Shown piece after piece: positions 1 through 64,000 of a stretch of DNA of 64,000 nucleotides. The stretch lies in the NCBI RefSeq assembly GCF_965213655.1, contig NZ_CBDBZT010000003.1, forward strand, positions 1,927,733 through 1,991,732, read 5' to 3'. Source of the DNA: Candidatus Palauibacter sp. GTDB lineage: Bacteria; Gemmatimonadota; Gemmatimonadetes; Palauibacterales; Palauibacteraceae. Numbering within the stretch: the first letter of the stretch is position 1; each line of letters starts with the position of its first letter. The position numbers were made by a program, and so were the translations under genes. Below the pieces are notes generated by a model. That model was not told where the DNA came from and made no database searches. It worked only from the letters and a program-made list of their open reading frames with translations.

Positions 1-3000
1 GAAGGAAGGTGGCCACGAGGACGCCGAAACCGACGGACGTCGCCACCGGAACCAGATGGCGGGCGTGGGCGCTCGTCTCGAACATCAGCGGGGCCACGCC
101 GAGAAACGTCGTGAGCGACGTCAGAACGATTGCTCGGAACCGGACCTTCGAGCCGGCGATGATAGCGTCTCGCGGCGGCATGCCGGACTTCCGGAAGTCG
201 TTGATGAATTTGACCATCATCAGTGAGTCGTTGATGACGACTCCGCTCACCCCGACCAGTCCCTGCTGCGACCATACGCTGAGATCGAGGCCCAGCAGCA
301 TGTGTCCCACCAGTGCGCCGACCACGCCCAGGGGTATGACGGCCAGCACGATGAACGGCTGAAGCCACGATCCGAACGGGATTGCCAGCAGAACGTACAT
401 CAGAATCAGGGCGAAGAATCCCGATCTCGCCAGCGCGGCATTGACATTGTCCTGCTGCTTGCGCTGCCCCCCGAAAGCATAGTTGAAGCCCGGATCCTGC
501 GCTTCCAGAGGTGCGAGGAAATCACGCTCGAGGCGATCGTCCACCTGTCGACCCGTCGCGTTGACTGCGTCCACGTCCGCCGTGATCGTCACCGCTCGCC
601 GCCCGTCGAGCCGGTGGATCGCGGATGCCGGCCGCGCGAAACGCGCCGAGGCGATCTGTCCCAATGCCACCTCACCGCCGCCCGGCGTCCGCACCGTGTA
701 CCCCTCCACATCGGCGGCGGAGTCTCGCTCGTCTTCCGGGAGCCGGACGTAGACGCGGACGTCCTCGCGACCCCGAGGCACCCTGACCGCTTCGACGCCG
801 AAGAACGCGCCTCGTACCTGGCCGGCGAAGTCACCGACCGTCAACTGGAGCGATCGGCCAGCCGGCTCAAGCTGTAGCCGCAGTTCTTCGAACCCCTCAT
901 CCAGATTGCTCCGCACATCGAAGACGCCATCGATGGCGCCGAGTTCCGCGACGACGTCCTCGGCGATCGAGCGCAGCCGGTCCGCATCGGGATGGGAGAG
1001 GTCGTAGTGGACGGGAAGGTCTCCGCCGGCGATGCTGCTCGTTATCGACAGCGCCTTCGCCTCGTGGATCGTGCCCATTTCCTCCCGCCACGCCCGTTCA
1101 AGGGCTGAAGCCGGGATGCCGTGGCGTTCCCAATCGATGAGCTTGAACTGGACCGTTGCGACATGACTGCGAGGGGGTCGAAACCCGTCGCCAGCCAGAG
1201 GATCGAAGAGTTCGGCCGACCGCCCCAATGTGACGGCGACGTCGACATCGAGCGGCAGAGCGTCCGCCGCCGTCCCACGCTCCGCCGCAATGCGCGCGAC
1301 GGCCCGGTGTCCGGCGGCCTCCACGCGGTCGGCCACGGCGCTCGTCACCTCGCCCGGCGTCCCGGTGGCCAGTTGCAGATCCGCGGAGACGACGTCGCCC
1401 TCCAGCGGGACGACGAACCGGCTCGGGACGATGCCCGAGACGACGAGGCCCACCGAGAGGACGACCAACCCCGCGGCAGACGTGAGCACGATAAGCGGCT
1501 GCTCCGTGGCCAGACGCAGCCCGCGGTCCAGGGGCCCGTCCGCCAGACGCTTCAGCAGGCCGTCAACGCGTTCGCGGATCCCGTGCAGAAGTTCAGCGGT
1601 TCGGTGGCCAGCCCGTTGGCCGGGTTCAGGCAGGTGCGAGAGATGGTTCGGCAGAACCAGCAGCGACTCGAAGAGCGAAACGAGCAGGACGGTGATGACG
1701 ATGATGGGGACGGTTCGGGCCAGTTTGCCCTGGGGGCCCGGAACCGTCATGAGGGTCGAGAATGCGATGATCGTCGTGAGCACCGAGAAGACGACGGGAC
1801 CGCTGACCTGCCGTGTGCCACGTATAACCGCGGCCAGCCCACCGGTGCCCTTCTCCCGCTCCGAGTAGACGCTTTCTCCCACGACAATCGCATCATCCAC
1901 GACGATTCCCATGGCGAGGATGAGGCCCATCAGGGAGAACATGTTGATGGACATGCCCAGGAAGCCCATCACGAGGAACGTTCCCGTGTACGAGACGGCC
2001 AGACCCACGGCGACCCATAGCGCGAGCCGGATCTCCAGGAACAGTGCCAGGGCGATGAAGACCAGGACGAGCCCCATCAGCCCGTTCTTCACCATCAGCC
2101 CGAGTCGGCCGCCCACCAGGGAGGAGTCGTCGCTCCAGGTCGCGATGTCCACGCCCGCGGGCAGGCCTGGCAGAGCCTCGGTCACCCATGCCCGCACCGC
2201 CTCGCCGATTTCGAGCACATGTTCGTCGGACGTACGGTATACGTCCACGCCGGCCGCGGGACGGCCGTTGTAGCGAACGCGGAGATCGGTGTCCGCGAAG
2301 CCGTCCCGCACCGTGGCGATGTCGCCCAGCCGGACCAACGTCCCGTCCGGTTGGCTCAACACGACGATGTCCTCGAAGTCGCCCTGGTCGTAGTTGCGTC
2401 CCAGCGTGCGGACGGAGAATTCCTCTTCCGGGCTCGATACCCGGCCAGCCGAGAGCTCCAGCGACCCCTGTCGCACCGCCTGTGCGACATCCTCCAGCGT
2501 AAGACCCAGCGAGCGAAGCCTCGACTGGGGAAGCTCGATCGATACTTCGTACGGGCGAGTCCCGCTCGTGCGGGCGAGCGACACTTCGGGAAGGGCGGAG
2601 ATTCCCTCTTCGATCCTGTACGCCAGCTCCTTGAGCGTGCGCTCCGGGACGTCGCCGTATACAAGCAGTCGCAACACGCTCTGGCGGCTGGTCACCTCGC
2701 GCACCTCAGGCCGCTCCGCGGACGCCGGGAACGTGGGGATGCGGTCCACCATCGCCCTTGTTTCGTTGACGGCGCGGCTCATGTCCGTGCCCACCTCGAA
2801 TTCCGCGATCACCAGTCCGAGCCCCGCGGAAGCGGTCGCCACCACGCGTTCCAGTCCTCCCACGCCCCGGATTTGCTCCTCGATCGGGCGAAGAATGGAT
2901 TCCTCGACCGCCTCCGGGGAGGCGCCCGGATAGGGCACGAGGATCTGAACGCGGTCCAGCGACGCGTCGGGGAGTACTTCCTGCACGAGACCGAAGGCCG

Positions 3001-3064
3001 CGTACAGGCCGCCCGCCAGAAGAACCAGCATGACGGCGGTCACGGCGGTGTCGTTCGTCGCCAT
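1..3064 (-). CDS. RND-family efflux transporter permease subunit (AcrB/HAE1-like); 3' end lies beyond window start
   Basis: Absent from the ORF track because there is no stop codon inside the window. My reverse-complement reading from the ATG at 3064 (alternative in-frame ATG at 3100, bounded upstream by TAG) gives MATNDTAVTAVMLVLLAGGLYAAFGL...RVQILVPYPGASPEAVEESILRPIEEQIRGVGG..., a typical AcrB N-terminus (TM1 then the porter domain). The frame stays open to position 1 with RND-like hydrophobic blocks. The overlapping + strand ORFs (1121-2020, 2219-3109) are R/P/A-rich antisense artefacts. Confidence 0.8.
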   Translation of the reverse strand, partial: MATNDTAVTAVMLVLLAGGLYAAFGLVQEVLPDASLDRVQILVPYPGASPEAVEESILRPIEEQIRGVGGLERVVATASAGLGLVIAEFEVGTDMSRAVNETRAMVDRIPTFPASAERPEVREVTSRQSVLRLLVYGDVPERTLKELAYRIEEGISALPEVSLARTSGTRPYEVSIELPQSRLRSLGLTLEDVAQAVRQGSLELSAGRVSSPEEEFSVRTLGRNYDQGDFEDIVVLSQPDGTLVRLGDIATVRDGFADTDLRVRYNGRPAAGVDVYRTSDEHVLEIGEAVRAWVTEALPGLPAGVDIATWSDDSSLVGGRLGLMVKNGLMGLVLVFIALALFLEIRLALWVAVGLAVSYTGTFLVMGFLGMSINMFSLMGLILAMGIVVDDAIVVGESVYSEREKGTGGLAAVIRGTRQVSGPVVFSVLTTIIAFSTLMTVPGPQGKLARTVPIIVITVLLVSLFESLLVLPNHLSHLPEPGQRAGHRTAELLHGIRERVDGLLKRLADGPLDRGLRLATEQPLIVLTSAAGLVVLSVGLVVSGIVPSRFVVPLEGDVVSADLQLATGTPGEVTSAVADRVEAAGHRAVARIAAERGTAADALPLDVDVAVTLGRSAELFDPLAGDGFRPPRSHVATVQFKLIDWERHGIPASALERAWREEMGTIHEAKALSITSSIAGGDLPVHYDLSHPDADRLRSIAEDVVAELGAIDGVFDVRSNLDEGFEELRLQLEPAGRSLQLTVGDFAGQVRGAFFGVEAVRVPRGREDVRVYVRLPEDERDSAADVEGYTVRTPGGGEVALGQIASARFARPASAIHRLDGRRAVTITADVDAVNATGRQVDDRLERDFLAPLEAQDPGFNYAFGGQRKQQDNVNAALARSGFFALILMYVLLAIPFGSWLQPFIVLAVIPLGVVGALVGHMLLGLDLSVWSQQGLVGVSGVVINDSLMMVKFINDFRKSGMPPRDAIIAGSKVRFRAIVLTSLTTFLGVAPLMFETSAHARHLVPVATSVGFGVLVATFL

Positions 3065-3160
3065 GTAGGTGACCGGGCCGCGCCCGGCGCCGGGACGCAT
3101 GCTAGCTAGCTATGAATCTCGGTATGGGCTTTCACCGGCACGGCGAGCGGGACGGTAAAG

Positions 3161-5560
3161 TCATGTGCAAAGCGCGTCGATGTGGGCGGCAGTGCGGGAC
3201 GCTGTATCGCGAATCGTCGCGGGCAGCGTATCGAAATCGTCCAGCCCGCAGGCTTCGGCAATCGCGGCCTTCACGGTGGAAGTCGCCGTGTCGGGCGCGA
3301 ACTCATCTGCGGCGATAAGCCGTAGCGAGCCATCGAGATTCCGCCACAGTCCTGCCGCCGCCGCCAGCCGCTCGGCGTCACCCTCGGCGATCAACCCGCG
3401 CCTGCTTGCCGCCCGGAAAGCGGCGCCCGCGTCGTATTCCGGCAGCTCCGGCGCATGACCGTTGGGAGTCACATGTAGGTATAGGGCGGCGCGCTCGATG
3501 TCTCCAAGACCGCCGCGCATCCCGGCAATCGACGTGAGATCCGGTTCGACGCCGCGCTCTCCGGCGTCGCGCAACTCGGCCAGCAACAGCTCGCGGGCGG
3601 CTTCCTGGCCCAACGCATCCCGCAGCGCCTGCTCGACGCGTTCCCCGACCGCCGCGTCGCCGGACACGAACGCGCAGCGCGCCCGGGCGAGGGCCAGAAG
3701 CTCGGCGCCTGAACCGGGGTTCCGGAGGTTTTCCGCGAACGCGTCGAAGGAATGGAACTCGTCCAGCGCGCCGCGCGGGAGGGGGGCGAGCAGCAGGTTG
3801 TTGCGCGACAGCGCACGGAGCGCCTTCCGGAAGCGGCGGCACAGCGCCTCGTGGTACTTGGCCGGTCCGCCTTCGTACACGAACCGGACATCGAGCACCT
3901 CCCCCGGCATCGCCTCGCCGTTCGTCAGGAGCCCCGGAACAACGACCGCCACTCCGCCGCTGGCGCGCGGCCGACCCCGGTCGGCGAAGTCCTCCTCCAC
4001 CGCGGCCAGCACCGTGGCGATGGAGGCTTGGGCGACGCGAGACAGCGTCGTGCCCGCCTCGGCGATCGACAGGCTGCCACGCATCACGTGCACGGCGATC
4101 TGGAAGACCTTTCCGTTCGACCACTCCAGCGCCGCCTCGACCGCCTCGCCGGCGTCCTGCACGTGGATGTCGTCGAGCTGGGCCTTCATCTCGGGGAGGT
4201 CCAGTTCGTGCGTCCAGTAAAGGCGCGCCAGCCCGCAGCGCGCGATGGCCTCGAACTCGGGATCCGGCCCGATTCCGTCCGGCAGCTCCAGATCCGTGAA
4301 TTCCCGATCCCGCAACCTGTCCAGCAGGGCCGGGGAGCGGTTGATCCACTCGGCCAGCCGCGGGGCGGAGGCATGGATCTCCGTGATGGCATCGAACGCG
4401 TCCGGGCGCTCCGCGAACGCCCGGCTGTCGTAGGCGCTCCAGTCGTCGATCTCGGGATAGAACTGCGCGCGCTGTCGATCGAGCAGCGGATGGATGGTCT
4501 CGAACCACCGCTTCGGGAACATGGCGAGAGAGTTCATCTGGATGTAGCTGCCCGGCAGCTGCGGCGAGACTTCCTCGCCATGATGCTGCAGGAGCGGATA
4601 GCGCCGGTTGGACGTGTGATGGTCCGCGTGCCGCTGCATGTTGTAGTACAGCCAGTTGGTGAACTTGTATGCGGCGCTCCAGGCGTGCCTCGGTTTCACC
4701 GGCTCGTACCTGCCCGTGGGCATGCGGATGCGTCTTAGTCCATAGTGCTGCACGTAGTTGCTGACCTTCATCGAGAAGACGACGCTGCCGCACAGGATGA
4801 GGTAGATCAGCAGGGCCCAGGGGCCGCCCCACCAGACGAGAAGGCCGTACCAGAAGACGATTTGCACGGTGTAGCGCCAGAACGCATTCGTGTGGTGCCA
4901 CGGCGGCAGATGGCGGCGCCTCAGTCGGCGCAGTTCGAACCGCCAGGCGCCCAGGAGGTTGTTCCGGATCTCCGGGAGCAGGTACTGCCAGAAGCCAACG
5001 CCCTTCGGCGCGGACCCGGGGTCCAAGGGCGTACACACGCGGGGATGATGGATGTAGACGTGTTCGGTCGCGTAGTGCGGGTAGGACGAGGAAGCCAGCA
5101 GGAACTCGCCGAGCCGACGCTCCCAGAGAACGCGCCGGTGGACCAGTTCGTGGCCCACGATGAAGACCGTCTGGCCCACGAGCGTGAGAATGGCGGCCAT
5201 GCACCCGACTTCCCACAGGGCCAGATGACCGGAGACCAACACCTGCCAGAGCGAGAATACGAACGTCACCGGCCAGAACACGCCCCACAGCCAGAGCGAG
5301 AGCTTGTACAGGAACAGCTGGCTTTCGTGGGTCGTGGCCGGATCCATGTTCCGCTCTTCCAGGCCGAACAACCTGTCGAAGCGGTCCGCAAGCGTGAAGA
5401 AGACCAGCGGACCCGCAAGCCACCAGCCGCCGTACACGGCGGCGCAGACGACGAGCGGGAAGATCGCGAGGGGAGCGAAGTGCGGCAGCGCGTTCGAGAC
5501 CGAAGGCTCGACGACGCGACTGCCCATGGCGATGGTCGCGTCGGAACTGTGTGCTTCCAT
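3161..5560 (-). CDS. AlkB-type integral-membrane di-iron alkane/fatty-acid hydroxylase fused to a C-terminal GlnE/GlnD-like nucleotidyltransferase-type domain
   Basis: 799-aa ORF. Histidine boxes GHELVHRR (HxxxH), EHVYIHH (HxxHH), NYVQHYGL and MQRHADHH match the AlkB/desaturase family. The C-terminal ~400 aa has a polymerase-beta-like NTase signature VAVVVPGLLTNGEAMPGEVLDVRFVYEGG and GMRGGLGDIERAALYLHV, resembling the GlnE GGxRDIEF region. A strong SD GGAGGA lies 8 nt upstream of the ATG at 5560. The overlapping 759-aa ORF 3378-5657 is a low-complexity artefact. Confidence 0.8.
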   Translation of the reverse strand: MEAHSSDATIAMGSRVVEPSVSNALPHFAPLAIFPLVVCAAVYGGWWLAGPLVFFTLADRFDRLFGLEERNMDPATTHESQLFLYKLSLWLWGVFWPVTFVFSLWQVLVSGHLALWEVGCMAAILTLVGQTVFIVGHELVHRRVLWERRLGEFLLASSSYPHYATEHVYIHHPRVCTPLDPGSAPKGVGFWQYLLPEIRNNLLGAWRFELRRLRRRHLPPWHHTNAFWRYTVQIVFWYGLLVWWGGPWALLIYLILCGSVVFSMKVSNYVQHYGLRRIRMPTGRYEPVKPRHAWSAAYKFTNWLYYNMQRHADHHTSNRRYPLLQHHGEEVSPQLPGSYIQMNSLAMFPKRWFETIHPLLDRQRAQFYPEIDDWSAYDSRAFAERPDAFDAITEIHASAPRLAEWINRSPALLDRLRDREFTDLELPDGIGPDPEFEAIARCGLARLYWTHELDLPEMKAQLDDIHVQDAGEAVEAALEWSNGKVFQIAVHVMRGSLSIAEAGTTLSRVAQASIATVLAAVEEDFADRGRPRASGGVAVVVPGLLTNGEAMPGEVLDVRFVYEGGPAKYHEALCRRFRKALRALSRNNLLLAPLPRGALDEFHSFDAFAENLRNPGSGAELLALARARCAFVSGDAAVGERVEQALRDALGQEAARELLLAELRDAGERGVEPDLTSIAGMRGGLGDIERAALYLHVTPNGHAPELPEYDAGAAFRAASRRGLIAEGDAERLAAAAGLWRNLDGSLRLIAADEFAPDTATSTVKAAIAEACGLDDFDTLPATIRDTASRTAAHIDALCT

Positions 5561-5669
5561 CCTGGATATCCTCCGACGTGGTGATTCGCTGCCGGTAGAC
5601 GCCCGCTTCCAGTCTACACCTATTCGGCGCTCCTCCGCCGGTCAAACCGCAGCCCACGTAACGGCATCA

Positions 5670-8096
5670 TTACGGAACGAGGACGCGTTCGCGCTTTCTG
5701 AGCAGGAAGAGGCCCTCGTTCCAGCTCGAGATCGCGATCACGCCGCTCTCGAAGTACGGATAGTTGCTCCACGTGCCGCCGAAGGCCGTCGCGTCGTCGT
5801 CCGTGGGGACGGTGTCGAAGAAGGCCACCTCGACAGGGTTTTCAGGGTCCCGGATGTCGAGGATCCTCAAGCCGCCCAGAAGGTTCGACTGGTAGAGGAA
5901 GTCGCCCCGCACGTACTGGTTGTGGTCGATCGAGCGCGTCTCGGCGAAATACTCGGTCGCCAGCACCGGGTCGTCGAGTTCCACCACGTCCCACACGAGC
6001 GTCCGCGTATTGGAGACGGTACCCCCCTCCTCGTCGAGTTCGTCGCCGAGGAAAAAGTAGCGGTGGTCCTCGGTGAGCCATCCCTGGTGGGCGGCGACGG
6101 CGCCGGGGTAGCCGGCGCTCGCGAGCGCGACGGGATTCTCCTTGTCGGTGATGTCGGAGATCCCGAGCGCATCGATCGACGCGTGGAAGCAGATCTCCCG
6201 GCCGACGTAGTCCTCGTCGGGTCCGTCGTAGATCACGCACTGGGCGTCGTGCGTGTAGCCGCCGCCGAGGAAGCCGCCGATGTCGGGGTCCGCGAAGCAG
6301 CCGGCGAAGCGGGGGTTCGCCGGATCGCGGATGTCGATCATGTGCAGACCGCCGCCGCACGCCTCGCCGCCGCCGCTGCTGCCGACGGCGTGCGCGAAGC
6401 CGGTCTCCTCGTTGATCACGATGTTGTGCGAGCTGAACACGCCGTCGTACACGGCCGTCTCCTCGAACATCACGGGCGGATCGCGGACGTCCCTGAGTTG
6501 CGTGAGGTCGAAGATCTGGACGCCATGCGCGCCGGCGTTGTCCGCCACGATGAAGGCGTGGTCGGCGTAGGTCTTGATGTCGCGCCACAGGTTCTCGACG
6601 CCGCCCTCGGTGAGCGGGAGTTCGCCCACGTAGACCGGCGCGTTGGGGTCCGTGATGTCGACGAAGGAGGTGCCGTTGGACTTGCCGAGGAGGACGTACT
6701 CGCGGCCGGTCTGCGGATCGGTCCAGCCCCAGATGTCGTTCGCGATCGACGTGGGGCCGGCGCCGAGTTCGGCGAGCGGGAGGAAGGCGACGAGATCCAC
6801 GTCGGTGCACGCGTAGTCGAGGGCGGTCCCGTCGTCACAACTCACCGTCTCGCCGGTGACGGCGGTCATGTTCGGCCGTTCCGGATCGCGGAGCGTGGAC
6901 GACAACTCCCATGGGCCGCCGGGGCCGGAGCGTTCGAGGACCGCGGCCGCTCCGAGCCTGAGGTCGGCCTGACCGGCGCCGACCACCGCCATGTCCGGCC
7001 CGACTCCGAGGCTGGATCCGAAGGCGGCACCGGGACCGAACGGCGCCGCATCGACGGACTGGAGGTGGTCGAGCGAAACCCCGTCAAGGACGTACGCCGC
7101 CCCGGTCCCTCCGGCCGTGCCGGGCGCCCCGACCCACAGCAGCCCGCCGGCGACGGCCAGCGAGGTGCCGAAGCCGGCAGCGCCGGACACGTTGGGCGGG
7201 CTCACGAGTCGCGAGGATCCCGAGGGCTCGCTCACGTCGAAGGCTGCGACGACGCCCCCGCCCGCCTGGCCGGGCGCGCCCGCGAAAAGCGTGTTGCCCT
7301 CCAAGGCGAGGGACGCGCCGAAGCGGGCCCCGGCGTCCAGGCCCTCGAGCACGAACGAGCCGGCCGGCCGCCAGGCGTCCCCATCGCGCTCGAAGCGGTA
7401 CACCGCGCCACGGCCACGATCGCTGCCGGGCGCGCCCACGATGAGCAGGTCGGCGTCGGCGACGAGGGCGGCCCCGAAGCGATCAGCCCCTTCGGGCGAT
7501 GGGCTCCCGAGACGGCCCTGCGGGGTGACTTCGCCGTCCGGCTCGACGGCGTAGACGTAGACGACGCCTGGCTGCGCGGGCGCCGGCTGGCCGAAGCGCG
7601 GCAGGTCGCCGAGCCCGCCCGGCGCTCCGAGGAAGGCGGCGTCGGCCATCATCGCGACCGCGCTCCCCGCGCCGGCGCGCGCCTCGGCGGCCGGATCCAG
7701 CGCGGCGCGCTCGACCCAGGTCCCTTCCCGCCGCTCGAACAGGTAGGCGCGACCGCGCCTCTCCTCCGCCCCGGGGGCGCCGACGAGGAGCCGCTCACCG
7801 GCCCAGGCGACAGCCGTGCCGAACTGGTCGCCCACCGCACCCGCCCCGGGCCTTAGCGTCTCGGCCACGGCCCACGCGTCATCGCCGCCCTGCCGGTGCA
7901 CGTACACCGCACCCGCCTCCGGGTAGGTGGGAAGCCGGATCTCCGCGCCGTTGCGGGCGACGAGCACGTCGTCCCCCATGAGCGCGATGGAGGCCGCGAA
8001 CCCCGAGCCCACGGTCACCGGGAGAGTCTGGGCCGCGACGAGCCCGGGGGTGGCCAGCAGGCCTGAGATCAGGAACGGGAGCAATCCGGCACGCAT
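5670..8096 (-). CDS. secreted FG-GAP repeat / LVIVD-repeat beta-propeller protein
   Basis: I choose the internal ATG at 8096 (MRAGLLPFLISGLLATPGLVAAQ signal peptide, SD GGAGGTG upstream) over the track start at 8189. The N-terminal half has repeated ...LVGAPG.../...FAGAPG... FG-GAP-like blades. The C-terminal half has LVIVD-type motifs (HMIDIRDPANP, LRILDIRDPENP). Confidence 0.75.
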   Translation of the reverse strand: MRAGLLPFLISGLLATPGLVAAQTLPVTVGSGFAASIALMGDDVLVARNGAEIRLPTYPEAGAVYVHRQGGDDAWAVAETLRPGAGAVGDQFGTAVAWAGERLLVGAPGAEERRGRAYLFERREGTWVERAALDPAAEARAGAGSAVAMMADAAFLGAPGGLGDLPRFGQPAPAQPGVVYVYAVEPDGEVTPQGRLGSPSPEGADRFGAALVADADLLIVGAPGSDRGRGAVYRFERDGDAWRPAGSFVLEGLDAGARFGASLALEGNTLFAGAPGQAGGGVVAAFDVSEPSGSSRLVSPPNVSGAAGFGTSLAVAGGLLWVGAPGTAGGTGAAYVLDGVSLDHLQSVDAAPFGPGAAFGSSLGVGPDMAVVGAGQADLRLGAAAVLERSGPGGPWELSSTLRDPERPNMTAVTGETVSCDDGTALDYACTDVDLVAFLPLAELGAGPTSIANDIWGWTDPQTGREYVLLGKSNGTSFVDITDPNAPVYVGELPLTEGGVENLWRDIKTYADHAFIVADNAGAHGVQIFDLTQLRDVRDPPVMFEETAVYDGVFSSHNIVINEETGFAHAVGSSGGGEACGGGLHMIDIRDPANPRFAGCFADPDIGGFLGGGYTHDAQCVIYDGPDEDYVGREICFHASIDALGISDITDKENPVALASAGYPGAVAAHQGWLTEDHRYFFLGDELDEEGGTVSNTRTLVWDVVELDDPVLATEYFAETRSIDHNQYVRGDFLYQSNLLGGLRILDIRDPENPVEVAFFDTVPTDDDATAFGGTWSNYPYFESGVIAISSWNEGLFLLRKRERVLVP

Positions 8097-8206
8097 CGTC
8101 ACCTCCAGCGGAAACCTGCTACGTCCAGCGTCATCCATCATTGTCCAGCATGTCCGTCGTTGTCCGTCGTTCGCGGGACACCGGGTCATCGTCGGTCAGC
8201 CCCCGC

Positions 8207-9523
8207 TCAGCCCGGACGGGCGCGCGCCAGCGGGTTCACGCCGGCCAGCGCCGCCCCGACGAAGGGGAGCGCGAGTACCCACAGCCGGAGTCCGAGCGGC
8301 CCGGCGCCGTCCGCCGCGATGCCGCCGAGGGCGAGGAGTGCGAGTCCGGCGCAGGCCACGACCGCGCCGCCCGCGAGCAGCCAGCCTGGACGGGATCGCC
8401 CGCCGCGCCCGCTACGCTCCAGGCGCCCGAAGGCGAGCACGCACGGAACCAGCGCCAGCGCGTACACGGCAAGCCACAGGGGCCGAAGGGCCCACCAGAG
8501 TCCGGTGGCAGGGTCGACGGCGAGACCCACGTCCCCCAGCAGCAACGCGACCCCGATGACCAGCGTCGCGGCCGTCAGGTGCCACAGGAAGATCGTCATG
8601 ATCATCCCGTTCACCAGCACCGTGGCCGTCCACGGCACGGCGCGATCGAGCCAGCGCCGCATCGGACCCTCGATCGACAGCAGCAGCCCTGTGTGCACGA
8701 GCGCCAGCGCCAGCATGGGCAGTTTCGGGGGCAGCGAGTTGCTGATCTCGTCGCCCGGGACGCTCACCATGCTGACCGGGTACGGTCCGAACATCACCAG
8801 GCCGACGAGTGACACGCCGCCCAGGGCGGCCCACGCCGCGCCCCTCCGCAGGCCCGCCGTGTATCCGTCGCGCCACGCGTAGCCCAGCTGGTGGACGGCG
8901 ACCCAGATGAAGGCGTAGTTGGCCCAGCCCACGACGGTGAGGTCGGCGGCCAGGAAGAGGACGTCGTCCACGATCGCCGCGGCGACGAGCGCCCAGAACG
9001 ACCAGAGCCCGTAGCGCCGCCAGGCCGCGTACGTCAGAGGCACGAGGAGCACGACCATGATGTAGACGGCGAGGAACCAGGTGGGGATCAGCGCCATTTG
9101 CGACAGGCCGCCCACGAGCCCGGCGTCGACGCCCCCCAGTCCCATGCCGGCGCCGAGCAGCACCCACACGGCGAGCAGCGCCAGGACCGGACCCAGGAGG
9201 CGGCGGAGCCGAGCCTCCAGCCATTCCGCGTAACTCTTCCCCTTGTCGCTGGCCGACCGCCACGACACGCCGTTCGAGTAGCCGCCGACGAGGAAGAAGA
9301 TCGGCATCACCTGGAAGACCCACGTGAGCCACCGCGTCCACGGCTGGTACTCGAGCGCGTTCGAGAGCGTGATTTCCCCGCCGCCCGTGTACGGCGCCGC
9401 CTGTATCCAGTGCCCGAGCACCACCGCGCCGATCGAGAGGGCACGGAGGAAGTCCACGTACCGGTTGCGAGACTCCGGCGTCTGCGCGGCCACCCCCGCC
9501 GCCCGAGACCAGAGGCCGTTCAC
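8207..9523 (-). CDS. acyltransferase family 3 (OafA/OpgC-like) membrane protein
   Basis: GTG start at 9523 with GGAGG SD. RYVDFLRALSIGAVVLGHW followed by about 10 hydrophobic helices is typical of the acyltransferase-3 family. Confidence 0.8.
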   Translation of the reverse strand: MNGLWSRAAGVAAQTPESRNRYVDFLRALSIGAVVLGHWIQAAPYTGGGEITLSNALEYQPWTRWLTWVFQVMPIFFLVGGYSNGVSWRSASDKGKSYAEWLEARLRRLLGPVLALLAVWVLLGAGMGLGGVDAGLVGGLSQMALIPTWFLAVYIMVVLLVPLTYAAWRRYGLWSFWALVAAAIVDDVLFLAADLTVVGWANYAFIWVAVHQLGYAWRDGYTAGLRRGAAWAALGGVSLVGLVMFGPYPVSMVSVPGDEISNSLPPKLPMLALALVHTGLLLSIEGPMRRWLDRAVPWTATVLVNGMIMTIFLWHLTAATLVIGVALLLGDVGLAVDPATGLWWALRPLWLAVYALALVPCVLAFGRLERSGRGGRSRPGWLLAGGAVVACAGLALLALGGIAADGAGPLGLRLWVLALPFVGAALAGVNPLARARPG

Positions 9524-9557
9524 CCGTCAGCCTCCGCGGCGCGGCCGCCGCGAGGGC

Positions 9558-11594
9558 TCACGGCAGGCCCAGCGCGACGTATTCGGCCGGATGGTCGCTG
9601 CCCCCGACCGCGACGACGATGTACTGCTTCCCCTCGTGCAGGTACGTCATCGGTCCGCCCGTCGTCCCCGACGGGAGTTCCGTCTCCCACACCACGTCGC
9701 CCGTCGCCTTGTCGTAGGCCCGGAACGTCGTCCCCCAGTGCGTGTTCGGTGTCCCGATCACGGCATCGCTCCCCTCGCCGATGAAGAGCAGCGACCCCGT
9801 CACGAGCGGCGCCGGCCGGTTCGCGTTCCCGAGCGGGGGAAGGTCCAGGTCCTCGAGGAGCGGATGGTCGTTGGGACCGTCGCCGTTCGCCGCCATCCAA
9901 AGGTGTTCGCCCCGGTTCATGTCGATCGCCGTGATCCGCCCCCACGGCGGTTTCACGATCGGGAGGCCCTCGATCTCGGCCCGCGGCCACCCTCCCTGCG
10001 TGCCGTACTCCATCTCGTCCGGTTCGGAGATCTCCGACAGGCTCCACACATTCGGGAGCGTGTGCGACACCGCGTAGTAGACACCCGTTTCCGGGTCGAA
10101 GGCGCCGGTGTTCCAGTTACCCGCCCCCCACGCGCCGGGGATGACATAGGTCCCGATCTTCCCTTCCACCGTCCCGTCCTGGTTCGGCGGCGTGAACAGC
10201 GGACCCATAATGAGCGAGTCGGCAAGCGCCAGCACCCGCTCGCGGATCTCCGGCGTGAAGTCGATCAGGTCTTCGGGCGTCACCCCCTGGCGGTCGAAGG
10301 CGGGCGGCCGGCTCGGAATCGGCTGCGTCGGCGAGGTCGCCTCGCCCGGCACCGTCGACTGCGGCACCTCCACCTCCTCGATCGGCCACACCGGCTCCCC
10401 GGTCCGGCGGTCGAAGGCGTACAGGAACGCCGTCTTGCTCGCCTGCATCACCGCGTCGATCGGGCGTCCGTCGACGTGGATCCGGCCCAGCACGGGCGGA
10501 CCCACGGTGTCGTACTCCCAGATGTCGTGGTGCACCATCTGGAAGTGCCACACCCGCTCGCCCGTCGCCGCGTCGAGCGCCACGAGGCTGTTCGAGAACA
10601 GGTTGTCGCCGGGCCGGTGCCCCCCGTAGTAGGCGGAGGTCGGCGCCGAGAGCGGCACGTAGACGTAGCCGAGTTCGTCGTCCGCGCTCAGGCAGCACCA
10701 CGAGCCCAGGTCGCCGGATTCCGCGAGCGACCCGTCGCCCCAGGTATCCGCCCCGAACTCCCCTTCCTCCGGAATCACGTGGAACGTCCACCGGAGACGG
10801 CCCGTGCGGGCGTCGAAGCCGCGTATGTCCTCCCGGACGCTCCCCCGCCACTCCGTCCCCCCATCTCCCGCCCCGTCCACCGTCCCCGCCAGGACGATGA
10901 CGTCGCCGACCACGATGGGCCCCGAACTCCAGCCGTACCGTCCGCCGGCGGGAAGCTGCAGATCCACCCGTCCCCCGTCTCCGAAGGACGTGATGGGCTC
11001 TCCGGTTTGAGCATCGAGCGCGTACATGGAGGGGCCCCGCACCGAGATGATCCGTCCGGTGGATTCACTGTTTCCGCCATCGCCACCGGTGTCACCGCTC
11101 CCGCCGGCCGCGCCGGAGCCCCGCCAGTAGGCCACGCCGCGGAAGCTCCGCCCCGTCGCGTCTTCCGACTCCGGCCGCTGGATCCAGCGCGTCTCCCCCG
11201 TCCCGGGATCGAAGGCTTCCACGAGGCCGACGCCATTGGGCGCGTAGAGCGTCCCCTCGATGAGGACGGGCGTCCCACGCAGGTAGCTGTTGACGTTCAG
11301 GTCCGGGAACTCGTCTGTCAGCGCCGCATCGACGGCCGGCCGCCGCCACAGGACCTGCACCGCCGCCACATGCTCGCGATCGATCTGCGTGAGGGGGGAA
11401 TACCGGTTGAAGGAGTTCTGTCCCCCGTAGTACGTCCACTCATCGCTAGGGGGCGGCAGCCGGTCGGCTCCACCGTCCGCGCACGCCGTGCTCACGAGCG
11501 CCGTGGCCAACCCCACGAACGCCAACGACCGGAAGGCGACGTTCCTCACATGAAGCGCGCTTGCCGGGTCGTCTGGCCATCGCCGTGCGTTCAT
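9558..11594 (-). CDS. PQQ-dependent dehydrogenase, methanol/ethanol (quinoprotein ADH) family
   Basis: Internal ATG at 11594 with GGAGGAG SD; signal/lipoprotein-like N-terminus ending ...ALVSTAC. WTYYGGQNSFNRYSPLTQIDREHVAAVQVLW matches the first propeller blade of quinoprotein ADHs. The vicinal Cys pair in GSWCCLS matches the adjacent disulfide of this family. Eight-bladed W-repeat pattern throughout. Confidence 0.85.
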   Translation of the reverse strand: MNARRWPDDPASALHVRNVAFRSLAFVGLATALVSTACADGGADRLPPPSDEWTYYGGQNSFNRYSPLTQIDREHVAAVQVLWRRPAVDAALTDEFPDLNVNSYLRGTPVLIEGTLYAPNGVGLVEAFDPGTGETRWIQRPESEDATGRSFRGVAYWRGSGAAGGSGDTGGDGGNSESTGRIISVRGPSMYALDAQTGEPITSFGDGGRVDLQLPAGGRYGWSSGPIVVGDVIVLAGTVDGAGDGGTEWRGSVREDIRGFDARTGRLRWTFHVIPEEGEFGADTWGDGSLAESGDLGSWCCLSADDELGYVYVPLSAPTSAYYGGHRPGDNLFSNSLVALDAATGERVWHFQMVHHDIWEYDTVGPPVLGRIHVDGRPIDAVMQASKTAFLYAFDRRTGEPVWPIEEVEVPQSTVPGEATSPTQPIPSRPPAFDRQGVTPEDLIDFTPEIRERVLALADSLIMGPLFTPPNQDGTVEGKIGTYVIPGAWGAGNWNTGAFDPETGVYYAVSHTLPNVWSLSEISEPDEMEYGTQGGWPRAEIEGLPIVKPPWGRITAIDMNRGEHLWMAANGDGPNDHPLLEDLDLPPLGNANRPAPLVTGSLLFIGEGSDAVIGTPNTHWGTTFRAYDKATGDVVWETELPSGTTGGPMTYLHEGKQYIVVAVGGSDHPAEYVALGLP

Positions 11595-11707
11595 GGACTC
11601 CTCCGTATTCCGCGCGCCCCGATCCCCGGCCCTCACTCGCTCCTGTGCGTACGTGTCCCTTCAAGATTGTTCTGGAACTCGCCCAGCGGGAGGGGTCGCG
11701 TGAGCAG

Positions 11708-11998
11708 ATGAGGTCGGACCGGATGAGGGAGATCAGCTATTCCAGGGCACGCCGTAACCTCGCGGCGCTGATGGATGAGGTCGTCGACGATTGTGAGCCG
11801 ATTCTGATACGTCGGCGCGGCAAGGAACCGGTCGCCCTGGTCGCGGCCGACGAACTCACGTCGTGGATGGAGACCGCCTACGTGCTCCGCTCACCCGCCA
11901 ACGCGCGGCACCTCCACGAGTCCATCGCCTCCGTTGAACGTGGTGAGGGTGAACTCATCGACGTCGATGAACTCGCCAAGCGGCTCGGCCTGGAGTGA
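11708..11998 (+). CDS. Phd/YefM-family type II antitoxin (apparently orphan)
   Basis: MREISYSRARRNLAALMDEVVDDCEPILIRRRGKEPVALVAADELTSWMETAYVLRSPANARHLHESIASVERGE is a textbook Phd/YefM fold sequence. The start is at ATG 11708 or 11723. The track's 11561 start adds an implausible P/R-rich leader. Confidence 0.7.
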   Translation: MRSDRMREISYSRARRNLAALMDEVVDDCEPILIRRRGKEPVALVAADELTSWMETAYVLRSPANARHLHESIASVERGEGELIDVDELAKRLGLE

Positions 11999-12071
11999 TG
12001 GCCGGCTGAACGACGTTCCCGCGGCAACGCTCACACTCGTGAAAAAAGGAGAGTTTGCGACCGGTCAGGGC

Positions 12072-13317
12072 TTACCGTCGCGAGATGCGGTATCGGTAGA
12101 GGTCGGGTGTCCCGAACTCGCCTTCGCGAACACCCCACACGTATTTCCTGCCGACGTAGCGTAAGCTCAAGTCTTCCGGCGCACCCACGTGGGCCAGTTC
12201 CTGCGTCATTGGATCAAAGACGCGCCATCTCATTCCATCAGCGTCCTGCTGCGCGACCCACGTCGTTCCGTCGGCAGCCATCAGCACCCCTCCGCCCAAC
12301 CAGTTGCGGGCGTCGGATCTGACGCCTGGAAGGTACTCGGGCGTATACAAGGCGTCCGCAATCGTTCTTCTCACGGACTCAATCTCCCCTGGCCCTGGCG
12401 GCGAATCCTTCGCTCACTCCATCAAGAAACGACTTGATTTCGCTCTTCTGCAGGTCGGCCGCGACGAACTCAACCGATCTGGCACCCCTTGTCCTGCCAT
12501 CCGTATCGAGCCACTGGAGCACGTAGCGCCCTGCCCTACGCTCCGTCCCACGACCCCTGACGACGACGAACCCATCCCCGTTCGGTGAGAACGCCAACAG
12601 GTCAATCGTTGACCACGGTTGCGGGGTCGCGGCGACGATCCCGCCGGGTAGCTCGAATTGGAGCCACAGGGTTGAGGCATCCAGTGCGACAACGTCGACG
12701 ACCCCGCCGGTCTCCGCCAAGAGCAGCGCGAGCTCTCGCTCGAACCGCCCCTCGGGTTCCGCTTCGGCCACTTGGGTGCTCCCCGCGGATTCCAGCAACA
12801 GGAACCGTCCACCAACCAGGAGCGCGATCGGCATCATCCCCAGACCCCGCGCCGATGAGGCGTCGGGGACGCGCCTTGCACCGACGATACGCCCTGCCAG
12901 GTCGAAGTAGTGTGCGAGCCGCTGTGCGCCGTCTATCGCCCAGAGGGTGTCGTTCTGGATGCCGATCGATGGTGTTATCCGGAATTCGCCGGGCCCGTCA
13001 CCCTCCCGGCCGACTGTTCCTCTGTAGTCTCCATCTGGTCCCAAGAGGTGGACTGCCACGTCGCCTGTCCCCGTAACGAACGCGGATCGGTCCGGTCCGA
13101 TGGCCACCGAGAGGATCCTGCCGAACGGCAACGAGTCCGATCCCGACAATCGCATCTCATCGACCAGACTCCAGGACTCAACCTGCCCGTTCAGTGCCTT
13201 GGCTGACACGCCCCACATCAGACTCAGGAAGCTGCCCAGGACCCCAAGGCGAGTCCATCGTCCCCTCCGAAACGTCGACCGAGTCACGGCCTCACCCTCC
13301 TGCGCATCGGGTATCAT
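12072..13317 (-). pseudogene. NHL-repeat 6-bladed beta-propeller protein, paralog 3, interrupted by a frameshift near 12374-12381
   Basis: ORF 12379-13317 (signal peptide, REGDGPGEF NHL motif) and ORF 12072-12374 (…GTPDLYRYRISRR, homologous to the C-terminus …GVPTVALYGLVAN of the 26868 paralog) are adjacent and in different frames. Together they span the length of the intact paralogs. Confidence 0.5.
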
Positions 13318-13417
13318 GCCATCGGATGTCCGTGGCGTTCCGCTGCCGTCTCGGGTTGCCTACGGCTCGTGCGGGCATCGTGGCGACAAGCGCTACGATG
13401 CAACGGCTACCGCTATC

Positions 13418-13441
13418 AACTAAGTATATAGTAGGGCACCC
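13418..13441 (-). promoter_or_regulatory. AT-rich promoter-like patch (TAAGTATATAGTA) about 100 nt upstream of the 13317 start
   Basis: Locally AT-rich sequence in a very GC-rich background, in the intergenic region between 13317 and 13639. Confidence 0.25.
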
Positions 13442-13638
13442 GACCGCGCGAACCCTGAGCAGAATCGACCATGAAGACGAGTCCCGCCCCCCCCGCGAAG
13501 AAGTCATCCCCGGGAAGGATCTTGTGTCTGAGTGGAAGCTGTTCCCCGCAGGGAAGCGGCCAGCAGGAGGGCCAACGTGGCAGCGACTCTCAATGTCGGC
13601 GTCGGCCGCTCCCTTTCACGCACCCGGGGGCCTGCGGT

Positions 13639-14034
13639 TCAGAGCTTCCCGCATTGGTCCAGCAAGCGCTCGGCGTCGGAGATCGCTTCACGGGCTGGCG
13701 CTATATCTTCATGCTCCCCAACCCTCGCGGCCTTCACCTGGATCACGTCGTCCACGCCGTCGTCCACCGTACCTGCGCTGATGTAGTTCACGACGAGCAC
13801 ATCTGTGAACAGACGACCCGTCGGGAAGGCTTCGCGCGTACGCATGCGCTCCGCTCTCACAAAGCCGAGTGAACGATCGCCGGCGGTGATCATGTATCCG
13901 AGACGCTGCACCGTCGTGCGCACGCAGTCGAGCCCACCGGCTTGCACACTTGCCGGACGTGTCATGATCAATGGTTGTGCCGCACAGGCCAACGTTGCCG
14001 TCACGGCCATTAACAGCGCTGCAAGGCGTCTCAT
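13639..14034 (-). CDS. small secreted hypothetical protein
   Basis: 131 aa starting at ATG 14034 with a clear signal peptide MRRLAALLMAVTATLACAAQP and balanced composition. I prefer it to the overlapping + ORF 13471-13872. Confidence 0.4.
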   Translation of the reverse strand: MRRLAALLMAVTATLACAAQPLIMTRPASVQAGGLDCVRTTVQRLGYMITAGDRSLGFVRAERMRTREAFPTGRLFTDVLVVNYISAGTVDDGVDDVIQVKAARVGEHEDIAPAREAISDAERLLDQCGKL

Positions 14035-14178
14035 CCATGCCCTCCCGAAGTCACGAGCCCGGTTTTCTCCGGAGCCGGAGGCCTTCCCGTCATCCCGATG
14101 ACGTGAGAGCGTCCGGCTAGGTCACATCCCTGGGAGATACCCGAGAGCGGCCGCCGGACCTGAGACGGTCGGTCGGCG

Positions 14179-16560
14179 TTACGGGACCAGCGGCTGGAGA
14201 CGCCCGAATTCGTACTCTGCGGGCGGCTCGGCGCCGAGGAGGTGGCGGACGAAGTAGTCCCAGCGGCGGCGCATCATGTAGGGCTCGTTGCCGAAGCCGT
14301 GGCCGCGGTTCGGGAAGAGCAGCAGGTCGAAGTCCTTGTTCGCGGCGATGAGGGCGTCCACGACGAGCATCGTGTTCGAGTGCGGGACGTTCGTGTCCAT
14401 CGTACCGTGCGCAATGAGGAGCTTGCCCTTGAGGTTCTCGGCCACGAGCTGGTTCGCCTGGTTGTCGTAGTTCGTGGCGCCGTCGGCGTACGTCTCGAGC
14501 AGCCCCTGGTACTTCTCTCCCCAGTCGTCCTCGTAGTTGCGGTTGTCGTGGTTCCCCGCCTGGGAGACGGCGACCTTGTAGAAGTCGGGGTAGCGCAGGA
14601 TCCCGGAGGTGGAGGCGAAGCCGCCGCCGGAATGGCCGTAGATCCCGACCCGGCCGATGTCGATCCAGGGGTGGCGCTCGGCGAGTTGACGGATGCCGGC
14701 GATCTGATCCGGGAGCCCGTTGTCGCCCATGTTCCCGTAGTAGGCGTCCTGGAACGTCTTCGAGCGCCTCGGTGTGCCCATCGCGTCGAGTTCGATGACC
14801 ACGAACCCGAGTTCGGCCAGCGACTGCAGATCTCGGTGCGCGGCGCGGAAGCTCCGGCTTCCCACGCTCCCGCTCTGCGGCCCCGGATACAGGTAGTTGA
14901 TCACGGGATACTGCGCGGCCTGGTCGAAGTTCGAGGGACGGAACATCAATCCGTACAGATCGGTTTCGCCGTCGCGGGCCTTCACCGTGAAGGGGGTGGG
15001 CGGCCGCCAGCCGGTCCGCTCGAGGCGTGAGATGTCTGCCCGTTGGACGGTCTGGAGAAGCTCGCCGTCCATGTCCCGGACGACCGTCACGGGCGGGCTC
15101 GTGGGCGTCGAGTACTGGTCGACGAACGTCTCCCCGTCGGGCGCCAGCCACGCCACGTGGTTCGCGCTGTCCGGCGTGAGCAGCGCGGCGTCGCCTCCCT
15201 CCAGCCGGGCGCGGTAGACATACGCGAAGTACGGATCGCCCGGCTCACGCCCGTTCCCGATGAAGAGGATGTCCCCCGCATCCTCGTCGACGCGGAGGAC
15301 GCGTTCCACATTCCAGGCGCCCGACGTCACCTGCCGCTTCAGTTCCCCGGTGTTCGCGTCGTAGAGATAGAGGTGCCCCCAGTCGTCGCGCTGCGAGTAC
15401 CAGAGGATCTCGTCGGAAGCGGAGAGGTAGCGCCAGTTTGCGTGCGACTCGAAGAACGTCTCCACGACCTCCTCGAACAGGTCGCGCACCTCGCCCGTGG
15501 CCGCGTCGGCGATGCGAACCAGGGCCCGCTTGTGGTCGCGTGAACTCGAGACGAAGACGAGACGCGAACCGTCGGCGCTCCACTCCACGTCGGAGAAGCT
15601 CCCGCGGCACGCCACGTGGTCGCACACCGTGGAGCGGTGCTGGTCGGGGGGCATGTCGAGGCGGACGAGGCGACTCCCCTCCGGGGCCTCCGTGTCGATC
15701 ACCACGCGGTGGATCCGGAAGATGACCGAGTCCTCCGGGAGCGGGTAGCGCCATGCCTCGAGTTCGGGGTGCCCGACCTCCGTCGTGACCATGTACATCA
15801 TCCCCACCCCGCGCCCGTCGTGCTGGAAGGTGGCGATGCGGCGCGAGTCCGGAGACCACTTGAGCACGGGACGGTCGCTCTTCACCCACCCCGCGTTGTT
15901 CGTCGCGTAGCCGAAGTCCTCGACCCCGTCCTCGGTGAGCTGCGTCGTCTCCCCGGTCGTCAGGTCGCGGAGCCACAGGTTGTGGTCGCGGATGAAGGCC
16001 GCCTTCGTCCCATCGGGCGACACGATGTCGAAGCGGCCGGCCGGCCTGGCCTCGGGCGACGGGACCGCCTCGCAGCGGTCGGGGTCGAGCCCACAGGCGT
16101 AGGTCTCTCCTTCGACCTCGACCTCGAAGCGGACCGACCCGGCCTCCAGGGCGAGATCTCCGAACGGGAGCGCGAAGGCGGTGTACTCCGCGCCGCTCGC
16201 CGCGGTGAGAACGGCGGCCATGCGCGCGTGGTCGAAGGCGCGCTCCCGCGTCCCCGCGGCCGGATCGACAATGACGTACTCGTTGCCACCCTCGAACCGG
16301 TTCCGATACCAGAACCGTCCGTTGTCCAGCCACACGGGGAGGACGGAAGCCCCGAGCACGAGCGGGTTCGTGTGGTTCCCGAGCCGCCCTTCCGCCCGCT
16401 CGTAGTCCGCCTCCGTCAGCGCGGCGGGCGCGTCCTGACCAGCCGCTGGCGATCCGCGAACAGAGAGCGCCGCCCCCAAGCCGCATACCACCACGGCGAG
16501 GCGATGGAACGCGAGACGTGTGGCTGCGGACGCGCAACGTGCATTCGGGACGAGAGCCAT
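14179..16560 (-). CDS. S9-family serine peptidase, dipeptidyl-peptidase IV-like
   Basis: DPP-IV-type N-terminal propeller plus a C-terminal alpha/beta-hydrolase with GYSGGGF (GxSxG) and a conserved HG...D tail. The start is ATG 16560 (signal peptide) or the track start 16608. The overlapping ORFs 14117-15151 and 15245-17275 are R-rich artefacts. Confidence 0.85.
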   Translation of the reverse strand: MALVPNARCASAATRLAFHRLAVVVCGLGAALSVRGSPAAGQDAPAALTEADYERAEGRLGNHTNPLVLGASVLPVWLDNGRFWYRNRFEGGNEYVIVDPAAGTRERAFDHARMAAVLTAASGAEYTAFALPFGDLALEAGSVRFEVEVEGETYACGLDPDRCEAVPSPEARPAGRFDIVSPDGTKAAFIRDHNLWLRDLTTGETTQLTEDGVEDFGYATNNAGWVKSDRPVLKWSPDSRRIATFQHDGRGVGMMYMVTTEVGHPELEAWRYPLPEDSVIFRIHRVVIDTEAPEGSRLVRLDMPPDQHRSTVCDHVACRGSFSDVEWSADGSRLVFVSSSRDHKRALVRIADAATGEVRDLFEEVVETFFESHANWRYLSASDEILWYSQRDDWGHLYLYDANTGELKRQVTSGAWNVERVLRVDEDAGDILFIGNGREPGDPYFAYVYRARLEGGDAALLTPDSANHVAWLAPDGETFVDQYSTPTSPPVTVVRDMDGELLQTVQRADISRLERTGWRPPTPFTVKARDGETDLYGLMFRPSNFDQAAQYPVINYLYPGPQSGSVGSRSFRAAHRDLQSLAELGFVVIELDAMGTPRRSKTFQDAYYGNMGDNGLPDQIAGIRQLAERHPWIDIGRVGIYGHSGGGFASTSGILRYPDFYKVAVSQAGNHDNRNYEDDWGEKYQGLLETYADGATNYDNQANQLVAENLKGKLLIAHGTMDTNVPHSNTMLVVDALIAANKDFDLLLFPNRGHGFGNEPYMMRRRWDYFVRHLLGAEPPAEYEFGRLQPLVP

Positions 16561-16750
16561 GGCGATCGACCTTCTTCCGATTGATACCTGGATGAACCGG
16601 ACCGCCAAGATGCTTGTTGTCGCAGGGCCCGGCCACGGTCGTTCGCGGGCGGTGGCAACCGCCTGCTTGTGGACACCACAGGATGAGGATTATGGTATGT
16701 ATGACACTAGATACCACATACGACAGAATCACCATTTCAGGAATCGTGCC

Positions 16751-17032
16751 ATGGCCATACCGGATCACGCAGCGGGCAACATGGTCGAATGCGAGCGGGT
16801 GGCGATCGACGCCGCGGGGCGGCTGGTCGTGCCCGGTAGATTCCGGAAGGCTCTGGGAATCCAGGGGCCACAGCACCTGGTCATTGGACTTGAGGGCGAT
16901 ACGCTTCGGCTGAGCACGACGGACGGTGTGATTCGCCGCTACCAGGAGCTGGCCCGACGGCGGAAGCGGACCCCCGGCAGTGTCGTGGATGCGTTTATTG
17001 CGGAGCGGCGTCGAGAGGCTGCCGAGGAGTGA
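16751..17032 (+). CDS. vapB: VapB-type antitoxin (AbrB/MazE/SpoVT swapped-hairpin DNA-binding domain)
   Basis: ATG 16751 with an AGGAA SD. MAIPDHAAGNMVECERVAIDAAGRLVVPGRFRKALGIQG... The stop overlaps the vapC start by 4 nt. Confidence 0.75.
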   Translation: MAIPDHAAGNMVECERVAIDAAGRLVVPGRFRKALGIQGPQHLVIGLEGDTLRLSTTDGVIRRYQELARRRKRTPGSVVDAFIAERRREAAEE

Positions 17033-17424
17033 TGCCGGCATCGGTGTTGCTGGATGCGTCGGCGCTCCTGGCCCTCGTTTTCGAGGAGGACGGGGCTCCG
17101 CAGGTTCGGGAAAACGTGCGTCGGGGCGCGGCGATCTCGGCCGTGAACGCCGCCGAGGTGGCTGCGCGTCTCGGCGGTGAAGGTTGGACGCCCGATGAAG
17201 TTGAGGGGTTCTTCGCTGAATCGAACATCGATGTGTTACCCTTCGATTCCTCGGCCGCACTTCTGAGCGGATCATATCGCCGGTTGACCCGGCACATCGG
17301 CCTGAGCCTGGGCGACAGAGCGTGCCTGGCCACCGCCCGGCAACTCGGCCTCACAACGCTCACCGCCGACAGGGTGTGGACCGAGTTGGAGCTGGACGGC
17401 GTCGACATCGTCTGCATCCGCTGA
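17029..17424 (+). CDS. vapC: PIN-domain toxin VapC
   Basis: 131 aa with the PIN signature (LLDASALLALVFEED..., acidic residues, ...LTADRVWTELELDGVDIV). It overlaps vapB in an ATGA arrangement. Confidence 0.85.
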   Translation: MMPASVLLDASALLALVFEEDGAPQVRENVRRGAAISAVNAAEVAARLGGEGWTPDEVEGFFAESNIDVLPFDSSAALLSGSYRRLTRHIGLSLGDRACLATARQLGLTTLTADRVWTELELDGVDIVCIR

Positions 17425-17489
17425 CCGCCGAAGTCTCCTGCCGCAGTCCCGTTCAACCGCGATCCGAGGCAGGCTTATCCGGGGATTTC

Positions 17490-18647
17490 CTACCTGTCGG
17501 TTTCGACGAGTTCGTAGAGGGCCACGGCGGGGACGCCGAACGCGTCGCGTTGCCGGACGAGCACCCAGTCCCGGCCGGCGTCGAGCAGGACAAAGCCGCC
17601 GGGCATCGTGAGGCGCCGCAGCCACACGCCGTCCCGGTCCAGGAGGTGCAGTTTCTCGCCGGGCGCCCGCCAGCGGTACGTCCTGATCCATATGCCCCCG
17701 TCCGGCAGGGCGAGGAGGGATTCGTAGGCGGGGAAGCGCTCGGGTAGGTACGCCCGCCTCTCCGGCCAGACCTCGCGCTCGAAGCGGCGGCGGCCCTCCC
17801 TGTCGGAATACCGGTCCAGACCCGAGAGGTAGTCCCGGTACCTGTCGACCTGCTGGTCGGTGACGGCGAGGTCCGGGCCGAGCCAGCGAGCGGTGCGGGT
17901 GACCCGGCCTGTCCAGTCCAGATGCTGCAGTTCGTAGTCGTCGGATGTACCGAACCATACGCCCGTGTCCACGGCTGCCAAGACCATGCTTCGTCCCCAG
18001 TAGCTCGGCATGACGCTGCCGCGGGAAATGCGGGTCCGCTCTGCGCCCGGAATCCCGGACTGCAGGACGGTCACGCTGTCGGTCACGGCAACCCTCAGAG
18101 ACACGCGCCAGCGCCACTGCTCGCCCACGGTCCGCTCCAAGACGCTTCGCCGATCCTCCGGCCACGGCGTGAAGACGAGGCGACCATCGGTTGAGCAGGC
18201 GGGTTCCCCGTACGGATTCACGCCGATGGAGTTGAGCGTGCGCGTGTCGACGACGTTGCCGTCGAGATCCAGTTGGGTGATGCGGTCCTGGACCCAGTCG
18301 AAGACGGTGACCGCCGCACCGGGGCAATTCCGCAGGAGGCGCAGGCCCCGGTATTCTCCGGGCCCGTCCCCTTCCCTCCCGTTCGTCCACAGGTGTCGTC
18401 CGTTCGCGTCGTATCGGCGCACGTTGTCGCTCTGCTCGTCCACGACGACGAAGCTGCCGTCGTCCAGACGAATGGCGCCCGTCACGTCGCCGAAGATGTA
18501 CTCGAGCGGACCATCGAGCGCGCCGATGCGGACCAGCGGCTTCTCGGCCAGCGTCAGATCGGGGTCGCGCGCTTCGGCGCTCTCTACGACATCCTGCGCC
18601 CCAATGGACGCGGCCGCGAAAGCTGCGAGAGTGAGCGTCGAGATCAT
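17490..18647 (-). CDS. secreted NHL-repeat 6-bladed beta-propeller protein, paralog 1
   Basis: Real start at ATG 18647 (MISTLTLAAFAAASIGAQD signal). The track's 18965 start adds an S/R/P-rich artefact. About 70% identical to the 26868-28052 product (PLVRIG.DGPLEYIFG.VTG..RL.DGS.VV.DEQS.N.RRYDANGRHLWT.GR.G.GPGEY.GLRLLRNCPGA...). Confidence 0.75.
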   Translation of the reverse strand: MISTLTLAAFAAASIGAQDVVESAEARDPDLTLAEKPLVRIGALDGPLEYIFGDVTGAIRLDDGSFVVVDEQSDNVRRYDANGRHLWTNGREGDGPGEYRGLRLLRNCPGAAVTVFDWVQDRITQLDLDGNVVDTRTLNSIGVNPYGEPACSTDGRLVFTPWPEDRRSVLERTVGEQWRWRVSLRVAVTDSVTVLQSGIPGAERTRISRGSVMPSYWGRSMVLAAVDTGVWFGTSDDYELQHLDWTGRVTRTARWLGPDLAVTDQQVDRYRDYLSGLDRYSDREGRRRFEREVWPERRAYLPERFPAYESLLALPDGGIWIRTYRWRAPGEKLHLLDRDGVWLRRLTMPGGFVLLDAGRDWVLVRQRDAFGVPAVALYELVETDR

Positions 18648-18675
18648 CGGCCGTGGATCACCGCAGTCGCCGCAG

Positions 18676-20697
18676 TCAAGACGAAGCCGGCGCGTCGGCC
18701 GTAGTGCGCAGGGCGTCGACGCGGCGGGCGACGCCTTCTTCGTAGCCGGATTCCTCGAAGCCTTCGCGCTTGAACTGGATGAACCCCGCTTGATCCAGGT
18801 AGAACGTCGTCGGATAGCCGAGGATCTCGTAGTCGAGGGCGAGCCCCTGCTCGTCGAACAGGACGGGGAACGTGAAGCCGCCCTCCTCGATCTGCCGCGC
18901 GACCTCTTCGCGGGGAGATCCGGCCGTGGCGACGGTGAGGAACACGACATCCTCGTCGTCTTCATACGTTTTCAGGAGTTCGACGAAATGTGGGAACTCC
19001 AGGAGGCACGGACCGCACCAGGTCGCCCAGAACTTGAGCACGACGATCTTCCCCTCGAGGTCGCTCAGCCGCCACTCGATTCCGGTCTGGTCCGTGAGCA
19101 CGAACGCCGGGGCCTCGCGCTCGAGTCGATCGCCCAGTTCGCGCCGCTCCATCTCCTCCTCGACGACGGGGCGCCGTACGGCGAGCCGCTCCTCGACGGT
19201 TTCGGGAGACAGATCAGCGGCTGCGGCGGCTTCTTCCGCGAGGGGCTCAAACCGGGAACCGCCGAAGGCGATCGCCTCCACGAAGGCGTCGAGCGCTTCC
19301 ACCGGCCGGTCCGTGCGGAGGAGATGACGCCCGTACTCCCCAAGCGTGGTCTCACGTCTGGACTCGGTCGCCACCTGCTCGAACAGTTCGCCCGCCGCTT
19401 CGATCTCGCCGAGTTGCGTGAGGGCGCGGGCCTGGAGGATGCGGGCCCTGTCGATCAGGATCTGCCGCGACCGCTCGCGCTCGTCGCCGCGGACGCCGGG
19501 GTACAGGTATCCCGGGCTGTGTGCGCGCAAGTCTCCCTCGATCGCGGTCGCCGCATCGAGCACGGCCCGCGGCTCGATCCCGAAGTAGAGCAGGCCGCGG
19601 AGTGCGGAAAACACACCCTCACGCCAGCGGACCACGGCCATCGAGGCATCGAGCAGCTGCTCGGCCGCCTCCGGGTCGAGCGGCGCATGCGGTGGTTCTG
19701 CCGCGACGGTCGCCGCCCCCCACACCGTCCTGCTGCTCGGCGCATCACCGGCGATTGAAGCGAGCACACGCTGCGTCACAACCGTGTGGTGCCGGTCTAC
19801 CCACGCGCCGCGGCGCCCGAGATCCCGTGACTTCAACCCCTCGGCGGCGAGGCGCCCCATGTCGACCGTACTGTCCGCATGGCCGAGCCGGGCCATATTG
19901 AAGTCCACGGTCAGATCCCAGTACCGCAGGTCATCCGCCAACACACCCCGGTCGGGCGCCGCCTCGAGTCGTTCCAGCCAGCGGTCCGCGTCGCCTTCCC
20001 GCCGGAGGATCCCGAAGTCGTCGTATCCCGCCGCGAGCCGGTACAGGACCGGGGCCGCAACGTCCGCATCGTCTTCGGCCCGGGCCGCGATCGCGTCGAG
20101 CGCCCCCGCGATGGAATCCCTCACGACCTGTGCCCGTTCGCCCTCCTCCCTATCGGCGAGCGCGGCACGGAGCGCATCGGCGGCGTGGAGCAGGATCTGG
20201 TCATCCGGCCGCAGCGCCCGTACCTTGGCGAGGATCGCGCCGTACGCGTCGAGCTGTCCGAGGTCCTCCGCCGCGTCCTGTGCTTCGCTGTAGATGACGG
20301 GCCGGGCCGGCGCGTGGCGGAGTGCCTCCGGGAGGACCTGGAGGATTCTTTCTCCGTACCTCCGGTCGGTCTCGAAGATGCCGGCCCAGCGAAGATCGTG
20401 GATGTAGCCTTCCCAGGCAGCGGAATCGCCGGGTTCCAGTTCGAGCACGCGCCGCCAGGCCCGCACGGCGGCCGCATGCAGGCTGAAATAGCTGGCGAGC
20501 GTGGCGTACTGCCGGTGCGCCTCGGCGTCGTCGGGCGATGCGGCGCGCGCCGAGTCGTAGCGGGCCATGGCGCGCTCGAACTCGACGGCTTCCGCATCGG
20601 CGGCCGCGTCGGCCATCAGTTCGGCGTGCGAGCGGGCGTCGCCACAACCCGCGAGGACCGATAGACACACCCCCGTGAGGATCAGATGCCGCCTCAT
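18676..20697 (-). CDS. lipoprotein with an N-terminal TPR-like helical domain and a C-terminal TlpA/thioredoxin-fold thiol-disulfide oxidoreductase domain
   Basis: Start ATG 20697 (MRRHLILTGVCLSVLAGCGD lipobox). The C-terminal KIVVLKFWATWCGPCLLEFPHF carries the thioredoxin CxxC motif. It lies 28 nt upstream of the paralog-1 propeller, co-directional. Confidence 0.8.
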   Translation of the reverse strand: MRRHLILTGVCLSVLAGCGDARSHAELMADAAADAEAVEFERAMARYDSARAASPDDAEAHRQYATLASYFSLHAAAVRAWRRVLELEPGDSAAWEGYIHDLRWAGIFETDRRYGERILQVLPEALRHAPARPVIYSEAQDAAEDLGQLDAYGAILAKVRALRPDDQILLHAADALRAALADREEGERAQVVRDSIAGALDAIAARAEDDADVAAPVLYRLAAGYDDFGILRREGDADRWLERLEAAPDRGVLADDLRYWDLTVDFNMARLGHADSTVDMGRLAAEGLKSRDLGRRGAWVDRHHTVVTQRVLASIAGDAPSSRTVWGAATVAAEPPHAPLDPEAAEQLLDASMAVVRWREGVFSALRGLLYFGIEPRAVLDAATAIEGDLRAHSPGYLYPGVRGDERERSRQILIDRARILQARALTQLGEIEAAGELFEQVATESRRETTLGEYGRHLLRTDRPVEALDAFVEAIAFGGSRFEPLAEEAAAAADLSPETVEERLAVRRPVVEEEMERRELGDRLEREAPAFVLTDQTGIEWRLSDLEGKIVVLKFWATWCGPCLLEFPHFVELLKTYEDDEDVVFLTVATAGSPREEVARQIEEGGFTFPVLFDEQGLALDYEILGYPTTFYLDQAGFIQFKREGFEESGYEEGVARRVDALRTTADAPASS

Positions 20698-20767
20698 GGA
20701 ATTCGCGCCTGTGGACGTCGAGTTGCCAGACGCGAGCGATGCCGGGATGAATCGCACGAACCGGTGA

Positions 20768-21364
20768 TCACGTCTGGTCAATTCTAGGTGTCACGATCAG
20801 GATGAGCACGGGTTCCCCCGCGGAGCGGCGAGCCGATCCCAACACCACTCTCTGACCATCGCGGATCGTGACCGATGCTTCGAGCAGGGGCCCCGACAGA
20901 TCCATCAGGACGCCCCCCCACTCACGCCCCTCATACCTCCGGGAGCCGGAGGTCCCCTCGGTGAGGGTCACCTTGGCACGTACGTGCCTCTCGTACCGGC
21001 GTGTGGTAACCTCGGCGTGGATCGTCAGGGGTGTCTCCGAATCATCAGCGAAGACTCTCTGGGACCCGGTGCCGCCAAAGGCGACGTTCGAGGTCCGGGC
21101 CAGGCCGACATTCAGCATCGAGGTCGACAGGAGCCGGTATCCCTCGAAGTTGAACAGCTTCCTGAGTTCGCTCACGACGTCGCTGATCTCGGGGTCGTCA
21201 TCGGTGAAGCCGTCCGCCTCGACCAGGTGAAAGAAGAGCTGCACGTTCCGGACGGGCTCCACGGGCTCCTCCGACTCCTGCGCGCTTACGACGCCCGGAA
21301 GCGTGCCGAGGGCCAGCGCCAGGATCAAAGCGCATCGGATACTCCTTCTCGCATTCTCGATCAT
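20768..21364 (-). CDS. secreted hypothetical protein
   Basis: 198 aa with signal peptide MIENARRSIRCALILALALGTLPGVVSAQ and a GGAGGAGAG SD. Its ATG overlaps the stop of the upstream anti-sigma-like gene (TGATG arrangement on the - strand). Confidence 0.55.
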   Translation of the reverse strand: MIENARRSIRCALILALALGTLPGVVSAQESEEPVEPVRNVQLFFHLVEADGFTDDDPEISDVVSELRKLFNFEGYRLLSTSMLNVGLARTSNVAFGGTGSQRVFADDSETPLTIHAEVTTRRYERHVRAKVTLTEGTSGSRRYEGREWGGVLMDLSGPLLEASVTIRDGQRVVLGSARRSAGEPVLILIVTPRIDQT

Positions 21365-21729
21365 CAGTCACTCTCCTCCGGGCTGAGCAGCCATACGACG
21401 GCGATGTCGGGATCATTCGTGGGGAAGACCACGAACGGCCTGTCGGCCTCCACATCCATTTCGCTCACCATGCTGCGTGGAGGGGACGCAGGGGGGGGGC
21501 CGACTTCTTCGATAGCTCCGTTGGGCAACAGGATCAGGGCCGCCATGACGGCGGCCGCCGCGAGCGGGCCCACGGTCCACCGGCGCCACACGAGTCGCCG
21601 CTGCACGGGCGTGGCATGCTCGGGGGCTATGGCAGGCAGGCCTTCGCTGAGCTGGTTTGCCAGCGCCGACAGGACGGCGTGCATGTTCCGTGCGTCCCGT
21701 GCGATGCGCTCGGCGTCTCGTTCAGCCAT
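21364..21729 (-). CDS. putative anti-sigma factor (small single-pass membrane protein)
   Basis: 121 aa with one TM helix (WTVGPLAAAAVMAALILL). It overlaps the 3' end of the ECF sigma gene by 8 nt, the classic sigma/anti-sigma arrangement. No Zn-binding HxxxCxxC motif is seen. Confidence 0.5.
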   Translation of the reverse strand: MAERDAERIARDARNMHAVLSALANQLSEGLPAIAPEHATPVQRRLVWRRWTVGPLAAAAVMAALILLPNGAIEEVGPPPASPPRSMVSEMDVEADRPFVVFPTNDPDIAVVWLLSPEESD

Positions 21730-22309
21730 CGGTCCCCCTGGTGTCCGTCTCCGTGGGTCGCGCCAACATCTTTTTCCGCATCCTGCGCCGCGCGCGAAGC
21801 AGGTGTACGCGCAGCGTGTTCGGGTTCATCCCCAGCAGCCTCGCCGCTTCCGCGGGTCTCAGTCCCTGCAGATCCACCAGATCGAAGACCTCCCGCTGCC
21901 TCATGGACAGTCCGCCCAGCAGCGACCGAATCAATCGCATGGTTCTCTTCATCTCGATGTCATCGAGCGGATCCTCCAGTAGCGGCGCCTGGACCTCCGC
22001 CATCCACTCCGCCCTCTCGGCCAACCGCCGGTCCCGCCGCTTGCTTCGCCGGAGGTCCAGGCTGGCGTTCCGAGTAATCCGGTAGACCCAGCTCGTCACC
22101 CTGGCGCGACCATCGAAGCTCCCGATCGATCTCAGCGTCTTCATCAGGACGAGCTGCGCGATGTCCTCCGCATCATCCGGATCGCCGGTCATGACCAGGG
22201 CCCACCGGCACACGAGGGGACGGAGAGCACCCACCAGCCTATCGAGCGCCCCTCGCTCTCCCTTCCCGGCCTTTTCGGCCAACTCCAGGATCTCTCGGTC
22301 GGAGAGCAT
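21722..22309 (-). CDS. ECF (sigma-70 family group 4) RNA polymerase sigma factor
   Basis: Region 2 (DAEDIAQLVLMKTLRSIGSFDGRARVTSWVYRITRN) and region 4 HTH (LSMRQREVFDLVDLQGLRPAEAARLLGMNPNTLRVHLLRARRRMRK). ATG 22309. Confidence 0.85.
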   Translation of the reverse strand: MLSDREILELAEKAGKGERGALDRLVGALRPLVCRWALVMTGDPDDAEDIAQLVLMKTLRSIGSFDGRARVTSWVYRITRNASLDLRRSKRRDRRLAERAEWMAEVQAPLLEDPLDDIEMKRTMRLIRSLLGGLSMRQREVFDLVDLQGLRPAEAARLLGMNPNTLRVHLLRARRRMRKKMLARPTETDTRGTDG

Positions 22310-22444
22310 GGGGCGCTCGGTCCCTTTTCTTCTCGTGTGGTTTCGAGAGGTGAAACGCCGGCAGAGGGAGGAGCGTTTACCCGGCGTGCCGTCGCAAGAG
22401 CTGTTCCTCGCCCGCCGAGGGGTGGCGTGGCGCGCTGAGCCCGT

Positions 22445-25400
22445 CTAACGCCGTTCGGGCGGCGGCTCGGGGAGACCGCGGCTGAAGAGGACCTCGAGGT
22501 TCGGCGGCAGAGGCAGTGCGCCGGGTTCGCCCGCGGCGGCGGCCAGCGCGGAGGCCCGGTCCAGCAGGATGGCCCGCACGCGGCCGCTGGCGGGATCGCG
22601 CAGGATCGCGGAGGGGCGATCCGTCGTTCGGTCGAGGGCCGCCGATCCCGTCGGACCCGTGAGTTCGATTGCGTCGAGGAGGCCGGCCCATTCGGGACGA
22701 TAGGGGACGCCGAACACGAAGCCCGCCCGGCCTTCCCGATCCGCCACGGGCGTCATCGCGAAGCTGATCGAGAACAGGATCTCGCCGTTGCCCGTCCGCC
22801 CGACGAGCCGACTTGGACCCGCAGAGTCCGGGAGCGCCGGGGGCGCTTCGATGGCGAAGGCGGGGCGCAGATAGGGCGTGCCGTCCACCTCCGTGCCGCC
22901 CCACAGGAGGAGCGTGGGCTCCGGCGACGCCGCGCGATCCGCCGCCGCTTCGCTGGCCAGGCGGTAGCGGAGCGCACCCGAAAAATGGTACTCGCTGATC
23001 CAGTTCGGATCACAGTAGGACATCAGATCCGACACCGTCGGCGGTATCAGGACCTCCTGGCCGGAACGGGAGTCGAGGCCCCACGCACCGATGGCTCCGC
23101 CACGGTGGGGGTAAGCGGGATCCACCGCGGCTCGGACACCGCAGGGGGCATGCCAAAGCCGCATGTTGTGGCCGAGTTCGTGCGCCACCGTTCTCACCAC
23201 ATCCGGTCCGCCTCCGGCGAGTCGGACATAGCTCGTCCGGCCGGGGATCCAGGCCACGCCCCAGGCGCCCGTGGCTTCCCCGGAGAGCACTGCCATCCAA
23301 TAGCCGGTCCCACCCTCCATGTAACGGACGACACCCACCTCATCGAGGAGACTGTCCGAATCGTTGCTGGTGGTCCACACGGGCCCATGAGCCTGTACGG
23401 ACAGGTCACCGACCGGCATGAGGTTGTGAAGCTCCCCGAGCAGCTCGTGGCCCTCGGGATCCGCCGCCATCTCCGCGGCGGTCCTCACTGCCGCGGAATC
23501 CGGACCGCTCCGCCAGAGGAATGGCACCACGGTCAGATTGAAGGGCGGCATCGCCCGAACCGGCACGGCCCTCCGGCCCGACTCGGGAATCCGAGTCGAC
23601 ACACCAAGACCGGGATCCAGCGTCCCGGCCGGATCGATTTCGACCACCATCTCGAGGCCGGGCCGGATCACCTCGCCCGGAATCCACACGTTGGCGGAAC
23701 GGTCCAGCGCACGCTCCGCATCGGCGATTCGGGTCGGCATGGGTGTCGACTGTCCCGGGACGTCGACCGTGTAGATCTCACCGCCACCGACGAAGAAGGT
23801 CGCCCGGGCCGGAGGGATCGGCTCGCCGGTGCTCTCCTCTGTTGTGACGAAGATGCGCAGGAGCGCCGTCTCGCCGGCAATGAGCGACACAGGGAAGTCC
23901 CGCGACTGCACCGCCTGAGTCAGGTACGCCCCGGAACCGGCGTCCGCTACCGACTCGCATGGGGGCAGGCGCACGAGGCCCGACCACTCCGGGTCGACGG
24001 CTCCGCCTGCCACGCACAAGCCGGTCCCCCTCCCTTCGAACCGCGACAGCGCCGGGAGTTCCCTGAGACTCGGCGGCAATGGGCCGGTCAGTCCTGCATT
24101 GCCCGCCAGATCCAGCCAATCGAGGCGTGTCATCGCGCCGAGTTCGGGAGGCACCGGCCCCTGGAGATGGTTGTGACCAAGCAGCAGTGTCTCCAGACTC
24201 CGGAGGTTCCCCAACTCGGCCGGAATCGGACCCGAGAGACTGTTGAGCCTCAGGTTGAGTTCACCATCCATGGGGTAGGCTCCACGCGCGCCGAGCGCGC
24301 CAAGTTCGGGGGGGATCGGCCCGGCCAGTTCGTTGCCGTCAAGGGCCAAACCCCGAATGCTCCTGAGGGAGCCAAGCTCGGGGGGGATCTCTCCGGACAG
24401 ATGGTTGAATCCCAGGTACAGGGTCTCGACGGAGGGCAGGTCCGCGAGCTCCGGCGGTATCTGACCTTCCAGCTCGTTGTTGTCCAGCCATATGACGATC
24501 ACTTCCGACAGGTTCGCCAACTCCGGCGGGATCGGTCCAGTCAGCCGGTTATTGCTGAGCAGCAGTTCCTCGAGTGTCGACAGGTTCCCCAGTTCGGGGG
24601 GGATCGGGCCACTCAGCCGGTTTGAGTCAAGATGCAGGTTCGTCAACGCCGGAAAGGCGCCCAACTCGGGCGGTATCGGACCGGAAAGCTGGTTGTCCCT
24701 GAAGTTGAACCACTCGAGCCCCTCAAGCTCGATCAGCGCGGGAGGGATCCCGCCTGTCAGCCAGTTGTGGGGCAGTTCCAGGCTCCGGAGCGCGGCGAAC
24801 TGACTAAGCTCCGCTGGTATGGGGCCGCGCAGGTTGTTCGACGGGAGACTCAGCCACGCCACATTCCCATCAGCGTCCGTCTCAACGCCGTACCAGTCCC
24901 CCAGCGGCGCGTCGCTCAGCCAGTTGTCGCGCCTCTCCCAGCGCTCTCCTTCCGTCGCCTCGTACAACAGGCCGAGAATCTCGCGATCCGTGAGACGCGG
25001 ACATTGCTCATCCGTTCCCGACCTGACGGGTATCGCCTCCAGCCAGGCTCGGAAGTGTGGTGACGGCGGCACGCAGAGTTCCGTACCCCCGTAGCGAAAC
25101 TCCTCCAGCGCGAGCGAGGACAGAGCCTGAGGGATCGAGCCCTCCAGGGCATTCCCTCCGAGTCGAAGCACGGTCATTTGCTGCAGCAGTGTGATCACGA
25201 GCGGAATGCGTCCCGTCAGCCCATTACGCGACAGATCGAGGCTGCTGACGCGTCCGAGCGAGTCGGCGCCGATGCCGTGCCATTCTTCCAGTGCTTCGTC
25301 GCTCTGCCAGCCGGTGGACCGGACCCAGATCGCTCCGTCCATGGCTTCGAACAGGCCCGCGAGGGTGGATCGATCCGCTTCGTTACAGCGGGGCCCCACC

Positions 25401-26719
25401 GCATCTCTCTGGCGCAGCCACCGCTCGAAGCTCGTCGTCCCCGGAGCACAGAGACCGCCGGCTCCCGCCCATCTGAAGCTGTCAAGGTTCGTGAGATCGA
25501 CGAATGAGGACGGGATCGCTCCAGTCAACGCGTTCTCGTCCAAGAACAGCCGTTCAAGCATGCGGAGGCCGGAAAGGTCGGCCGGAACCGGGCCACTCAG
25601 TTTGTTGCGGAACAGGTTGAGGAAACTCAACTCGGACAGGGCCCCCAACTCCGGCGGGATCGGACCGCTGAGTTGGTTCGACTCGAAGCTTATTCTGCGC
25701 AGATTGACGAGCCTGCCCAGCGTCGGCGGGATCGGACCGGTAAGCTCGTTCCATCCGAGATCGAGGTTGCCGAGACGGGCCGCATTCCCGATTTCGGGCG
25801 GGAGCGGTCCCGAGATGCCGTTCCGGTAGAGGTTCAACTCTTCCAGGTGTGACAGGTCTCCGACTTCCGTGGGGAGAGTACCGATCAGGTTGTTCTCGGG
25901 CAGGTGCAGGCTCGTCACCCTTCCGCCCGCGTCCGTCTTCACGCCATGCCATTGCCCCAGCGGCTCGTCGCTCAGCCAGCCGTCGCGATTCCTCCAGCCG
26001 GGACCGCCGGCTGATCGATACAGCGCGTTGAGGGCGGCCCGCTCCGGGTCCGGGTCCGGGACGTTGATCGCAGAGGTCCCGGTGATCGGACCGGACTGGG
26101 CGGTGATGGTCGCCATGCCCTCGGCGAGCCCCCGCACCAGCCCACCGTCGTCGACGGTCGCGACTGTGGGGTCGCTCGAACTCCACGCGAAGACCGTGCC
26201 CGACACCGGATGGCCGTTTGCGTCCCGCGCCTCCGCCGACAGCCGCGCCGTGTCGCCAATGGCGAGTGTGGCTGCCGATGGCGTGATCCCCACCCAAGCC
26301 ACGGACGGCCGCACCGACACGCGGGCCGTCCCCGTCACGGATCGGGCCTGCGCCGTGACCTCCGCAGTACCCGCGCCGGTCGCCGTCACGAGGCCAGCCG
26401 GGTCCACCGCCACCACCGACGTGTCACCGCTCGACCAGGACACCGCGGCGCCCGTTATCACCTGGCCCGTCTGGTCGCGCACCTCCGCCCCCAATCGCAG
26501 GGTGCCTCCCAAGGCGCTCATTTCGGCCGGGGCCGGGGTCACGGTCACCGAGGTCGGTTGCGGCGAGGGGGTCGGCGGCGGCGGAGGAGGGGTCGGCGCC
26601 GTCGAAGCGTCTCCGCAGGAGAGGCCGGCAACGAGCCCGAACAACAGGATGGTCCGGTCTCGCCGCCGGATCAGGGCACCGCCACCCTGCGATGTGTCGC
26701 CCAATAGTTGTGTCGCCAT
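22445..26719 (-). CDS. giant surface lipoprotein: 2x Big_2 Ig-like domains, 3x (plant-type LRRNT-like cap + plant-specific LRRs + Cys-pair C-cap) modules, C-terminal metzincin-type Zn-metallopeptidase domain
   Basis: I place the start at ATG 26719 (…IRRRDRTILLFGLVAGLSCGD lipobox). The upstream codons of the track ORF from 26761 fall in an AT-rich non-coding-looking patch. Pro-rich linker and Big_2-like blocks (VTAQARSVTGTARVSV, ATITAQSGPITGTSAINV). Dozens of LxxLxLxxNxLSGPIPPELGNL repeats. Three caps of the form ...W..D.WLSDEPLGQWHGV.TD..GRVTSL.L..NNL.G.IP. HELGHNMRLWH (HExxHxxxxxH) plus the Met-turn-like SDLMSY. Confidence 0.85.
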   Translation of the reverse strand: MATQLLGDTSQGGGALIRRRDRTILLFGLVAGLSCGDASTAPTPPPPPPTPSPQPTSVTVTPAPAEMSALGGTLRLGAEVRDQTGQVITGAAVSWSSGDTSVVAVDPAGLVTATGAGTAEVTAQARSVTGTARVSVRPSVAWVGITPSAATLAIGDTARLSAEARDANGHPVSGTVFAWSSSDPTVATVDDGGLVRGLAEGMATITAQSGPITGTSAINVPDPDPERAALNALYRSAGGPGWRNRDGWLSDEPLGQWHGVKTDAGGRVTSLHLPENNLIGTLPTEVGDLSHLEELNLYRNGISGPLPPEIGNAARLGNLDLGWNELTGPIPPTLGRLVNLRRISFESNQLSGPIPPELGALSELSFLNLFRNKLSGPVPADLSGLRMLERLFLDENALTGAIPSSFVDLTNLDSFRWAGAGGLCAPGTTSFERWLRQRDAVGPRCNEADRSTLAGLFEAMDGAIWVRSTGWQSDEALEEWHGIGADSLGRVSSLDLSRNGLTGRIPLVITLLQQMTVLRLGGNALEGSIPQALSSLALEEFRYGGTELCVPPSPHFRAWLEAIPVRSGTDEQCPRLTDREILGLLYEATEGERWERRDNWLSDAPLGDWYGVETDADGNVAWLSLPSNNLRGPIPAELSQFAALRSLELPHNWLTGGIPPALIELEGLEWFNFRDNQLSGPIPPELGAFPALTNLHLDSNRLSGPIPPELGNLSTLEELLLSNNRLTGPIPPELANLSEVIVIWLDNNELEGQIPPELADLPSVETLYLGFNHLSGEIPPELGSLRSIRGLALDGNELAGPIPPELGALGARGAYPMDGELNLRLNSLSGPIPAELGNLRSLETLLLGHNHLQGPVPPELGAMTRLDWLDLAGNAGLTGPLPPSLRELPALSRFEGRGTGLCVAGGAVDPEWSGLVRLPPCESVADAGSGAYLTQAVQSRDFPVSLIAGETALLRIFVTTEESTGEPIPPARATFFVGGGEIYTVDVPGQSTPMPTRIADAERALDRSANVWIPGEVIRPGLEMVVEIDPAGTLDPGLGVSTRIPESGRRAVPVRAMPPFNLTVVPFLWRSGPDSAAVRTAAEMAADPEGHELLGELHNLMPVGDLSVQAHGPVWTTSNDSDSLLDEVGVVRYMEGGTGYWMAVLSGEATGAWGVAWIPGRTSYVRLAGGGPDVVRTVAHELGHNMRLWHAPCGVRAAVDPAYPHRGGAIGAWGLDSRSGQEVLIPPTVSDLMSYCDPNWISEYHFSGALRYRLASEAAADRAASPEPTLLLWGGTEVDGTPYLRPAFAIEAPPALPDSAGPSRLVGRTGNGEILFSISFAMTPVADREGRAGFVFGVPYRPEWAGLLDAIELTGPTGSAALDRTTDRPSAILRDPASGRVRAILLDRASALAAAAGEPGALPLPPNLEVLFSRGLPEPPPERR

Positions 26720-26760
26720 ATATATATGTAAGATATATAAGCAGCTATGGAATCGGGGCA
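26717..26760 (-). promoter_or_regulatory. AT-rich island (catatatatatgtaagatatataagcagctatgg) immediately upstream of the giant lipoprotein start; promoter / 5' leader candidate
   Basis: A conspicuous AT-rich run in a very GC-rich genome. Codons through it (tta tat atc tta cat ata tat) are atypical for this genome's coding regions. Confidence 0.35.
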
Positions 26761-26867
26761 AGCGACGGAGCAGGTGGCAACAGTGGGTGGCGCGCCGTCG
26801 GATGGATCGGTGGAGTCGCCGGAGGAGCGAACCAGAGACGTGGAGCTACGGCAGCACTACGTCACCG

Positions 26868-28052
26868 TCAGTTCGCGACCAGTCCGTAGAGGGCGACGGT
26901 CGGAACGCCCAGTTCGTCGCGCTGGCGCAGGAGGACCCAGTCCCGCCCCGCGTCGAGGACGACGCCGCTCGGCAGCGTGAGGCGGCGAAGCCATACGCCG
27001 TTCGCGTCCAGAAGATGCAGCTCCTCGCCCGCAGCCAGCCAGGCGTGGGTCTTGACCCAGAAGGCGCCGTCCGGCAGTGGGATAAGAGCCTCGTACGCCG
27101 GGAAGCGCTCCGGAAGCTGATCCCGGATGTCGGGCCAGACGTCCCGCTCGAAGTTCCGCCGGGCTTCGTCCTCGTCGTACCGCGCCAGCCACCCTTCCCG
27201 ATAGCTGTCGACGCGGTCGCCCGTCACCGTGAGGTCGGGACCGCCCCAGCGGGCCACCCGCGTCACCCGACCCGTCCAGTCCAGGTGCTCGAGTTCGTAG
27301 TCATCGGCCGTCCCGTACCACACGCCGGTGCCGGCAGGCGCGAACTCCATGTCACGCCCCCACCAGCGCGGACCGCTGGCCCCGGCCTGGATGAAGAACC
27401 GTTCGGCGCCCGGGATCCCCGAGCGGAGGGTGACGACGCTATCCCTCTCGAAGGATTCGAGGACCGTTTGCCACCGGTAGAGGTCCCCCTCGGCCAGGTC
27501 TTCCTCGTAGCTCGCACCCATGTCGTCGGGCCACGGCGTGTAGACCAGGCGGCCGTCAGGCGCACAGAAGGGGTCGTTGTAAGGGCGGACGCCGGCTGCA
27601 AGGAGCGAGCGCGTCGCGAGTACGTTGCCATCGAGATCCAGCTCGGTGATGCGGTCGAGACTCCAGTCGAAGACGGTGAGCGGTGCCCCGGGGCAGTTCC
27701 TGAGCAGCCGCAGCCCCTTGTACTCCCCCGGCCCCTCGCCCGATCGCCCGCTGGTCCACAGGTGACGACCGTTCGCGTCGTAACGGCGGAGGTTGCCGCT
27801 CTGCTCGTCCGCGACGACGACGCTTCCGTCCTCGAGACGAACCCCACCCGTCACGTTGCCGAAGATGTATTCGAGCGGACCGTCGACGATCCCGATCCGC
27901 ACCAGCGGCTCGTCGGCCAGCGTCAGGTCGGCGTCACGCGGGGCTGCGCTCTCAACGACCTCCTGGCCGGCGAGCGCCTGCGGCGCCATGAGAATCGAAA
28001 CGGTGAGCAGTAGTACGGCGCCGCCTGGCAGGCCGAACCTGGGTCGGTGCAT
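26868..28052 (-). CDS. secreted NHL-repeat 6-bladed beta-propeller protein, paralog 2
   Basis: 394 aa with signal peptide MHRPRFGLPGGAVLLLTVSILMAPQALAGQ and SGEGPGEY NHL motifs. Close paralog of the 17490-18647 product. Confidence 0.8.
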   Translation of the reverse strand: MHRPRFGLPGGAVLLLTVSILMAPQALAGQEVVESAAPRDADLTLADEPLVRIGIVDGPLEYIFGNVTGGVRLEDGSVVVADEQSGNLRRYDANGRHLWTSGRSGEGPGEYKGLRLLRNCPGAPLTVFDWSLDRITELDLDGNVLATRSLLAAGVRPYNDPFCAPDGRLVYTPWPDDMGASYEEDLAEGDLYRWQTVLESFERDSVVTLRSGIPGAERFFIQAGASGPRWWGRDMEFAPAGTGVWYGTADDYELEHLDWTGRVTRVARWGGPDLTVTGDRVDSYREGWLARYDEDEARRNFERDVWPDIRDQLPERFPAYEALIPLPDGAFWVKTHAWLAAGEELHLLDANGVWLRRLTLPSGVVLDAGRDWVLLRQRDELGVPTVALYGLVAN

Positions 28053-28232
28053 TTGCGCCCCGCGGGGGAGGTGTGGACAGGGAACATCGATCTCGGACTG
28101 GGGACACAGGTTCGACGCGAGAGAGTTGCGTCGCGTTTACGTCATCTGCCACGAGGCTCGATCCATCGTTCACGCAATACGAAAGTCGTATGATTGGGAC
28201 AGACTACACGTTACCCATGGTACCGAGGTTCA

Positions 28233-30471
28233 GATGCGTTCCCTTTCCGTCGCCCTCGTTCTTCCCGCCGCAGTGCTCGCGCTGCCCCCGCAGATGCCGC
28301 TCGCCGCGCAGGAGCGGCCATTCACGTTCATGGATGTGCAGGAGATGAAACGCGCCGGCTCATGGACGCCGAGTCCGGACGGCGCGTGGATGCTCTACAC
28401 CGTGACGACCCCCGACTGGGAGGCGGCCGAGTCCCAGACGGACATCCACCTCGTGTCGCTGAGCGAGGGCGTCCCGTCGGATCGCCGGCTCACCTACACC
28501 GAGGACAAGGACGAACGCAGCCCGACCTGGGGTCCGGACGGGTCGTTTTTCCTCTTCGCCTCCAACCGGGATGGGGACGACACCCAGCTCTACATGATGC
28601 GCCACGACGGGGGCGAGGCCCGGAAGATCACCGACGCGGAGGAAGGCGTGTCCGGCTTCGCGTTCAGCCCCGACGGGCGCTGGCTCGTGTATCGCTCCGG
28701 GGAATCCAACCGGGAGCAACTCTACCGGCTGCCGGCCGACGACCTCGCGGACGCCGAGCCCGAACAGATCACCGACGGCGAGGCGGGCGTGGACCAGTGG
28801 GACTTCTCCCCTGACGGAAGCCGCGTCTACTTCGCGCGCCCCGATTCGTTCGACGAGGACGAGGTGAAGCGGCGCGAGGAGGGCTTCACGGTCGACGTCC
28901 GGAACGCGGTCACCCCGCTCTCGAGCCTGTGGAGCGTCGAGGTCGAGTCGGCCGCCGAGGAGCGCGAGACCGACGACCCCTCCTACAGCGTGAACAGCTT
29001 CACGATCTCCGACGACGGACGCTGGATCGGGATCACGGGCGGCTCGACGAAGCGCTACGAGCGCAACATCACTGCGCAGCGGCTCTATGCGGACCTCCAC
29101 CTCATGGAAGTGGCGACGGGCGAGATCGAGCGCTTGACCGACAACTACGAGGTCGGCGAGGGCGGACTCAGCTTCTCCCCGGATGGCCGCTGGATCGCTT
29201 TCTCCGCGCCGGACGAGATGGAGCGCTACTCGATGACGGAGAACCGCATCTACATCCGCGAGCTCGGGGACCGCGGGGGGGCGTTCCGGAAGCTGGGCGC
29301 GGAGTTCGACCAGAGTTCGAGCGTCGGGTTCTGGTCGGAGGATGCGAACACGATCTACTTCAACGCCGGCGTGAAGGTAACGACGCAGTTGCACGCCCTC
29401 GACGTGGAGACCGGCGCGGTGCGGCAGCTCACCGACGAGCTCGCGGCGCTCTCGGTGTCCCGGAATGACGACACGGGCACGCTTCTCATCAACTACAGCG
29501 ACCCGAAGACGCCGCCCACCGTATTCGCCGTCGCGAGCGTGGACGATGTCCCGGACCGCTCGAAGTGGACACAACTCGTCGACGTGAACCCCCAACTGCG
29601 CGAGGTGGCGTTCGGCGAGGAGGCGGAGGTCAACTGGCGTTCGTCCGATGGGAAGATGGTCGGAGGCGTTCTCGTCTATCCCGTGGACTACGAGGAGGGG
29701 ACGCGCTATCCGCTCATCGTCGCGATCCACGGGGGGCCGGCGTCGGCCGACATCCTGCGCTTCAACGGCGGGTACAGCGCGCAGGTGTACGCGGGGGCGG
29801 GCTACGCCGTGCTCAAGCCCAACTACCGCGGCTCGCGGAACTACGGGAACGCGCACCGCACGGACATCGTCGGCGACTACTTCACGATGGGCTACGAGGA
29901 CATCATCACGGGCGTGGACCACCTGATCGCCGAGGGCATCGTGGACGGCGACCGCATGGGCGCGCTCGGCTGGAGTGCGGGCGGCCACTGGTCCAACTGG
30001 ATCCTCACGCAGACGGACCGCTTCAAGGCGATCAGTTCGGGCGCCGGGACGATGAACTGGATCAGCATGTACGCGCAGAGTGATGTGCAGCGTAACCGGC
30101 AGTTCTACGTGGGCGACGGCTTCCTGTACGAGGACTTCGACACGTACTTCGACCAGTCCCCGCTCAAGTACATCGCGAACGCGAAGACGCCGACGATGAT
30201 CCACGTGGTGGAGGGCGACCCGCGCGTGCCGAGCCCGCAGTCGGTTGAACTCCACATGGCGCTCAAGAAGCTGGGCGTCCCGACGGAACTGTTCATGTAT
30301 CCCGGCCGGAGCCACGGCATCCCCGACCCGCGCAACCGGCTTGTGAAGGCGGTGAGCGAGATGGCCTGGATGGATTACTACGTGCGCGGCATGGGAGAGA
30401 AGTTCCAGTGGCGACAGGTGCTCGAAACGCTTGAGGCCGAGGAGGCCCCGACGGTCGTCTCGGAGCGTTAG
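28233..30471 (+). CDS. secreted S9-family serine peptidase (prolyl oligopeptidase / acylaminoacyl-peptidase-like, TolB-type propeller N-domain)
   Basis: Start ATG 28233 (MRSLSVALVLPAAVLALPPQMPLAAQE signal). The track start 27793 is an antisense artefact. Repeated FSPDG propeller blades. C-terminal hydrolase domain with GWSAGG (GxSxG) and the ...D...H tail. Confidence 0.85.
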
Positions 30472-30482
30472 CCGGAGCTCCA

Positions 30483-31571
30483 ATGAAGGGGAAACCGCGC
30501 CGTTTGGTCTGGCGGGCGGCCCGGACTGCGGCCGCGGTCGCGCTCGTCGTGGTGCCCTTCGGTTACGCGATCACCGAGGTCCACCGCGATGTCTGGATGG
30601 GAGCGGGCTGCGGGCTCGCCATCGGCGTGGGCATCGGCCTCCGGGGAGGCCCGCAAGCCGGTTCGTGGATGGGTATCCTCATTGGTTCGATGGTCGGGAT
30701 CTCCACCGCCTTGATTGCCGGCGCCACGCCCTGGAACAGCGTTAGCCTTCTCGTCGCACCGAACCTGGCACTGGCGGTCGGCATGCATGACGGGCTCCGC
30801 GAGACCTCCTTCTCCCGGTATCGGGGCATGAGCCGGGAGACAGTCATCCTGTCTGTCCTCATCGGCTTGGGGCTTTCCCCCGCCTGGGTCGCGTCGGACA
30901 GCCTGCGCTTCGTTCTGGTTCCACTCCTCTGCACGCCCTGGATCGCGCTGATGGCGGGGCTCCTCAGCCACCGCCGGGAGGGCTGGCAGGACACCCGTCC
31001 TCCCTGGCTCCTCGTCGTGAGTGCGGCACTGTCGTTTGCGCTCTTGCTCTTTCTGATTGTGCAAGGGCAGGCGGTATGGCTCTCGACCCCATGGACGGTT
31101 CCGGCTCTGCAATACGCCGGCCTCAGGGCGCTCGTGCTGGTTACGGCTCCCGCCGCCGCGTTCCTGCTGGGGCGCGTCGCCATCACGTGGCTGCAGCCGC
31201 GCCTTGGCGTGTACGGCCGGCTTGCCGACTACCTGCGCATCATGTGGGTGCCCATCGGAGGGTTCGCCGTCGGCTACCTGATGATCATCGTGCTGTTCGC
31301 GGGGTTCTACGGAATGCTCGAGCGTTTCAGCCCCGGCGCCTTCGCCGACGCCGCCGTCGGCATCAAGGAGTGGCTCTTCTTCGCGTTCTTCACCGGCCTC
31401 GCCCAGGATTACGCGACGACGGCCCCGGTCTCTGACGGCGCGCGCTTGCTGGTCGGTACCCACCTGATCCTCTCGGCGGGGTGGGTCGTGGTACTGTTTG
31501 CGGCGGTGATGTCATTCGTGGGCCCGAAGCTCAATCGGATCGCCAGACGCCACGCGGAGGAGGAACCATGA
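30483..31571 (+). CDS. polytopic membrane protein with a C-terminal K-channel-like pore module (Ion_trans_2-like) carrying DYA in place of GYG; copy A
   Basis: 362 aa with about 8 N-terminal TM segments. Then TM (VPIGGFAVGYLMIIVLFAGFYGML), pore-helix/filter WLFFAFFTGLAQDYATTAPVSDGARLL, and TM (VGTHLILSAGWVVVLFAAVMSFV). This aligns well to the 2TM K-channel consensus YFSFVTLTTVGYGDIVPVTDGGRLF. It starts 12 nt after the S9 peptidase stop. Confidence 0.75.
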   Translation: MKGKPRRLVWRAARTAAAVALVVVPFGYAITEVHRDVWMGAGCGLAIGVGIGLRGGPQAGSWMGILIGSMVGISTALIAGATPWNSVSLLVAPNLALAVGMHDGLRETSFSRYRGMSRETVILSVLIGLGLSPAWVASDSLRFVLVPLLCTPWIALMAGLLSHRREGWQDTRPPWLLVVSAALSFALLLFLIVQGQAVWLSTPWTVPALQYAGLRALVLVTAPAAAFLLGRVAITWLQPRLGVYGRLADYLRIMWVPIGGFAVGYLMIIVLFAGFYGMLERFSPGAFADAAVGIKEWLFFAFFTGLAQDYATTAPVSDGARLLVGTHLILSAGWVVVLFAAVMSFVGPKLNRIARRHAEEEP

Positions 31572-32664
31572 GTCGTTTGATCTGGCTGGGGATCCGGATT
31601 GCGGCCGCGGTCGCGCTCGTCGTCGCAACCTGTGGGTACGCGATCACCCGGGAACCACACCGACGTTCTGCTGGGGGCGGGGTTTGCGGTTGCCGTCGGT
31701 GTCGGCGTCGGCCTCCGGGGGGGATCGGGGCGTCACCCGTGGACCGGCATCCTGATCGGCTCCACGCTCGGCGTCTTCACGACGTTCCTGAGCGCGGCGT
31801 GGACCGGCTGGGGCGTCATCCTGGCGCCCCAGCTCGCCCTGGCGGTCGGCTTGATCGATGGGCTCGGCCGGTCGTCGTTCCACAGGTACCGGGATGTGAT
31901 CCGGGAGACGTTCATCATCGCCGTCCTGCTGAGCCTGGGGCTCATCCCCGCAATGGCAGCGGGGGTAGTGAACGATCTCCTTCTGGGACTATTGCTGGTG
32001 CTCATGCCTCTGCTGCTCATGCCTTGGACCGCGCTGCTGCTCGGCCTCCTCAGCCGGCGCCGCGAGAGATGGGACCGACGCCCGCCCCCCCCTGCTGCTG
32101 GTCCTCGGTGCGGTTGCGCTGCCCGTCGGCTTCGGCCTCCTGTTCGGGTTCGGGGTGATTAGGGATTTCGAAGCCTTGTCGGGCATCCAGCAGGTTGCGG
32201 CAATCGTGATATCCATGACCTCCATTTTGGTGCTGATTCCGGCGGCCGGGTTTCTTCTGGGGCGCGCCGCCGCCGCCTGGCTCCGTCCGCGGCTGGAGGT
32301 GTACGGCCAGCTCGCCGCCTACCTGCGGGTCATGTGGGTCCCGATCGGCGGGTTCGCGGCCGGCTATCTGACGATCATCTTTCTCTTCGCGGGATTCTAC
32401 GGAACGCTGGAGCGTTTCAGCCCGGGCGCGTTCGCCGACCCGGGCACAGGGATTGCGGACTGGGTGTCCTTCTCTTTCTTCACCGCGGTGGCCCAGGACT
32501 ACGCGGCCATCGTCCCGGTCTCGTCCGGTGCCAGAATGCTGGTCGGCGTGCACCTGATCCTCGCGGTAGGCTGGGCACTGGTGTTGTTCGCGGCGGTGAT
32601 GACCTCCATCGAGCCGAAGCTCGCCCGGATCGCGCGGCAGCAGGAGGACGAAGACGGCGAATGA
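31568..32664 (+). pseudogene. copy B of the channel-like paralog, disrupted by two frameshifts (near 31655-31662 and in a C8 run at 32085-32092)
   Basis: The N-terminus MSRLIWLGIRIAAAVALVVATCGYAITRE is in frame 2 (ATG 31568 overlaps the copy-A stop, ATGA). Homology continues in frame 0 (…HTDVLLGAGFAVAVGVGVGLRGG…). After the poly-C tract it continues in frame 1 (…LLLVLGAVALPVGFGLL…VAQDYAAIVPVSSGARMLVGVHLILAVGWALVLFAAVMTSIEPKL). All three segments are collinear with copies A and C. Confidence 0.55.
32085..32092 (+). repeat. C8 homopolymer tract at the second frameshift of channel copy B
   Basis: cgcccgccccccccctgctg. The reading frame switches across this run. Confidence 0.6.
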
Positions 32665-32683
32665 CCACCGTGAGGCGGAACCC

Positions 32684-33778
32684 GTGCACCGCTTGATCTG
32701 GCTGGCAGTCCGGATTGCGGCCGCGGTCGCCGTCATCGTCGTGCCCTTCGGCTACGCCACGGCGGGGAGCAACGCCGGCGTCGCGGTGGGCGCCGGGTGC
32801 GGTCTCGCCATCGGTGCGGCGGTCGGCCTCAGCGGGAACCGGGGGCCGAGGCCGTGGACCGGCATCCTCGTCGGCTCGCTGGTCGGCATCGGCGCCGTGC
32901 TTGCCTCCAGGGTGGCCGTCACAAGCGGAGCCATTGCCATGTCGCCGGTGCTCGCCTTCGGCGTCGGCCTGATCCACGGCGAAGACCTGCTGGACGGGGT
33001 CGGGGGGACCTCCTTCGCGGGCTATCGGGACGCGTTCAAGGAGACGTTGTTCGTATCCGTCCTCCTCGCGCTTGGGCTCCTGCCCGCCATCTATGCGCTG
33101 GCGACACCGTCGCTCTTCGTGGACATCTTTCTGTTCGTGCCTTTCGTGGCGCTTTCGGCCGGCCTGCTCAGCCGCCGCGCCGCCGGATGGCGCGACACCC
33201 GCCCTCCCGCGCTGCTGGTGCTCGCCACGGTTCCCACCGTCGGGTATGCGGGTGGCGCGATTGTCCTGGGTTTGATGGAGGACGACCCCCGGTTGGGCAT
33301 CGGCACCGGCCTGGGGACCGCAGCGGGCTTGCTGCTCCTTGAACTGGCCGTCACGGCGGCTTTCTTCGTATTCGGGCGCGCAGCGATCATCTGGTTCCGC
33401 CCGCGGTTTCGAGTGTACAGCGGCCTCTCCGACTACCTGCGCGTCATGTGGATCCCGATCGGCGGGTTCGCCATCGGCTACGTGACGATCATCGTCCTGT
33501 TCGCCGGTTTCTACGGCATGTTGGAACACTTCAGCCCGGGGGCGTTCTCCGCCGCCGGCACCGGGATCGTCGACTGGCTGTTCTTTTCGTTCTTCGCTGC
33601 CCTCGGCCAGGACTTCGCGACCGTTGCCCCGGTTTCGGTCGGCGCCCGCGCGCTCGTCGGCATCCACCTGATCCTCTCGGCGGGTTGGGTCGTGGTGCTG
33701 TTCGCGGCGGTGATGACCTCCATCGGCCCCAAGCTGGAGCGGATCGCGAGACGCCACGCGGAGGACGACGGCGACTGA
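32684..33778 (+). CDS. copy C of the channel-like paralog (intact)
   Basis: 364 aa; MHRLIWLAVRIAAAVAVIVVPFGYA…; pore module WLFFSFFAALGQDFATVAPVSVGARALVGIHLILSAGWVVVLFAAVMTSIGPKL. Confidence 0.75.
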   Translation: MHRLIWLAVRIAAAVAVIVVPFGYATAGSNAGVAVGAGCGLAIGAAVGLSGNRGPRPWTGILVGSLVGIGAVLASRVAVTSGAIAMSPVLAFGVGLIHGEDLLDGVGGTSFAGYRDAFKETLFVSVLLALGLLPAIYALATPSLFVDIFLFVPFVALSAGLLSRRAAGWRDTRPPALLVLATVPTVGYAGGAIVLGLMEDDPRLGIGTGLGTAAGLLLLELAVTAAFFVFGRAAIIWFRPRFRVYSGLSDYLRVMWIPIGGFAIGYVTIIVLFAGFYGMLEHFSPGAFSAAGTGIVDWLFFSFFAALGQDFATVAPVSVGARALVGIHLILSAGWVVVLFAAVMTSIGPKLERIARRHAEDDGD

Positions 33779-33799
33779 CCCTGACGCCGCGACTGACCC

Positions 33800-35155
33800 T
33801 CAGGCTTTCCTGAAGCGCCAGCCGTACATGACGCGGCCGTAGTAGTTGAACATCTTCCGCGCCCCGGAGTCCTCGAAGGGGTAGTCCGCGCCGATCTGTC
33901 TCGCAGCCGCGAGTCCCGTGACGAAAGCCGTTTCCTGGCTGTTGATCAGCGTGTGGGCACCGCAGTGCCAGCTCCCCTTCCTGCCCTGAATGAGGCGGAA
34001 CAGGGGGACGATCCACGCGACGTGGCGCACGTCGTGCACGATATGCTGGAACCACCAGCGCTTGATGACCTTCCCGTCATCGATCTTGCTGATCGGGTTG
34101 TATGTCACCAGGCAGGGCTTGTCCGACCGCTTCGCCCACGGCTGCTGGTTGTGCATGATGTACGTGATCTCGTAGTTGTCCGGCCTGGCGCCGTACTGCT
34201 CGATATGGTTGCTCCGCGTCTCCACCGCCTTCACCTCGTCATCCGGCAGGACCGAGGCGTCCGAATGCACGACGGTATGGTTGTGGAGTTCGCTCTCGTA
34301 GCGGATCGATGAGAGGATGTAGCGCTCCAGGAACGACGGCTCGTCCAGCATCATCAGCGTCTGGTTCGCGTTGCTAGCGAAAATCACCGCGTCGAACCTT
34401 TCCTCTGCGCCGTTCTCGTCCTCGACGACGACATGGGACGGCCGCCGGTACACCTTACGGACGGGCCGGTTGAGATAGATCCTGTCCCGGAAACCCGCCG
34501 ACAGCTTCTCGTAGATCCGCCTGGTACCCTGGTCCCATGTCTGCATCGTCGTCGCGACTTCGATGTCGAAGAATTCGAGGTACTTGGAGAACAGAGAGGC
34601 GGGCATGTCGAAGACGTTGGTCGCCATCAGGAAGTTGACGAACATCGGCTTCAGGATCTTGTACCTGAAGTCCCCGGAGAGGCCGGCCAAATTGAGGACC
34701 GTTCCCATGCTGATGTAGTTGAACGGATTGAGGGCGTTCAGGAACTTCGAGCGCGCATTCGTGAGCCGGCCGAAGCGGTGCAGCACCCGCAGGATGCGCT
34801 GGAACTTCCGGATCTCGTGCTGCAGTTGTTCTCTGATGTCCGAATCGAAATCGTGAGCGTAGGTCCCCCCGCGATATTTGACGCTGTAGCTGAACCTCGT
34901 GTCGATCAGGTCGATGCCGAACTGTTCCAGCAACGCCATGAAGTGCTGATATACGGACGGAATGCAGGCGGTGACGGAGATGTCGAAGGGGATCGAGCCG
35001 CCGTCCTCCTGGGGCATGTCGACCGTGACGGCGTTCCCGCCCAACTGCTCGCGGGCCTCGAAGAGCCGGAAGTCGAACCGGTCCGAATCGTGATGCAGCG
35101 CCCATGCGGCCCCGAGGCCAGAGACGCCTCCACCGATGATGGCGATCTTCCGCAT
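33800..35155 (-). CDS. NAD(P)/FAD-dependent oxidoreductase (COG2907-like, amine-oxidase fold)
   Basis: N-terminal Rossmann motif MRKIAIIGGGVSGLGAAW. C-terminal WWFQHIVHDVRH…GSWHCGAHTLINSQETAFVTGLAAARQI, typical of the COG2907 family often found next to cfa genes. Confidence 0.8.
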   Translation of the reverse strand: MRKIAIIGGGVSGLGAAWALHHDSDRFDFRLFEAREQLGGNAVTVDMPQEDGGSIPFDISVTACIPSVYQHFMALLEQFGIDLIDTRFSYSVKYRGGTYAHDFDSDIREQLQHEIRKFQRILRVLHRFGRLTNARSKFLNALNPFNYISMGTVLNLAGLSGDFRYKILKPMFVNFLMATNVFDMPASLFSKYLEFFDIEVATTMQTWDQGTRRIYEKLSAGFRDRIYLNRPVRKVYRRPSHVVVEDENGAEERFDAVIFASNANQTLMMLDEPSFLERYILSSIRYESELHNHTVVHSDASVLPDDEVKAVETRSNHIEQYGARPDNYEITYIMHNQQPWAKRSDKPCLVTYNPISKIDDGKVIKRWWFQHIVHDVRHVAWIVPLFRLIQGRKGSWHCGAHTLINSQETAFVTGLAAARQIGADYPFEDSGARKMFNYYGRVMYGWRFRKA

Positions 35156-35445
35156 TCAGCTCCCTTTCCCGGCGGCGGTCCCGGCGTCGCGCCGGCATCC
35201 CCGCATTCCGGCTGCAGTCCGTCACGCGCCGCCCACCTTTCGCCCCGCGATCCCGGTTGGCAAGTCGCCCTCGCCGGGGAAACGCTGCTCCGCGCATGGG
35301 TGTTCACAGTGCGTGGGCCGGGAGATGCTGCCGACGCTTGCCCACCGCCTGGTCTGGCGAGCCTTGCTGTTCGGGGGCTGCGCGCGACAGTTTTTTCGGG
35401 TTGCGGCAACAAATGTGAACGACGTGATTTTCTCCGGGAGTTGAG

Positions 35446-36606
35446 ATGAGCAAGCGCACCCCTCTGGCGATCTTCGCCGCCGGGCTTCTTCTGTCGACCG
35501 CGACTCCGGCCCTGGGTCAGGAGGTAATGCAGTCGGCGTACCACGACTACAGGCTCGTCCCGGTTGTGGAGGGACTGGTTCGCCCGTGGTCGATCGCGTT
35601 TCTGCCGGATGGCGAGATGCTGGTCACCGAGAAGGCGGGCACGCTTCGCGTCGTGCGCGACGGGCTGCTCCTGCCGGACCCCGTGAAGGGCGTGCCGGAG
35701 GTGATCTCGGCCGGGCAGGGCGGACTCCTCGACGTCGTGCCGCACCCGAACTTCGAGGACAACCGCCTCCTCTACCTGAGCTACTCGAAGCCCGACGACA
35801 CGGAGCGCGGGACGACTGCGGTCATCCGCGGGCGGTACGAGGACGGCGCTCTCACCGGCATCGAGGAGATCTTCCTGGCCGTCTCCGAGGGGCGGGGCCA
35901 CTACGGATCCCGCCTCGTCTTCGACGGGCAGGGACACATTTTCATCACGGTCGGGGATCGCCAGGCCTCGACGCGCGGCGACCTCTACGCCCATCCCGCG
36001 CAGAATCCCTCGAACCATCACGGCACGGTCAGCCGCGTGTACGAGGACGGCGGGATCCCCGAGGACAACCCGTTCGTGGACGACCCGAACATCCGCCCCG
36101 AGATCTGGAGCTTCGGCCACCGCAACCAGCAGGGGATGGTCATGAACCCGGAAACGGGCGAACTGTGGGCCACGGAGCACGGCCCGCAGGGCGGTGATGA
36201 GCTGAACCTCGTTCAGCCGGGGCTCAACTACGGCTGGCCCGTCGTGGGCTACGGGGTCAACTACGGTTCGGGCACCGCGATCCATGAGGGGACGCACAAG
36301 GAGGGGATGGAGCAGCCGGTCCACTTCTGGGTGCCGTCGATCGCGGTCTCCGGCCTCCTCTTCTACACGGGCGACCGCTTCCCGCACTGGAAGGGGAGCC
36401 TGTTCGTGGGCGGGATGGCCGGGGAGCAGTTGGCGCGTCTCACACTCGACGGGCAGGAGGTCGTGCGCGAGGAAACGCTCGTGCAGGGGTTCGGGCGCAT
36501 CCGCGATGTCCGGCAGGGTCCCGACGGGCTGATCTACCTGGCGATCGACGGCCGGCGGGGCGAAGCGACCGCGATCCTGCGCATGGAGCCCGTCGCTACG
36601 CGGTAG
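35446..36606 (+). CDS. PQQ-dependent sugar dehydrogenase (soluble glucose/sorbosone dehydrogenase family)
   Basis: Signal peptide, then PWSIAFLPDGEMLVTEKAGTLRVV and NHHGTVSRV… / GWPVVGYG… motifs of the sGDH six-bladed propeller. Confidence 0.85.
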   Translation: MSKRTPLAIFAAGLLLSTATPALGQEVMQSAYHDYRLVPVVEGLVRPWSIAFLPDGEMLVTEKAGTLRVVRDGLLLPDPVKGVPEVISAGQGGLLDVVPHPNFEDNRLLYLSYSKPDDTERGTTAVIRGRYEDGALTGIEEIFLAVSEGRGHYGSRLVFDGQGHIFITVGDRQASTRGDLYAHPAQNPSNHHGTVSRVYEDGGIPEDNPFVDDPNIRPEIWSFGHRNQQGMVMNPETGELWATEHGPQGGDELNLVQPGLNYGWPVVGYGVNYGSGTAIHEGTHKEGMEQPVHFWVPSIAVSGLLFYTGDRFPHWKGSLFVGGMAGEQLARLTLDGQEVVREETLVQGFGRIRDVRQGPDGLIYLAIDGRRGEATAILRMEPVATR

Positions 36607-37507
36607 GTATCACGGACCTCCGGTAGGCTTCCGACAGCGCCCGGGTGATCTCGCCCGGGCGACCGCCCCCCACGGGCCGGCCGTCCAGTTCCACGGTCGG
36701 GCGTATCTCCGTCGTCGTGCCCGTGAAGAAGATCTCCTCGGCGCCCCGCAGTTCGTCCACCGTGAAGGCGCGCTCCCGCGCGGGAATCCCCAGTCCGGCA
36801 CACAACTCGAGCGTGAAGGCGCGGGTGACGCCGTGCAGGATGTGGTTCGTGGCCGGGGCCGTCGTCGCTTCCCCGCCGATGACGGCGAACACGTTGTTGT
36901 GCGTCCCCTCCTGCACCATGCCCTCGCGGATGAAGATCGCATCCTCGACCTCCGCCTCCGCCGCGGCCTGCTGCGCGAGGACGTTGGGCAGGAGGCCGGT
37001 CGTCTTGATGTCGGCGCGGGCCCAGCGCTGGTCGGGCAGGGTGATGGCGCCGAAGCCGCGCTCCCAGCGTTCGGGCGTCGTGCGCACGAGTGCCTTCGCG
37101 AAGGCGTAGACGGTGGGCGGGACCGGCCGCGCCGGGAACGCGTGGGTGCGGGGCGCGGCGCCGCGCGTCACCTGCATGTAGAAGACGGAGAACTCTGCCT
37201 CGATGAGGTCGTTGCGCGCCATGAGTTCGTCGCCCACGTCGGCGAGAGGGGCCACGTCGGCCTCGATCCGGAGTGTCCGCAGGCCCCAGGCGAGCCGGGC
37301 CAGGTGGCGATCGAGAAGAAAGCAGCGGCCGGCGTACGCCGGGATCGCTTCGTAGACCGCGTCCGCGAACAGGAAGCCCCGGTCGTTCACCGAGACCCGC
37401 GCCTCGCCGACGGGGAGATAGTCTCCATTCAGGTAGACGATGATGGTCCGCAGCTCCTTCGCTTTCGGGAATCGCGCGCGGTCCCGCCACACAGCGGGCC
37501 GGCCCAC
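36596..37507 (-). CDS. class IV aminotransferase (D-amino-acid / branched-chain aminotransferase family)
   Basis: GTG start at 37507. …IIVYLNGDYLPVGEARVSVNDRGFLFADAVYE… and EGTHNNVFAV (ExGxxNhF) are the fold-type IV PLP signatures. It overlaps the 3' end of the sGDH gene convergently by 11 nt. Confidence 0.8.
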   Translation of the reverse strand: MGRPAVWRDRARFPKAKELRTIIVYLNGDYLPVGEARVSVNDRGFLFADAVYEAIPAYAGRCFLLDRHLARLAWGLRTLRIEADVAPLADVGDELMARNDLIEAEFSVFYMQVTRGAAPRTHAFPARPVPPTVYAFAKALVRTTPERWERGFGAITLPDQRWARADIKTTGLLPNVLAQQAAAEAEVEDAIFIREGMVQEGTHNNVFAVIGGEATTAPATNHILHGVTRAFTLELCAGLGIPARERAFTVDELRGAEEIFFTGTTTEIRPTVELDGRPVGGGRPGEITRALSEAYRRSVIPTA

Positions 37508-37632
37508 TAGATGTCCGCGCGGGACCCGGCGTGCAAGCTCCCCCCTCGATCTGGTTCACGCTCGTGCGCCGCGTTAGCGTTCAGCGTGTGGGTCCCGCTG
37601 TGGGCCCGTTTTCTCCTGCTTCCGGAGGACAG

Positions 37633-38850
37633 ATGAAGGTTTCGCGGCGAGTTCTCGGCATCCCGGCCGCTCGGTGGCTCTTCCTGGCGATCATCCTGCC
37701 CTCGACGATCCTCGCGGGCGCTACGCGGTTCACCCCCGGGCTGGCGGCGCAGGAAGCGCGCACCCTCTCCTACGGCGAACCGGAGGAGGTCGGCATGTCC
37801 CGCGCCGTCCTCGAGGGCGCCCTCGGACTGTACCACGAGGCCGTCGAGCGGGGAGACATCGTGGGCGCCGTTCTGCTCGTCGCCCGCAAGGGGAAGATCG
37901 TCCTCCACGAGGCGGTCGGCATGCGCGACAAGGAGCGGGGGCTGCCGATGGAGCGGAATTCGATGTTCCGCATGGCCTCCAATACGAAACCGGTCGTGGC
38001 CACTGCGATCGGGCAACTCGTCGAGGAGGGCAAGCTCTCCTACGACGACCTGGTGCGCGAGTACATCCCCGAGTGGGACAACTACCGCGCCGGGTTCATC
38101 ACGGTCGGGCACCTGCTCTCCCACAGCAGCGGTCTCCGCATCCCCACGCTCTTCCTGCAGCCGCTGGGGGAGAACCCGACCCTGCAGAGCGAGTCGGCCC
38201 GCTTCGGTCCGATCGGGGCGGAGGTGACGCCGGGCGAGACGTACTCCTACAACAATCCCGGCTACAACACGCTGGGTGCGCTGGTCGAGATCGCCTCGGG
38301 CCAACTGCTGGAGGACCGGCTCATGGAGACGGTCTACGGACCGCTCGGGATGGCGGACAGCTACAACCATCACGCCGCGCACGAGGTCGACGGGAAGGTG
38401 GACCGCATGGGCGCGGTCTACTACCAGCGCGGACCCGATGGGGACTGGGCCCCCGGCGGCACTCCGGGAGGGCCGGTGGCCTTTCCGTTCGCGCGGGCTT
38501 CGGGCGGTATGATTTCGTCGGCGTGGGACTATGCGGTGTTCTCGCAGATGTTCCTTAACGGCGGCAGCTATGACGGGGCCGAGATCCTGACGCCGGAGAC
38601 CATCGACGTCATGACCTCGCCGAAGATTCACATCGCCGGAGAGGGTGACGAGGCGAGCTACTACGGCTACGGCTGGCGGATCGCCGACGGGACGTTCGGC
38701 CACGGGGGCTCGGACGGTACGAACGCGTGGCTCGACCCCGATCGCGAGATCATCGGTCTCGTGTTCACGCAGACGCCGCGCGGCGACAGCCGCGGGACCC
38801 GGCTCGAGCGCTTCCGCGAACTCGTGAACCTGTCGCTCGAGGGTAACTGA
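37633..38850 (+). CDS. secreted serine hydrolase of the beta-lactamase / penicillin-binding-protein-like family
   Basis: ATG 37633 with GGAGGA SD 4 nt upstream; signal peptide MKVSRRVLGIPAARWLFLAIILPSTILAGA. The SxxK motif lies in FRMASNTKPVV, with a YxN-like YSYNNPGYN. Confidence 0.8.
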   Translation: MKVSRRVLGIPAARWLFLAIILPSTILAGATRFTPGLAAQEARTLSYGEPEEVGMSRAVLEGALGLYHEAVERGDIVGAVLLVARKGKIVLHEAVGMRDKERGLPMERNSMFRMASNTKPVVATAIGQLVEEGKLSYDDLVREYIPEWDNYRAGFITVGHLLSHSSGLRIPTLFLQPLGENPTLQSESARFGPIGAEVTPGETYSYNNPGYNTLGALVEIASGQLLEDRLMETVYGPLGMADSYNHHAAHEVDGKVDRMGAVYYQRGPDGDWAPGGTPGGPVAFPFARASGGMISSAWDYAVFSQMFLNGGSYDGAEILTPETIDVMTSPKIHIAGEGDEASYYGYGWRIADGTFGHGGSDGTNAWLDPDREIIGLVFTQTPRGDSRGTRLERFRELVNLSLEGN

Positions 38851-38878
38851 CGGCGCCTCGGCGCGGCGCATCGCCGAC

Positions 38879-39688
38879 TCAGGCTGATGCGCGGCGGCGG
38901 AGCCATTCCACGGTCAGGAGGAGGCCGAGGGCGAAGACGACCAGGAAGGTGGCGACCGCGAGGATCGCGGGGCTGATCTGTTCCCGGATCCCGGCCCACA
39001 TCTGGCGCGGGATCGTCCTCTGCTCCAGCCCGCCCATGAAGAGGACGACGACGACTTCGTCGAACGACGTGGCGAAGGCGAACAGGGCCCCGGAGATCAC
39101 GCCGGGGGCGATGAGCGGCAGTTGCACCGTCCGGAAGGTGCGCACGGGACCGGCGCCGAGACTGGCCGCGGCCCGCGTGAGGTTGCGGTCGAAGCCCGCC
39201 AGCGTGGCCACGACCGTGATCACGACGAAGGGCATGCCGAGAGTTGCGTGGGCCAGGATGAGTCCGAGGTGCGTCTGGGCCAGACCGACGTTGGTGTAGA
39301 AGAAGAACATCCCGGCCGCGGAGATGATCACCGGCGTGACCATGGGCGAGATCAGGAGTCCCGTGATGAAGCGGCGGGCCGGCATGGCGGGGCTCGAGAG
39401 CCCGAGCGCCGCCAGCGTGCCCAGAGCCGTCGCGAGCACCGTGGCGGAGACGCCGATCACGAGGCTGTTCACGAGGCTCCGGGTCCAGGCCTCGTTCTCG
39501 ACGATCTCCCGGTACCAGCGCAGCGACCACGCCTCGGGGTCGAGGCGCAGCATCCCCTCGGTGAAGGTGAAGTAGGGCTCCGCGTTGAAGCTCAGCGGCA
39601 CGATCACGATGATCGGCGCCACGAGGAAGATGAAGACGAGGACGCAGAAGGCGAGGTAGGCGAAGCGGCCGAGGCGGGCTCCGGTCAC
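38879..39688 (-). CDS. ABC transporter permease (PotC-like)
   Basis: GTG start at 39688. Six TM helices with the EAA-like loop …FDRNLTRAAASLGAGPVRTFRTVQLPLIAPGV…. Confidence 0.85.
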   Translation of the reverse strand: MTGARLGRFAYLAFCVLVFIFLVAPIIVIVPLSFNAEPYFTFTEGMLRLDPEAWSLRWYREIVENEAWTRSLVNSLVIGVSATVLATALGTLAALGLSSPAMPARRFITGLLISPMVTPVIISAAGMFFFYTNVGLAQTHLGLILAHATLGMPFVVITVVATLAGFDRNLTRAAASLGAGPVRTFRTVQLPLIAPGVISGALFAFATSFDEVVVVLFMGGLEQRTIPRQMWAGIREQISPAILAVATFLVVFALGLLLTVEWLRRRASA

Positions 39689-39704
39689 GGTTTCTCCGGC
39701 CTCC

Positions 39705-40898
39705 TCAACCCAGGCTCATGCGTTCGACACCCACCAGCCGGTCGTAAAGCAGGTAGAGGACGAGCACGCCCGCGAGGAGGAGCGCGCCGAGCGCGGCCGC
39801 CAGCCCCCAGTTGAGCGACGTCTGCATGTGGTAGGCGACCATGTTCGAGATCAGCTGGCCGCTGCTGCCGCCGACGAGCGCGGGAGTGATGTAGTAGCCG
39901 ATCGCGAGGATGAAGACGAGGAGCGAGCCGGCCCCCACGCCGGGCAGCGTCTGCGGCCAGTACACCCGTCTGAACGCCTGCGCGGGCGTCGCTCCCATGG
40001 AGGCCGCGGCCCGCATGTGCAGCGGCGGAATCGAGCGCATGACGGAGTACAGCGGCAGGACCATGAAGGGCAGCAGGACGTGCGTCATGGCCACCAGCGT
40101 GCCGGTCATGTTGTAGACCATCGCGAGTCGGCCATCGTCGCCGACGAGCCCGATCGCCACGAGCACGTCGTTGATCACCCCCTGGGTCTGGAGAAGGACG
40201 ATCCAGGACGTGGTTCGCACCAGGAGCGAGGTCCAGAAGGGGACGAGCACGAGGGCGAGCAGAAGGCCCGCTCGCCGTGGCTTCGCATGGGCGATGAGGT
40301 GGGCGATCGGATAGCCGAGGATCAGGCAGAAGACGGTGATCGCCAGACTCACCAGAAGCGTACGCCAGAAGAGCGGCAGGTAGATGCGGCGCTCCTCGGG
40401 CTGGCGAGCCACGGAACCGTCCGGCAACCGCTGCATATCGACGGCATTCAGGTAGTGCCGGGCCGTGAAACGCTCGCCCGCCCCGCGGATCGCGTGCCAG
40501 GTCGCCGGCTCGACCCAGGCGGAATCGATGCCTGCGAGGGCATCGCGCCACGGCGCCCCCGTCGCATCCTGGAGACCCCGGGCGGTGCGCGTGAACACGC
40601 TGCGCAGCCCGCTCTGCAGCCGGTTGACGCGGCCGGCGACCTGCCCCAGCGTCCTCGCCTCCCGCGCCGATCCAAGTTCCCGGGCCGCCGCTTCGTACAC
40701 CGGCTCGGGAGGCAGCCCTTCCCCGTCCCACTCACGCAGCGCGGTGAGGGTCGCGGGCAGCGCATCCGCCACCACCGGGTCGTGGACGCTCCGCATCAGC
40801 ATGGTCCCCAGCGGGGCCAGGAAGGTGACGCCGAGAAAGACGAGGAGCGGCAGCACGAGCCCCATCGCCCGCAGGCGTTCGCGAGGAGCCGGACCCAT
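39705..40898 (-). CDS. ABC transporter permease (PotB-like, with a large periplasmic loop)
   Basis: Internal ATG 40898 overlaps the stop of the upstream binding-protein gene (TGATG). The track's extension to 41339 is a low-complexity artefact. …HMRAAASMGATPAQAFRRVYWPQTLPGV… EAA motif. Confidence 0.8.
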   Translation of the reverse strand: MGPAPRERLRAMGLVLPLLVFLGVTFLAPLGTMLMRSVHDPVVADALPATLTALREWDGEGLPPEPVYEAAARELGSAREARTLGQVAGRVNRLQSGLRSVFTRTARGLQDATGAPWRDALAGIDSAWVEPATWHAIRGAGERFTARHYLNAVDMQRLPDGSVARQPEERRIYLPLFWRTLLVSLAITVFCLILGYPIAHLIAHAKPRRAGLLLALVLVPFWTSLLVRTTSWIVLLQTQGVINDVLVAIGLVGDDGRLAMVYNMTGTLVAMTHVLLPFMVLPLYSVMRSIPPLHMRAAASMGATPAQAFRRVYWPQTLPGVGAGSLLVFILAIGYYITPALVGGSSGQLISNMVAYHMQTSLNWGLAAALGALLLAGVLVLYLLYDRLVGVERMSLG

Positions 40899-42001
40899 CA
40901 GCGCGCCAGCCAGGCGCTGAAGCGCTCGTTCAGCGCGTCCTGGTTGTCCACCCACCAGGCCCAGTCCCTCCGGAGCGCGCGCGCCAGATTGGGGGGATGC
41001 GTGGGCAGGTGCGGTCCCATCTCCACGCCCGTCTCGAGATGGGTGGTGATCAGCGGCGCGGCCGAGGCCCGCGAGGGGCCGTACGAGATCCTGCGGCCGA
41101 GGGCCGCGAGAGCCTCGGTGGTGCTGGCGAAACTCACGAGGCGCATCGCCTCCTCGAATCTCGGCGTGCCCGCGACGACGGCCAGCTGATTGATGTCCAG
41201 GACCTGTCCGTCCCAGACGATCGCGAACGGCTGGTTCTCGAGCATTTGGGCGTTGAAGATGCGGCCGTTGTAGGCCGTGCTCATGACGACCTCGCCGTCC
41301 GCGAGCATCTGGGGCGGCTGGGCGCCCGCCTCCCACCACACGACCTGGTCCTTGATCGTGTCGAGCTTGCGAAAGGCCCGATCCAGGCCCTCCGCCGTGT
41401 CCAGTAGGGCGTACACGGCCTCCGCCGGAACGCCATCCGCCAGGAGGGCGAATTCGAGATTGACCATGGGGACACGGCGCATCCCGCGGCGCCCGGGGAA
41501 CTTCTCGAGATCGAAGAAGTCGGCGATCGTCTCCGGTCTGGCGCCGGGGAAACGGCTTGTGTCATACGCGTAGATCGTGGACCAGACGACACCCCCGACC
41601 CCGCAGTCGGAGAGGGTCCCGGGCGCAAAATCCTCCGCTGCCGGCGTACCGTCCGTTCCGGCGGGCAGCAACTCCTCATCGATGTACTCCAGCAGCCCCT
41701 CGTCGCAGGCGACCGTCACTTCCGAAGCGTTGAGGTCCACGACATCCCAGTAGACGTTGCCCACTTCCACCTGGGCCCGGATCTGGGCCAGACCGCCATT
41801 GAAATCCTCGACGGCCACCCGGATCCCCGTGGCGGCGGTGAACGGTTCGTACCACGCCTCCGTGCTCGCTTTCTGATACGAGCCACCGTAGGAGACGGCG
41901 GTAATCGATTGCGCGGTCGCGGGGCCGGCGAAACATGCGAGGAGAACGGCCGTGCAGGCGGACGTGCGCGCCACGGCACGCGCGAGCGGGTCAGTTCGCA
42001 C
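40898..42001 (-). CDS. ABC transporter periplasmic substrate-binding protein (family-1 SBP), copy 2
   Basis: Signal peptide MRTDPLARAVARTSACTAVLLACFAGPATAQ. About 75% identical to the upstream SBP across its length. Confidence 0.8.
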   Translation of the reverse strand: MRTDPLARAVARTSACTAVLLACFAGPATAQSITAVSYGGSYQKASTEAWYEPFTAATGIRVAVEDFNGGLAQIRAQVEVGNVYWDVVDLNASEVTVACDEGLLEYIDEELLPAGTDGTPAAEDFAPGTLSDCGVGGVVWSTIYAYDTSRFPGARPETIADFFDLEKFPGRRGMRRVPMVNLEFALLADGVPAEAVYALLDTAEGLDRAFRKLDTIKDQVVWWEAGAQPPQMLADGEVVMSTAYNGRIFNAQMLENQPFAIVWDGQVLDINQLAVVAGTPRFEEAMRLVSFASTTEALAALGRRISYGPSRASAAPLITTHLETGVEMGPHLPTHPPNLARALRRDWAWWVDNQDALNERFSAWLAR

Positions 42002-43111
42002 GGGTCAGCCAAGCGCTGAAGCGCTCGTTCAGCGCATCCTGGTTGTCCACCCAGAATTCCCAGTCGTTCCGCAGGGCGCGCGCGATGTTGTCGGGGCTCG
42101 TCGGCATATGGGGCGCCATCTCGACGCCGGTGGCCAGGTGGGTGGTGACGAGCGGTTCTCCCGACCGGCGGGCCGGACCATAGGAAATCCGGCGCGCGAT
42201 CGCAGCCAGCGATTCTCCGGTCGTGGCGAAGGCCACGAAACGCCGCGCGTCTTCAAGGCGCGGCGTGCCCGCCACGATGCCCAGCTGGCCGTAGTCGAGA
42301 ACCTGGCCGTCCCACACGATGACGAACGGCTGCTCCTCGAGGACCTGGGCGTTGAAGATGCGGCCGTTGTAGGCCGTGCTCATCACGACCTCGCCGTCCG
42401 CCAGCATCTGGGGCGGTTGGGCGCCCGCCTCCCACCAGACGACCTGGTCCTTGATCGTATCGAGCTTGTCGAAGGCGCGGTCGAGCCCCTCCGGCGTGCC
42501 GAGCGTGGCGTACACGTCCTCGAGCGGGACCCCGTCCGCGATTAGAGCGAATTCGAGGTTCACCTGCGGCACGCGGCGCATTCCGCGACGGCCCGGGAAC
42601 TCCTCGAGGTCGAAGAAATCCGCCATCGTAGCGGGTTGCTCGCCCGGGAAGAGGTCGGCGTTGTAGGCATACACCGTGGAGTAGAAGAGCATCCCTGCCC
42701 CGCACTCACCGTGCATCTCCGGGTAGAAGTCCTCACGGGCAAGCGTCCCGTCGAGGGCCGGTGGCAGCATGTCGATGTCGATCCGCTCCAGTAGACCCTC
42801 GTCGCAGCCGCGCATCGCGTCGGCCATCTCGAGGTCCACGACATCCCAATACACGGCGCCGACATCGACCTGCGCCCGTACCTGGGCCAGCCCGCCGTTG
42901 TAATCCTCCATGTCGACGCGGATCCCCGTCTCCTCCATGAACGGGATCTGAACCGCCCCGCGATACGCGCGGCCGTAGGATCCTCCCCACGACACGGCCG
43001 TGATCGACGGTCCTTCGGGAGCCTGGGGTCCGCAGGCCTGGATGAACGCGGGAACGGCAGCCCCGACGACGAGGACCAGGGCGCGCGTACAGTGGATCGG
43101 ACGCCTCTTCT

Positions 43112-43115
<4 letters not shown>
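41991..43115 (-). CDS. ABC transporter periplasmic substrate-binding lipoprotein (family-1 SBP), copy 1
   Basis: GTG start at 43115 (VKKRRPIHCTRALVLVVGAAVPAFIQACG lipobox) with a purine-rich GGAAGGGGAAG SD. The track's 43253 start adds an R-rich artefact. Confidence 0.8.
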
Positions 43116-44245
<1,130 letters not shown>

Positions 44246-44370
44246 CTGGCGATTTCGTCTCGTTTTCCGGAATATGGGATGGTGCTGCACCCCGGTTCGG
44301 GGTGGACCAACTTGAAGCCGCCGACATCAATCCGCGAGGGCGCGCGGCCGTGGTGAGCAGAGGAGGAAAG

Positions 44371-45414
44371 ATGAAGATCAGGAATCGGACGGCGGGACGG
44401 GTCACGTGGGCGGCCTGCCTGCTCGTCCCCGTCGCGGCGTTGGCGCTGGCGGTCGGAGGAGAACCGACCGAGAAGATGGACTCGGCCTCCGCCGCGCAGG
44501 CCTTCGTCTCCCTGCTCGACGAGGCGGGACGGGGGAAGGCGCTCTTCTCTCTCGAGGACGAGGAGCGCTTCAACTGGCACTTTGTCCCGAGGTCGCGGAA
44601 CGGACTGCCGCTAGCCGACATGACGACCGAGCAGCGAGGCGCCGCGCACGATCTCCTTCAGGCCGCAATGAGCAGCCAGGGCTTTCTGAAGGCGAGCGCG
44701 ATCATCGAACTGGAGCGAATCCTCGGACTCCTCGAGGGGCGGCCCGAGCGCCGCGACCCCGAGAACTACTACGTCGCAATCTTCGGCGATCCGTCGGCGG
44801 AGGGTCCGTGGGCATGGCGGTTCGAAGGGCACCACCTCTCCCTCAACTTCTCGTCGCCTTCGGGCTTGCTCACGGTGACGGGGCCCGCGTTCATGGGCGC
44901 GAATCCGGCGCGCGTGCCATCGGGTCCGAAGGCCGGCTGGCGGCCACTGGGGCGGGAGGAAGACCTCGCCCGCGCGCTGATGCGGAGCTTCACGCCCGAC
45001 CAGCGGGAGCGTGCGACCATCGCGGCCGAGGCGCCCAGCGACATCCTCACCGGCAACGACCGCGAGGCGCGGCTCGACGCGTTCGAGGGCCTCCCTGCCG
45101 ACGCCATGACCGCCGAGCAGCGCGCGATCCTGTTCGAGATCGTGCACGAATACGTGGGGAACACGACGACGGACTTCGACTGGATGGTGCGGGTCGAGAA
45201 CGAGATTCCGGCGAGCGACATCCACTTCGCCTGGGCGGGGTCGCTGGAACCCGGCGAGGGACACTACTACCGCGTCCACGCCCCCGTCTTCCTGATCGAG
45301 TACGACAACACACAGAACGACGCCAACCACGTCCACTCGGTGTGGCGAGACCTGGAGAACGACTTCGGGGGCGACGCGCTCGCGCGCCACTACGAGGAGT
45401 CCGACCACCACTAG
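44371..45414 (+). CDS. secreted DUF3500-like protein
   Basis: ATG 44371 directly after AGGAGGAAAG; signal peptide MKIRNRTAGRVTWAACLLVPVAALALAVGG. The WRFEGHHLSLN motif is as I recall it for DUF3500. This call is from memory only. Confidence 0.55.
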   Translation: MKIRNRTAGRVTWAACLLVPVAALALAVGGEPTEKMDSASAAQAFVSLLDEAGRGKALFSLEDEERFNWHFVPRSRNGLPLADMTTEQRGAAHDLLQAAMSSQGFLKASAIIELERILGLLEGRPERRDPENYYVAIFGDPSAEGPWAWRFEGHHLSLNFSSPSGLLTVTGPAFMGANPARVPSGPKAGWRPLGREEDLARALMRSFTPDQRERATIAAEAPSDILTGNDREARLDAFEGLPADAMTAEQRAILFEIVHEYVGNTTTDFDWMVRVENEIPASDIHFAWAGSLEPGEGHYYRVHAPVFLIEYDNTQNDANHVHSVWRDLENDFGGDALARHYEESDHH

Positions 45415-45463
45415 CTAGCGGGCCGCGGCGGAGACCTCCTCCGCGGCTACGCCGGGTTCAGCC

Positions 45464-47926
45464 CTAGCGGCCGATGATGCTCAGGAAGCGGGGGTCGTCG
45501 CGTATGCTCTCGAAGTCGTCATCGTTCGGGAGCGTGCGCCGGCGTCCGGGATTCAGCTCGACCGCCCTCTCCAGAGCGTCGAAAGCGAGGTCCTCGCGGC
45601 CGGCTTCGACGAGGATCGCGGCCATCGACACCCACACGTTGTCGTTCTCGGGTGACAAGGCGGAGGCTCGCCGCGCAATCCCCGCGGCCCCGCGCAGGTC
45701 GCCGTCCCGCCGCAGCCGGGCGGCTTCGCGCAGCATCTGGCCCGAGCGGTACATGTTGAGGACGCGGCGCAGTTCGGCGAGCGGTTCGTCGTGGTCGTCC
45801 ACGCGGATGTCGACGACGCGATCGCTGTAGCCGCCGTTGACCCGCGGCGCCACGACCAGGATGGCGCCGGACTGCATCCCGCGCGCGTCGCCGCCGGCCG
45901 CCTGGGCAGCGTCGAGCGCGTCCATGAGCCGCTCCGCCAGCGGGCCGGTGGACGATTCGAACGAGGCCGCCATCGCGTCGACGACTTCGGGCCCGGTGAG
46001 GATGTTCCCCTGCGCGCAGTAGTCCACGCCACACTTGTGACCCTTCCAGTCGCTCGCGCCGGTGCCGGTCCAGGCCGCAGTCCGTCCCTGCTGGTCGAGG
46101 ATCGAAACCTGGCGGCGATCCCGGCCCTCGTCGCTCCCCACCATCATCTCGAGCGCTTCCTCGGGTGAGTAGCCGGCCTGGAGGAGTTGGATGCCGATCG
46201 CCCCGTACATGGGGTTCGCGGCGGCCTGGTGCGCGATGATCACGAGTCCGCCCTTCGCGTGCATGGCGCGATTCCCTGCCCCGAACGCCTTCGACTGCAC
46301 GCCCATCCCCAGTTCGCCGGTCGCGGGATCGCGCCCGATGATCGAGAAGGTCCCCAGGTAGTTCGGGTCGAGGAGGTTCTCGCTGTTCCCGGTGGCCGGA
46401 ACCATGCGCGGCTCGGGGACCGCCTCGGCCGAAGCCCAGGCGCCGCCCAGCGCCCGATGGACCGCCAGCCTCGCCAGGGCCAGATCCCGCGTCGCACCCG
46501 CCAGCGCCGCCTCCACGTTCAGGAGCGTGCGCAGCGCGTCGAGGTAGTCGGTGTAACCCACGACCCCCGACTCGTATCGCTGCGACTGCAGGTCCCTGGT
46601 AGCCCGCGCTTCCTCGCGCTGGGAGGCGAGGAAGGCGTGCCGCCGGGTCTCGTTCTCCAAGCCGGCGAGCGCCGTTTCCACTTCGTTCACCGCCGTGACC
46701 ACCGCCCGCCCGTATGTCGCCGCGGCCTCACCAAAGCGGCCTTCGGCAAGCGCGAGATTGTTCCGGAGCCGGCCGCCCTGGAAGATGGGCGCAATCAAGT
46801 TCGTGATCAGATTCGTGAACCACTGTTGCGCGTTGAAGAGTTCGCCGGCGTCGGCGCTGGCCAGCCCGATGGAACCGGACAGCGAGAGCGACGGAAGCAA
46901 TTGGGCGCGGCGTGCGCCGATACTGTAGCGCGCCGCATCGAGGCGCTGCCCGGCAGCCCTCACGTCGGGCCGCTGGAAGAGGAGATCCGCCGGAACCCCG
47001 GCGGGGACGGGATCCGCCGCGAGCTCCGGCGTGAGAGCTTCGGGCAGGAGCGCCTCCACATCCTCCCGATAGCCGCCCATCAGAACGGCCAGTCGAGCTT
47101 CGGCGTTCGTGAGCTGCGTCTCAAGTTGTGGCAGCCCCGCCTGCGTGTTCCTGAGGTCCTGGCGAACCAGGGACAGCGTCCAGGAGTCGATGAGGCCCCG
47201 GTCGTAGCGCGTCGAAGCCAGCGACTCGCGTTCGAGCAGCACGTCCACCGTCTCGGTCGCCAACTCGGTCTGCCGCCGCAGGCTGACGATGTCGAAATAC
47301 GTGGTGATGGTCTCGGCCAGGATGCCGATGCGCGCCGCATGGAAATCCGACTCCGAGGCCAGGTATTCCGAGCCCGCGGCCCGGGCGTCGTTGCGGGCGC
47401 GTCCCCAGAAATCCAGCTCGTAGGCGAAATCCGCGCTGACCGAATACGTCGTCAGCTCGATTCTCTCGGGAAGCGCGAAACCCGCGATCGTATCTCCCGG
47501 ACTGCCCAGCCCGAGGGCCTGGATCTGGGCGCCGATGCCGGCGTCCGTCGGCGTGTCGATGTCGTTGACGGCGGCGCTCGCCCCCACGCTGGGGAAGAGG
47601 TCGGCCCGCGCCATGCGCGCCCTGGCGCGAGCCTGTTGAACGCGCGCGACGCCGGCGGCAAGGTCGAAATTGGAGGCGAGCACGGAATCGACGACGGTGT
47701 TGAGTACCGGGTCCCGGAACGTCGTCCACCACTCCAGCGGCTCGTACGTCCCCGGCTGCAGCCTGGCCGAGAAATCGTCCGGCATCTCCGCCACCGGCTC
47801 CGGAAGGGACGGCCCCGGAGCCAGGGAACAGGCGGAGAGCAGCAAGAGCGGGGCGGCCCGCCCCAGTCTCGCCAGTCTCGCCAGTCTCGCCAGTCTCGCC
47901 ACAAGCGGTACTCCCCTGCGCGTCAC
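45464..47926 (-). CDS. fusion: NodT/TolC-type outer-membrane-factor lipoprotein (N-terminal ~500 aa) + DUF1028 Ntn-hydrolase-like domain + short TPR-like tail
   Basis: GTG start at 47926; lipobox LLLLSACSLAPG. OMF coiled-coil/beta-barrel repeats end with the family-typical …LAVHRALGGAW at about aa 497. Then …NYLG|TFSIIGRDPATGELGMGVQSKAFGAGNRAMHAKGGLVIIAHQAAANPMYG…, the DUF1028 signature whose stand-alone members begin Met-Thr-Phe-Ser-Ile. No stop codon separates the two parts. Confidence 0.75.
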   Translation of the reverse strand: MTRRGVPLVARLARLARLARLGRAAPLLLLSACSLAPGPSLPEPVAEMPDDFSARLQPGTYEPLEWWTTFRDPVLNTVVDSVLASNFDLAAGVARVQQARARARMARADLFPSVGASAAVNDIDTPTDAGIGAQIQALGLGSPGDTIAGFALPERIELTTYSVSADFAYELDFWGRARNDARAAGSEYLASESDFHAARIGILAETITTYFDIVSLRRQTELATETVDVLLERESLASTRYDRGLIDSWTLSLVRQDLRNTQAGLPQLETQLTNAEARLAVLMGGYREDVEALLPEALTPELAADPVPAGVPADLLFQRPDVRAAGQRLDAARYSIGARRAQLLPSLSLSGSIGLASADAGELFNAQQWFTNLITNLIAPIFQGGRLRNNLALAEGRFGEAAATYGRAVVTAVNEVETALAGLENETRRHAFLASQREEARATRDLQSQRYESGVVGYTDYLDALRTLLNVEAALAGATRDLALARLAVHRALGGAWASAEAVPEPRMVPATGNSENLLDPNYLGTFSIIGRDPATGELGMGVQSKAFGAGNRAMHAKGGLVIIAHQAAANPMYGAIGIQLLQAGYSPEEALEMMVGSDEGRDRRQVSILDQQGRTAAWTGTGASDWKGHKCGVDYCAQGNILTGPEVVDAMAASFESSTGPLAERLMDALDAAQAAGGDARGMQSGAILVVAPRVNGGYSDRVVDIRVDDHDEPLAELRRVLNMYRSGQMLREAARLRRDGDLRGAAGIARRASALSPENDNVWVSMAAILVEAGREDLAFDALERAVELNPGRRRTLPNDDDFESIRDDPRFLSIIGR
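47864..47899 (-). repeat. perfect 9-bp tandem repeat x4 (cagtctcgc) encoding (ARL)4 in the n-region of the OMF signal peptide
   Basis: The repeat is seen directly in the sequence. It encodes …VARLARLARLARLGRA…. Confidence 0.7.
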
Positions 47927-47933
47927 CGCGTGC

Positions 47934-48644
47934 TCAGGGCGCGAGACTGAAGCCGAACACGAGGTGCGCGCGCTCCTGGTCGGGATTCAGGATGTAGGCG
48001 ACGCTCACCGGCACAGCGAAGGTCTCCGTGATCGCGAGGTCCTTGCTCGCCGTGATGCCCACGTTGACGAGAGCAGCCTCCTCGGTGCCGTAGAAGTCGC
48101 TCTCGCCGCCCACGAACCCCATGTGCAGCCCGACACCCACTCCCGAGACCTCGAAGGGCACGCCCACCTCCGCGTACAGCACGCTGCTCTCGGTGAGCAG
48201 GCCGCCGAAAAGGGAGATCGGAAAAGTCTCCGGACCCGTGAAGCCGAGCGACATCTCCACCGTGTGCGCCTCGCCGTCCCCGAATCCGGCGTCGGCGTCG
48301 GGCGAGGGGAAGTAGTAGTCGGTGATGCCGACCGCGACGGAGAGGCCGGATGAGGCCGTCACCGTGTAGGTCGCCCAGAGATCGTTCTCGTTCGCGGAGG
48401 CGCCCGACGCGGAGATGGAATACGAACCCCATGCGCCGAACTCGAGCCCTCCCGCCGCGAAGGTGAGCGCCGGTTGCACCGCCATGGATTCCCCGAAGTC
48501 GACGCCGCGCCAGACGTAGCGGCTGACGACGTCGGCCCCGATGGAGGCGGACTGGCCCCACACGGGGGCGGCGAAGACGAAGAGGGCCGCGACGGCGAGG
48601 CCAGGGCCCCGGAACCGATTCGAATCAGTGCGGATTACGGACAC
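47934..48644 (-). CDS. small outer-membrane beta-barrel protein (hypothetical)
   Basis: GTG start at 48644 with a GAGAGAGGAGAAG SD. It overlaps the transglutaminase 3' end by 10 nt. Signal peptide …GLAVAALFVFAAPVWGQ, alternating amphipathic beta-strands, C-terminal …LVFGFSLAP. It lies 7 nt upstream of the OMF fusion gene. Confidence 0.55.
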   Translation of the reverse strand: MSVIRTDSNRFRGPGLAVAALFVFAAPVWGQSASIGADVVSRYVWRGVDFGESMAVQPALTFAAGGLEFGAWGSYSISASGASANENDLWATYTVTASSGLSVAVGITDYYFPSPDADAGFGDGEAHTVEMSLGFTGPETFPISLFGGLLTESSVLYAEVGVPFEVSGVGVGLHMGFVGGESDFYGTEEAALVNVGITASKDLAITETFAVPVSVAYILNPDQERAHLVFGFSLAP

Positions 48645-49507
48645 GATTCTTCTCCTCTCTCGATGGTGACCCGGGTACGGAGCATGGACTCCGCCGAACC
48701 CCGGAAGACGCCGCGCGTGGGCGGAACGTCGGCATAATCGCGGCCCACCGCGACCCTTATGTGACGCACGTCACACTGTGTGTCGTTGGTCGGATCGAAG
48801 CCGATCCACCCCACCCCGGGGAGCCAGCTCTCGACCCACGCGTGGCTTTCGCCGGTCGTAACGTCACCTTCGCGCTCAAGATCGGGACCAAGGTAGCCGG
48901 ATACGTAACGGGTCGGGATCCCCCAGCCCCGGAGGATCGAAGCCATCACGTGGGCGTAGTCCTGGCACACACCCTCCCGGCTTTCAAGGATGCGCTCGAT
49001 CGGCGAATCGACGGCGGTCGTACCTGGAATATAGTCAAACAGCTCGTGCAGCCGACTCCGCAGGGCAACGGCGGTCGCAAGCGGATCGTCCCCGCGCTCG
49101 AGACCGCAGCTACTGATGAAGTCGGCGAGGACCGGCGAAGCACGGACGAAACGGCTCGGCTGCAGCATGAGGCCGAGGTCGGGAGTGCCCGCCTCGTCGC
49201 CGAGCCGGGCCCAGCCATCTTTTCCGACCTCGATGGGCGACTCCGGTATCGGCCCCACCTCGACGGTCGAACGCCCGACAATCGAGAGGCGGCGATGTGT
49301 CCCGGGCCGATCGAAGAAGTGCCCGCGGTTGTGGAAGGGTCCCTCGAACTCGAACACGGCCCCGGACGGATCAGTCTCGATCTCGAACCCGCGCACGACC
49401 TGAGTGCGGTCCTGCGCCGGGTGCAGAAAGAGCGTCATCACGGACGCCTGAACCGGCGCACTGTACACGAACTCGATCGCGTGCTCGATCGTGTAGCGCG
49501 CGATCAT
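48635..49507 (-). CDS. transglutaminase-family protein (Bact_transglu_N + transglutaminase core)
   Basis: Internal ATG 49507 (MIARYTIEHAIEFVYSAPV, the typical Bact_transglu_N start) overlaps the alpha-E stop (ATGA). Cys-His-Asp triad in GVCQDYAHV…, HAWVESW and FDPTND. The track extension to 49930 is an R/G-rich artefact. Confidence 0.85.
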   Translation of the reverse strand: MIARYTIEHAIEFVYSAPVQASVMTLFLHPAQDRTQVVRGFEIETDPSGAVFEFEGPFHNRGHFFDRPGTHRRLSIVGRSTVEVGPIPESPIEVGKDGWARLGDEAGTPDLGLMLQPSRFVRASPVLADFISSCGLERGDDPLATAVALRSRLHELFDYIPGTTAVDSPIERILESREGVCQDYAHVMASILRGWGIPTRYVSGYLGPDLEREGDVTTGESHAWVESWLPGVGWIGFDPTNDTQCDVRHIRVAVGRDYADVPPTRGVFRGSAESMLRTRVTIERGEESCP

Positions 49508-50487
49508 GCCGGGAGCCCCACGGCCACCGGGTAATCGACGTACCTGGCCTGGACAAGGTCGTGCAGGGCCCGGCTGTCGCGTGTCAGAGAGTCGAAGACC
49601 TCCCCGGGCGCAACAGGGGACGCGGCGTCGGCTTCGCCCATTTCGAGTTCGATGGTCGCCGCCATGCGAAGCACCATGCGATGGGGCGGCGCGAGCGGAG
49701 GGCGTCCGCCCGCGGGATCGATCCCCCCCAGCACGGACTCGATGCGATCGGTCGCGTAGCGCAGGGAACGGGCGACCTCCGGGTTTCGTATCAGAAAGCC
49801 GAGCACGGGGCCACGGTGCAGCGTGAGCGACCGGTCCCGGCGGTAGGGTTCGAAAGCACCGCACACGCGCAGGAGATCGGCCCAGGAGAGGACGAGGCCA
49901 TCGCCCTCCGGCCGGGCGATCCGGTCCCACACATCGAGCAGTACGATCTGCTGCTGCAGACGCTCGACGTACCGGCCCAGTTCAAGGAAGCGCCACGCAT
50001 CGTCCCGCGCCATGTTGGCGTCCACGACGCCCGCCAGCAGACGGAGGCGGTCGATGGCCTGGCTCACGAGAGCCACCGGTCCCTCACCCCACACGTCGGC
50101 GAACTCCGTCTCCTGAAGCCAGAGGTATCCCTGGTTCAGGCACACCCACACGCGCAGGGGCAGCCGGGGACGGATCTCCCTCGCGTTCTCCCTCGCCATC
50201 CCCCAGCACGAGATCATCGACGCCGGATTCGTCGTGTCCTCGACGAGACCGCCCGTCAACGTGTAGGCATCCGCGATGAGGAAAGCTTCGGCCTCGTCCA
50301 CATCGGCCGGCGCCTCGGGCGGGGACTGGCTCAGCGCCCGGTACACGACGTGCCATCCGAGGGCGATTTCGTCGGCGTCCGTATCCACGAGCCGTGCCAA
50401 CTGATACTCGAGCAGGCGGGCCGTGTTCTCGGTCCGCTCCGCGTAGCGGCCCAGCCAGTAGAAGTTCGCCGCCATCCGGGCTAGCAT
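49504..50487 (-). CDS. alpha-E domain protein (DUF403)
   Basis: MLARMAANFYWLGRYAERTENTARLL is the hallmark alpha-E N-terminus. Confidence 0.85.
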   Translation of the reverse strand: MLARMAANFYWLGRYAERTENTARLLEYQLARLVDTDADEIALGWHVVYRALSQSPPEAPADVDEAEAFLIADAYTLTGGLVEDTTNPASMISCWGMARENAREIRPRLPLRVWVCLNQGYLWLQETEFADVWGEGPVALVSQAIDRLRLLAGVVDANMARDDAWRFLELGRYVERLQQQIVLLDVWDRIARPEGDGLVLSWADLLRVCGAFEPYRRDRSLTLHRGPVLGFLIRNPEVARSLRYATDRIESVLGGIDPAGGRPPLAPPHRMVLRMAATIELEMGEADAASPVAPGEVFDSLTRDSRALHDLVQARYVDYPVAVGLPA

Positions 50488-50511
50488 CGTCCGTCGCCTC
50501 TCTCCCGGCCG

Positions 50512-52011
<1,500 letters not shown>

Positions 52012-52035
52012 TGAACGGTACTCGTCGAGGGACGC

Positions 52036-53445
52036 TCAGTCCGCGTCGCGGAAGTCGTTGTCGTCGTCCGGATCCACCATGAGGACGAATTCGGGATAGG
52101 CATCGAGCCCGAGTTCCGCCGCATCCTGGCCGATGCTCTCGACGCTTCGCGACACGCGTACACCCATCGCCCTGTCCAGTACCATCCAGAGGATCCATGA
52201 AGTGGAAAAGGCGAATGCGCCGACGGCCGCGACGCCGGCCAGCTGCACCCAGAAATCGCCGCCGGCCGCGATGCAGGTGGCCAGAGTGCCCCACACTCCG
52301 GCGAAGAGGTGCGCCGGCACCGCGCCGACCACGTCGTCGATCCGCCTGACCTCCAGCACCTTCAGTCCGATCATGCACAGGAAGGAGCCGACGGCGCCGA
52401 TCAGGATCGCCCACAGCGAGTTCGTGATGTTCGGTCCCGCCGTGATTGCCACCATGCCGGAGATTGCCCCGTTGAGCGTGGCGAAGAGGTCGACCCGGCC
52501 GAGCAAAGGCCTGGAGAGGCAGAGCGCCGTGATAACACCGGCCGCGGCAGCGAGGTTCGTGTTCACGAGGATGTTGCTCATCGCAACCGCGTTGGCGACG
52601 CCCGAGAGGGCGAGTTCGGAGCCGCCGTTGAAGCCGAACCATCCCATCCAGAGGATGAACACGCCCAGCGTGACGGCGGGGATGTTCGACGGAGGGGTCA
52701 GCTTGACGGAGCCATCCCTTTTGAACTTGCCCCAGCGCGGACCCACGACGAGCGCGCCGGCGAGCGCGGCCCAGCCGCCTGTCGAGTGCACGATCGTCGA
52801 GCCGGCGAAGTCCGTGAAGCCCAGCTGGGCGAGCCAGCCGCCGCCCCACGTCCACGCGCCGACGATGGGGTAGATGATCGCAGTGAGCCCGGCGACGAAG
52901 ACGAAGAAGGTCCACAGCTTGACGCGCTCGGCCAGCGCCCCGGAAACGATCGAGGCGGTCGTGGCGACGAAGACCATCTGGAAGAACCAGTCGGACATGA
53001 CGGCGTAGCCGTTCTCCGTCACGGCGGCGGCTGCCCCTTCGTTCCCGCCGAGGAGGGCCACTTCGTCGGCCGACGGACCGTAGAGGAAGCCGATCCTCCC
53101 GATCAGATCGCCGACATCCACGTACATGAGATTGTAGCCGATGACGTAGTAGGTGAGGCCGGCGATCGCGTAGAGTCCGATGTTCTTCATGCAGATCATC
53201 GAAGCGCTCTTCGACCGCACCGAACCGGCCTCGAGCATCGTGAACCCGGCACACATCCACATCACCAGCACGCCCCAGACGAGGAACGAGTACGTGTTGA
53301 GGACGAAGCCGAGATCTCCAATGCCGTCCTGCGCGGCAAGCGCCGCTGGTGCGAGTAGGAGACTCGCGCCGGAAAGCAGCGCGATGGAGGCGAGATTCCT
53401 TCCCGCCGTTAACCGGCGGAACCAGCGTATTCGATGGGTGCTCAC
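52036..53445 (-). CDS. amt: ammonium transporter (Amt family)
   Basis: GTG start at 53445 with an AGGAAGGAG SD; cleavable signal peptide. Eleven-TM Amt pattern (…SGALAERVKLWTFFVFVAGLTAIIYPIVGAWTWGGGWLAQLGFTDFAGSTIVHSTGGWAALAGALVVGPR…). It lies 25 nt upstream of the ATP-grasp gene, same strand. Confidence 0.9.
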   Translation of the reverse strand: MSTHRIRWFRRLTAGRNLASIALLSGASLLLAPAALAAQDGIGDLGFVLNTYSFLVWGVLVMWMCAGFTMLEAGSVRSKSASMICMKNIGLYAIAGLTYYVIGYNLMYVDVGDLIGRIGFLYGPSADEVALLGGNEGAAAAVTENGYAVMSDWFFQMVFVATTASIVSGALAERVKLWTFFVFVAGLTAIIYPIVGAWTWGGGWLAQLGFTDFAGSTIVHSTGGWAALAGALVVGPRWGKFKRDGSVKLTPPSNIPAVTLGVFILWMGWFGFNGGSELALSGVANAVAMSNILVNTNLAAAAGVITALCLSRPLLGRVDLFATLNGAISGMVAITAGPNITNSLWAILIGAVGSFLCMIGLKVLEVRRIDDVVGAVPAHLFAGVWGTLATCIAAGGDFWVQLAGVAAVGAFAFSTSWILWMVLDRAMGVRVSRSVESIGQDAAELGLDAYPEFVLMVDPDDDNDFRDAD

Positions 53446-53626
53446 AGCGGCTCCTTCCTCAACAGGTTTCCAGCCCGATCGTGGCCTTCCGCGACCCCCG
53501 GCTTAGGTTGCGTCCCTACTCCGCATCGCGCAATGGGCCCGGTGGCCAGTAGCCGAACGGCCGGAGCCGATTATCTTCGGGTGTGACCGGACTGCACCGG
53601 AATCTTCGACGAGAGGGCAGATCACT

Positions 53627-54685
53627 ATGTGGAAACGCTCCAGCGGAGTAGCCGCCGGACTCGGGCTGGGACTTACGCTGTTCGCGGTTCACCCCCTCCT
53701 TGCGCAGGAAATCCGGGCGCGTGGCGGCTCCACCGTCACCGTCGGCGCCAGGGTTCAGGCTCAGTACGAGGCCTCGAGCGTCGACGAGACGCCTTCCTCC
53801 TTCTTCGTCCGCCGCGCATGGGTGACGATCGACGGGCAGCTGAACGATCTCGTCGGAGCCCGGGCCCAGTTCAACATCGACGGAGCATCGGTGCTGGAGG
53901 CGTACCTTGAATTCACACCCAGCGAGGCGCTCGAGGTCCAGCTGGGGCAGTTCAAGAAGGGGATGTCGTATTTCTGGCTCGTGCCGAACTCCTGGCTCCC
54001 GATCATCGAACGGGACGCCAGGGTCACAGGCGTGGATCACTGCCCCGGCGTCGGCAGCGTATGCACGTTCGGCCGTCTCACGGGCGCGCTGGGCCTGGAC
54101 AACTACGAGCCGGGCATCCTCGCGCAGGGGCGCGTGAGCGAGCGCTTCGGCTACCGCTTCACGCTCACCAACGGGGAGGGGATCGGGAACAAGGACGTGA
54201 ACACCGGAAAGTCGGCCTCGGGCCAGCTCTCGCTCTTCCCGACGGGAGGCGACACGCGGGTGTCGGCCTATTTCGCCCTGGACGAGACGCTCGACAGCCA
54301 GGGGGAGACGATGGGTGTTCCGGCGGTCGGAGCGGAAGTCGAACTCGGCACATGGCTGGGCGGCCCCCACCTCATCGCCAACGTCCTCCAGGGTCGTAAC
54401 TGGAAGCTGAACGATGACGCGAAGTTCTCCGCTTTCCAGATGATGGCCTTCTGGTATCTGCCGATGGCACCCGAGTCCCGGATCGCCGGGATCGAACCCA
54501 TGCTTCGGGTGAGCTGGGTCGATTCGGGCGCGGAGGATCCGGAGAAGGTGACGGGGACGGTGATCACGCCCGGCGTGATGTTCTACTTCGTGGGCCGGAA
54601 CGGAATCTCCACCAACGTGGACTTCTACAGCTCAGGAGGCCGGTCGGACTTCTCCTGGAAGGTCCAGGCGTTCGCTTTCTTCTGA
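53627..54685 (+). CDS. outer-membrane beta-barrel porin-like protein (putative)
   Basis: Signal peptide MWKRSSGVAAGLGLGLTLFAVHPLLAQE, alternating beta-strand pattern, C-terminal aromatic …WKVQAFAFF. Divergent from amt. Confidence 0.6.
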   Translation: MWKRSSGVAAGLGLGLTLFAVHPLLAQEIRARGGSTVTVGARVQAQYEASSVDETPSSFFVRRAWVTIDGQLNDLVGARAQFNIDGASVLEAYLEFTPSEALEVQLGQFKKGMSYFWLVPNSWLPIIERDARVTGVDHCPGVGSVCTFGRLTGALGLDNYEPGILAQGRVSERFGYRFTLTNGEGIGNKDVNTGKSASGQLSLFPTGGDTRVSAYFALDETLDSQGETMGVPAVGAEVELGTWLGGPHLIANVLQGRNWKLNDDAKFSAFQMMAFWYLPMAPESRIAGIEPMLRVSWVDSGAEDPEKVTGTVITPGVMFYFVGRNGISTNVDFYSSGGRSDFSWKVQAFAFF

Positions 54686-54759
54686 TCGGGTCCGGACGGG
54701 CCGCGAAGCCGCCGGCGATGGCGCGGGGGGACGGCCAAGAGTAAGGGCCAAGGCGGCGC

Positions 54760-54791
54760 GGGGGCCGCACCGGCGATTCGGTACGGCCCCC
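54760..54791. terminator. GC-rich hairpin (8-bp perfect stem gggggccg / cggccccc, 16-nt loop) between convergent genes; bidirectional terminator candidate
   Basis: The inverted repeat is seen directly. It lies between the porin-like gene stop (54685) and the STAS gene stop (54812). There is no clean U-tract. Confidence 0.3.
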
Positions 54792-54811
54792 TCATGTCCT
54801 GCCGGTCTTTC

Positions 54812-55147
54812 CTACTTGAAGCTCGCCTGAGCCTCGTCGACCGTGTCGAAGACCTTGGTCAGCCGGACGAACCCGCTGACTTCCAGCACCTCGAGGATGT
54901 TCTCCGGTACCTGGCAGAGGGCGAGTCCCCCGCCGGCCTGGTTGGTCTTCCGGATGGCGATCAGCAGCGCCCGGAGCCCGGCACTGCTGATGTAGCGCAG
55001 GCTCCCGCAGTCCAGAACCAGATTGGTCGCTCCCCCATCGATGATGCCGGAGAGCTCACCGTCGAAGTCCTTGGCGTTGCTGGAGTCTACGCGGCCGCTG
55101 ACCACCCCCACGGCGGTGTCTCCGGAATAGCTGGTCTCAATGTTCAT
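54812..55147 (-). CDS. STAS-domain anti-sigma-factor antagonist (RsbV/SpoIIAA-like)
   Basis: 111 aa; …LVLDCGSLRYISSAGLRALLIAIRK… conserved phosphorylatable Ser context. Confidence 0.8.
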   Translation of the reverse strand: MNIETSYSGDTAVGVVSGRVDSSNAKDFDGELSGIIDGGATNLVLDCGSLRYISSAGLRALLIAIRKTNQAGGGLALCQVPENILEVLEVSGFVRLTKVFDTVDEAQASFK

Positions 55148-55581
55148 TCTGGCGGTTCCTCGCTTCCGGCAGCCCCCAGCGGCTGCGTCAGGGTCAAGCA
55201 GTTGAATCCATCGACCCGCTCGTACGCAAGCGTGTCAATAAAAGACTTCGTAAGGTGGATGCCAAGACCTCCAATGGGACGATCCTCCGCCGCGAGAGTC
55301 AAATCCGGCTCCGCAGCGTCCTCCAGCGGGTTGAAGGGTTGGCCGTTGTCTCGAATCGTAAGCTCAATCTCGGCTTCCTCGAGACGAATGTCCACCGTGA
55401 TGACCGGATCCTCCGTCACTCCTTCGAAACCATACGAGATGATGTTCGCCAGCAACTCGTCCAACGAGAGCTGGAAGCGGAAGATGACATCCTGCGAGAG
55501 CGCGTTCTCGACGCAGAAGCGCTCGACCGCGTCCACCACGCGACGTGGTTCGCTCGGATCCGGCTTAACGGCAATCCGCAC
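55144..55581 (-). CDS. anti-sigma regulatory factor (RsbW/SpoIIAB-like GHKL Ser/Thr kinase)
   Basis: HATPase_c N and G boxes (IRDNGQPFNPLED…RPIGGLGIHLTKSFID). 4-nt overlap with the STAS gene. Confidence 0.75.
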   Translation of the reverse strand: MRIAVKPDPSEPRRVVDAVERFCVENALSQDVIFRFQLSLDELLANIISYGFEGVTEDPVITVDIRLEEAEIELTIRDNGQPFNPLEDAAEPDLTLAAEDRPIGGLGIHLTKSFIDTLAYERVDGFNCLTLTQPLGAAGSEEPPE

Positions 55582-55815
55582 TCCCGTTCCGCTCCTGTTG
55601 GCTGACGGCCCCCGTTTTCGCGGGCGCCCTGGCTGCCGAAGCTACCCGTGCTCCCATAGCCTGAGATATTGCGCGCCCGGTGCCCGTTTGCGGAGATTCC
55701 CGCACCGTGGCCCCGGGACCGCCCCCAGTGAATCGACAGGGACGATGACGATTGGAGCCGGTTCCAGACAAGTGCAGGAGTTCATGACTCACGGTTCACC
55801 TCAGCCGAGGCCTTG

Positions 55816-56973
55816 ATGCCGAAGATCCTTGTAGTAGACGACGAGCCCGATCTGGAGTTGCTGCTCCGGCAGAAATTCCGGCGCCGGGTCCGCGCGGGCG
55901 AACTCACGCTGGTCTTCGCCCAAAACGGGGTCGAAGCTCTTCAGAAACTTGACGAACATGAGGATGTGGACCTCGTCCTCTCCGACATCAACATGCCGGA
56001 GATGGACGGGCTGACGCTCCTCGGGCAGTTGAGCGAACTCGAACGGGACCTGCGCGCGGTGATGGTCACGGCCTACGGGGACATGAAGAACATCCGCACC
56101 GCCATGAACCGCGGCGCGTTCGACTTCGTCACCAAGCCGATCGATTTCACCGACCTGGACACCACGATCCAGAAGACGCTCGAACACCTGGAGGTGATGC
56201 GGGCGGCGCTTCGCGATCGGGATGCACTGGTCGCGTTACGTCAGGAACTCGGGGTGGCGGCGCGGATGCAGGAGTCGATCCTGCCCACGAACTTTCCCGA
56301 GGACCCCCGTTACGACCTTCACGCATGGATGACGCCGGCCCGCGAGGTGGGAGGAGACTTCTACGACTTTTTCCGCCTCGAAGAGGGCCAGATGGCGATT
56401 GTGATGGCCGATGTCTCGGGAAAGGGCGTGCCGGCCGCTTTCTTCATGATGGTGAGCCGTACGCTGCTGAAGGGGACGGCGATCGGCGAGACGGACCCCT
56501 CGCTGTGCCTGAAGGAGGTGAACCAACTCCTCATCAACGAGAACGAAGAGTCGATGTTCGTGACTCTGTTCTACACCAAGTTCAATCCCGAGAACGGTCA
56601 CGCCACGTTCGCGAACGCCGGGCACAACCTCCCGTTCCTCATCAAGGCGTCGGGCGAGGTCGAGCCGATCGTCTCCGAGCCGGGTCTCGTCCTCGGGATC
56701 ATGTCGGGATTCGAGTTTCCGAAAGGGTCCGTCACCCTCGAGCCGGGCGACGCGATCTTCTTCTACACGGATGGCGTGACGGAAGCCATGGATGAAGACG
56801 GCGTCGAACTCGGAGAGGCCGAGTTGGCCGAGGTTCTGCGGCAATGCGCCGGCCATACCGCGGAGGATATCAACGTCCACGTGATACGGGCGGTACAGGA
56901 GCACGCCGGGGAAGCGCCCCAATCGGATGACATCACCTGCCTGACACTGCGGTACCTGGGGGCGCCTGACTGA
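55816..56973 (+). CDS. response-regulator receiver domain fused to a PP2C-type (SpoIIE/RsbU-like) phosphatase
   Basis: ATG 55816 (the track's TTG at 55813 is 1 codon earlier). REC with ILVVDDEPD…DLVLSDINMPEMDG…KP. PP2C motifs GGDFYDF, MADVSGKG, FYTDGVTEA. Confidence 0.85.
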   Translation: MPKILVVDDEPDLELLLRQKFRRRVRAGELTLVFAQNGVEALQKLDEHEDVDLVLSDINMPEMDGLTLLGQLSELERDLRAVMVTAYGDMKNIRTAMNRGAFDFVTKPIDFTDLDTTIQKTLEHLEVMRAALRDRDALVALRQELGVAARMQESILPTNFPEDPRYDLHAWMTPAREVGGDFYDFFRLEEGQMAIVMADVSGKGVPAAFFMMVSRTLLKGTAIGETDPSLCLKEVNQLLINENEESMFVTLFYTKFNPENGHATFANAGHNLPFLIKASGEVEPIVSEPGLVLGIMSGFEFPKGSVTLEPGDAIFFYTDGVTEAMDEDGVELGEAELAEVLRQCAGHTAEDINVHVIRAVQEHAGEAPQSDDITCLTLRYLGAPD

Positions 56974-58154
56974 TGCGCCGCTGGCTGTTCCTGCTCGCAG
57001 CCGCCCTGGCGGCCGGCACGCTGCCCGGCCCTTCCGCCTCCGCCCAGCAGGGTGGATCCGCGACCGAGGGCGTGTACGCCGACTCCATCGTCTTCGGCCA
57101 GTCCGCCGCGCTGGACGGCCCCGCCGGCGAACTGGGCCGCAACATGAACCTCGGCATCCGTGCAGCCTTCGAGGAGGCCAATCGCGAGGGAGGGGTCCAC
57201 GGACGCCTGCTCCGGCTTCGGGCGCGCGACGACGGCTACGAACCCGAGCAGGCGGCCGTCAACACGCGCGAACTCATTGCGCTGGGCGTGTTCGGCCTCA
57301 TCGGCGCGGTCGGAACCCCTACATCGAACGCCGCCGAGCCCGTCGCGAGGGAATTCGCCGTACCCTATATCGGGGCCTTCACCGGGGCCGGACTTCTGAG
57401 ACAGCCGGACCAGCGCCATGTCGTCAACCTCCGCGCGTCATACGATCAGGAGACCAAGGAGATGGTGGACCGGCTCGTCGAGGATCTCGGATTCCGCCGG
57501 ATCGCCGTCTTCTACCAGAACGACAGCTACGGCCAGGCCGGCCTGAACGGGGTTCGCCGCGCAATGGACAGCCGGCGCATGGAGCTCGTCAGCGAGGCCG
57601 CGTACATGCGGAACACGCTGGCCGTGAAGCAAGGCCTCCTCGATATCCGGGAGGGTAATCCGCAGGCCGTGATCATTATCGGGGCCTACGCCCCGGTAGC
57701 CCACTTCATCAGGTGGGCGCGGAAGATCGGCCTCGACGCGGTGTTCGTGAACATCTCGTTCGTGGGGAGCAGCGCGCTCCTCGACGATCTTGGTCGCGCG
57801 GGAGACGGCGTGGTGGTGACTCAGGTCGTGCCCTTCCCCGGAGATACGAACATCCCGGCCGTGGCTCGCTACCAGGCGGCCCTGCGCGAAGTCGACGGGA
57901 GGGCGACCCCCGGATTCGTATCTCTGGAGGGCTACCTGGCGGGACGGCTCGTCGTGGAGGCGCTGCGGGCCGGGGACGCCGCCACACCTCCGACCCGGGC
58001 GTCCTTTCTCCGCACGCTAAACGATTCGGGACCCATCGACCTCGGCGGCTTTGTGGTGGAATACGCCGAAGAGGACAATCAGGGCTCGGATCTCGTCTTC
58101 CTCACGGTGATTCGAGGAGGACGCTTCGTCCCGGTGACGCGCCTCTCCGGATGA
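56973..58154 (+). CDS. periplasmic binding protein (Peripla_BP_6 / LivJ-like), probable co-sensor of the downstream kinase
   Basis: Signal peptide MRRWLFLLAAALAAGTLPGPSASAQQ. The start overlaps the RR-PP2C stop (TGATG) and the stop overlaps the kinase start (ATGA). Confidence 0.75.
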   Translation: MRRWLFLLAAALAAGTLPGPSASAQQGGSATEGVYADSIVFGQSAALDGPAGELGRNMNLGIRAAFEEANREGGVHGRLLRLRARDDGYEPEQAAVNTRELIALGVFGLIGAVGTPTSNAAEPVAREFAVPYIGAFTGAGLLRQPDQRHVVNLRASYDQETKEMVDRLVEDLGFRRIAVFYQNDSYGQAGLNGVRRAMDSRRMELVSEAAYMRNTLAVKQGLLDIREGNPQAVIIIGAYAPVAHFIRWARKIGLDAVFVNISFVGSSALLDDLGRAGDGVVVTQVVPFPGDTNIPAVARYQAALREVDGRATPGFVSLEGYLAGRLVVEALRAGDAATPPTRASFLRTLNDSGPIDLGGFVVEYAEEDNQGSDLVFLTVIRGGRFVPVTRLSG

Positions 58155-60454
58155 ACGACGAGGGCCGACCGGTGAACGACGAGGAACACCCGCTGGAGGG
58201 CGGAGTCAAGTCCGCCAACGGGGAAGCCGAACCCGCGGAGGACGAGGGCAAGCCGGCGAAGACGGTCAACGAGCGCATCCACACGGCATTCGAGTGGGTA
58301 CTGGTCCGAATCCCCGGCCGATTCGGCGACTGGGCCCGGGAGGCGTCCGGAGGTCGCTTCGGGATCGGCAGCCAGGTCGTCGTCGGGCTGGGGGGCAGCG
58401 TCAGCCTCACGATCGGGGCCTTCCTGCTCGTGAGCCTCCTGATGAGCGTGGTCCAGCGGGGACAGAGCGAAGTAACGGAGGAGCAGATCCCGGCCCTCGT
58501 CGCCGCCTACCAGCTCTACAAGCACAGCGAGACGCTCGCGAGTGCGCTGCCCGAGCTCCTCGCCGCGGCCGACCCCGAAGAGCTGGCGGACGTGCAGTCC
58601 CGCGTCCTGCGCGGCGATGACAGCCTCCAAGTATGGATCGAGCAGGTCGAGGAAGGGTCCGACGCGGCCGTCGAGACGCTGGCACAGGACCTACAGGCAA
58701 GCCTCGGCGAGATCTACGAGTCGGTCGACAACCGCATGACCTACCAGGAGCAGCTCCGCACGATGCAGGATGAGGTACTGACGGCCGATCTGCGCCTCCA
58801 GGCCCGGCTCGAGGAGGAGATCGATGACCAGTACTTCTTCATCCAGACGGGGCTGCGCGAACTCGACGACGTGCCGGCCCCGCTGGCGCGGCGCACGACG
58901 CTCGGCGAATTCGGCCATCACTCCGGGCTTCTGAGCTTCAGGGCCTCCCAGGGTCAGGCCACGAGTCTGATTCAGCAGGCCTTCACGGAGACGGACAGCG
59001 AGCAGCTACTAGCCGACCGGGAACGGTTCGAGACGGCCCTGAGCGATACACGCGACGCTCTGGGCGAGATCCGCCCTCCGATGCGGGACACGCTTGCGCT
59101 CCAGGTCGATGTTCTGGAGGACATCTACGGCGGCGCCACGGGGATCTTCGCGACGCGGCGGCGTGAACTCGAAGAGGTGGGCCGAGCCGACAGCCTGGTG
59201 GTGCGCAATCGGGCGACGACGGCCGCACTCGTGTCGGGCGTCGGGGGGCTCGTGGATCGCGTGCAGGTGGCCGCCCGCGACGCCGCGAATCGATCCAGCT
59301 TGCTCGTCACGCTCGGCTTCTGGTTCCTCCTCGCCGTGACGCTGTTCATGGTCGGTTCGGCGAACCTCGCCTGGAAGCACTTCGGCCGCCCGGTGATCGT
59401 CAGGCTGCACCGGCTGTTCGAGACCACCCGGCGCATGTCCGAGGGCGACCTCGAGGCGAAGGTGGAGGTCGAGGGCAACGACGAAGTCACCGACATGGCG
59501 CACGCGCTGGAGGTTTTTCGGAAGCACGCCCTCGAAGTGCAGAGGCTGAACCTGGTCGAGAAGCTCGCTCAGGAGGTCCAGGCCAAGAACGACGCGCTCG
59601 AAGAGACGCTCGACGACCTCCAGCGCACGCAGCAGCAGGTCATCACCCAGGAGAAGCTGGCCTCGCTCGGCGCTCTCACGGCGGGGGTAGCCCATGAGAT
59701 CCGCAATCCCCTCAACTTCGTGAACAACTTCGCCGCCCTGTCCAGGGAACTGATCGAAGAGTTGAAGGAGGAGTTGAAGGGGGTGGCGGAGGGGAGCGCC
59801 GAGATGGACCGCGAGTTCATCGAGGAAGTGCTCGACGATCTCGACATGAACGTGACCAAGGTCCGGGAACACGGCGGCCGCGCCGACCGGATCGTGGAGG
59901 GGATGCTCGCGCATTCGCGGGAGGATGCCGGCGACGCGGAGACCATCGACGTCAACCAGCTCGTCGACGAGTACGCGAAACTCGCCTACCACGGCCTGCG
60001 CGGTAACGACGCCTCCTTCAACGTGACGCTGGACCGGGACTTCGACGACGAAGCCGGCGAGGTCACCGGCATCGCGCGCGACCTGAGCCGGGTCTTCCTG
60101 AACGTCGTGACGAACGCCTGTCACGCGACGGCTGCCCGCAGGGAGGAGGAAGGCGCCGACTATTCGCCCACCGTCGCGCTCAGGACGAGGGGCTTCGAGG
60201 ACCACGTTATCGTGTCGGTTAGAGACAACGGCACGGGGATCCCCGACTCGATCGTCAAGAAGATCTTCGAACCGTTCTTCACGACCAAGTCCGGCACCCA
60301 GGGGACCGGGCTCGGGCTCTCGATCTCGCGTGATATAGTGGTCGGCCACGGGGGCGATCTCGAAGTGGAGACGGAACCCGGGGAATTCACCGAATTCAGG
60401 ATCAAGTTGATGCGGCAGAGCAACATTTCCGCGGTGACCGCGGCCGTCACCTGA
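58151..60454 (+). CDS. sensor histidine kinase (TM - large extracytoplasmic domain - TM - HAMP - HisKA - HATPase_c)
   Basis: ATG 58151. The track's 57713 start is an artefact. HAMP (…LHRLFETTRRMSEGDLEAKVEVEGNDEVTDMAHALEVF…), H-box AGVAHEIRNPLNFV, G-boxes …DNGTGIP… and GTGLGLSISRDIV. Confidence 0.85.
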   Translation: MNDEGRPVNDEEHPLEGGVKSANGEAEPAEDEGKPAKTVNERIHTAFEWVLVRIPGRFGDWAREASGGRFGIGSQVVVGLGGSVSLTIGAFLLVSLLMSVVQRGQSEVTEEQIPALVAAYQLYKHSETLASALPELLAAADPEELADVQSRVLRGDDSLQVWIEQVEEGSDAAVETLAQDLQASLGEIYESVDNRMTYQEQLRTMQDEVLTADLRLQARLEEEIDDQYFFIQTGLRELDDVPAPLARRTTLGEFGHHSGLLSFRASQGQATSLIQQAFTETDSEQLLADRERFETALSDTRDALGEIRPPMRDTLALQVDVLEDIYGGATGIFATRRRELEEVGRADSLVVRNRATTAALVSGVGGLVDRVQVAARDAANRSSLLVTLGFWFLLAVTLFMVGSANLAWKHFGRPVIVRLHRLFETTRRMSEGDLEAKVEVEGNDEVTDMAHALEVFRKHALEVQRLNLVEKLAQEVQAKNDALEETLDDLQRTQQQVITQEKLASLGALTAGVAHEIRNPLNFVNNFAALSRELIEELKEELKGVAEGSAEMDREFIEEVLDDLDMNVTKVREHGGRADRIVEGMLAHSREDAGDAETIDVNQLVDEYAKLAYHGLRGNDASFNVTLDRDFDDEAGEVTGIARDLSRVFLNVVTNACHATAARREEEGADYSPTVALRTRGFEDHVIVSVRDNGTGIPDSIVKKIFEPFFTTKSGTQGTGLGLSISRDIVVGHGGDLEVETEPGEFTEFRIKLMRQSNISAVTAAVT

Positions 60455-60484
60455 CGGTCCGGCCGCATCCATCATGGAGAGACG

Positions 60485-62146
60485 ATGAACAAGAAGACGA
60501 GCACGAAACGGAGTTTCCTCGGGGCCCTGATGGCCACCGCCGTCCTCTTCCTCGGCGCCGGGGGACTGCGCGCGCAGGATGGGCGCCCGGAGACGACCCC
60601 GCGCGGAGACGACGAGGGCGACGGCCCCTACGACCGCCTGATCCTCCGCGGCGTCACGATCATCGACGGGACGGGCGCGCCGCCGCAGGGCCCGGTCGAC
60701 ATCGTCATCGAGGGCGACCGCATCGCCTCCGTCAGTACCGTCGGTTACCCGGGACTCGACATCAACGAGGACCGCCGTCCGGACCTCGAGATCGAGGACA
60801 ACCCGGATGCGAGCGTGCACGAGATCGACCTCTCGGGGCACTACCTCATGCCCGGCTTCGTCGACATGCACGCGCACACCGGCGGCTTCCCGAAGGCGCC
60901 GCAGCCGGAGTACGTGTACAAGCTCTGGATGGGACACGGGATCACGACCTCCCGCGGCGTTGGACACGGGCCGATGATGTGGGCGCTGGGGGAGAAGGCG
61001 AAGGCCGCCCGCCACGAGATCGTCGCCCCGCGCATGTACACCTACGTGCGGCCAGGCGAGGCTTGGGACCAGGGGTCCGTGGATTCGCCGGAGAAGGCGC
61101 GGGAGTGGGTGCGCTGGGCCGCGGCGCAGGAGGTCGAGGGGCAGAAGATCGACGGCCTCAAGCTGGGTTCCTACGACCCGCCGATCATGGAAGCGCTTAT
61201 CGACGAGGCGCACCAGCACGGGCTCGGCACCGTGGCCCACCTCGGCCAGATGGGCGTGGGGCGGATGACCGCGCTCGACGCGGCCGAGATCGGGCTCGAC
61301 ATGATGACGCACTACTACGGCCTGTTCGAGTCGATGCTGTCCGACTACAGCGTCCAGGACTGGCCGCTCGACTACAACTACCAGAATGAGCAGCACCGCT
61401 TCGGCAACGTGGCCCGGCTCTGGGATCAGGTCGATGGGCCGGGCTCCGATAGCTGGAATGCGCTCCAGGAGCGCTTCCTCGAACTCGGGTTCGGGATCGA
61501 TCCGACCATGACGATCTACGAGGCGAGCCGGGACGTGATGGCGGCGCGCAACGCGGACTGGCACGAGGAGTACACGCTGCCCAGCCAGTGGGACTTCTAC
61601 CAGCCCAGCCGGGCCGCGCACGGTTCGTACTGGTTCTACTGGGGGACGGAGGACGAGGTCGCGTGGCGGAACTTCTACAAGGTGTGGATGCAGTTCCTCA
61701 ACGAGTACAAGAACCGTGGCGGCCGGGTCACGACGGGTTCGGACTCGGGCTTCATCTACAAGCTGTACGGCTTCGACTACATCCGGGAGTTCGAGCTGCT
61801 GCGCGAGGCCGGGTTCCACCCGGTGGAGGTGATCCGCTCGGCCACCCTGCACGGTGCTCAGGAGCTGAACGATCCCAAGGGACTCCAGCCCGATTTCGGA
61901 ATGATCCGGGCGGGGCTCAAGGCCGATTTCGTCGTCGTCGAGGAAAACCCGCTTCAGAACCTGAAGGTCCTGTACGGAACCGGCGCGGTGAAGCTCAATG
62001 ACGAGACCGGCGAGACCGAGCGCGTCGGCGGCATCAAGTACACGATCAAGGACGGCATCGTCTACGACGCGAAGCAGTTGCTGGCCGATGTGCGCGAGAT
62101 GGTGCGGGCGGCGAAGGCCGAACTCGCGACGCAGGACGAGAATTAG
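60485..62146 (+). CDS. secreted metal-dependent amidohydrolase-family protein
   Basis: Signal peptide; MPGFVDMHAHTGG metal-binding HxH motif; later …TGSDSGF… region. Confidence 0.8.
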   Translation: MNKKTSTKRSFLGALMATAVLFLGAGGLRAQDGRPETTPRGDDEGDGPYDRLILRGVTIIDGTGAPPQGPVDIVIEGDRIASVSTVGYPGLDINEDRRPDLEIEDNPDASVHEIDLSGHYLMPGFVDMHAHTGGFPKAPQPEYVYKLWMGHGITTSRGVGHGPMMWALGEKAKAARHEIVAPRMYTYVRPGEAWDQGSVDSPEKAREWVRWAAAQEVEGQKIDGLKLGSYDPPIMEALIDEAHQHGLGTVAHLGQMGVGRMTALDAAEIGLDMMTHYYGLFESMLSDYSVQDWPLDYNYQNEQHRFGNVARLWDQVDGPGSDSWNALQERFLELGFGIDPTMTIYEASRDVMAARNADWHEEYTLPSQWDFYQPSRAAHGSYWFYWGTEDEVAWRNFYKVWMQFLNEYKNRGGRVTTGSDSGFIYKLYGFDYIREFELLREAGFHPVEVIRSATLHGAQELNDPKGLQPDFGMIRAGLKADFVVVEENPLQNLKVLYGTGAVKLNDETGETERVGGIKYTIKDGIVYDAKQLLADVREMVRAAKAELATQDEN

Positions 62147-62147
62147 C

Positions 62148-62792
62148 GTGAAGTTCGTGCGCGGGACCGGACTCCTGCTCCTCGCGCTTGTTGCGTGCCG
62201 CGGCGACGCGGGCGAGGGGGAGGTGCGGACGGTTCAGCCCGGCGCCCCCGGCGAGGCCACGCGCGTCCTGACCGTGGAGGAAGCGGCATCCCTCGATCAC
62301 GTCACGCATACGCCGGCGGACGTCCGCTTCATGCAGGGGATGATCCCGCATCACGCCCAGGCGCTGGAGATGGCTGCGCTCATTCCGGAGCGGACGGATC
62401 ACGAGGGCCTGCGGCTCCTCGGACTGCGGATCGAGATCTCCCAGCGAGACGAGATCGCATGGATGACGCGCTGGCTCGAGCGGCGGGACGAGACGGCTCC
62501 GATGGTGGGGGCCGGACATGCGCACGGACTCGGCGACGGCGAACTCATGCCGGGGATGCTGTCGCACGAGGAGATGGCCGCGCTCGCCGCGGCTCGGGGT
62601 TCCGAGTTCGACCGGCTCTTCCTCGAGGGGATGATCAAGCATCACGAGGGCGCCCTGATGATGGTGGCCGAGTTGTTCGGGAGTCCGGGCGGAGGTCAGG
62701 AGACCGAGATTTTTCGGTTCGCGGCGGATGTGGACGCGGACCAGGACATGGAGATCCTGCGCATGCAGGATTTGTTGAACAGGATTCCATGA
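62148..62792 (+). CDS. DUF305-family lipoprotein (four-helix-bundle, putative Cu-binding)
   Basis: GTG start at 62148 right after the amidohydrolase TAG; lipobox LLLALVACRGD. Duplicated MIPHHAQAL… / MIKHHEGAL… motifs are typical of DUF305. Confidence 0.75.
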   Translation: MKFVRGTGLLLLALVACRGDAGEGEVRTVQPGAPGEATRVLTVEEAASLDHVTHTPADVRFMQGMIPHHAQALEMAALIPERTDHEGLRLLGLRIEISQRDEIAWMTRWLERRDETAPMVGAGHAHGLGDGELMPGMLSHEEMAALAAARGSEFDRLFLEGMIKHHEGALMMVAELFGSPGGGQETEIFRFAADVDADQDMEILRMQDLLNRIP

Positions 62793-62824
62793 CCACTCAT
62801 TGGCGTTTCACGGGAGGTAGAAAG

Positions 62825-64000
62825 ATGTCACGCAGAGAGATCTTGACGGTGCCCGGGCGGATCGGCCTGGCGGCGCTGCTGCCGGGCATGGCGTTCGCCT
62901 GGCTGGCGAGCGCGGAGGCCCTCGCGGCGCAGGACCCGCCGCCCCCGCCGCCGGAGGCGGTCTGGGAATGGGATCCCGACGATCCGCGCATCGGGCTCGC
63001 GCCGGGCCTCCACGATGCCGGCATGGCGATCGGCAACCTCGAGCGGCTGATCAGCCTCCCGAAACCCGATCCGTTCCTCACCGATGAGGCCGGTGGACGC
63101 GGCCCGACGAACTCGGACCTCGCCTTCCAGGACAACTTCGTCTTCCAGGGCAGCTACTGGGGCTTCCAGGTTTTCGACGCCTCGGACCCCGCGCAGCCCG
63201 AACTCGTCGTCGCGGTCGTGTGCCCCGGCGGGCAGGGCGACGTGAGCGTGCATGAGAACCTTCTTTTCATGTCGGTTCAGCAGACGTCGGCCCGCCTCGA
63301 TTGCGGCACGGAAGGAGTGCAGGACAGCGTCAGTACCGTGCGCCTGCAGGGGATCCGAATCTTCGACATCTCCGACATCGGGAATCCGCGCCAGGTGAAG
63401 ACGGTCCAGACGTGCCGCGGCTCCCACACGCACACGCTCGTCACCGATCCAGGCGACGACTCCCGCGTCTACATCTACGTCTCGGGCACGGGACGCGTGC
63501 GGTCGGGGAGCGAGCTCGAGGGCTGCTCCGGCCTGCCGGTCGAGGAGGACGAGAACACGGCGCTGTTCCGGATCGAGATCATCGAGGTACCGGTGGACGC
63601 GCCGGAGAACGCGGAAGTCGTCAACATGCCGCGCATCTTCGCGGATCCCGAAACAGGGGAGATCGCGGGCCTGTGGGCGGGAGGCGACCACGGCGAAGGC
63701 TCGCAGGCGTCTCGCCGCACGAACCAGTGCCACGACATCACGGTGCGCTCCGATCTGGGACTCGCCGCCGGAGCCTGCTCGGGGAACGGCATCCTGCTGG
63801 ACATCTCCGACCCCGCGAATCCGGTCCGCATCGACCAGGTCGTCGATCCGAACTTCGCCTACTGGCATTCGGCGACGTTCAACAACGACGGCACCGCGAT
63901 CGTCTTCACGGACGAGTGGGGCGGCGGCGGCGCGCCCCGGTGCCGCGGCTCCGATCCGGAGACGTGGGGCGCCAACGCGATCTTCACGATCCGCGACCGG
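62825..64000 (+). CDS. secreted LVIVD-repeat beta-propeller protein; 3' end beyond window end
   Basis: Absent from the ORF track (no stop in the window). My translation from ATG 62825 (GGAGGT SD) gives MSRREILTVPGRIGLAALLPGMAFAWLASAEALAAQ… followed by …IRIFDISDIGNP…ILLDISDPANPVRIDQV…FTDEWGGGG…, resembling the C-terminal half of the 5670-8096 product. Confidence 0.7.
   Translation, partial: MSRREILTVPGRIGLAALLPGMAFAWLASAEALAAQDPPPPPPEAVWEWDPDDPRIGLAPGLHDAGMAIGNLERLISLPKPDPFLTDEAGGRGPTNSDLAFQDNFVFQGSYWGFQVFDASDPAQPELVVAVVCPGGQGDVSVHENLLFMSVQQTSARLDCGTEGVQDSVSTVRLQGIRIFDISDIGNPRQVKTVQTCRGSHTHTLVTDPGDDSRVYIYVSGTGRVRSGSELEGCSGLPVEEDENTALFRIEIIEVPVDAPENAEVVNMPRIFADPETGEIAGLWAGGDHGEGSQASRRTNQCHDITVRSDLGLAAGACSGNGILLDISDPANPVRIDQVVDPNFAYWHSATFNNDGTAIVFTDEWGGGGAPRCRGSDPETWGANAIFTIRDR

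Follow-up and report, generated by a model that had tools for sequence, protein, structure and literature searches.

Membrane di-iron oxygenases of the AlkB type are represented by the enzymes of Pseudomonas putida GPo1 and Fontimonas thermophila (FtAlkB/FtAlkB-G, structures 8f6t and 8sbb), and in the natural AlkB-rubredoxin fusions, such as FtAlkB-G and the Dietzia-type AlkB-Rd, AlkB continues at its C-terminus into a soluble cytoplasmic domain. GlnE, a protein of ~950-1000 aa, has two nucleotidyltransferase (NTase) halves, one for deadenylylation and one for adenylylation. The srp clusters encode a sponge-derived RiPP proteusin with the precursor SrpE, the YcaO protein SrpC and the brominase SrpI (Nguyen et al., JACS 2021, as related in PMC10286304, bioRxiv 10.1101/2023.06.09.544420), and an LCCCW core and an ITEEQL recognition sequence are given there as their hallmarks (bioRxiv 10.1101/2023.06.09.544420; PMC10286304). 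In the account of PMC10286304, SrpC alone showed poor activity in E. coli and yielded partial products, which leaves room for missing partner proteins. Of the secondary-metabolite loci of sponge microbiomes, srp clusters are among the most widespread and highly transcribed, and their ecological role has been called 'elusive' (bioRxiv 10.1101/2023.06.09.544420).

Here we analyse a gene of Candidatus Palauibacter sp. that joins an AlkB-type oxygenase to a GlnE-like domain, within a 64-kb stretch of DNA which we call the window. We argue, at a probability of about 0.5, that the fusion protein serves the srp-type proteusin pathway of sponge symbionts as a conserved accessory component, encoded next to an RND pump. 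The argument is drawn from gene-neighbourhood association, which was followed in both search directions.

The AlkB-type oxygenase half

The open reading frame of the fusion gene (Table 1) is real, and its product is 100% identical to a protein named 'fatty acid desaturase [Candidatus Palauibacter sp.]'. An AlphaFold2 model of the protein has a pLDDT of 79 and a pTM of 0.76. The earlier note had read the four His boxes of the AlkB/desaturase enzymes in the N-terminal part, and this reading is borne out: the nine motif His are conserved and invariant across 60 homologs, Pfam FA_desaturase (PF00487) matches at E 2e-22 (80.5 bits against a cut-off of 29.7), and phmmer finds 8f6t at E 8.5e-48 and 8sbb at E 9e-37, two solved structures of AlkB, to which the AlphaFold2 model also aligns in Foldseek at E 7e-12 and 6e-10. 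The protein thus has in common with AlkB the fold and all four His motifs, NYxxHYGL and QRHxDHH of the AlkB type among them, at ~27-30% identity across ~350 residues. Judged by these matches, the first 380 residues form a genuine di-iron oxygenase of the AlkB type, with a di-iron site that is intact by motif.

Table 1. Features of the fusion gene and its immediate neighbours, in window coordinates
Feature	Position (nt)	Strand	Residues	Evidence or remark
RND (AcrB-type) transporter gene	1..3100	minus		ACR_tran E 2e-156; cut by window start
Whole gene, AlkB-type oxygenase + GlnE-like domain	3161..5560	minus	799 aa	ATG 5560, TGA 3161-3163
C-terminal helical region	3164..3610	minus	651-799	PF08335/GlnD_UR_UTase-like; RGGLGDIE 682-689
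Degenerate NTase core	3611..3970	minus	531-650	alignment with 18 GlnE adenylylation halves; phmmer vs 3k7d
Post-AlkB linker + N-terminal helical part of GlnE-like module	3971..4498	minus	355-530
N-terminal AlkB-type membrane di-iron oxygenase domain	4421..5560	minus	1-380	Pfam PF00487; 8f6t/8sbb sequence + fold; invariant His
His motif HELVHR	5135-5152	minus	137-142	within AlkB-type domain
His motif EHVYIHH	5045-5065	minus	166-172	within AlkB-type domain
His motif NYVQHYGL	4736-4759	minus	268-275	within AlkB-type domain
His motif QRHADHH	4616-4636	minus	309-315	within AlkB-type domain
FG-GAP / choice-of-anchor B protein gene	5670..8189	minus		upstream, co-directional; syntenic within Palauibacter only

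Intact AlkB motifs and an identity of ~30% to alkane hydroxylases of known structure would also suit a plainer explanation, in which the protein is an ordinary hydrocarbon or lipid hydroxylase that acts on alkanes, host lipids or isoprenoids for catabolism or detoxification, its GlnE-like domain is an appendage that regulates or stabilises it, and the srp genes merely travel along on a gene island passed between sponge symbionts of different phyla. We regard this explanation as unlikely, though it deserves serious weight, and the evidence that bears on it is taken up again below. One point against it is the lack of electron-transfer partners nearby, where neither rubredoxin nor reductase is encoded: neither the 64 kb of the window nor the 89 homologous loci searched contain a rubredoxin-type ORF (C..CG...CP.C). 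A rubredoxin partner could be encoded elsewhere in the genome.

Unlike AlkB, the protein carries a 420-aa GlnE-like domain, and rubredoxin is neither fused to it nor encoded near it. The domain is attached at the same point at which the AlkB-rubredoxin fusions carry their soluble domain; the phmmer alignment to 8f6t reaches query residue 391, just short of the position of the rubredoxin domain, and homology to AlkB places the C-terminus of the fusion protein in the cytoplasm. We considered the domain as an electron-transfer stand-in for rubredoxin and rejected the idea, since, unlike rubredoxin, it has an NTase fold and no conserved Cys/His cluster and cannot be an electron donor.

The GlnE-like domain and its degenerate catalytic motifs

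That the C-terminal part resembles the NTase module of GlnE, as the earlier note proposed, is agreed upon by sequence, profile and fold. Pfam GlnE (PF03710) matches it at 28.8 bits (cut-off 24), so that both this family and FA_desaturase score above their cut-offs in the protein, and PF08335 is a precomputed annotation on several homologs. The NCBIfam model PRK14108 is matched over profile positions 638-979 of 986 at E 8.5e-24, with a score of 83 bits where the equivalog cut-off is 724. True GlnE proteins of ~1000 aa match the domain through their C-terminal half (E 1e-13 to 3e-48), and the AlphaFold2 model aligns in Foldseek to the GlnE domain structures 1v4a (E 1e-9) and 3k7d (E 7e-8). Homology to the adenylylation half (3k7d; PRK14108) thus extends over the whole 420 aa, with the fold in common. 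The fusion protein has one such half where GlnE has two, and its domain, unlike that of GlnE, is fused to a membrane enzyme.

To place the catalytic residues we used a MAFFT alignment of 152 sequences, including 18 true GlnE adenylylation halves, together with a phmmer alignment to 3k7d. In both, the GlnE segment S-D-L-D-L-I-F pairs with E-V-L-D-V-R-F of the window protein. The first Asp of the GlnE DxD is therefore V555 here (Glu in most relatives), and the second is kept as D557, which GlnE and the fusion protein have in common; the DxR described in the earlier note is an error of register, the true state being VxD (V555-L-D557), with R559 at a hydrophobic strand position. The GGxGDIE region that had also been pointed out is present as R682-GGLGDIE, counterpart of GGLxDxEF in GlnE. 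Two further segments have changed: GLLTNGE (543-549) replaces GKLG[SG]RE, so that LTNGE stands for LG[SG]RE and the G[GS] motif has become TN, and NNLLLAPLPRG (587-597) replaces LYEVDxRLRPSG, the segment of the third carboxylate, which reads LLLA-PLP-RG in all fusions aligned. Every AlkB fusion examined has degenerate NTase motifs. With the first Asp gone, and with it both the G[GS] and the third-Asp/RLRPSG motif, the C-terminal domain is, as far as sequence can tell, almost certainly not an active NTase, and the earlier suggestion of a non-catalytic domain is strengthened by the loss of these two additional segments.

It might be argued that the domain is still active, with an ExD or xxD metal site sufficing for catalysis, and that it transfers AMP or UMP to the peptide, to the AlkB domain or to a partner protein. 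D557 is nearly invariant, Glu occupies the first position in most relatives, one homolog (P0098) retains a canonical DLD, the GGLxDxE motif is kept and the Pfam GlnE match exceeds the gathering score. Against this, the window protein has Val for the first carboxylate and TN for the G[GS] motif, none of the fusions has the segment that carries the third carboxylate, and the first acidic position is unconstrained in the family, where E, D, V, T, A, K and P all occur. Conservation of the NTase core is also among the lowest in the protein (0.66 over residues 531-650, vs 0.80-0.82 elsewhere), and some variants, of ~700 aa in related genomes, are without the last ~100 aa of the C-terminal helical region. 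We therefore consider an active NTase highly improbable. A possible evolutionary intermediate, P0170, which had been taken for an AlkB fusion with canonical GlnE motifs, was rejected, as Pfam identifies it as a fragment of true GlnE.

Residues 355-530, which precede the NTase core, are conserved at 0.82 vs 0.80 for AlkB, level with the catalytic AlkB core, and contain the family-specific motifs WSAYDS, REFTDLELP and GLARLYWTHE, which also occur in a version of the domain that is fused to an RND protein (P0160, see below).

Distribution and gene neighbourhood of the family

The earlier note regarded the architecture as unusual, whereas it belongs to a large conserved family: 901 of the candidates scored reach E<=0.001, and GTDB species genomes hold 372 fusion loci. 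A literature text search returned no paper in which the AlkB extension is annotated or assigned a function. The best 80 of the 372 loci are from MAGs of at least 8 phyla, with names that point to sponge or coral hosts, and across phyla the fusion proteins are 49-100% identical in pairs.

The neighbourhood of the relatives was not visible to the earlier note: srp-type NHLP/YcaO RiPP clusters are near-constant there and RND pumps are frequent neighbours, and this context makes plain alkane degradation a less likely role. Among 57 fully flanked homologous loci, i.e. those flanked by 9 kb or more on each side, an srp-type gene lies near the fusion gene in 52 (91%), YcaO in 43 and an NHLP-type ABC exporter in 46, and the nearest srp-type gene is within 300 nt of the fusion gene in 35. 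A precursor with an NHLP leader, a Cys-rich core (LCCCW and variants) and an ITEEQL-type recognition sequence is present in 59 of 86 homologous loci. The NCBIfam names carried by the neighbours are TIGR03793, TIGR03796, TIGR03797, TIGR03604 and TIGR03882. Neighbouring precursors end in ...ITEEQ[LM]EAISAGLCCCW or ...LDEE[RQ]LEAIAAGLCCCG, with LCCCW or LCCCG cores and, in other clusters, LSCCL and RCCCWA. These precursor ends are the published hallmarks (bioRxiv 10.1101/2023.06.09.544420; PMC10286304), and the neighbourhood of NHLP precursors, fused YcaO and NHLP-type ABC exporters is an srp proteusin cluster. It has in common with the srp clusters the LCCCW core, the ITEEQL recognition sequence, the YcaO, two transporters and an occurrence in many sponge-symbiont phyla; unlike srp, many of the clusters here have LCCCG, LSCCL or RCCCWA cores without a C-terminal Trp. 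A divergent member of the family, 36% identical in the C-terminal domain, sits in a cluster of the same kind with an RCCCWA core. No recognisable azoline dehydrogenase is conserved in the srp-type clusters examined here. Some conserved ORF 'clusters' of the neighbourhood analysis (e.g. 31, 37 and 43) were discarded as out-of-frame artefacts of high-GC DNA.

Against the hydroxylase explanation stand the tightness of the linkage to the srp genes and the outcome of a reverse search. The association, usually within 300 nt, holds over at least 6 gene orders and at least 8 phyla. The fusion gene is usually found at the edge of the cluster, beside the transporters, and is sometimes sandwiched inside it; in Vicinamibacteria it stands between the ABC genes and a methyltransferase/YcaO, with gaps of ~70 nt. 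The relatives of the window gene are thus in a RiPP cluster and not, unlike AlkB, in an alk operon. In the reverse search, which was seeded on YcaO, the fusion was present in 5 of 5 srp-type loci and in none of 75 distant YcaO loci, whose YcaOs are ~40% identical; 43 of the 75 loci extend 3 kb or more to one side. On the side of the hydroxylase explanation, RiPP genes are absent near five of the fully flanked loci (L003, L035, L045, L051 and L068) and from the P0140 locus, a polyprenyl synthetase gene adjoins the fusion in 13 loci, and transposase genes occur near some loci. A PQQ alcohol dehydrogenase gene, three genes upstream of the fusion gene in Palauibacter, and the RND efflux pump would suit alkane or alcohol oxidation as well. 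The synteny of PQQ-ADH and acyltransferase is, however, confined to Palauibacter, and for this reason PQQ-ADH, Acyl_transf_3 and FG-GAP were rejected as members of the system; the FG-GAP/choice-of-anchor B gene probably lies outside it.

Pairwise identities of the fusion protein and of YcaO correlate (Pearson 0.78). Their means are 64% and 69%, and conservation so near the YcaO level would suit a core role of whatever kind, and favours none of the explanations over the others.

RND pumps and the proposed role

Within the 64-kb window we found no srp genes and no NHLP match, and the window ends inside the RND gene, which lies directly downstream of the fusion gene across a 60-nt gap with no terminator. 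This RND gene is 79% identical to that of one of the two closest relatives (L001), and in both (L001 and L027) an ABC-ABC-precursor arrangement is located just beyond the RND gene. By comparison with these relatives, srp genes would be expected beyond the start of the window.

An RND gene adjoins the fusion gene in 24 loci of several phyla, and the link extends to the proteins themselves. Two RND proteins of ~1520 aa, P0160 and P0185, carry the same C-domain subfamily as the fusion protein: their degenerate GlnE-like domain is 32% identical to that of the window protein (E 8e-49), with the family-specific helical motifs in common, and is fused to the pump, not to an oxygenase, while the pump portion shares 34% identity with the RND gene beside the window gene. 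The one locus examined of the two, that of P0160, is not a RiPP locus; it has genes for a membrane fusion protein and for squalene/phytoene synthase-like proteins, which fits a hydroxylase of lipids or isoprenoids and argues against a strictly leader-specific role of the domain.

The recurrent RND adjacency, the C-domain common to AlkB and RND proteins and the usual place of the gene at the cluster edge beside transporters could also mean that the protein serves self-protection or export coupling, either by remodelling membrane lipids or by oxidising stray product within the membrane, so that together with the RND pump it shields the producer from its own hydrophobic peptide, and does not build the product at all. 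RiPP clusters usually provide immunity by small membrane proteins or ABC systems, which speaks against this, and we consider such a role distinctly improbable.

Returning to the proposed accessory role in the srp-type pathway, its steps may be pictured as follows, with substrate, reaction and C-domain function taken from gene association. A precursor with an NHLP leader and a core of LCCCW or LCCCG would be processed by the fused YcaO cyclodehydratase and exported by NHLP-type C39-ABC and ABC transporters. The fusion protein would sit in the inner membrane as an AlkB-type di-iron oxygenase, whose cytoplasmic C-terminus is a dead GlnE adenylylation domain in the place that rubredoxin takes in AlkB-rubredoxin fusions. 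Its AlkB domain may carry out an O2-dependent oxidation at the membrane. Candidate substrates are the thiazoline-rich core, which is very hydrophobic, and a lipid or isoprenoid moiety attached to that core; the reaction may be a hydroxylation or else a dehydrogenation of the desaturase type, for instance from thiazoline to thiazole. The latter option comes to mind because no recognisable azoline dehydrogenase is conserved in the clusters. The GlnE-like domain would be a non-catalytic docking or regulatory module that holds the protein-like NHLP leader and/or couples the enzyme to the exporters, and leader holding is suggested by the fact that GlnE's own adenylylation domain recognises a protein substrate. 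In its most specific form, that the AlkB-family enzyme is a RiPP tailoring enzyme on the srp core (an azoline-to-azole oxidase or C-H hydroxylase) whose dead GlnE domain, repurposed as a recognition module, recruits the leader and couples ABC/RND export, the idea is put forward tentatively, and we regard it as unlikely.

The literature search found no membrane AlkB or desaturase-family enzyme that acts on a peptide, and the text search for AlkB or desaturase with GlnE, RiPP, YcaO or srp gave nothing relevant. No desaturase linked to an srp cluster was met in the srp literature that was text-searched for 'desaturase', where the word occurs twice only, both times for an unrelated ether-lipid cluster; the original 2021 paper may draw the gene as an unnamed or 'desaturase' ORF.

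As a large, strongly conserved and uncharacterised neighbour of the srp genes, the fusion gene is an obvious candidate for a missing maturation or export step, and its place in these clusters makes it a candidate peptide-tailoring enzyme of a type not reported in the literature searched. If the tailoring role is true, it would be, by that literature, the first membrane desaturase/AlkB-type enzyme on a ribosomal peptide, with a leader-recognition domain of a new kind; AlkB/desaturase chemistry would be extended to ribosomal peptides, along with a new substrate-recognition domain. Even if the protein does not act on the peptide, the family clearly exemplifies how an enzyme domain, that of GlnE adenylylation, has become a non-catalytic module of two different membrane proteins, AlkB and RND, and the AlkB-GlnE family is a marker gene common to sponge symbionts of at least 8 phyla.

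An AlkB-type oxygenase with a degenerate GlnE-like extension

The fusion protein is 100% identical to a database entry named 'fatty acid desaturase [Candidatus Palauibacter sp.]' (Gemmatimonadota), and the ORF is real. Residues 1-380 are assigned to the AlkB-type membrane di-iron oxygenases on the basis of a Pfam FA_desaturase match (E 2e-22), phmmer matches to two solved AlkB structures (8f6t, E 8.5e-48; 8sbb, E 9e-37) and Foldseek matches to the same two structures of an AlphaFold2 model of the fusion protein, built with 60 homologs as input (mean pLDDT 79, pTM 0.76). The His-box signatures which the earlier note had read in the N-terminal ~380 residues were borne out by these matches and by four AlkB motifs, HELVHR (137-142), EHVYIHH (166-172), NYVQHYGL (268-275) and QRHADHH (309-315), whose histidines were unchanged across 60 homologs; the di-iron oxygenase is intact and lies in the membrane.

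Residues 381-799 are, by sequence and model comparison, a homologue of the C-terminal adenylylation half of GlnE. The C-domain scored 28.8 bits with Pfam GlnE (cut-off 24) and matched positions 638-979 of 986 of NCBIfam PRK14108 with an E value of 8.5e-24, far under the equivalog cut-off. An exhaustive HMMER search, queried with the C-domain (419 aa), matched genuine GlnE proteins of ~1000 aa on their C-terminal half (E 1e-13 to 3e-48), and Foldseek paired the model with 1v4a (E 1e-9) and 3k7d (E 7e-8), the two structures of GlnE domains, in line with the GlnE-type resemblance described in the earlier note.

We took the motif register from an alignment of 152 C-domains, 18 of them being adenylylation halves of genuine GlnE proteins, and a phmmer alignment to 3k7d gave the same register. 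In it the GlnE stretch G[KR]LG[SG]RE...S-D-L-D-L-I-F pairs with GLLTNGE...E-V-L-D-V-R-F of the window protein. The DVR that had been read as replacing the catalytic DxD was a register error, as both alignments put the GlnE DxD elsewhere; the substitution of DxD by DxR was rejected, R559 falling on a hydrophobic strand position. The first GlnE Asp corresponds to V555 (mostly Glu in relatives, once Asp, else T, A, K or P), the second is retained as D557, the G[GS] motif has become TN, and the third-carboxylate segment LYEVDxRLRPSG reads LLLA-PLP-RG in all AlkB fusions examined. The GGLxDxE motif, claimed before as a GGxGDIE region, is indeed retained. The frequency of the majority residue was 0.80 in the AlkB part (26-354) and 0.82 in the linker and helical part (355-530), and lower in the nucleotidyltransferase core (0.66) and C-terminal helices (0.64), a profile which fits a relaxed active site; the last ~100 aa are absent altogether in some lineages. 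The lost motifs, the low conservation of the core and the missing C-termini together indicate that the domain, which is cytoplasmic and has a dismantled active site, is very probably not an active nucleotidyltransferase, as had been suspected on other grounds. An active enzyme, to which the retained D557 and GGLxDxE would belong, is extremely improbable.

No conserved Cys/His cluster able to replace rubredoxin was found in the C-domain in the homologue alignments, and no rubredoxin-type ORF in the window or in 89 loci. It may be noted that variants of ~650-700 aa (P0053, P0067, P0120; L005, L030-L033, L036-L039) miss the last ~100 aa including GGLxDIE, and in the loci examined an LCCCW-type precursor gene lies immediately downstream of them.

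Linkage to srp-type clusters

The fusion gene is tightly linked to srp clusters (sponge-derived RiPP proteusin clusters), in both search directions, and to pumps. ORFs were called and clustered in 86 loci, namely the window and homologous loci taken with no more than 10 kb of flanking DNA, and the recurrent neighbours comprised a fused YcaO cyclodehydratase (60 loci), NHLP-leader precursors (59), a C39-peptidase ABC exporter with a second ABC exporter (60), a 375-aa protein of unknown function (43), a short HlyD-like protein (39), an RND pump (24), SAM methyltransferases (20) and a polyprenyl synthetase (13). NCBIfam names the precursors TIGR03793, the NHLP bacteriocin exporters TIGR03796 and TIGR03797, and the YcaO neighbour TOMM cyclodehydratase TIGR03604 with its leader-binding domain TIGR03882. 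The precursors end in ...ITEEQ[LM]EAISAGLCCCW or ...LDEE[RQ]LEAIAAGLCCCG. An LCCCW core and an ITEEQL recognition sequence have been published as hallmarks of srp clusters, whose YcaO SrpC forms three thiazolines and whose SrpI brominates the Trp (bioRxiv 10.1101/2023.06.09.544420; PMC10286304).

An srp-type gene was present in 52 of the 57 loci that extend 9 kb or more to both sides, and in 35 of them the nearest one was within 300 nt. The association held in six or more gene orders; in Vicinamibacteria the fusion gene has the ABC genes on one side and the methyltransferase/YcaO on the other, with gaps of ~70 nt, and a divergent member (36% C-domain identity) has the same cluster type with an RCCCWA core. 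Pairwise identities of fusion and YcaO proteins were correlated (Pearson 0.78). In the reverse direction, a metagenome scan seeded on YcaO found the fusion in 5/5 srp-type loci, ~300 nt or less from YcaO in four of them, and in none of 75 loci with ~40%-identical YcaOs, 43 of which extended 3 kb or more to one side. With an AlkB-type centre on one side and this linkage on the other, we consider it unlikely, if worth keeping in mind, that the gene product merely hydroxylates lipids or hydrocarbons and that the gene is carried along as a passenger on an island of sponge symbionts.

Several further features of these loci were observed. A ~433-aa protein kept in srp-type clusters (e.g. L005:14875-16164, minus strand, and about 35 other loci) joins an N-terminal NHLP leader-like domain to a prenyltransferase/squalene-hopene-cyclase-like alpha/alpha toroid, and some of the loci showed no short precursor next to it. 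The conserved ~375-aa protein adjoining YcaO (L069:5282-6409, plus strand, and 42 other loci) gave no Pfam or NCBIfam match. In 13 Longimicrobiales-type loci, including L010, L019, L020, L023, L025, L026, L028, L029 and L050, the polyprenyl synthetase lies directly between the AlkB-GlnE and RND genes. Two adjoining AlkB-GlnE copies stand upstream of YcaO in L073, L080 and L083 (some Gammaproteobacteria and Ca. Porisulfidus loci), and L077 has two convergent copies with an ABC-type gene between, YcaO being undetected there.

The Palauibacter locus and the RND pump

Features of the window around and beyond the fusion gene
Feature	Coordinates	Strand	Remarks
AlkB-GlnE fusion gene	3161-5560	minus	799-aa ORF, ATG start
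FG-GAP / choice-of-anchor B protein	5670-8189	minus	upstream, co-directional with fusion gene
Acyl_transf_3 membrane acyltransferase	8207-9523	minus	upstream, co-directional with fusion gene
PQQ-dependent alcohol dehydrogenase	9558-11636	minus	upstream, co-directional with fusion gene
ABC-transporter ATPase region	43538-44227	minus	~30% identity to NHLP-type exporters; looks like generic ABC similarity, not part of an srp cluster

An AcrB-type RND gene follows the fusion gene after 60 nt, with no terminator between, and continues past the start of the window. The whole 64 kb contain neither a YcaO gene, nor an NHLP precursor, nor an ABC gene of the NHLP type. The closest relatives, L001 and L027, have the order fusion, RND, ABC, ABC, precursor (GLCCCG), 375-aa protein, and a corresponding cluster probably lies just past the window start. 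The upstream trio keeps synteny with the fusion gene only inside Palauibacter.

RND genes stand beside the fusion in several phyla, in either orientation. Furthermore, some RND proteins of ~1520 aa (P0160, P0185) end in a degenerate GlnE-like domain of the same kind; the C-domains of the window protein and P0160 share 32% identity (E 8e-49), family-specific helical motifs included, and the window RND shares 34% with the RND part of P0160. The AlkB enzyme, the GlnE-like domain and RND pumps are joined here by a Rosetta-stone type link. That the fusion acts with the RND pump as a self-protection or export-coupling factor would draw on this link, and is quite improbable. The one RND-fusion locus examined, L086 (L086:10001-14578), has no RiPP genes, so that the GlnE-like domain does not occur with RiPPs alone. 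The neighbours in L086 are a membrane fusion protein gene and two squalene/phytoene synthase-like genes.

Distribution and proposed role

The architecture, previously regarded as unusual, was found at 372 loci when each GTDB species was scanned through a single genome, and 901 proteins among the candidates scored in a protein search reached E<=0.001, the best 120 all being full fusions (59-82% identity). The best 80 of the 372 loci (53-83% identity) come without exception from MAGs of Gemmatimonadota, Acidobacteriota, Chloroflexota, Nitrospirales, Alpha- and Gammaproteobacteria, Binatia and Acidimicrobiia. They include Ca. Palauibacter irciniicola, rhopaloidicola and ramosifaciens, Ca. Poriferisocius, Ca. 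Porisulfidus and the bin series SB06xx, RHO, COS and Plut, names that suggest sponge or coral hosts; a more divergent cluster carries names of Boseongicola bins of the SB06xx series. The architecture is common and, with hosts read from names, ecologically narrow. L034, L037 and L039 (bins labelled Gammaproteobacteria) and L021 (labelled Acidimicrobiia) share 74-78% identity with the Palauibacter gene. The Palauibacter gene order recurs in L037 and L039, L034 does not extend far enough to show it, and L021 has the order fusion, polyprenyl synthetase, ABC pair. This likeness reflects either recent cluster transfer between phyla or mis-binned contigs.

We propose that the fusion enzyme would carry out an O2-dependent oxidation at the membrane, acting on a highly hydrophobic thiazoline-rich core or on a lipid/isoprenoid partner, either by hydroxylation or by a desaturase-type dehydrogenation of thiazolines to thiazoles. 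A Cys-rich stretch is the only feature common to all associated cores, and no recognisable azoline dehydrogenase occurs among the conserved neighbours. The GlnE domain is by ancestry a type that recognises a protein substrate, and the dead domain is the obvious candidate for docking the protein-like NHLP leader or for coupling the enzyme to the exporters.

The literature searched makes no mention of an AlkB/desaturase gene in srp clusters or of an AlkB-GlnE fusion; the original srp paper, which lay outside that search, may draw the ORF without comment. The parts are of known kinds, an AlkB family enzyme, a GlnE-derived pseudo-enzyme domain and an srp-cluster accessory gene, and their combination in the AlkB-GlnE fusion brings a hypothesis on function that can be tested and may prove important.

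Follow-up and report, generated by a model that had tools for sequence, protein, structure and literature searches.

A putative autoregulated ECF sigma factor module with a secretin-like third protein and exported propellers in Candidatus Palauibacter

Pairs of an ECF sigma factor and an anti-sigma factor are common, and it is those with a third partner and a readable regulon that have taught how signals are transferred across the envelope. In the RpoE-RseA-RseB system, the genes for the sigma factor, a single-pass anti-sigma factor and a periplasmic protein are adjacent and are served by an autoregulated promoter of the AAC...CGT class; RseB acts on RseA in the way that we propose below for a small secreted protein and an anti-sigma tail. 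In the CnrH-CnrY-CnrX system of Cupriavidus, the anti-sigma factor spans the membrane once and is very short, with some 45-50 residues in the cytoplasm, and the periplasmic sensor is a separate protein. Secretin-type domains are also known to bind anti-sigma factors in cell-surface signalling: in systems of the Fec/Fox type, proteolysis of the anti-sigma factor is governed by an outer-envelope protein whose secretin-type periplasmic domain attaches to the factor's C-terminal periplasmic part (PMC11637429). In its main text, the paper that re-classified the ECF sigma factors makes no mention of secretins or Gemmatimonadetes.

Here we analysed a stretch of 64,000 nucleotides from Candidatus Palauibacter sp., called the window in the following, for which an earlier note had described a cluster of seven co-directional genes. 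All seven were indeed located on the minus strand, in the order and at the positions given there. The features of the cluster, and one related gene outside of it, are the following:

17490-18647, minus strand: prop1, predicted secreted six-bladed propeller paralogue, 385 aa
18676-20697, minus strand: TlpA-like lipoprotein with redoxin domain, WCGPC motif and LAGC lipobox
20768-21364, minus strand: sec198, secreted 198-aa protein, probable truncated secretin homologue
21364-21729, minus strand: anti-sigma factor, single-pass, 121 aa
21722-22309, minus strand: ECF sigma factor, 195 aa, with Sigma70_r2 and Sigma70_r4_2
22355-22380, minus strand: putative sigma promoter motif GTAAACG-N16-CGT, 45 nt 5' of the sigma ATG
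22445-26719, minus strand: giant gene, 1424 aa from the ATG at 26719, with Big_2, plant-type LRR and HExxHxxxxxH
26720-26745, minus strand: AT-rich tract TTATATATCTTACATATATAT, read from the sequence, immediately 5' of the giant-gene ATG
26868-28052, minus strand: prop2, predicted secreted six-bladed NHL-like beta-propeller, 394 aa
28115-28140, minus strand: putative prop2 promoter-like motif GTAAACG-N16-CGT, 62 nt 5' of the prop2 ATG
12072-13317, minus strand: frameshifted propeller gene of a distant subfamily, Pfam DUF5128-like, outside the module

With a probability of roughly 60%, we read this cluster as an autoregulated ECF module whose regulon would consist of the propellers and a co-transcribed TlpA-like gene, and not as one obligate unit of seven genes. 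At its centre stands a triad of translationally coupled genes for the ECF sigma factor, the single-pass anti-sigma factor and sec198. With RpoE-RseA-RseB the triad has in common a like set of three genes and the promoter class. However, sec198 does not resemble RseB, which is LolA-like; the anti-sigma factor, with 121 aa, is far smaller than RseA and shows no homology to it; and the apparent regulon in the window comprises propellers and a TlpA-like reductase instead of chaperones and proteases. A short anti-sigma factor next to a separate periplasmic protein is likewise reminiscent of CnrH-CnrY-CnrX, although the gene order there is cnrYXH, no sequence relation is apparent, and CnrX, a helical metal sensor, contrasts with the beta-rich, secretin-like sec198. 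The relatives of sec198 that carry Secretin_N recall the secretin-type signalling domain of FecI-FecR-FecA and FoxI-FoxR-FoxA. Unlike FecI-FecR-FecA, the window lacks both a TonB-dependent transducer and a FecR domain, and its secretin-like part is a small free-standing protein; the Pfam family found in those relatives is Secretin_N (PF03958) and not STN, and the window protein carries neither.

The sigma factor showed the ECF (group 4) layout, with the sigma-2 and sigma-4 regions alone in about 200 aa. It was recognized by Pfam Sigma70_r2 (60.9 bits, cutoff 24) and Sigma70_r4_2 (47.7 bits, cutoff 25.7) and by TIGR02937 (93.1 bits, cutoff 42.9); no NCBIfam equivalog was reached, as even the best, NF058625, stopped at 93 bits where 130 are required. 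The motif GTAAACG-N16-CGT(C/T) was present 42-73 nt (mostly 43-45) 5' of the sigma start in 16 of 16 related loci, and the distant triads L082-L084 and L088-L089 carried it before their sigma genes as well. Its form suggests an autoregulatory ECF-type promoter of the AAC-N16/17-CGT class. The earlier note had advised a search for the sigma factor's own promoter motif upstream of 22309 and of 26719/28052, and it was found before 22309 and before 28052: the window contained two exact matches where 0.08 were expected, one 5' of the sigma gene and one 5' of prop2. A strict regular expression applied to both strands of 1.46 Mb of related loci gave 28 matches, none of them outside this module: 21 preceded sigma genes, 3 prop2 orthologues and 4 the secretin-like gene of L082-L085. 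Upstream of prop2 the motif was exact and in the same place in the window, L003, L006 and L008, carried one mismatch in L007 (ATAAAC) and was near-intact in L005; it was degraded or absent in L001, L002, L004, L009, L010, L017, L040 and L053. Conservation of this second site does not count as independent evidence, since the whole 5' region was conserved wherever the motif was present.

The gene order turned out to be kept in relatives. A prop2-type propeller adjoined the triad in all 16 related triad loci, 14 of which belong to GTDB species representatives. The order prop2-type propeller, sigma, anti-sigma, sec198 was observed in 14 loci and a divergent arrangement in L035 and L038; counted over the 14 species representatives, the propeller was upstream in 12 and divergent in 2. 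A prop1-type propeller was often found 3' of the triad and was missing from several orthologous loci. The flanking genes were syntenic with L001 and L002. Distant Gemmatimonadota also have the triad but other genes behind it, namely Peptidase_S13 (L082, L084, L085) or a Plug fragment (L088, L089), and their stop and start codons overlap as they do in the window. By this comparison the cluster is layered, with a constant triad, a Palauibacter propeller layer and variable TlpA-like and giant genes. The window cluster is a lineage-specific variant of an ordinary type of regulatory unit.

The two flanking propellers were 64% identical (240/374, E 1e-172) and not about 70% as previously estimated. 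Positional orthologues of prop2 were 70-90% identical in 13 loci, with the copy of L040 split, and those of prop1 3' of the triad were 77-91% identical in 8 loci; over the 16 triad loci, the prop2 orthologues were 57-90% identical to the window prop2. Because the upstream copies were always of the prop2 type and the downstream ones always of the prop1 type, the duplication predates these species. Assembly of the cluster through duplication, which had been considered, is not favoured, the split between prop1 and prop2 being older than the species sampled. The start of prop1 was placed at the Met at 18647, 28 nt 3' of the TlpA-like gene. A longer prop1 reading frame up to 18965 was rejected, as it overlaps the TlpA-like gene and is without homologue support.

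Neither propeller matched a Pfam family at E<=0.01, NHL (PF01436) included, nor PF17170 (DUF5128), and the single NCBIfam signal was a weak partial match to ScyF (E 0.0021). The AlphaFold model (pLDDT 79.8, pTM 0.80) displayed about 25 strands, an inserted helical hairpin and a long beta-hairpin. When used as a Foldseek query, its best match was the exported B. fragilis protein BF0058 (4RAA, E 1.5e-11), and the NHL domains of Brat and TRIM came next (E 4e-10 to 1e-7), with TM-scores of 0.45-0.5. By predicted fold alone, prop1 and prop2 would be six-bladed NHL-like propellers: they have this fold in common with the DUF5128-DUF4934 proteins of Bacteroides, such as BF0058, and with NHL domains, but differ from both by the missing profile matches, the TM-scores of 0.45-0.5 and the extra hairpins. 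The designation as NHL six-bladed propellers, made beforehand, holds for the predicted fold and not for the NHL sequence profile. An alignment of homologues revealed two invariant cysteines in prop2, C120 and C163.

Could multi-copy exported families simply have come to lie beside an unrelated ECF pair, with no regulation or function in common? The propeller family is massively multi-copy: a genome scan counted 347 relatives, with arrays for example in L020, L036 and L012, and L020 alone held ten tblastn propeller segments within 21 kb. Genes like the giant gene occurred near propellers in many unrelated arrangements, the TlpA-like and giant genes varied between species, and roughly half of the orthologous loci had lost the motif upstream of prop2, all of which fits a neighbourhood by coincidence. 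Yet an orthologous propeller stood beside the triad in every related locus although the prop2 sequences had diverged to 57-90% identity, and in L035 and L038 it still adjoined the sigma gene despite the changed orientation. Furthermore, a promoter motif that had no match outside the module in 1.46 Mb nevertheless precedes prop2. We therefore consider coincidence unlikely. Among the propeller copies outside the orthologous prop1/prop2 pair, none was accompanied by the triad or the promoter motif; the description as a scattered multi-copy family, raised as a possible refutation in the earlier note, applies to those copies and not to the pair next to the triad.

The anti-sigma gene shares 8 nt with the end of the sigma gene and 1 nt with the beginning of sec198. 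Its product is shortened at the N-terminus, with about 50 cytoplasmic residues, and contains a hydrophobic segment, GPLAAAAVMAALILL, after a basic patch; this topology, read by eye, points to one transmembrane helix in a protein translationally coupled to the sigma factor. A conserved periplasmic tail follows (DRPFVVFPTNDPDIAVVWLL). The products of the middle genes in distant triads could be aligned with this protein and possess the conserved periplasmic tail as well. The HxxxCxxC motif of ZAS proteins was absent from the window anti-sigma factor and present in the homologous middle genes of L082 (HVRECDEC) and L088 (HLAACADC).

No Pfam match was obtained for sec198 even at E<=10. Its family counted 284 close homologues and 332 cluster representatives, in all of which the domain was without a Pfam match, and wherever the context was readable it was encoded together with the ECF/anti-sigma pair. 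Pfam Secretin (PF00263) was found neither in sec198 nor in ten diverse relatives, and Secretin_N (PF03958) was not found in the window protein. Longer relatives, however, are lipoproteins that carry Secretin_N (P0305 with 32.9 bits and P0316 with 30.7 bits, cutoff 28.2). Searched against the PDB, the sec198 profile A5 hit secretins in nine of ten matches, at marginal values (pIV with E 0.0018, PilQ and GspD with E 0.1-2), and Foldseek placed InvG chains on top, again marginally (best E 1.6e-3, TM below 0.3). The sequence also contained a gate-strand motif, DGQTVVLGS, and a C-terminal LILIVTPRI. The similarity of sec198 to secretins such as GspD, PilQ, InvG and phage pIV extends colinearly from the last N domain over the start of the core to the 'DGQT-vvLGG' strand, but its core comprises about 150 residues against about 250 or more in secretins, and the E-values are all marginal. 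It is probably a truncated secretin homologue, as judged from these sequence comparisons.

This resemblance invites the idea that sec198 is itself a 'mini-secretin', a channel or assembly factor that exports or anchors the propellers and the LRR protease, with the ECF pair merely controlling its expression. Its likeness to a secretin core, the Secretin_N lipoproteins among its longer relatives and the extra promoter motif directly before the secretin-like gene of L082-L085 would agree with such a role. A domain of about 150 aa is, on the other hand, well below the size of a channel-forming core. The constant association with the ECF/anti-sigma pair, combined with unrelated downstream genes (Peptidase_S13, Plug fragment, propellers), argues against it too, as does a search near the window and the relative loci for secretion-system partners, a pilotin or inner-membrane partners, which found none. 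A channel function seems quite improbable to us.

The TlpA-like protein exceeded the Pfam cutoffs for AhpC-TSA (71 bits), Redoxin (58.5 bits) and Thioredoxin, and has a WCGPC motif and a LAGC lipobox. It reached none of the equivalog cutoffs for ResA (78 of 170 bits), TlpA (41 of 230 bits) or DsbE (37 of 123 bits). The TPR repeats formerly ascribed to it came down to a single TPR_2 match of 17-19 bits, short of the cutoff of 27. Like TlpA/ResA reductases, it combines a C-terminal redoxin domain, the WCGPC site and a lipoprotein signal; in contrast to them, it has a non-homologous, probably helical N-terminal part of about 500 aa, and the gene has no cytochrome-maturation or ScoI context around it. 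Ten of the 16 triad loci had an orthologue; those without include L002, L003, L007, L040 and L053. In an independent locus, L011, propeller and TlpA-like genes were interleaved.

The giant protein matched Pfam Big_2 and LRR above cutoff. Its zinc motif, HELGHNMRLWH in the window, conforms to a pattern HExGHNxxLxH that was invariant across 9 homologous segments, whereas the central Gly of classical metzincins was not conserved. M66 was the best Pfam protease match, at 16.8-18.7 bits below its cutoff of 20.6, and no sequence relative was found in the PDB. The former assignment to the metzincins draws on the invariant HExxHxxxxxH motif; we regard the protein as a putative Zn-metalloprotease lipoprotein. 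It shares this motif and M66 as best match with StcE-type M66 proteases and metzincins, but scores below threshold and carries Big_2 and plant-type LRR arrays in the same polypeptide. Among the 16 related loci, the gene occupied the position seen in the window in one (L040), was found elsewhere in L004 and L015 and was absent from the remaining triad loci. The AT-rich tract TTATATATCTTACATATATAT is possibly the giant gene's own promoter, and the orthologue in L040 was preceded by a comparable tract.

N-terminal sequences of the export type were seen, on inspection, on every cluster product except the sigma factor, so that all non-sigma products are predicted to be exported. No terminator-like sites were found on the minus strand within the cluster, nor a terminator between sec198 and the TlpA-like gene. 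At least two transcription units are to be expected since the sigma operon has its own putative promoter 3' of the giant gene. That all seven genes form one obligate, co-transcribed machine for envelope stress or surface sensing, with redox, proteolytic, recognition and regulatory parts, is very improbable, for its co-directional genes with short gaps, lack of terminator-like structures between them and uniform export signals are set against a giant gene absent from its position in 15 of 16 loci and provided with its own AT-rich upstream tract, a TlpA-like gene absent in 6 of 16, a conserved putative promoter between the giant gene and sigma, and entirely different downstream genes in distant triads. 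The proposal of a single envelope unit of 10.5 kb is accordingly not upheld, the giant and TlpA-like genes being dispensable across relatives; what remains of it is an envelope unit with the ECF system at its centre and the propellers among its members.

For the autoregulated module that we prefer, a mechanism may be sketched. In the resting state, the anti-sigma factor would keep the sigma factor at the membrane. Sec198 would bind the conserved periplasmic beta-tail of the anti-sigma factor and either protect it from proteolysis or pass on a signal from the outer envelope. Once released, the sigma factor would transcribe its own operon (sigma, anti-sigma, sec198, TlpA-like gene and prop1) as well as prop2. 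The TlpA-like lipoprotein may hold the two invariant cysteines of the propellers in the redox state they need. The giant gene, with the AT-rich tract in front of it, would have been inserted later, and transcription from the prop2 promoter may extend into it. In this sponge- and coral-associated lineage, the propeller and LRR proteins probably act at the cell surface or in interaction with a host.

A wider proposal is tentative: the triad may represent an undescribed system of Gemmatimonadota with three components that signals across the envelope, in which a truncated, free-standing mini-secretin docks on the anti-sigma beta-tail as an outer sensor, and which in sponge- or coral-associated Palauibacter was recruited for host-interaction surface proteins, i.e. 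the propellers, their dedicated TlpA-like reductase and, in some strains, a zinc protease with plant-type LRRs. We hold it to be possible, though clearly not the likelier outcome. Given the highly specific promoter motif, sequence alone should suffice to predict the regulon, and this in a phylum that is uncultured; the conserved partner protein, seemingly derived from secretins, is open to direct study. The genomes moreover offer a natural series with and without the reductase and the LRR protease. With respect to symbiosis, the data suggest that some of the 'eukaryotic-like' surface proteins of Palauibacter are inducible and not constitutive. The large family of exported propellers escapes standard counts of NHL/ELP domains because it has no Pfam match.

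The third propeller gene of the window, at 12072-13317, lies outside the module. Its frameshift, reported before, was confirmed through an intact homologue of 415 aa, P0241, which is 93% identical and spans both reading frames; the frame shifts at about 12380-12390. Compared with prop1 and prop2, this copy gave an E-value of 0.012 in tblastn and, against their profile, 1.7e-4 in hhalign (probability 49%, 344 columns). It belongs to the family as a distant relative, in a subfamily separate from prop1 and prop2. Its match to DUF5128 (PF17170) was weak (21.5 bits, cutoff 22.9), while more distant paralogues in L011 passed that cutoff with 33.8 and 30.9 bits, and precomputed PF17170 matches existed for P0116, P0247 and P0249. 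The propeller family was also observed in Rhodothermales MAGs.

Seven co-directional genes on the minus strand, between 17490 and 28052, had been proposed in the earlier note, and they were confirmed, with corrections, by third-position GC and ORF structure at a window G+C of about 67%. In the order of the minus strand they are:

26868-28052, minus strand: prop2, secreted propeller; no Pfam match
22445-26719, minus strand: giant gene, putative Zn-protease; Big_2 and many LRR matches above cutoff, M66 sub-threshold only
21722-22309, minus strand: ECF sigma factor; Sigma70_r2 and r4_2, and TIGR02937 above cutoff
21364-21729, minus strand: anti-sigma factor; 121 aa, one hydrophobic helix
20768-21364, minus strand: sec198, secreted protein of 198 aa; N-terminus signal-peptide-like, no Pfam match even at E<=10
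18676-20697, minus strand: TlpA/ResA-like thiol-disulfide oxidoreductase; LAGC lipobox, WCGPC, AhpC-TSA and Redoxin above cutoff
17490-18647, minus strand: prop1, secreted propeller; no Pfam match

The sigma and anti-sigma genes overlap by 8 nt and the anti-sigma and sec198 genes by 1 nt; these three genes are referred to as the triad. The four intergenic gaps contained no minus-strand terminator-like site, including none between sec198, the TlpA-like gene and prop1, and gave no indication of structured RNA (fold z-scores all between -0.5 and +0.6).

Alignment of the 220-nt regions preceding every sigma gene yielded the consensus GGTAAACG-N16-CGTCTCA, situated 42-73 nt from the ATG (43-45 nt in most loci) at a position independent of what stands further upstream. 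It fits the classical ECF 'AAC ... CGT' class, as known for B. subtilis sigma-W, sigma-X and sigma-M. The exact form GTAAACG-N16-CGT occurred twice in the window, against 0.08 expected:

22355-22380: motif copy 1, before the sigma gene; exact match
28115-28140: motif copy 2, 62 nt before prop2; exact match

Three one-mismatch matches elsewhere in the window were at chance level and did not precede genes, and no copy was found before the giant gene, the TlpA-like gene or prop1 in the window, loose patterns included. In 1.46 Mb of related loci, searched on both strands, all 28 strict matches belonged to this module: 21 preceded sigma genes, those of the distant triads L082-L084 and L088-L089 among them, 3 preceded prop2 orthologues (L003, L006, L008) and 4 the secretin-like gene of L082-L085. 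The site upstream of prop2 carries one mismatch in L007, is a near-copy in L005 and is degraded or displaced in L001, L002, L004, L009, L010, L017, L040 and L053. The motif is a highly specific, promoter-like element common to the sigma operon and prop2.

Two further observations concern this element. At L082:2108-2134, as also in L083, L084 and L085, the anti-sigma gene contains, within its 3' end, a second exact GTAAACG-N16-CGTC; the gene of a Secretin_N protein starts about 65 nt further on, which suggests an internal sigma-dependent promoter for this secretin-like partner. In L001 (9334-9959) and L002 (8134-8759), the region upstream of prop2 holds an insertion of a MazE-like antitoxin gene and a Fic gene; in some relatives such an insertion appears to have displaced the ECF-type promoter before prop2, or abolished it.

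The nearest homologues are annotated as Candidatus Palauibacter, a lineage whose reported habitats are sponges, corals and marine sediments (PMC10469786). The cluster genes are not discussed in the Palauibacterales paper. We inspected the contexts of L001 and L002 directly, together with 79 loci from one-genome-per-species contigs on which the window proteins were placed by tblastn. The triad stood beside a prop2-type propeller in 16 loci, 14 of them species representatives.

Gene arrangements at related triad loci
prop2, triad, TlpA, prop1: L001, L004, L008, L015, L017
prop2, triad, TlpA: L005, L006, L009, L010
prop2, triad, prop1: L002, L053
prop2, giant, triad, prop1 (window arrangement without TlpA): L040
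prop2, triad only: L003, L007 (a TlpA fragment persists in L007)
prop2 divergent from triad, then prop3-like gene: L035, L038

The genes around the cluster, namely those of a PIN toxin, two Peptidase_S9 proteins and a PQQ dehydrogenase, match L001 and L002, and the giant gene therefore reads as an insertion into a syntenic frame, possibly one brought in by a mobile element. A giant-like gene is found downstream of prop1 in L004 and L015. Directly 5' of the ATG of the giant gene, a strikingly AT-rich tract (26720-26745, minus strand) stands out in this 67% G+C genome. Comparison of the junction sequences revealed such a tract also at L040:11300-11380; the window and L040 are the two genomes that carry the gene here, and the tract could serve as the giant gene's own promoter or be a remnant of the insertion. 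Conservation of gene order, which the earlier note proposed to test, held for the triad and its prop2-type propeller and did not extend to the giant gene or to the TlpA-like gene in every locus, both of which are dispensable. The interpretation as an envelope unit is partly supported: the cluster contains a conserved unit centred on the ECF sigma factor and including the propellers, though a modular one that comprises two or more transcription units and two genes it can do without.

As to the neighbourhood, prop1 is followed immediately, on the other strand, by the PIN-domain toxin gene (17029-17424, plus strand; Pfam 49 bits), an arrangement shared with L001 and L002. Upstream of the toxin gene, an ORF without Pfam match (16614-16913, plus strand) may encode its antitoxin. 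On either side of the cluster stands a Peptidase_S9 / DPP-IV-type serine peptidase gene, at 14179-16608 (minus strand) and at 27793-30471 (plus strand), again as in L001 and L002.

The triad extends well beyond Palauibacter. In an exhaustive profile search the sec198 family comprised 332 cluster representatives, almost all of 160-260 aa. Wherever the context was readable, the family gene was preceded by a sigma gene, with a small 'middle gene' between the two; the short contig L087 contains the 3' end of a sigma gene. In distant triads the stop and start codons overlap or nearly abut, and the genes that follow 3' are unrelated (Peptidase_S13 in L082, L084 and L085, a Plug fragment in L088 and L089). 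Mis-called fusions echo the same adjacencies, P0353 joining sigma factor and sec198, and P0258 sec198 and propeller. The middle genes are homologous to the window anti-sigma and share its periplasmic tail DRPFVVFPTxDPDIAVVWLL; the longer proteins carry the HxxxCxxC ZAS motif, which is absent from the shortened Palauibacter proteins. In its main text, the ECF re-classification paper describes no matching group.

What, then, is sec198? In longer family members, which are lipoproteins, Pfam Secretin_N makes up the N-terminal extension (P0305 32.9 bits, P0316 30.7 bits, cutoff 28.2). A profile of the diverse family (A5) retrieved almost only secretins from the PDB, with phage pIV at E 0.0018 and PilQ and GspD at E 0.1-2, the matches running colinearly from the last N domain through the start of the secretin core to the 'DGQT-vvLGG' strand; a profile of close homologues (A2) gave only noise against the PDB. 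With an AlphaFold model of pLDDT 70.9, InvG secretin chains made up five of the six best Foldseek matches (E about 1.6e-3, TM <0.3). Since these three lines are weak but concordant, and sec198 has neither a Pfam Secretin match nor a repeat relation to Secretin_N, we consider it a probable truncated secretin homologue and not a secretin. A core arisen as a degenerate repeat of the preceding Secretin_N was rejected, as hhalign found no similarity (probability 0.1%). P0148 (328 aa), a sec198 homologue 76% identical, is recorded with extra CarboxypepD_reg-like domains (PF13715, PF13620), which could reflect a fusion or a mistaken gene call.

The gene content, its conservation, the translational coupling of the triad and the shared promoter-like motif form, at the sequence level, the established part of a model. 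In this model the sigma factor would be sequestered by the anti-sigma factor, on whose periplasmic tail sec198 would act; release of the sigma factor would then induce its own operon, with the TlpA-like gene and prop1 where present, and prop2. RseB acting on RseA and CnrX acting on CnrY offer parallels for such an action. The closest one comes from TonB-dependent transducers, whose secretin-type signalling domain binds FecR/FoxR-type anti-sigma factors and shields them from proteolysis (PMC11637429). What is most original here is a third partner of the ECF pair that probably derives from a secretin, and we found no description of it in the part of the literature covered.

The two propellers are 64% identical across 374 residues, somewhat below the roughly 70% estimated before, and P0045 is identical to prop1 throughout the family alignment A1. 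Neither protein matched any Pfam family, NHL included. An AlphaFold model built with 22 homologues as input (pLDDT 79.8, pTM 0.80) had about 25 strands and an inserted helical hairpin; its best Foldseek match was 4RAA, the exported BF0058 of Bacteroides fragilis (E 1.5e-11), followed by the Brat and TRIM NHL domains. The earlier assignment as six-bladed NHL-like propellers hence holds for the predicted fold and not for the sequence. In related triad loci the upstream copies were always prop2-type (70-90% identity) and the downstream copies prop1-type (77-91%), and the duplication therefore predates these species. This positional orthology ruled out a recent tandem duplication as origin of the bracket, and duplication-mediated assembly gives way to an old paralogue pair. 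C120 and C163 (prop2 numbering) are invariant across alignment A1. Because TlpA-like genes adjoin propellers both in the window and in L011, where two TlpA-like redoxin genes are interspersed among propeller paralogues that score above the DUF5128 cutoff, our guess is that the reductase might manage this cysteine pair. LRR, TPR and NHL proteins are counted among the 'eukaryotic-like' classes of sponge symbionts (PMC11706023); a host-interaction role of propellers and LRR-protease would fit these classes, unproven by them.

Outside the clade the propellers form a large multi-copy family, partly in arrays, with 347 relatives in the genome scan. Within the 21 kb of L020:1-21614, both strands together hold ten tblastn segments, with identities of 26-68%. 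Giant-like genes are often near propellers (L012, L021, L022, L030, L032, L033, L077). Neither the genome scan nor tblastn mapping placed a triad beside propeller copies outside Palauibacter-type loci, the Rhodothermales copies included. Dense paralogue arrays were also seen in L036, L011 and L012, and Longimicrobiales genomes show a strong expansion of the family. Rhodothermales / Rhodothermaceae MAGs (L016, L018, L019, L023-L029), from a different phylum, encode homologues 56-64% identical to prop2; for Rhodothermales copies a range of 56-61% was also recorded. Several of them apparently come, by their isolate labels, from the same sponge metagenome projects as the Palauibacter MAGs, which suggests horizontal transfer between co-resident symbionts.

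A third family member, described before as frameshifted, is indeed split into two halves of one gene:

12379-13317: first ORF of the third copy
12072-12374: second ORF of the third copy

The intact homologue P0241 (415 aa, 93% identical) spans both, matching the first in one frame and the second in another, with the junction at about 12380-12390. By comparison with prop1 and prop2 (tblastn E 0.012 over 57 residues; hhalign against their profile E 1.7e-4, probability 49%, aligned end to end) the third copy is only a remote relative. It is nearer Pfam DUF5128 (21.5 bits, cutoff 22.9), a family for which no literature mention was found. The frameshift may be biological or else an assembly error. 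Propeller genes are split or fragmented in other assemblies too (L040:10001-11180, L010:12215-12761, L015:5804-6177, L046), which bears on how the frameshift is read: either genes of this family often decay into pseudogenes, or these assemblies contain many indel errors. Another predicted repeat protein of the beta-propeller type, 841 aa long and with FG-GAP_2 and LVIVD repeats, is encoded in the window at 5670-8195 (minus strand).

What the first reader, a model, noticed from the sequence alone, without database searches (positions are those of the whole stretch)
22445..26719. Giant bacterial lipoprotein built from plant-receptor-type LRR modules and ending in a metzincin protease
The 1400+ aa product has a lipobox, a Pro-rich stalk and two Big_2-like Ig domains. 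It then has three modules that each look like a plant LRR receptor ectodomain. Each module has an LRRNT_2-like cap (…W..D.WLSDEPLGQWHGV.TD..GRVTSL.L..NNL.G.IP, compare plant …SW…CSWxGVTCD..GRVTSLDLS.NNLSG.IP). Each has runs of plant-specific LRRs (LxxLxLxxNxLSGPIPPELGNL). Each ends with a Cys-pair C-cap (GGLCAPGTT…CNE, ELCVPPSP…CP, GLCVAGG…CE). The C-terminus carries HELGHNMRLWH plus a Met-turn-like LMSY, i.e. a metzincin-type zinc protease. A eukaryote-like ligand-recognition ectodomain is here fused to a protease on a bacterial surface lipoprotein. The gene sits between a propeller paralog and an ECF sigma/anti-sigma pair. It looks like either a horizontally acquired or convergent receptor-protease, possibly feeding a cell-surface signalling route.
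Basis: partly seen in the sequence, partly recalled or inferred. Interest (0 to 1): 0.75.

Follow-up and report, generated by a model that had tools for sequence, protein, structure and literature searches.

The report
LRR-guided surface metalloprotease, large bacterial family
This is a real 1424-residue gene for a probably lipid-anchored bacterial zinc protease that carries three plant-receptor-like leucine-rich-repeat binding modules. It is one ordinary member of a very large, uncharacterised family found in genomes assembled from marine and sponge samples, not a plant-derived receptor or a signalling device.

Summary
Window 22445..26719 (-) encodes a 1424-aa protein with this layout:
- a lipobox signal, a Pro-rich linker and two Big_2 domains;
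- three capped LRR modules built from 24-residue plant-specific-type repeats, each closed by a Cys pair;
- a C-terminal unit of beta-sandwich, metzincin catalytic domain (HELGHNMRLWH, DLMSYC) and beta-sandwich.

The N-caps do not match Pfam LRRNT_2 or any PDB sequence. However, a high-confidence model of module 2 matches only plant LRR ectodomains among the best 50 Foldseek hits. The catalytic domain is metzincin-fold and M66 (StcE/TagA)-like, but scores just under the Pfam cut-off.

- The protease unit defines a family of at least 7067 cluster representatives. They occur in Gemmatimonadota (including sponge-derived Ca. Palauibacter), Acidobacteriota, Latescibacterota and other phyla, often in several or tandem copies, with 0-9 LRR modules.
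- A syntenic ortholog (73% identity) exists in a Ca. Palauibacter genome.
- There is no sign of recent plant transfer.
- The ECF sigma neighbour is found only next to that ortholog, not in 80 other family loci.

Best reading: an LRR-targeted cell-envelope metalloprotease whose substrate is unknown. Interest is moderate to low.

The parts
26615..26719 (-). Signal peptide with lipobox (aa 1-35; LVAGLS|C, Cys35 as the predicted lipidated residue)
   Evidence: Sequence. The stretch LIRRRDRxILLFGLVAGLSCGD is conserved in the L004 ortholog. 74 of 149 family representatives have a lipobox in the first 60 aa. Lipidation itself was not tested.
26540..26614 (-). Pro-rich linker (aa 36-60; APTPPPPPPTPSPQPT)
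   Evidence: Direct reading of the translation.
26045..26539 (-). Two Big_2 Ig-like domains (aa 61-225)
   Evidence: Pfam PF02368, E 1.1e-16, two stretches. The ortholog in L004 has about four more copies.
25379..26044 (-). LRR module 1 (aa 226-447): Cys-free N-cap, six 24-residue plant-specific-type LRRs, C-cap with Cys424/Cys445
   Evidence: The best PDB sequence matches are plant LRR-RLK ectodomains.
24995..25378 (-). LRR module 2 (aa 448-575): N-cap, 2-3 LRRs, C-cap with Cys549/Cys573
   Evidence: AF2 model pLDDT 94.8. The top 50 Foldseek PDB hits are all plant LRR ectodomains, TMq up to 0.73. The 126-aa module type recurs in homologs.
23954..24994 (-). LRR module 3 (aa 576-922): N-cap, about 11 LRRs, C-cap with Cys902/Cys921
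   Evidence: Homologs are 35-55% identical and, where a source names them, bacterial MAG proteins apart from one Ectocarpus entry. The DNA shows a 72-nt periodicity at 65-82% identity.
23543..23953 (-). Pre-catalytic beta-sandwich domain (aa 923-1059)
22934..23542 (-). Metzincin-fold, M66-like catalytic domain (aa 1060-1262)
23150..23182 (-). Zinc-binding and catalytic motif HELGHNMRLWH (aa 1180-1190)
   Evidence: H, H and H are invariant and E is conserved in at least 90% of A1. 133 of 149 representatives keep HExxHxxxxxH. Position 8 is usually S, N or G, and is R here and in the ortholog.
23012..23029 (-). Met-turn candidate DLMSYC (aa 1231-1236), 43 residues after the third His
   Evidence: D, M, Y and C are invariant in A1. 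Cys1236 and Cys1193 are both invariant, so a disulfide is inferred but was not checked.
22448..22933 (-). C-terminal beta-sandwich domain (aa 1263-1424) with the conserved tail LEVLFSRGLPxxxxxRR
   Evidence: AF2 model. The tail motif is present in 90 of 149 representatives, and 68 of them end exactly 7 residues after it.

Best explanation
The gene encodes a secreted, probably lipid-anchored, modular zinc metalloendopeptidase.

Proposed mechanism:
- A lipoprotein signal tethers the protein to a membrane of the cell envelope.
- The Pro-rich linker and the Big_2 domains act as a stalk.
- The three capped LRR solenoids are binding modules that capture a protein or glycoprotein target.
- The C-terminal unit (beta-sandwich, M66-like metzincin, beta-sandwich) cleaves that target.

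The protein is one paralog-type member of a very large, lineage-expanded family in Gemmatimonadota (Palauibacter/Longimicrobiales) and in other phyla represented by MAGs. Across the family the protease unit is constant, while the number and length of the LRR cassettes (in steps of 24 residues) and of the Big_2 domains vary.

Shown here: domain composition, predicted folds, conservation of the catalytic residues, purifying selection, and family size and distribution.

Inferred: lipidation, surface exposure, catalytic activity, that the LRRs confer substrate or target specificity, and that targets are extracellular proteins of a host (for example a sponge) or of the environment.
For: - Architecture and motifs.
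- Catalytic residues: the H-E-H-H motif and the Met-turn are invariant or near-invariant across 30 homologs and kept in 133 of 149 representatives.
- M66 link: all 30 homologs match PF10462. hhalign against StcE aligns HELGHNMSLxH/HEVGHNYGLGH and WGxD (E 5.7e-4, probability 29.5%). The shared layout H..GHN..L.H, WG.D, (F/L)IP, D.M is visible in both sequences.
- LRR class and fold.
- Family size: 7067 cluster representatives at E<=1e-3 and 1785 at E<=1e-30, mostly 800-2750 aa with the unit at the extreme C-terminus.
- Distribution: at least 502 relatives in species-representative genomes of several phyla, with multiple loci per genome. 16 of 82 loci hold 2-3 tandem copies.
- Modularity: 0-9 caps per protein and module lengths quantised by 24 aa.
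- The gene is functional, not decaying: dN/dS against the 73%-identical syntenic ortholog is 0.34-0.52 in every domain from Big_2 to the C-terminus.
Against: - No experiment exists on any family member that I could find.
- This protein scores below the Pfam M66 gathering threshold (18.6 against 20.6 bits).
- It has Arg where metzincins have Gly in HExxHxxGxxH.
- The loop after the zinc motif is modelled with low confidence.
- In diderm bacteria a lipobox does not by itself imply surface exposure, so the protein could face the periplasm.
- No conserved gene neighbour points to a substrate or export route.
Confidence: 0.6

Rival explanations
1. One reading: a sensor. The LRR ectodomain detects a ligand and the protease relays the signal to the adjacent ECF sigma/anti-sigma pair, for example by cleaving the anti-sigma factor (cell-surface signalling).
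For: - The ECF sigma (21722-22309) and a 121-aa single-TM ORF (21364-21729) lie directly downstream on the same strand.
- The same arrangement is kept in the ortholog locus L004.
- The 135-bp spacer is 84% conserved.
Against: - Among 81 other family loci (±6 kb) a sigma-like gene is found only in the one syntenic ortholog, even at E<=0.1. The two loci inspected through their gene tables also lack it.
- The spacer carries its own ECF-type promoter-like motif, GTAAACGC-N-CGT, which suggests the sigma gene is transcribed separately.
- Synteny between two closely related species is not evidence of functional coupling.
Confidence: 0.05
2. The LRR modules were recently acquired from a plant or alga by horizontal transfer and fused to a bacterial protease.
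For: - The best solved-structure matches by sequence and by predicted fold are all plant LRR ectodomains.
- The codon usage of the gene is the second most deviant of 32 genes in the window.
- A brown-alga (Ectocarpus) protein carries the same Cys-free cap plus plant-specific-type LRRs at 48% identity.
Against: - GC3 is 0.80, within the bacterial host range, and the same mild deviation is shared with the neighbouring genes at 18676-22309.
- The three modules are only 35-44% identical to each other, and the DNA repeats are 65-82% identical, so they are old.
- The top 120 homologs of module 3 are, where a source names them, bacterial MAG proteins apart from the one Ectocarpus entry. The module is combined there with Big_2, fn3, trypsin, PD40, SLH and T9SS domains.
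- The caps lack the plant Cys pair and match neither Pfam LRRNT_2 nor any PDB sequence.
- The family spans several phyla with thousands of members.
- An ancient exchange of this module type between bacteria and eukaryotes, in either direction, is not excluded.
Confidence: 0.03
3. The protein is mainly an adhesin. The LRR and Big_2 parts mediate attachment to host or particle surfaces, and the metzincin-like domain is catalytically dead or merely structural.
For: - Arg replaces the canonical Gly in the zinc motif, and the M66 score is sub-threshold.
- LRR plus Big_2 surface adhesins are a known bacterial kind (my own knowledge, for example BspA-type proteins).
- 14 of 149 representatives lack the full HExxHxxxxxH pattern.
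Against: - All three His, the Glu and the Met-turn are conserved in this protein, in its ortholog and in 133 of 149 representatives.
- The catalytic domain is the most conserved part against the ortholog: 84% identity, dN 0.089.
- Some family members consist of a lipobox plus the protease unit alone, with no LRR, for example P0035.
Confidence: 0.1

Closest known systems
StcE/TagA peptidases (MEROPS/Pfam family M66; E. coli O157 pO157 tagA/stcE, Vibrio cholerae TagA)
   Same: - Shared motif layout H-E-x-G-H-N-x-x-L-x-H, then WGxD, (F/L)IP and DxM.
- Ig-like or beta-sandwich accessory domains.
- The pO157 gene is annotated as a lipoprotein.
- NCBI names some close homologs 'M66 family metalloprotease'.
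   Different: - StcE has no LRR modules.
- Here position 8 of the zinc motif is R (S, N or G in the family) rather than G.
- The segment between the zinc motif and the Met-turn is much shorter.
- This protein falls below the Pfam cut-off (18.6 against 20.6 bits), and hhalign gives only 29.5% probability.
- Mucinase activity is untested.
Plant LRR receptor kinase / receptor-like protein ectodomains (e.g. BAK1/SERK, BIR, FLS2, GSO1, TDR)
   Same: - The same 24-residue plant-specific LRR consensus, LxxLxLxxNxLxGxIPxxLGxLxx.
- Top sequence matches in the PDB.
- Module 2 is predicted to have an N-terminal helix cap, a solenoid and a Cys-pair C-cap, and its top 50 fold matches are all plant ectodomains.
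- The W-x-G-V ... G-x-V-x-x-L-x-L junction aligns in register with plant N-termini.
   Different: - The N-cap has no Cys pair and no detectable sequence similarity to LRRNT_2.
- Several independently capped modules sit in tandem in one chain.
- There is no transmembrane helix or kinase.
- The host is bacterial and the modules are fused to a protease.
Adamalysin/ADAM-type modular metzincins (M12B)
   Same: - Best fold matches of the catalytic domain.
- The same logic of a membrane-tethered metzincin combined with non-catalytic binding domains.
   Different: - The similarity is in fold only, with borderline local sequence matches around HExxH.
- The domain order and the type of binding domain differ.
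- No prodomain with a cysteine switch was recognised.
Bacterial proteins with plant-like LRRs (Xanthomonas XopL/XopAE/XopAC effectors) and other bacterial LRR surface proteins
   Same: - NCBIfam models for XopAE, XopAC and XopL match the LRR regions.
- They show that plant-type LRRs in bacteria are not new.
   Different: - The scores are far below those families' cut-offs (104 against 600 bits and similar).
- Those proteins are type III effectors without a lipobox, capped tandem modules or a protease.

Membership tests
Peptidase family M66 (Pfam PF10462; StcE/TagA) | Score at or above the Pfam gathering threshold | tested here: not met
   This protein scores 18.6 bits against a cut-off of 20.6, and only profile positions 194-238 of 306 are matched. 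All 30 aligned homologs match at E<=0.01, best 6.2e-8, so the family sits at the edge of M66.
Peptidase family M66 (Pfam PF10462; StcE/TagA) | Detectable homology to StcE itself | tested here: inconclusive
   [not shown]
Peptidase family M66 (Pfam PF10462; StcE/TagA) | Mucin/O-glycoprotein-selective proteolysis | not testable with these tools
   This needs enzymology.
Metzincin clan of zinc endopeptidases | Extended zinc motif HExxHxxGxxH/D with three metal ligands and a catalytic Glu | tested here: met
   HELGHNMRLWH at aa 1180-1190. The His residues are invariant and Glu is conserved in at least 90% of 30 homologs. Deviation: Gly is replaced by Arg here, and by S, N or G across the family.
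Metzincin clan of zinc endopeptidases | Conserved Met-turn downstream of the third His | tested here: inconclusive
   An invariant D-x-M-x-Y-C lies 43 residues after His1190.
Metzincin clan of zinc endopeptidases | Metzincin catalytic fold | tested here: met
   [not shown]
Plant-specific (PS) class of leucine-rich repeats | 24-residue repeat with consensus LxxLxLxxNxL(s/t)GxIPxxLGxLxx | tested here: met
   Fourteen clean units give LxxLxLxxNxLxGPIPPELGxLxx at a spacing of exactly 24 residues. The best PDB matches are plant LRR-RLKs.
LRRNT_2 (Pfam PF08263) plant N-terminal cap | Match to the Pfam model and the conserved Cys pair (CxWxGVxC) | tested here: not met
   No hit at E<=10 on the three isolated caps or at E<=1 on the full protein. 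The caps contain no Cys. Only the predicted fold and the WxGV junction resemble the plant cap.
Bacterial lipoproteins | Signal peptide ending in a lipobox with an invariant Cys | tested here: met
   LFGLVAGLS|C fits the PROSITE-type pattern used, and it is conserved in the ortholog. Lipidation and final localisation are not testable here.
Big_2 (PF02368) bacterial Ig-like domains | Pfam match above threshold | tested here: met
   61 bits against a cut-off of 22.8, two stretches.
ECF sigma-based cell-surface signalling module | Conserved genomic linkage of the sensor gene with the sigma/anti-sigma pair across the family | tested here: not met
   A sigma homolog lies next to a family gene only in the syntenic ortholog L004, out of 81 other loci.

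The most novel reading that the evidence does not exclude
The family may be a diversified repertoire of 'recognition-coupled proteases'. In this reading, interchangeable capped plant-type LRR cassettes act as specificity determinants that direct a constant M66-like metzincin to particular host surface or matrix (glyco)proteins. The family shows 0-9 cassettes per protein, lengths quantised by 24 residues, multiple and tandem copies per genome, and a faster-evolving LRR half. Sponge- and other host-associated bacteria could use such proteins to shape their niche or escape host uptake. The Cys-free capped LRR module would be shared with stramenopile algae through an ancient inter-domain exchange.
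Probability: 0.2. Interest if true: 0.6.

Novelty: new variant of a known kind. Interest (0 to 1): 0.35.

Why it matters
If the reading is right, many bacteria known from marine and sponge metagenomes carry dozens of surface proteases whose targets are chosen by plant-receptor-like LRR cassettes. That would give a concrete, testable molecular handle on how such symbionts interact with host proteins. It would also provide a natural set of modular LRR binders fused to an enzyme.

For this particular gene the result is mostly clarifying. It is an ordinary member of a large uncharacterised family. It is neither a unique plant-derived receptor nor part of a signalling pathway.

Tried and rejected
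- Exact-sequence look-up of the product found no record.
- A cap-only profile against the PDB found nothing, and Pfam on the isolated caps found only LRR models.
- A neighbour census by tblastn over 82 loci found no conserved partner. The sigma, anti-sigma and 198-aa genes occur only in the ortholog. S9/DPP-IV peptidases and a TonB receptor are sporadic. Homologs of the 394-aa neighbour occur in 7 of 82 loci.
- A second copy of the ECF-type promoter-like motif lies upstream of the 394-aa gene. I rejected it as evidence because it is not conserved in L004 and 9% of shuffles give at least two matches.
- The promoter/terminator scan gave nothing useful.
- Seven literature searches found no description of an LRR-M66 fusion, or of this family in Palauibacterales. 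They returned only general statements that LRRs are 'eukaryotic-like proteins' in sponge-associated MAGs.
- DNA repeats inside the gene show only old 72-nt periodicity and no recent duplication.
- The first 60 residues in the dN/dS table were misaligned by the global alignment and are disregarded.

Full report

Yes. The longest ORF in the region is 22445..26761 on the minus strand. From the ATG at 26719 it encodes 1424 residues.

Read directly from the translation, the N-terminal part contains:
- MATQLL...RRRDRTILLFGLVAGLSC, a basic n-region, a hydrophobic core and a lipobox with Cys35.
- APTPPPPPPTPSPQPT, a Pro-rich linker.
- Two Big_2 domains (Pfam E 1.1e-16).

Three modules follow, at aa 225-445, 448-573 and 577-921. 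Each has three parts:
- It opens with a cap of the form xDRxxLxxLYxxxxGxxWxxxxxWLSDxPLxxWxGV.
- It continues with 24-residue repeats. Fourteen clean units give the consensus LxxLxLxxNxLxGPIPPELGxLxx at a spacing of exactly 24.
- It closes with a Cys pair: 424/445, 549/573 and 902/921.

HELGHNMRLWH lies at aa 1180-1190 and DLMSYC at aa 1231-1236.

The LRR Pfam models are matched at E down to 4e-43. The best matches among solved structures are plant LRR receptor kinases: GSO1 at 1.8e-129, then FLS2, ERL2, MIK2 and PEPR1. So the repeats do belong to the plant-specific LRR class rather than to the usual bacterial classes.

**2. The caps**

Pfam LRRNT_2 is not matched by the full protein, nor by the three isolated caps at E<=10. 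A 60-sequence profile of the cap alone finds nothing in the PDB sequence set at E<=10, although that set holds dozens of plant ectodomains. The caps contain no cysteine. HMMER alignments to plant receptors begin only near the W-x-G-V junction, for example QWHGVKTDAGGRVTSLHL against NWTGITCDSTGHVVSVSL of FLS2.

Structure prediction gives a different picture. A model of the whole short module 2, built on a 17-sequence alignment, has pLDDT 94.8. All 50 best Foldseek hits in the PDB are plant LRR ectodomains: TDR, HSL1, BAK1/SERK, BIR2/3, PSKR, FLS2, TMK and PGIP. Their TM-scores (query-normalised) reach 0.73 over about 125 of 126 columns.

The fair statement is therefore that each module is shaped like a small plant LRR ectodomain and uses the plant repeat class, but its N-cap is a distinct, cysteine-free type and not a member of LRRNT_2.

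**3. The C-terminal 500 residues**

This part is not simply 'a protease at the end'. A model built on 30 homologs has pLDDT 78 and pTM 0.80. It has three parts: a beta-sandwich (aa ~930-1055), an alpha/beta catalytic domain (aa ~1060-1262) and a second beta-sandwich (aa ~1263-1415).

Foldseek finds ADAM-8.

At the sequence level the only Pfam family that comes close is Peptidase_M66. This protein scores 18.6 bits against a cut-off of 20.6, over a local match around the zinc site. All 30 aligned homologs match it, best at 6e-8. NCBI names some close homologs 'M66 family metalloprotease'.

I fetched stcE/tagA from pO157. hhalign of the family alignment against it gives E 5.7e-4 but only 29.5% probability. 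The shared layout H-E-x-G-H-N-x-x-L-x-H, WGxD, (F/L)IP and DxM is visible in both sequences.

In the family alignment the three His, the D-x-M-x-Y-C motif and two Cys are invariant, and the catalytic Glu is conserved in at least 90% of sequences. Position 8 of the zinc motif is Gly in classical metzincins. Across the family it is S, N or G. Here and in the ortholog it is Arg.

I therefore call the domain a divergent, M66-like metzincin. Its fold and motif are met. Its formal M66 membership is borderline.

**4. How unusual is the architecture?**

It is not unusual in metagenomic data. Searching with the C-terminal unit gave hundreds of close homologs, most of them carrying LRR Pfam domains.

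An exhaustive profile search of 1.84 billion cluster representatives gave 7067 hits at E<=1e-3 and 1785 at E<=1e-30. The best 150 are mostly 800-2750 aa long, with the unit at the extreme C-terminus. I examined 149 of them:
- 74 have a lipobox.
- 129 have at least one capped LRR module; 40 have exactly three, and the maximum is nine.
- 133 keep HExxHxxxxxH.

Module lengths in the family fall on a ladder with 24-residue steps: 126, 150, 174, 198, 222 and so on.

In species-representative genomes at least 502 relatives were confirmed. The best 80 are all MAGs:
- Gemmatimonadota, namely Longimicrobiales and Candidatus Palauibacter, including the sponge-named species irciniicola and ramosifaciens
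- Acidobacteriota
- Latescibacterota
- Rhodothermales
- Gammaproteobacteria

Some genomes contribute three or four loci to the top 80. 16 of 82 loci carry two or three copies within ±6 kb.

The LRR module type is also common outside the protease family. The 120 best homologs of module 3 are, where a source names them, bacterial MAG proteins apart from one Ectocarpus entry. They combine the module with Big_2, fn3, trypsin, PD40, SLH or T9SS-type domains, and 113 of the 120 carry the same cap. The Ectocarpus (brown alga) protein has the same Cys-free cap, plant-specific-type LRRs and C-terminal membrane segments.

**5. Source and orthology**

The closest locus, L004 (NZ_OZ250143.1, Candidatus Palauibacter sp.), is syntenic. 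It holds, in order, the 394-aa gene, the LRR-protease, the ECF sigma, the anti-sigma candidate and the 198-aa gene.

The ortholog is 1763 aa and 73% identical over aa 53-1424. The extra length is about four additional Big_2 domains.

dN/dS is 0.34-0.52 in every domain from Big_2 to the C-terminus, so the whole protein is under purifying selection. The LRR half has diverged more (68% identity) than the catalytic domain (84%).

The window therefore most likely comes from a Palauibacter-like member of the Gemmatimonadota. The rest of the window is ordinary chromosomal content.

**6. Horizontal transfer**

GC3 of the gene is 0.80 and is similar in all of its domains. Other genes in the window have GC3 of 0.80-0.94.

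By RSCU distance the gene is the second most deviant of 32 genes in the window. Its neighbours at 18676-22309 are deviant too. That is a mild, block-wide signal, and the block is syntenic in the sister species.

The three modules are 35-44% identical to each other. The 72-nt DNA repeats are 65-82% identical. Nothing suggests a recent acquisition from a plant. An ancient exchange of this module type between bacteria and eukaryotes, in either direction, remains open.

**7. Signalling**

The ECF sigma (21722-22309) is real. A 121-aa single-TM ORF overlapping its end (21364-21729) is a plausible anti-sigma factor.

Among 81 other family loci, a sigma homolog is found only in the syntenic ortholog, even at E<=0.1. 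The two loci inspected through their gene tables also lack one.

The 135-bp spacer between the protease gene and the sigma gene is 84% conserved. It contains an ECF-type promoter-like motif, GTAAACGCTCC-N-CGT, which suggests separate transcription. A second copy of the motif lies upstream of the 394-aa gene (28115-28140). It is not conserved in L004 and is within chance expectation.

I find no support for a receptor-to-sigma route.

**8. Most likely mechanism**

My best reading is a membrane-tethered, stalked protease whose LRR solenoids capture a protein or glycoprotein target and present it to the M66-like metzincin.

Shown: the parts, their predicted folds, the conserved catalytic residues and selection on all domains.

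Inferred: lipidation, outward exposure, activity, and LRR-determined specificity.

The substrate is unknown. Two things make host or environmental extracellular (glyco)proteins the natural guess, but it is only a guess:
- The M66 relatives StcE and TagA are mucin-type glycoprotein proteases (my own knowledge).
- Many family members come from MAGs whose names indicate sponge sources, where LRR proteins are routinely listed as 'eukaryotic-like proteins' (PMC12993501).

Palauibacterales are reported from marine sediments, sponges, corals and saline soils (PMC10469786). A purely nutritional role in protein scavenging is therefore equally possible.

**9. Novelty and score**

Plant-type LRRs in bacteria, LRR proteins in sponge-associated MAGs, and lipoprotein M66 metzincins are each known. 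The fusion, the cysteine-free capped cassette and the size of the family appear to be undescribed in the literature I could search.

This gene is a typical member, not a singular invention. I rate it as a new variant of a known kind, with interest 0.35.

Noticed in passing
[not shown]
   Followed up: partly
window 26868-28052 (-) and 17490-18965 (-): The 394-aa secreted-looking protein upstream of the gene has a 65%-identical paralog 8 kb away. Weaker homologs lie next to family genes in 7 of 82 loci. It has no Pfam match; only the paralog gives a faint DUF5128 beta-propeller hit at E 0.15. Its function is unknown, and it is the only recurrent, though weak, neighbour.
   Followed up: partly
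window 22355-22380 (-) and 28115-28140 (-); L004 7575-7600: An ECF-type promoter-like motif, GTAAACGC-N15-17-CGT, lies upstream of the ECF sigma gene and is conserved in the ortholog locus. A second copy lies 63 bp upstream of the 394-aa gene. That copy is not conserved in L004, and 9% of shuffles give at least two matches.
   Followed up: yes
window 18676-26719: The LRR-protease gene, the ECF sigma, the 198-aa gene and the 701-aa AhpC/TSA-domain gene have the most deviant codon usage in the window and the lowest GC3, 0.80-0.83. The 701-aa gene is absent from the syntenic position in L004, so there is an indel between the two species.
   Followed up: partly
window 22448-26539 compared with L004 2218-7506: Synonymous divergence from the ortholog differs between the two halves of the gene: dS is 0.43-0.56 in the Big_2 and LRR half and 0.23-0.29 in the protease unit. 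This could reflect recombination or gene conversion with paralogs. The number of Big_2 domains also differs, 2 against about 6.
   Followed up: no
protein P0342 (Ectocarpus sp.): A brown-alga protein carries the same cysteine-free N-cap (TDREALVALYGVTGGANWTNNENW...LSQWHGV), plant-specific-type LRRs (48% identity to module 3) and C-terminal membrane segments. Either this capped module type is shared between bacteria and stramenopiles, or the entry is a contaminant.
   Followed up: partly
window 30483-33778 (+): A small cluster of paralogous genes without any Pfam match. The 362-aa and 364-aa products are 52% identical, and fragments at 31574-32158 and 32155-32664 are up to 68% identical to their C-terminal parts.
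   Followed up: no
window 14179-16608 (-) and ~28099-30471 (+): Two S9-family serine peptidases flank the region, one DPP-IV-like and one with PD40 repeats. An S9/PD40 peptidase also lies next to the homolog in L001, but the association is sporadic across loci.
   Followed up: yes
window 45464-47926 (-): One 820-aa ORF combines outer-membrane efflux protein (OEP) repeats with a DUF1028 domain. It could be a true fusion or two genes merged by the ORF listing.
   Followed up: no
L003 4316-8067: In the genome carrying homolog P0002, a 543-aa LRR-only gene directly precedes the 688-aa LRR-protease gene, which itself starts inside an LRR. Many database members begin mid-repeat. N-terminal truncation or split gene calls therefore seem common and may deflate the apparent sizes and lipobox counts.
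   Followed up: no
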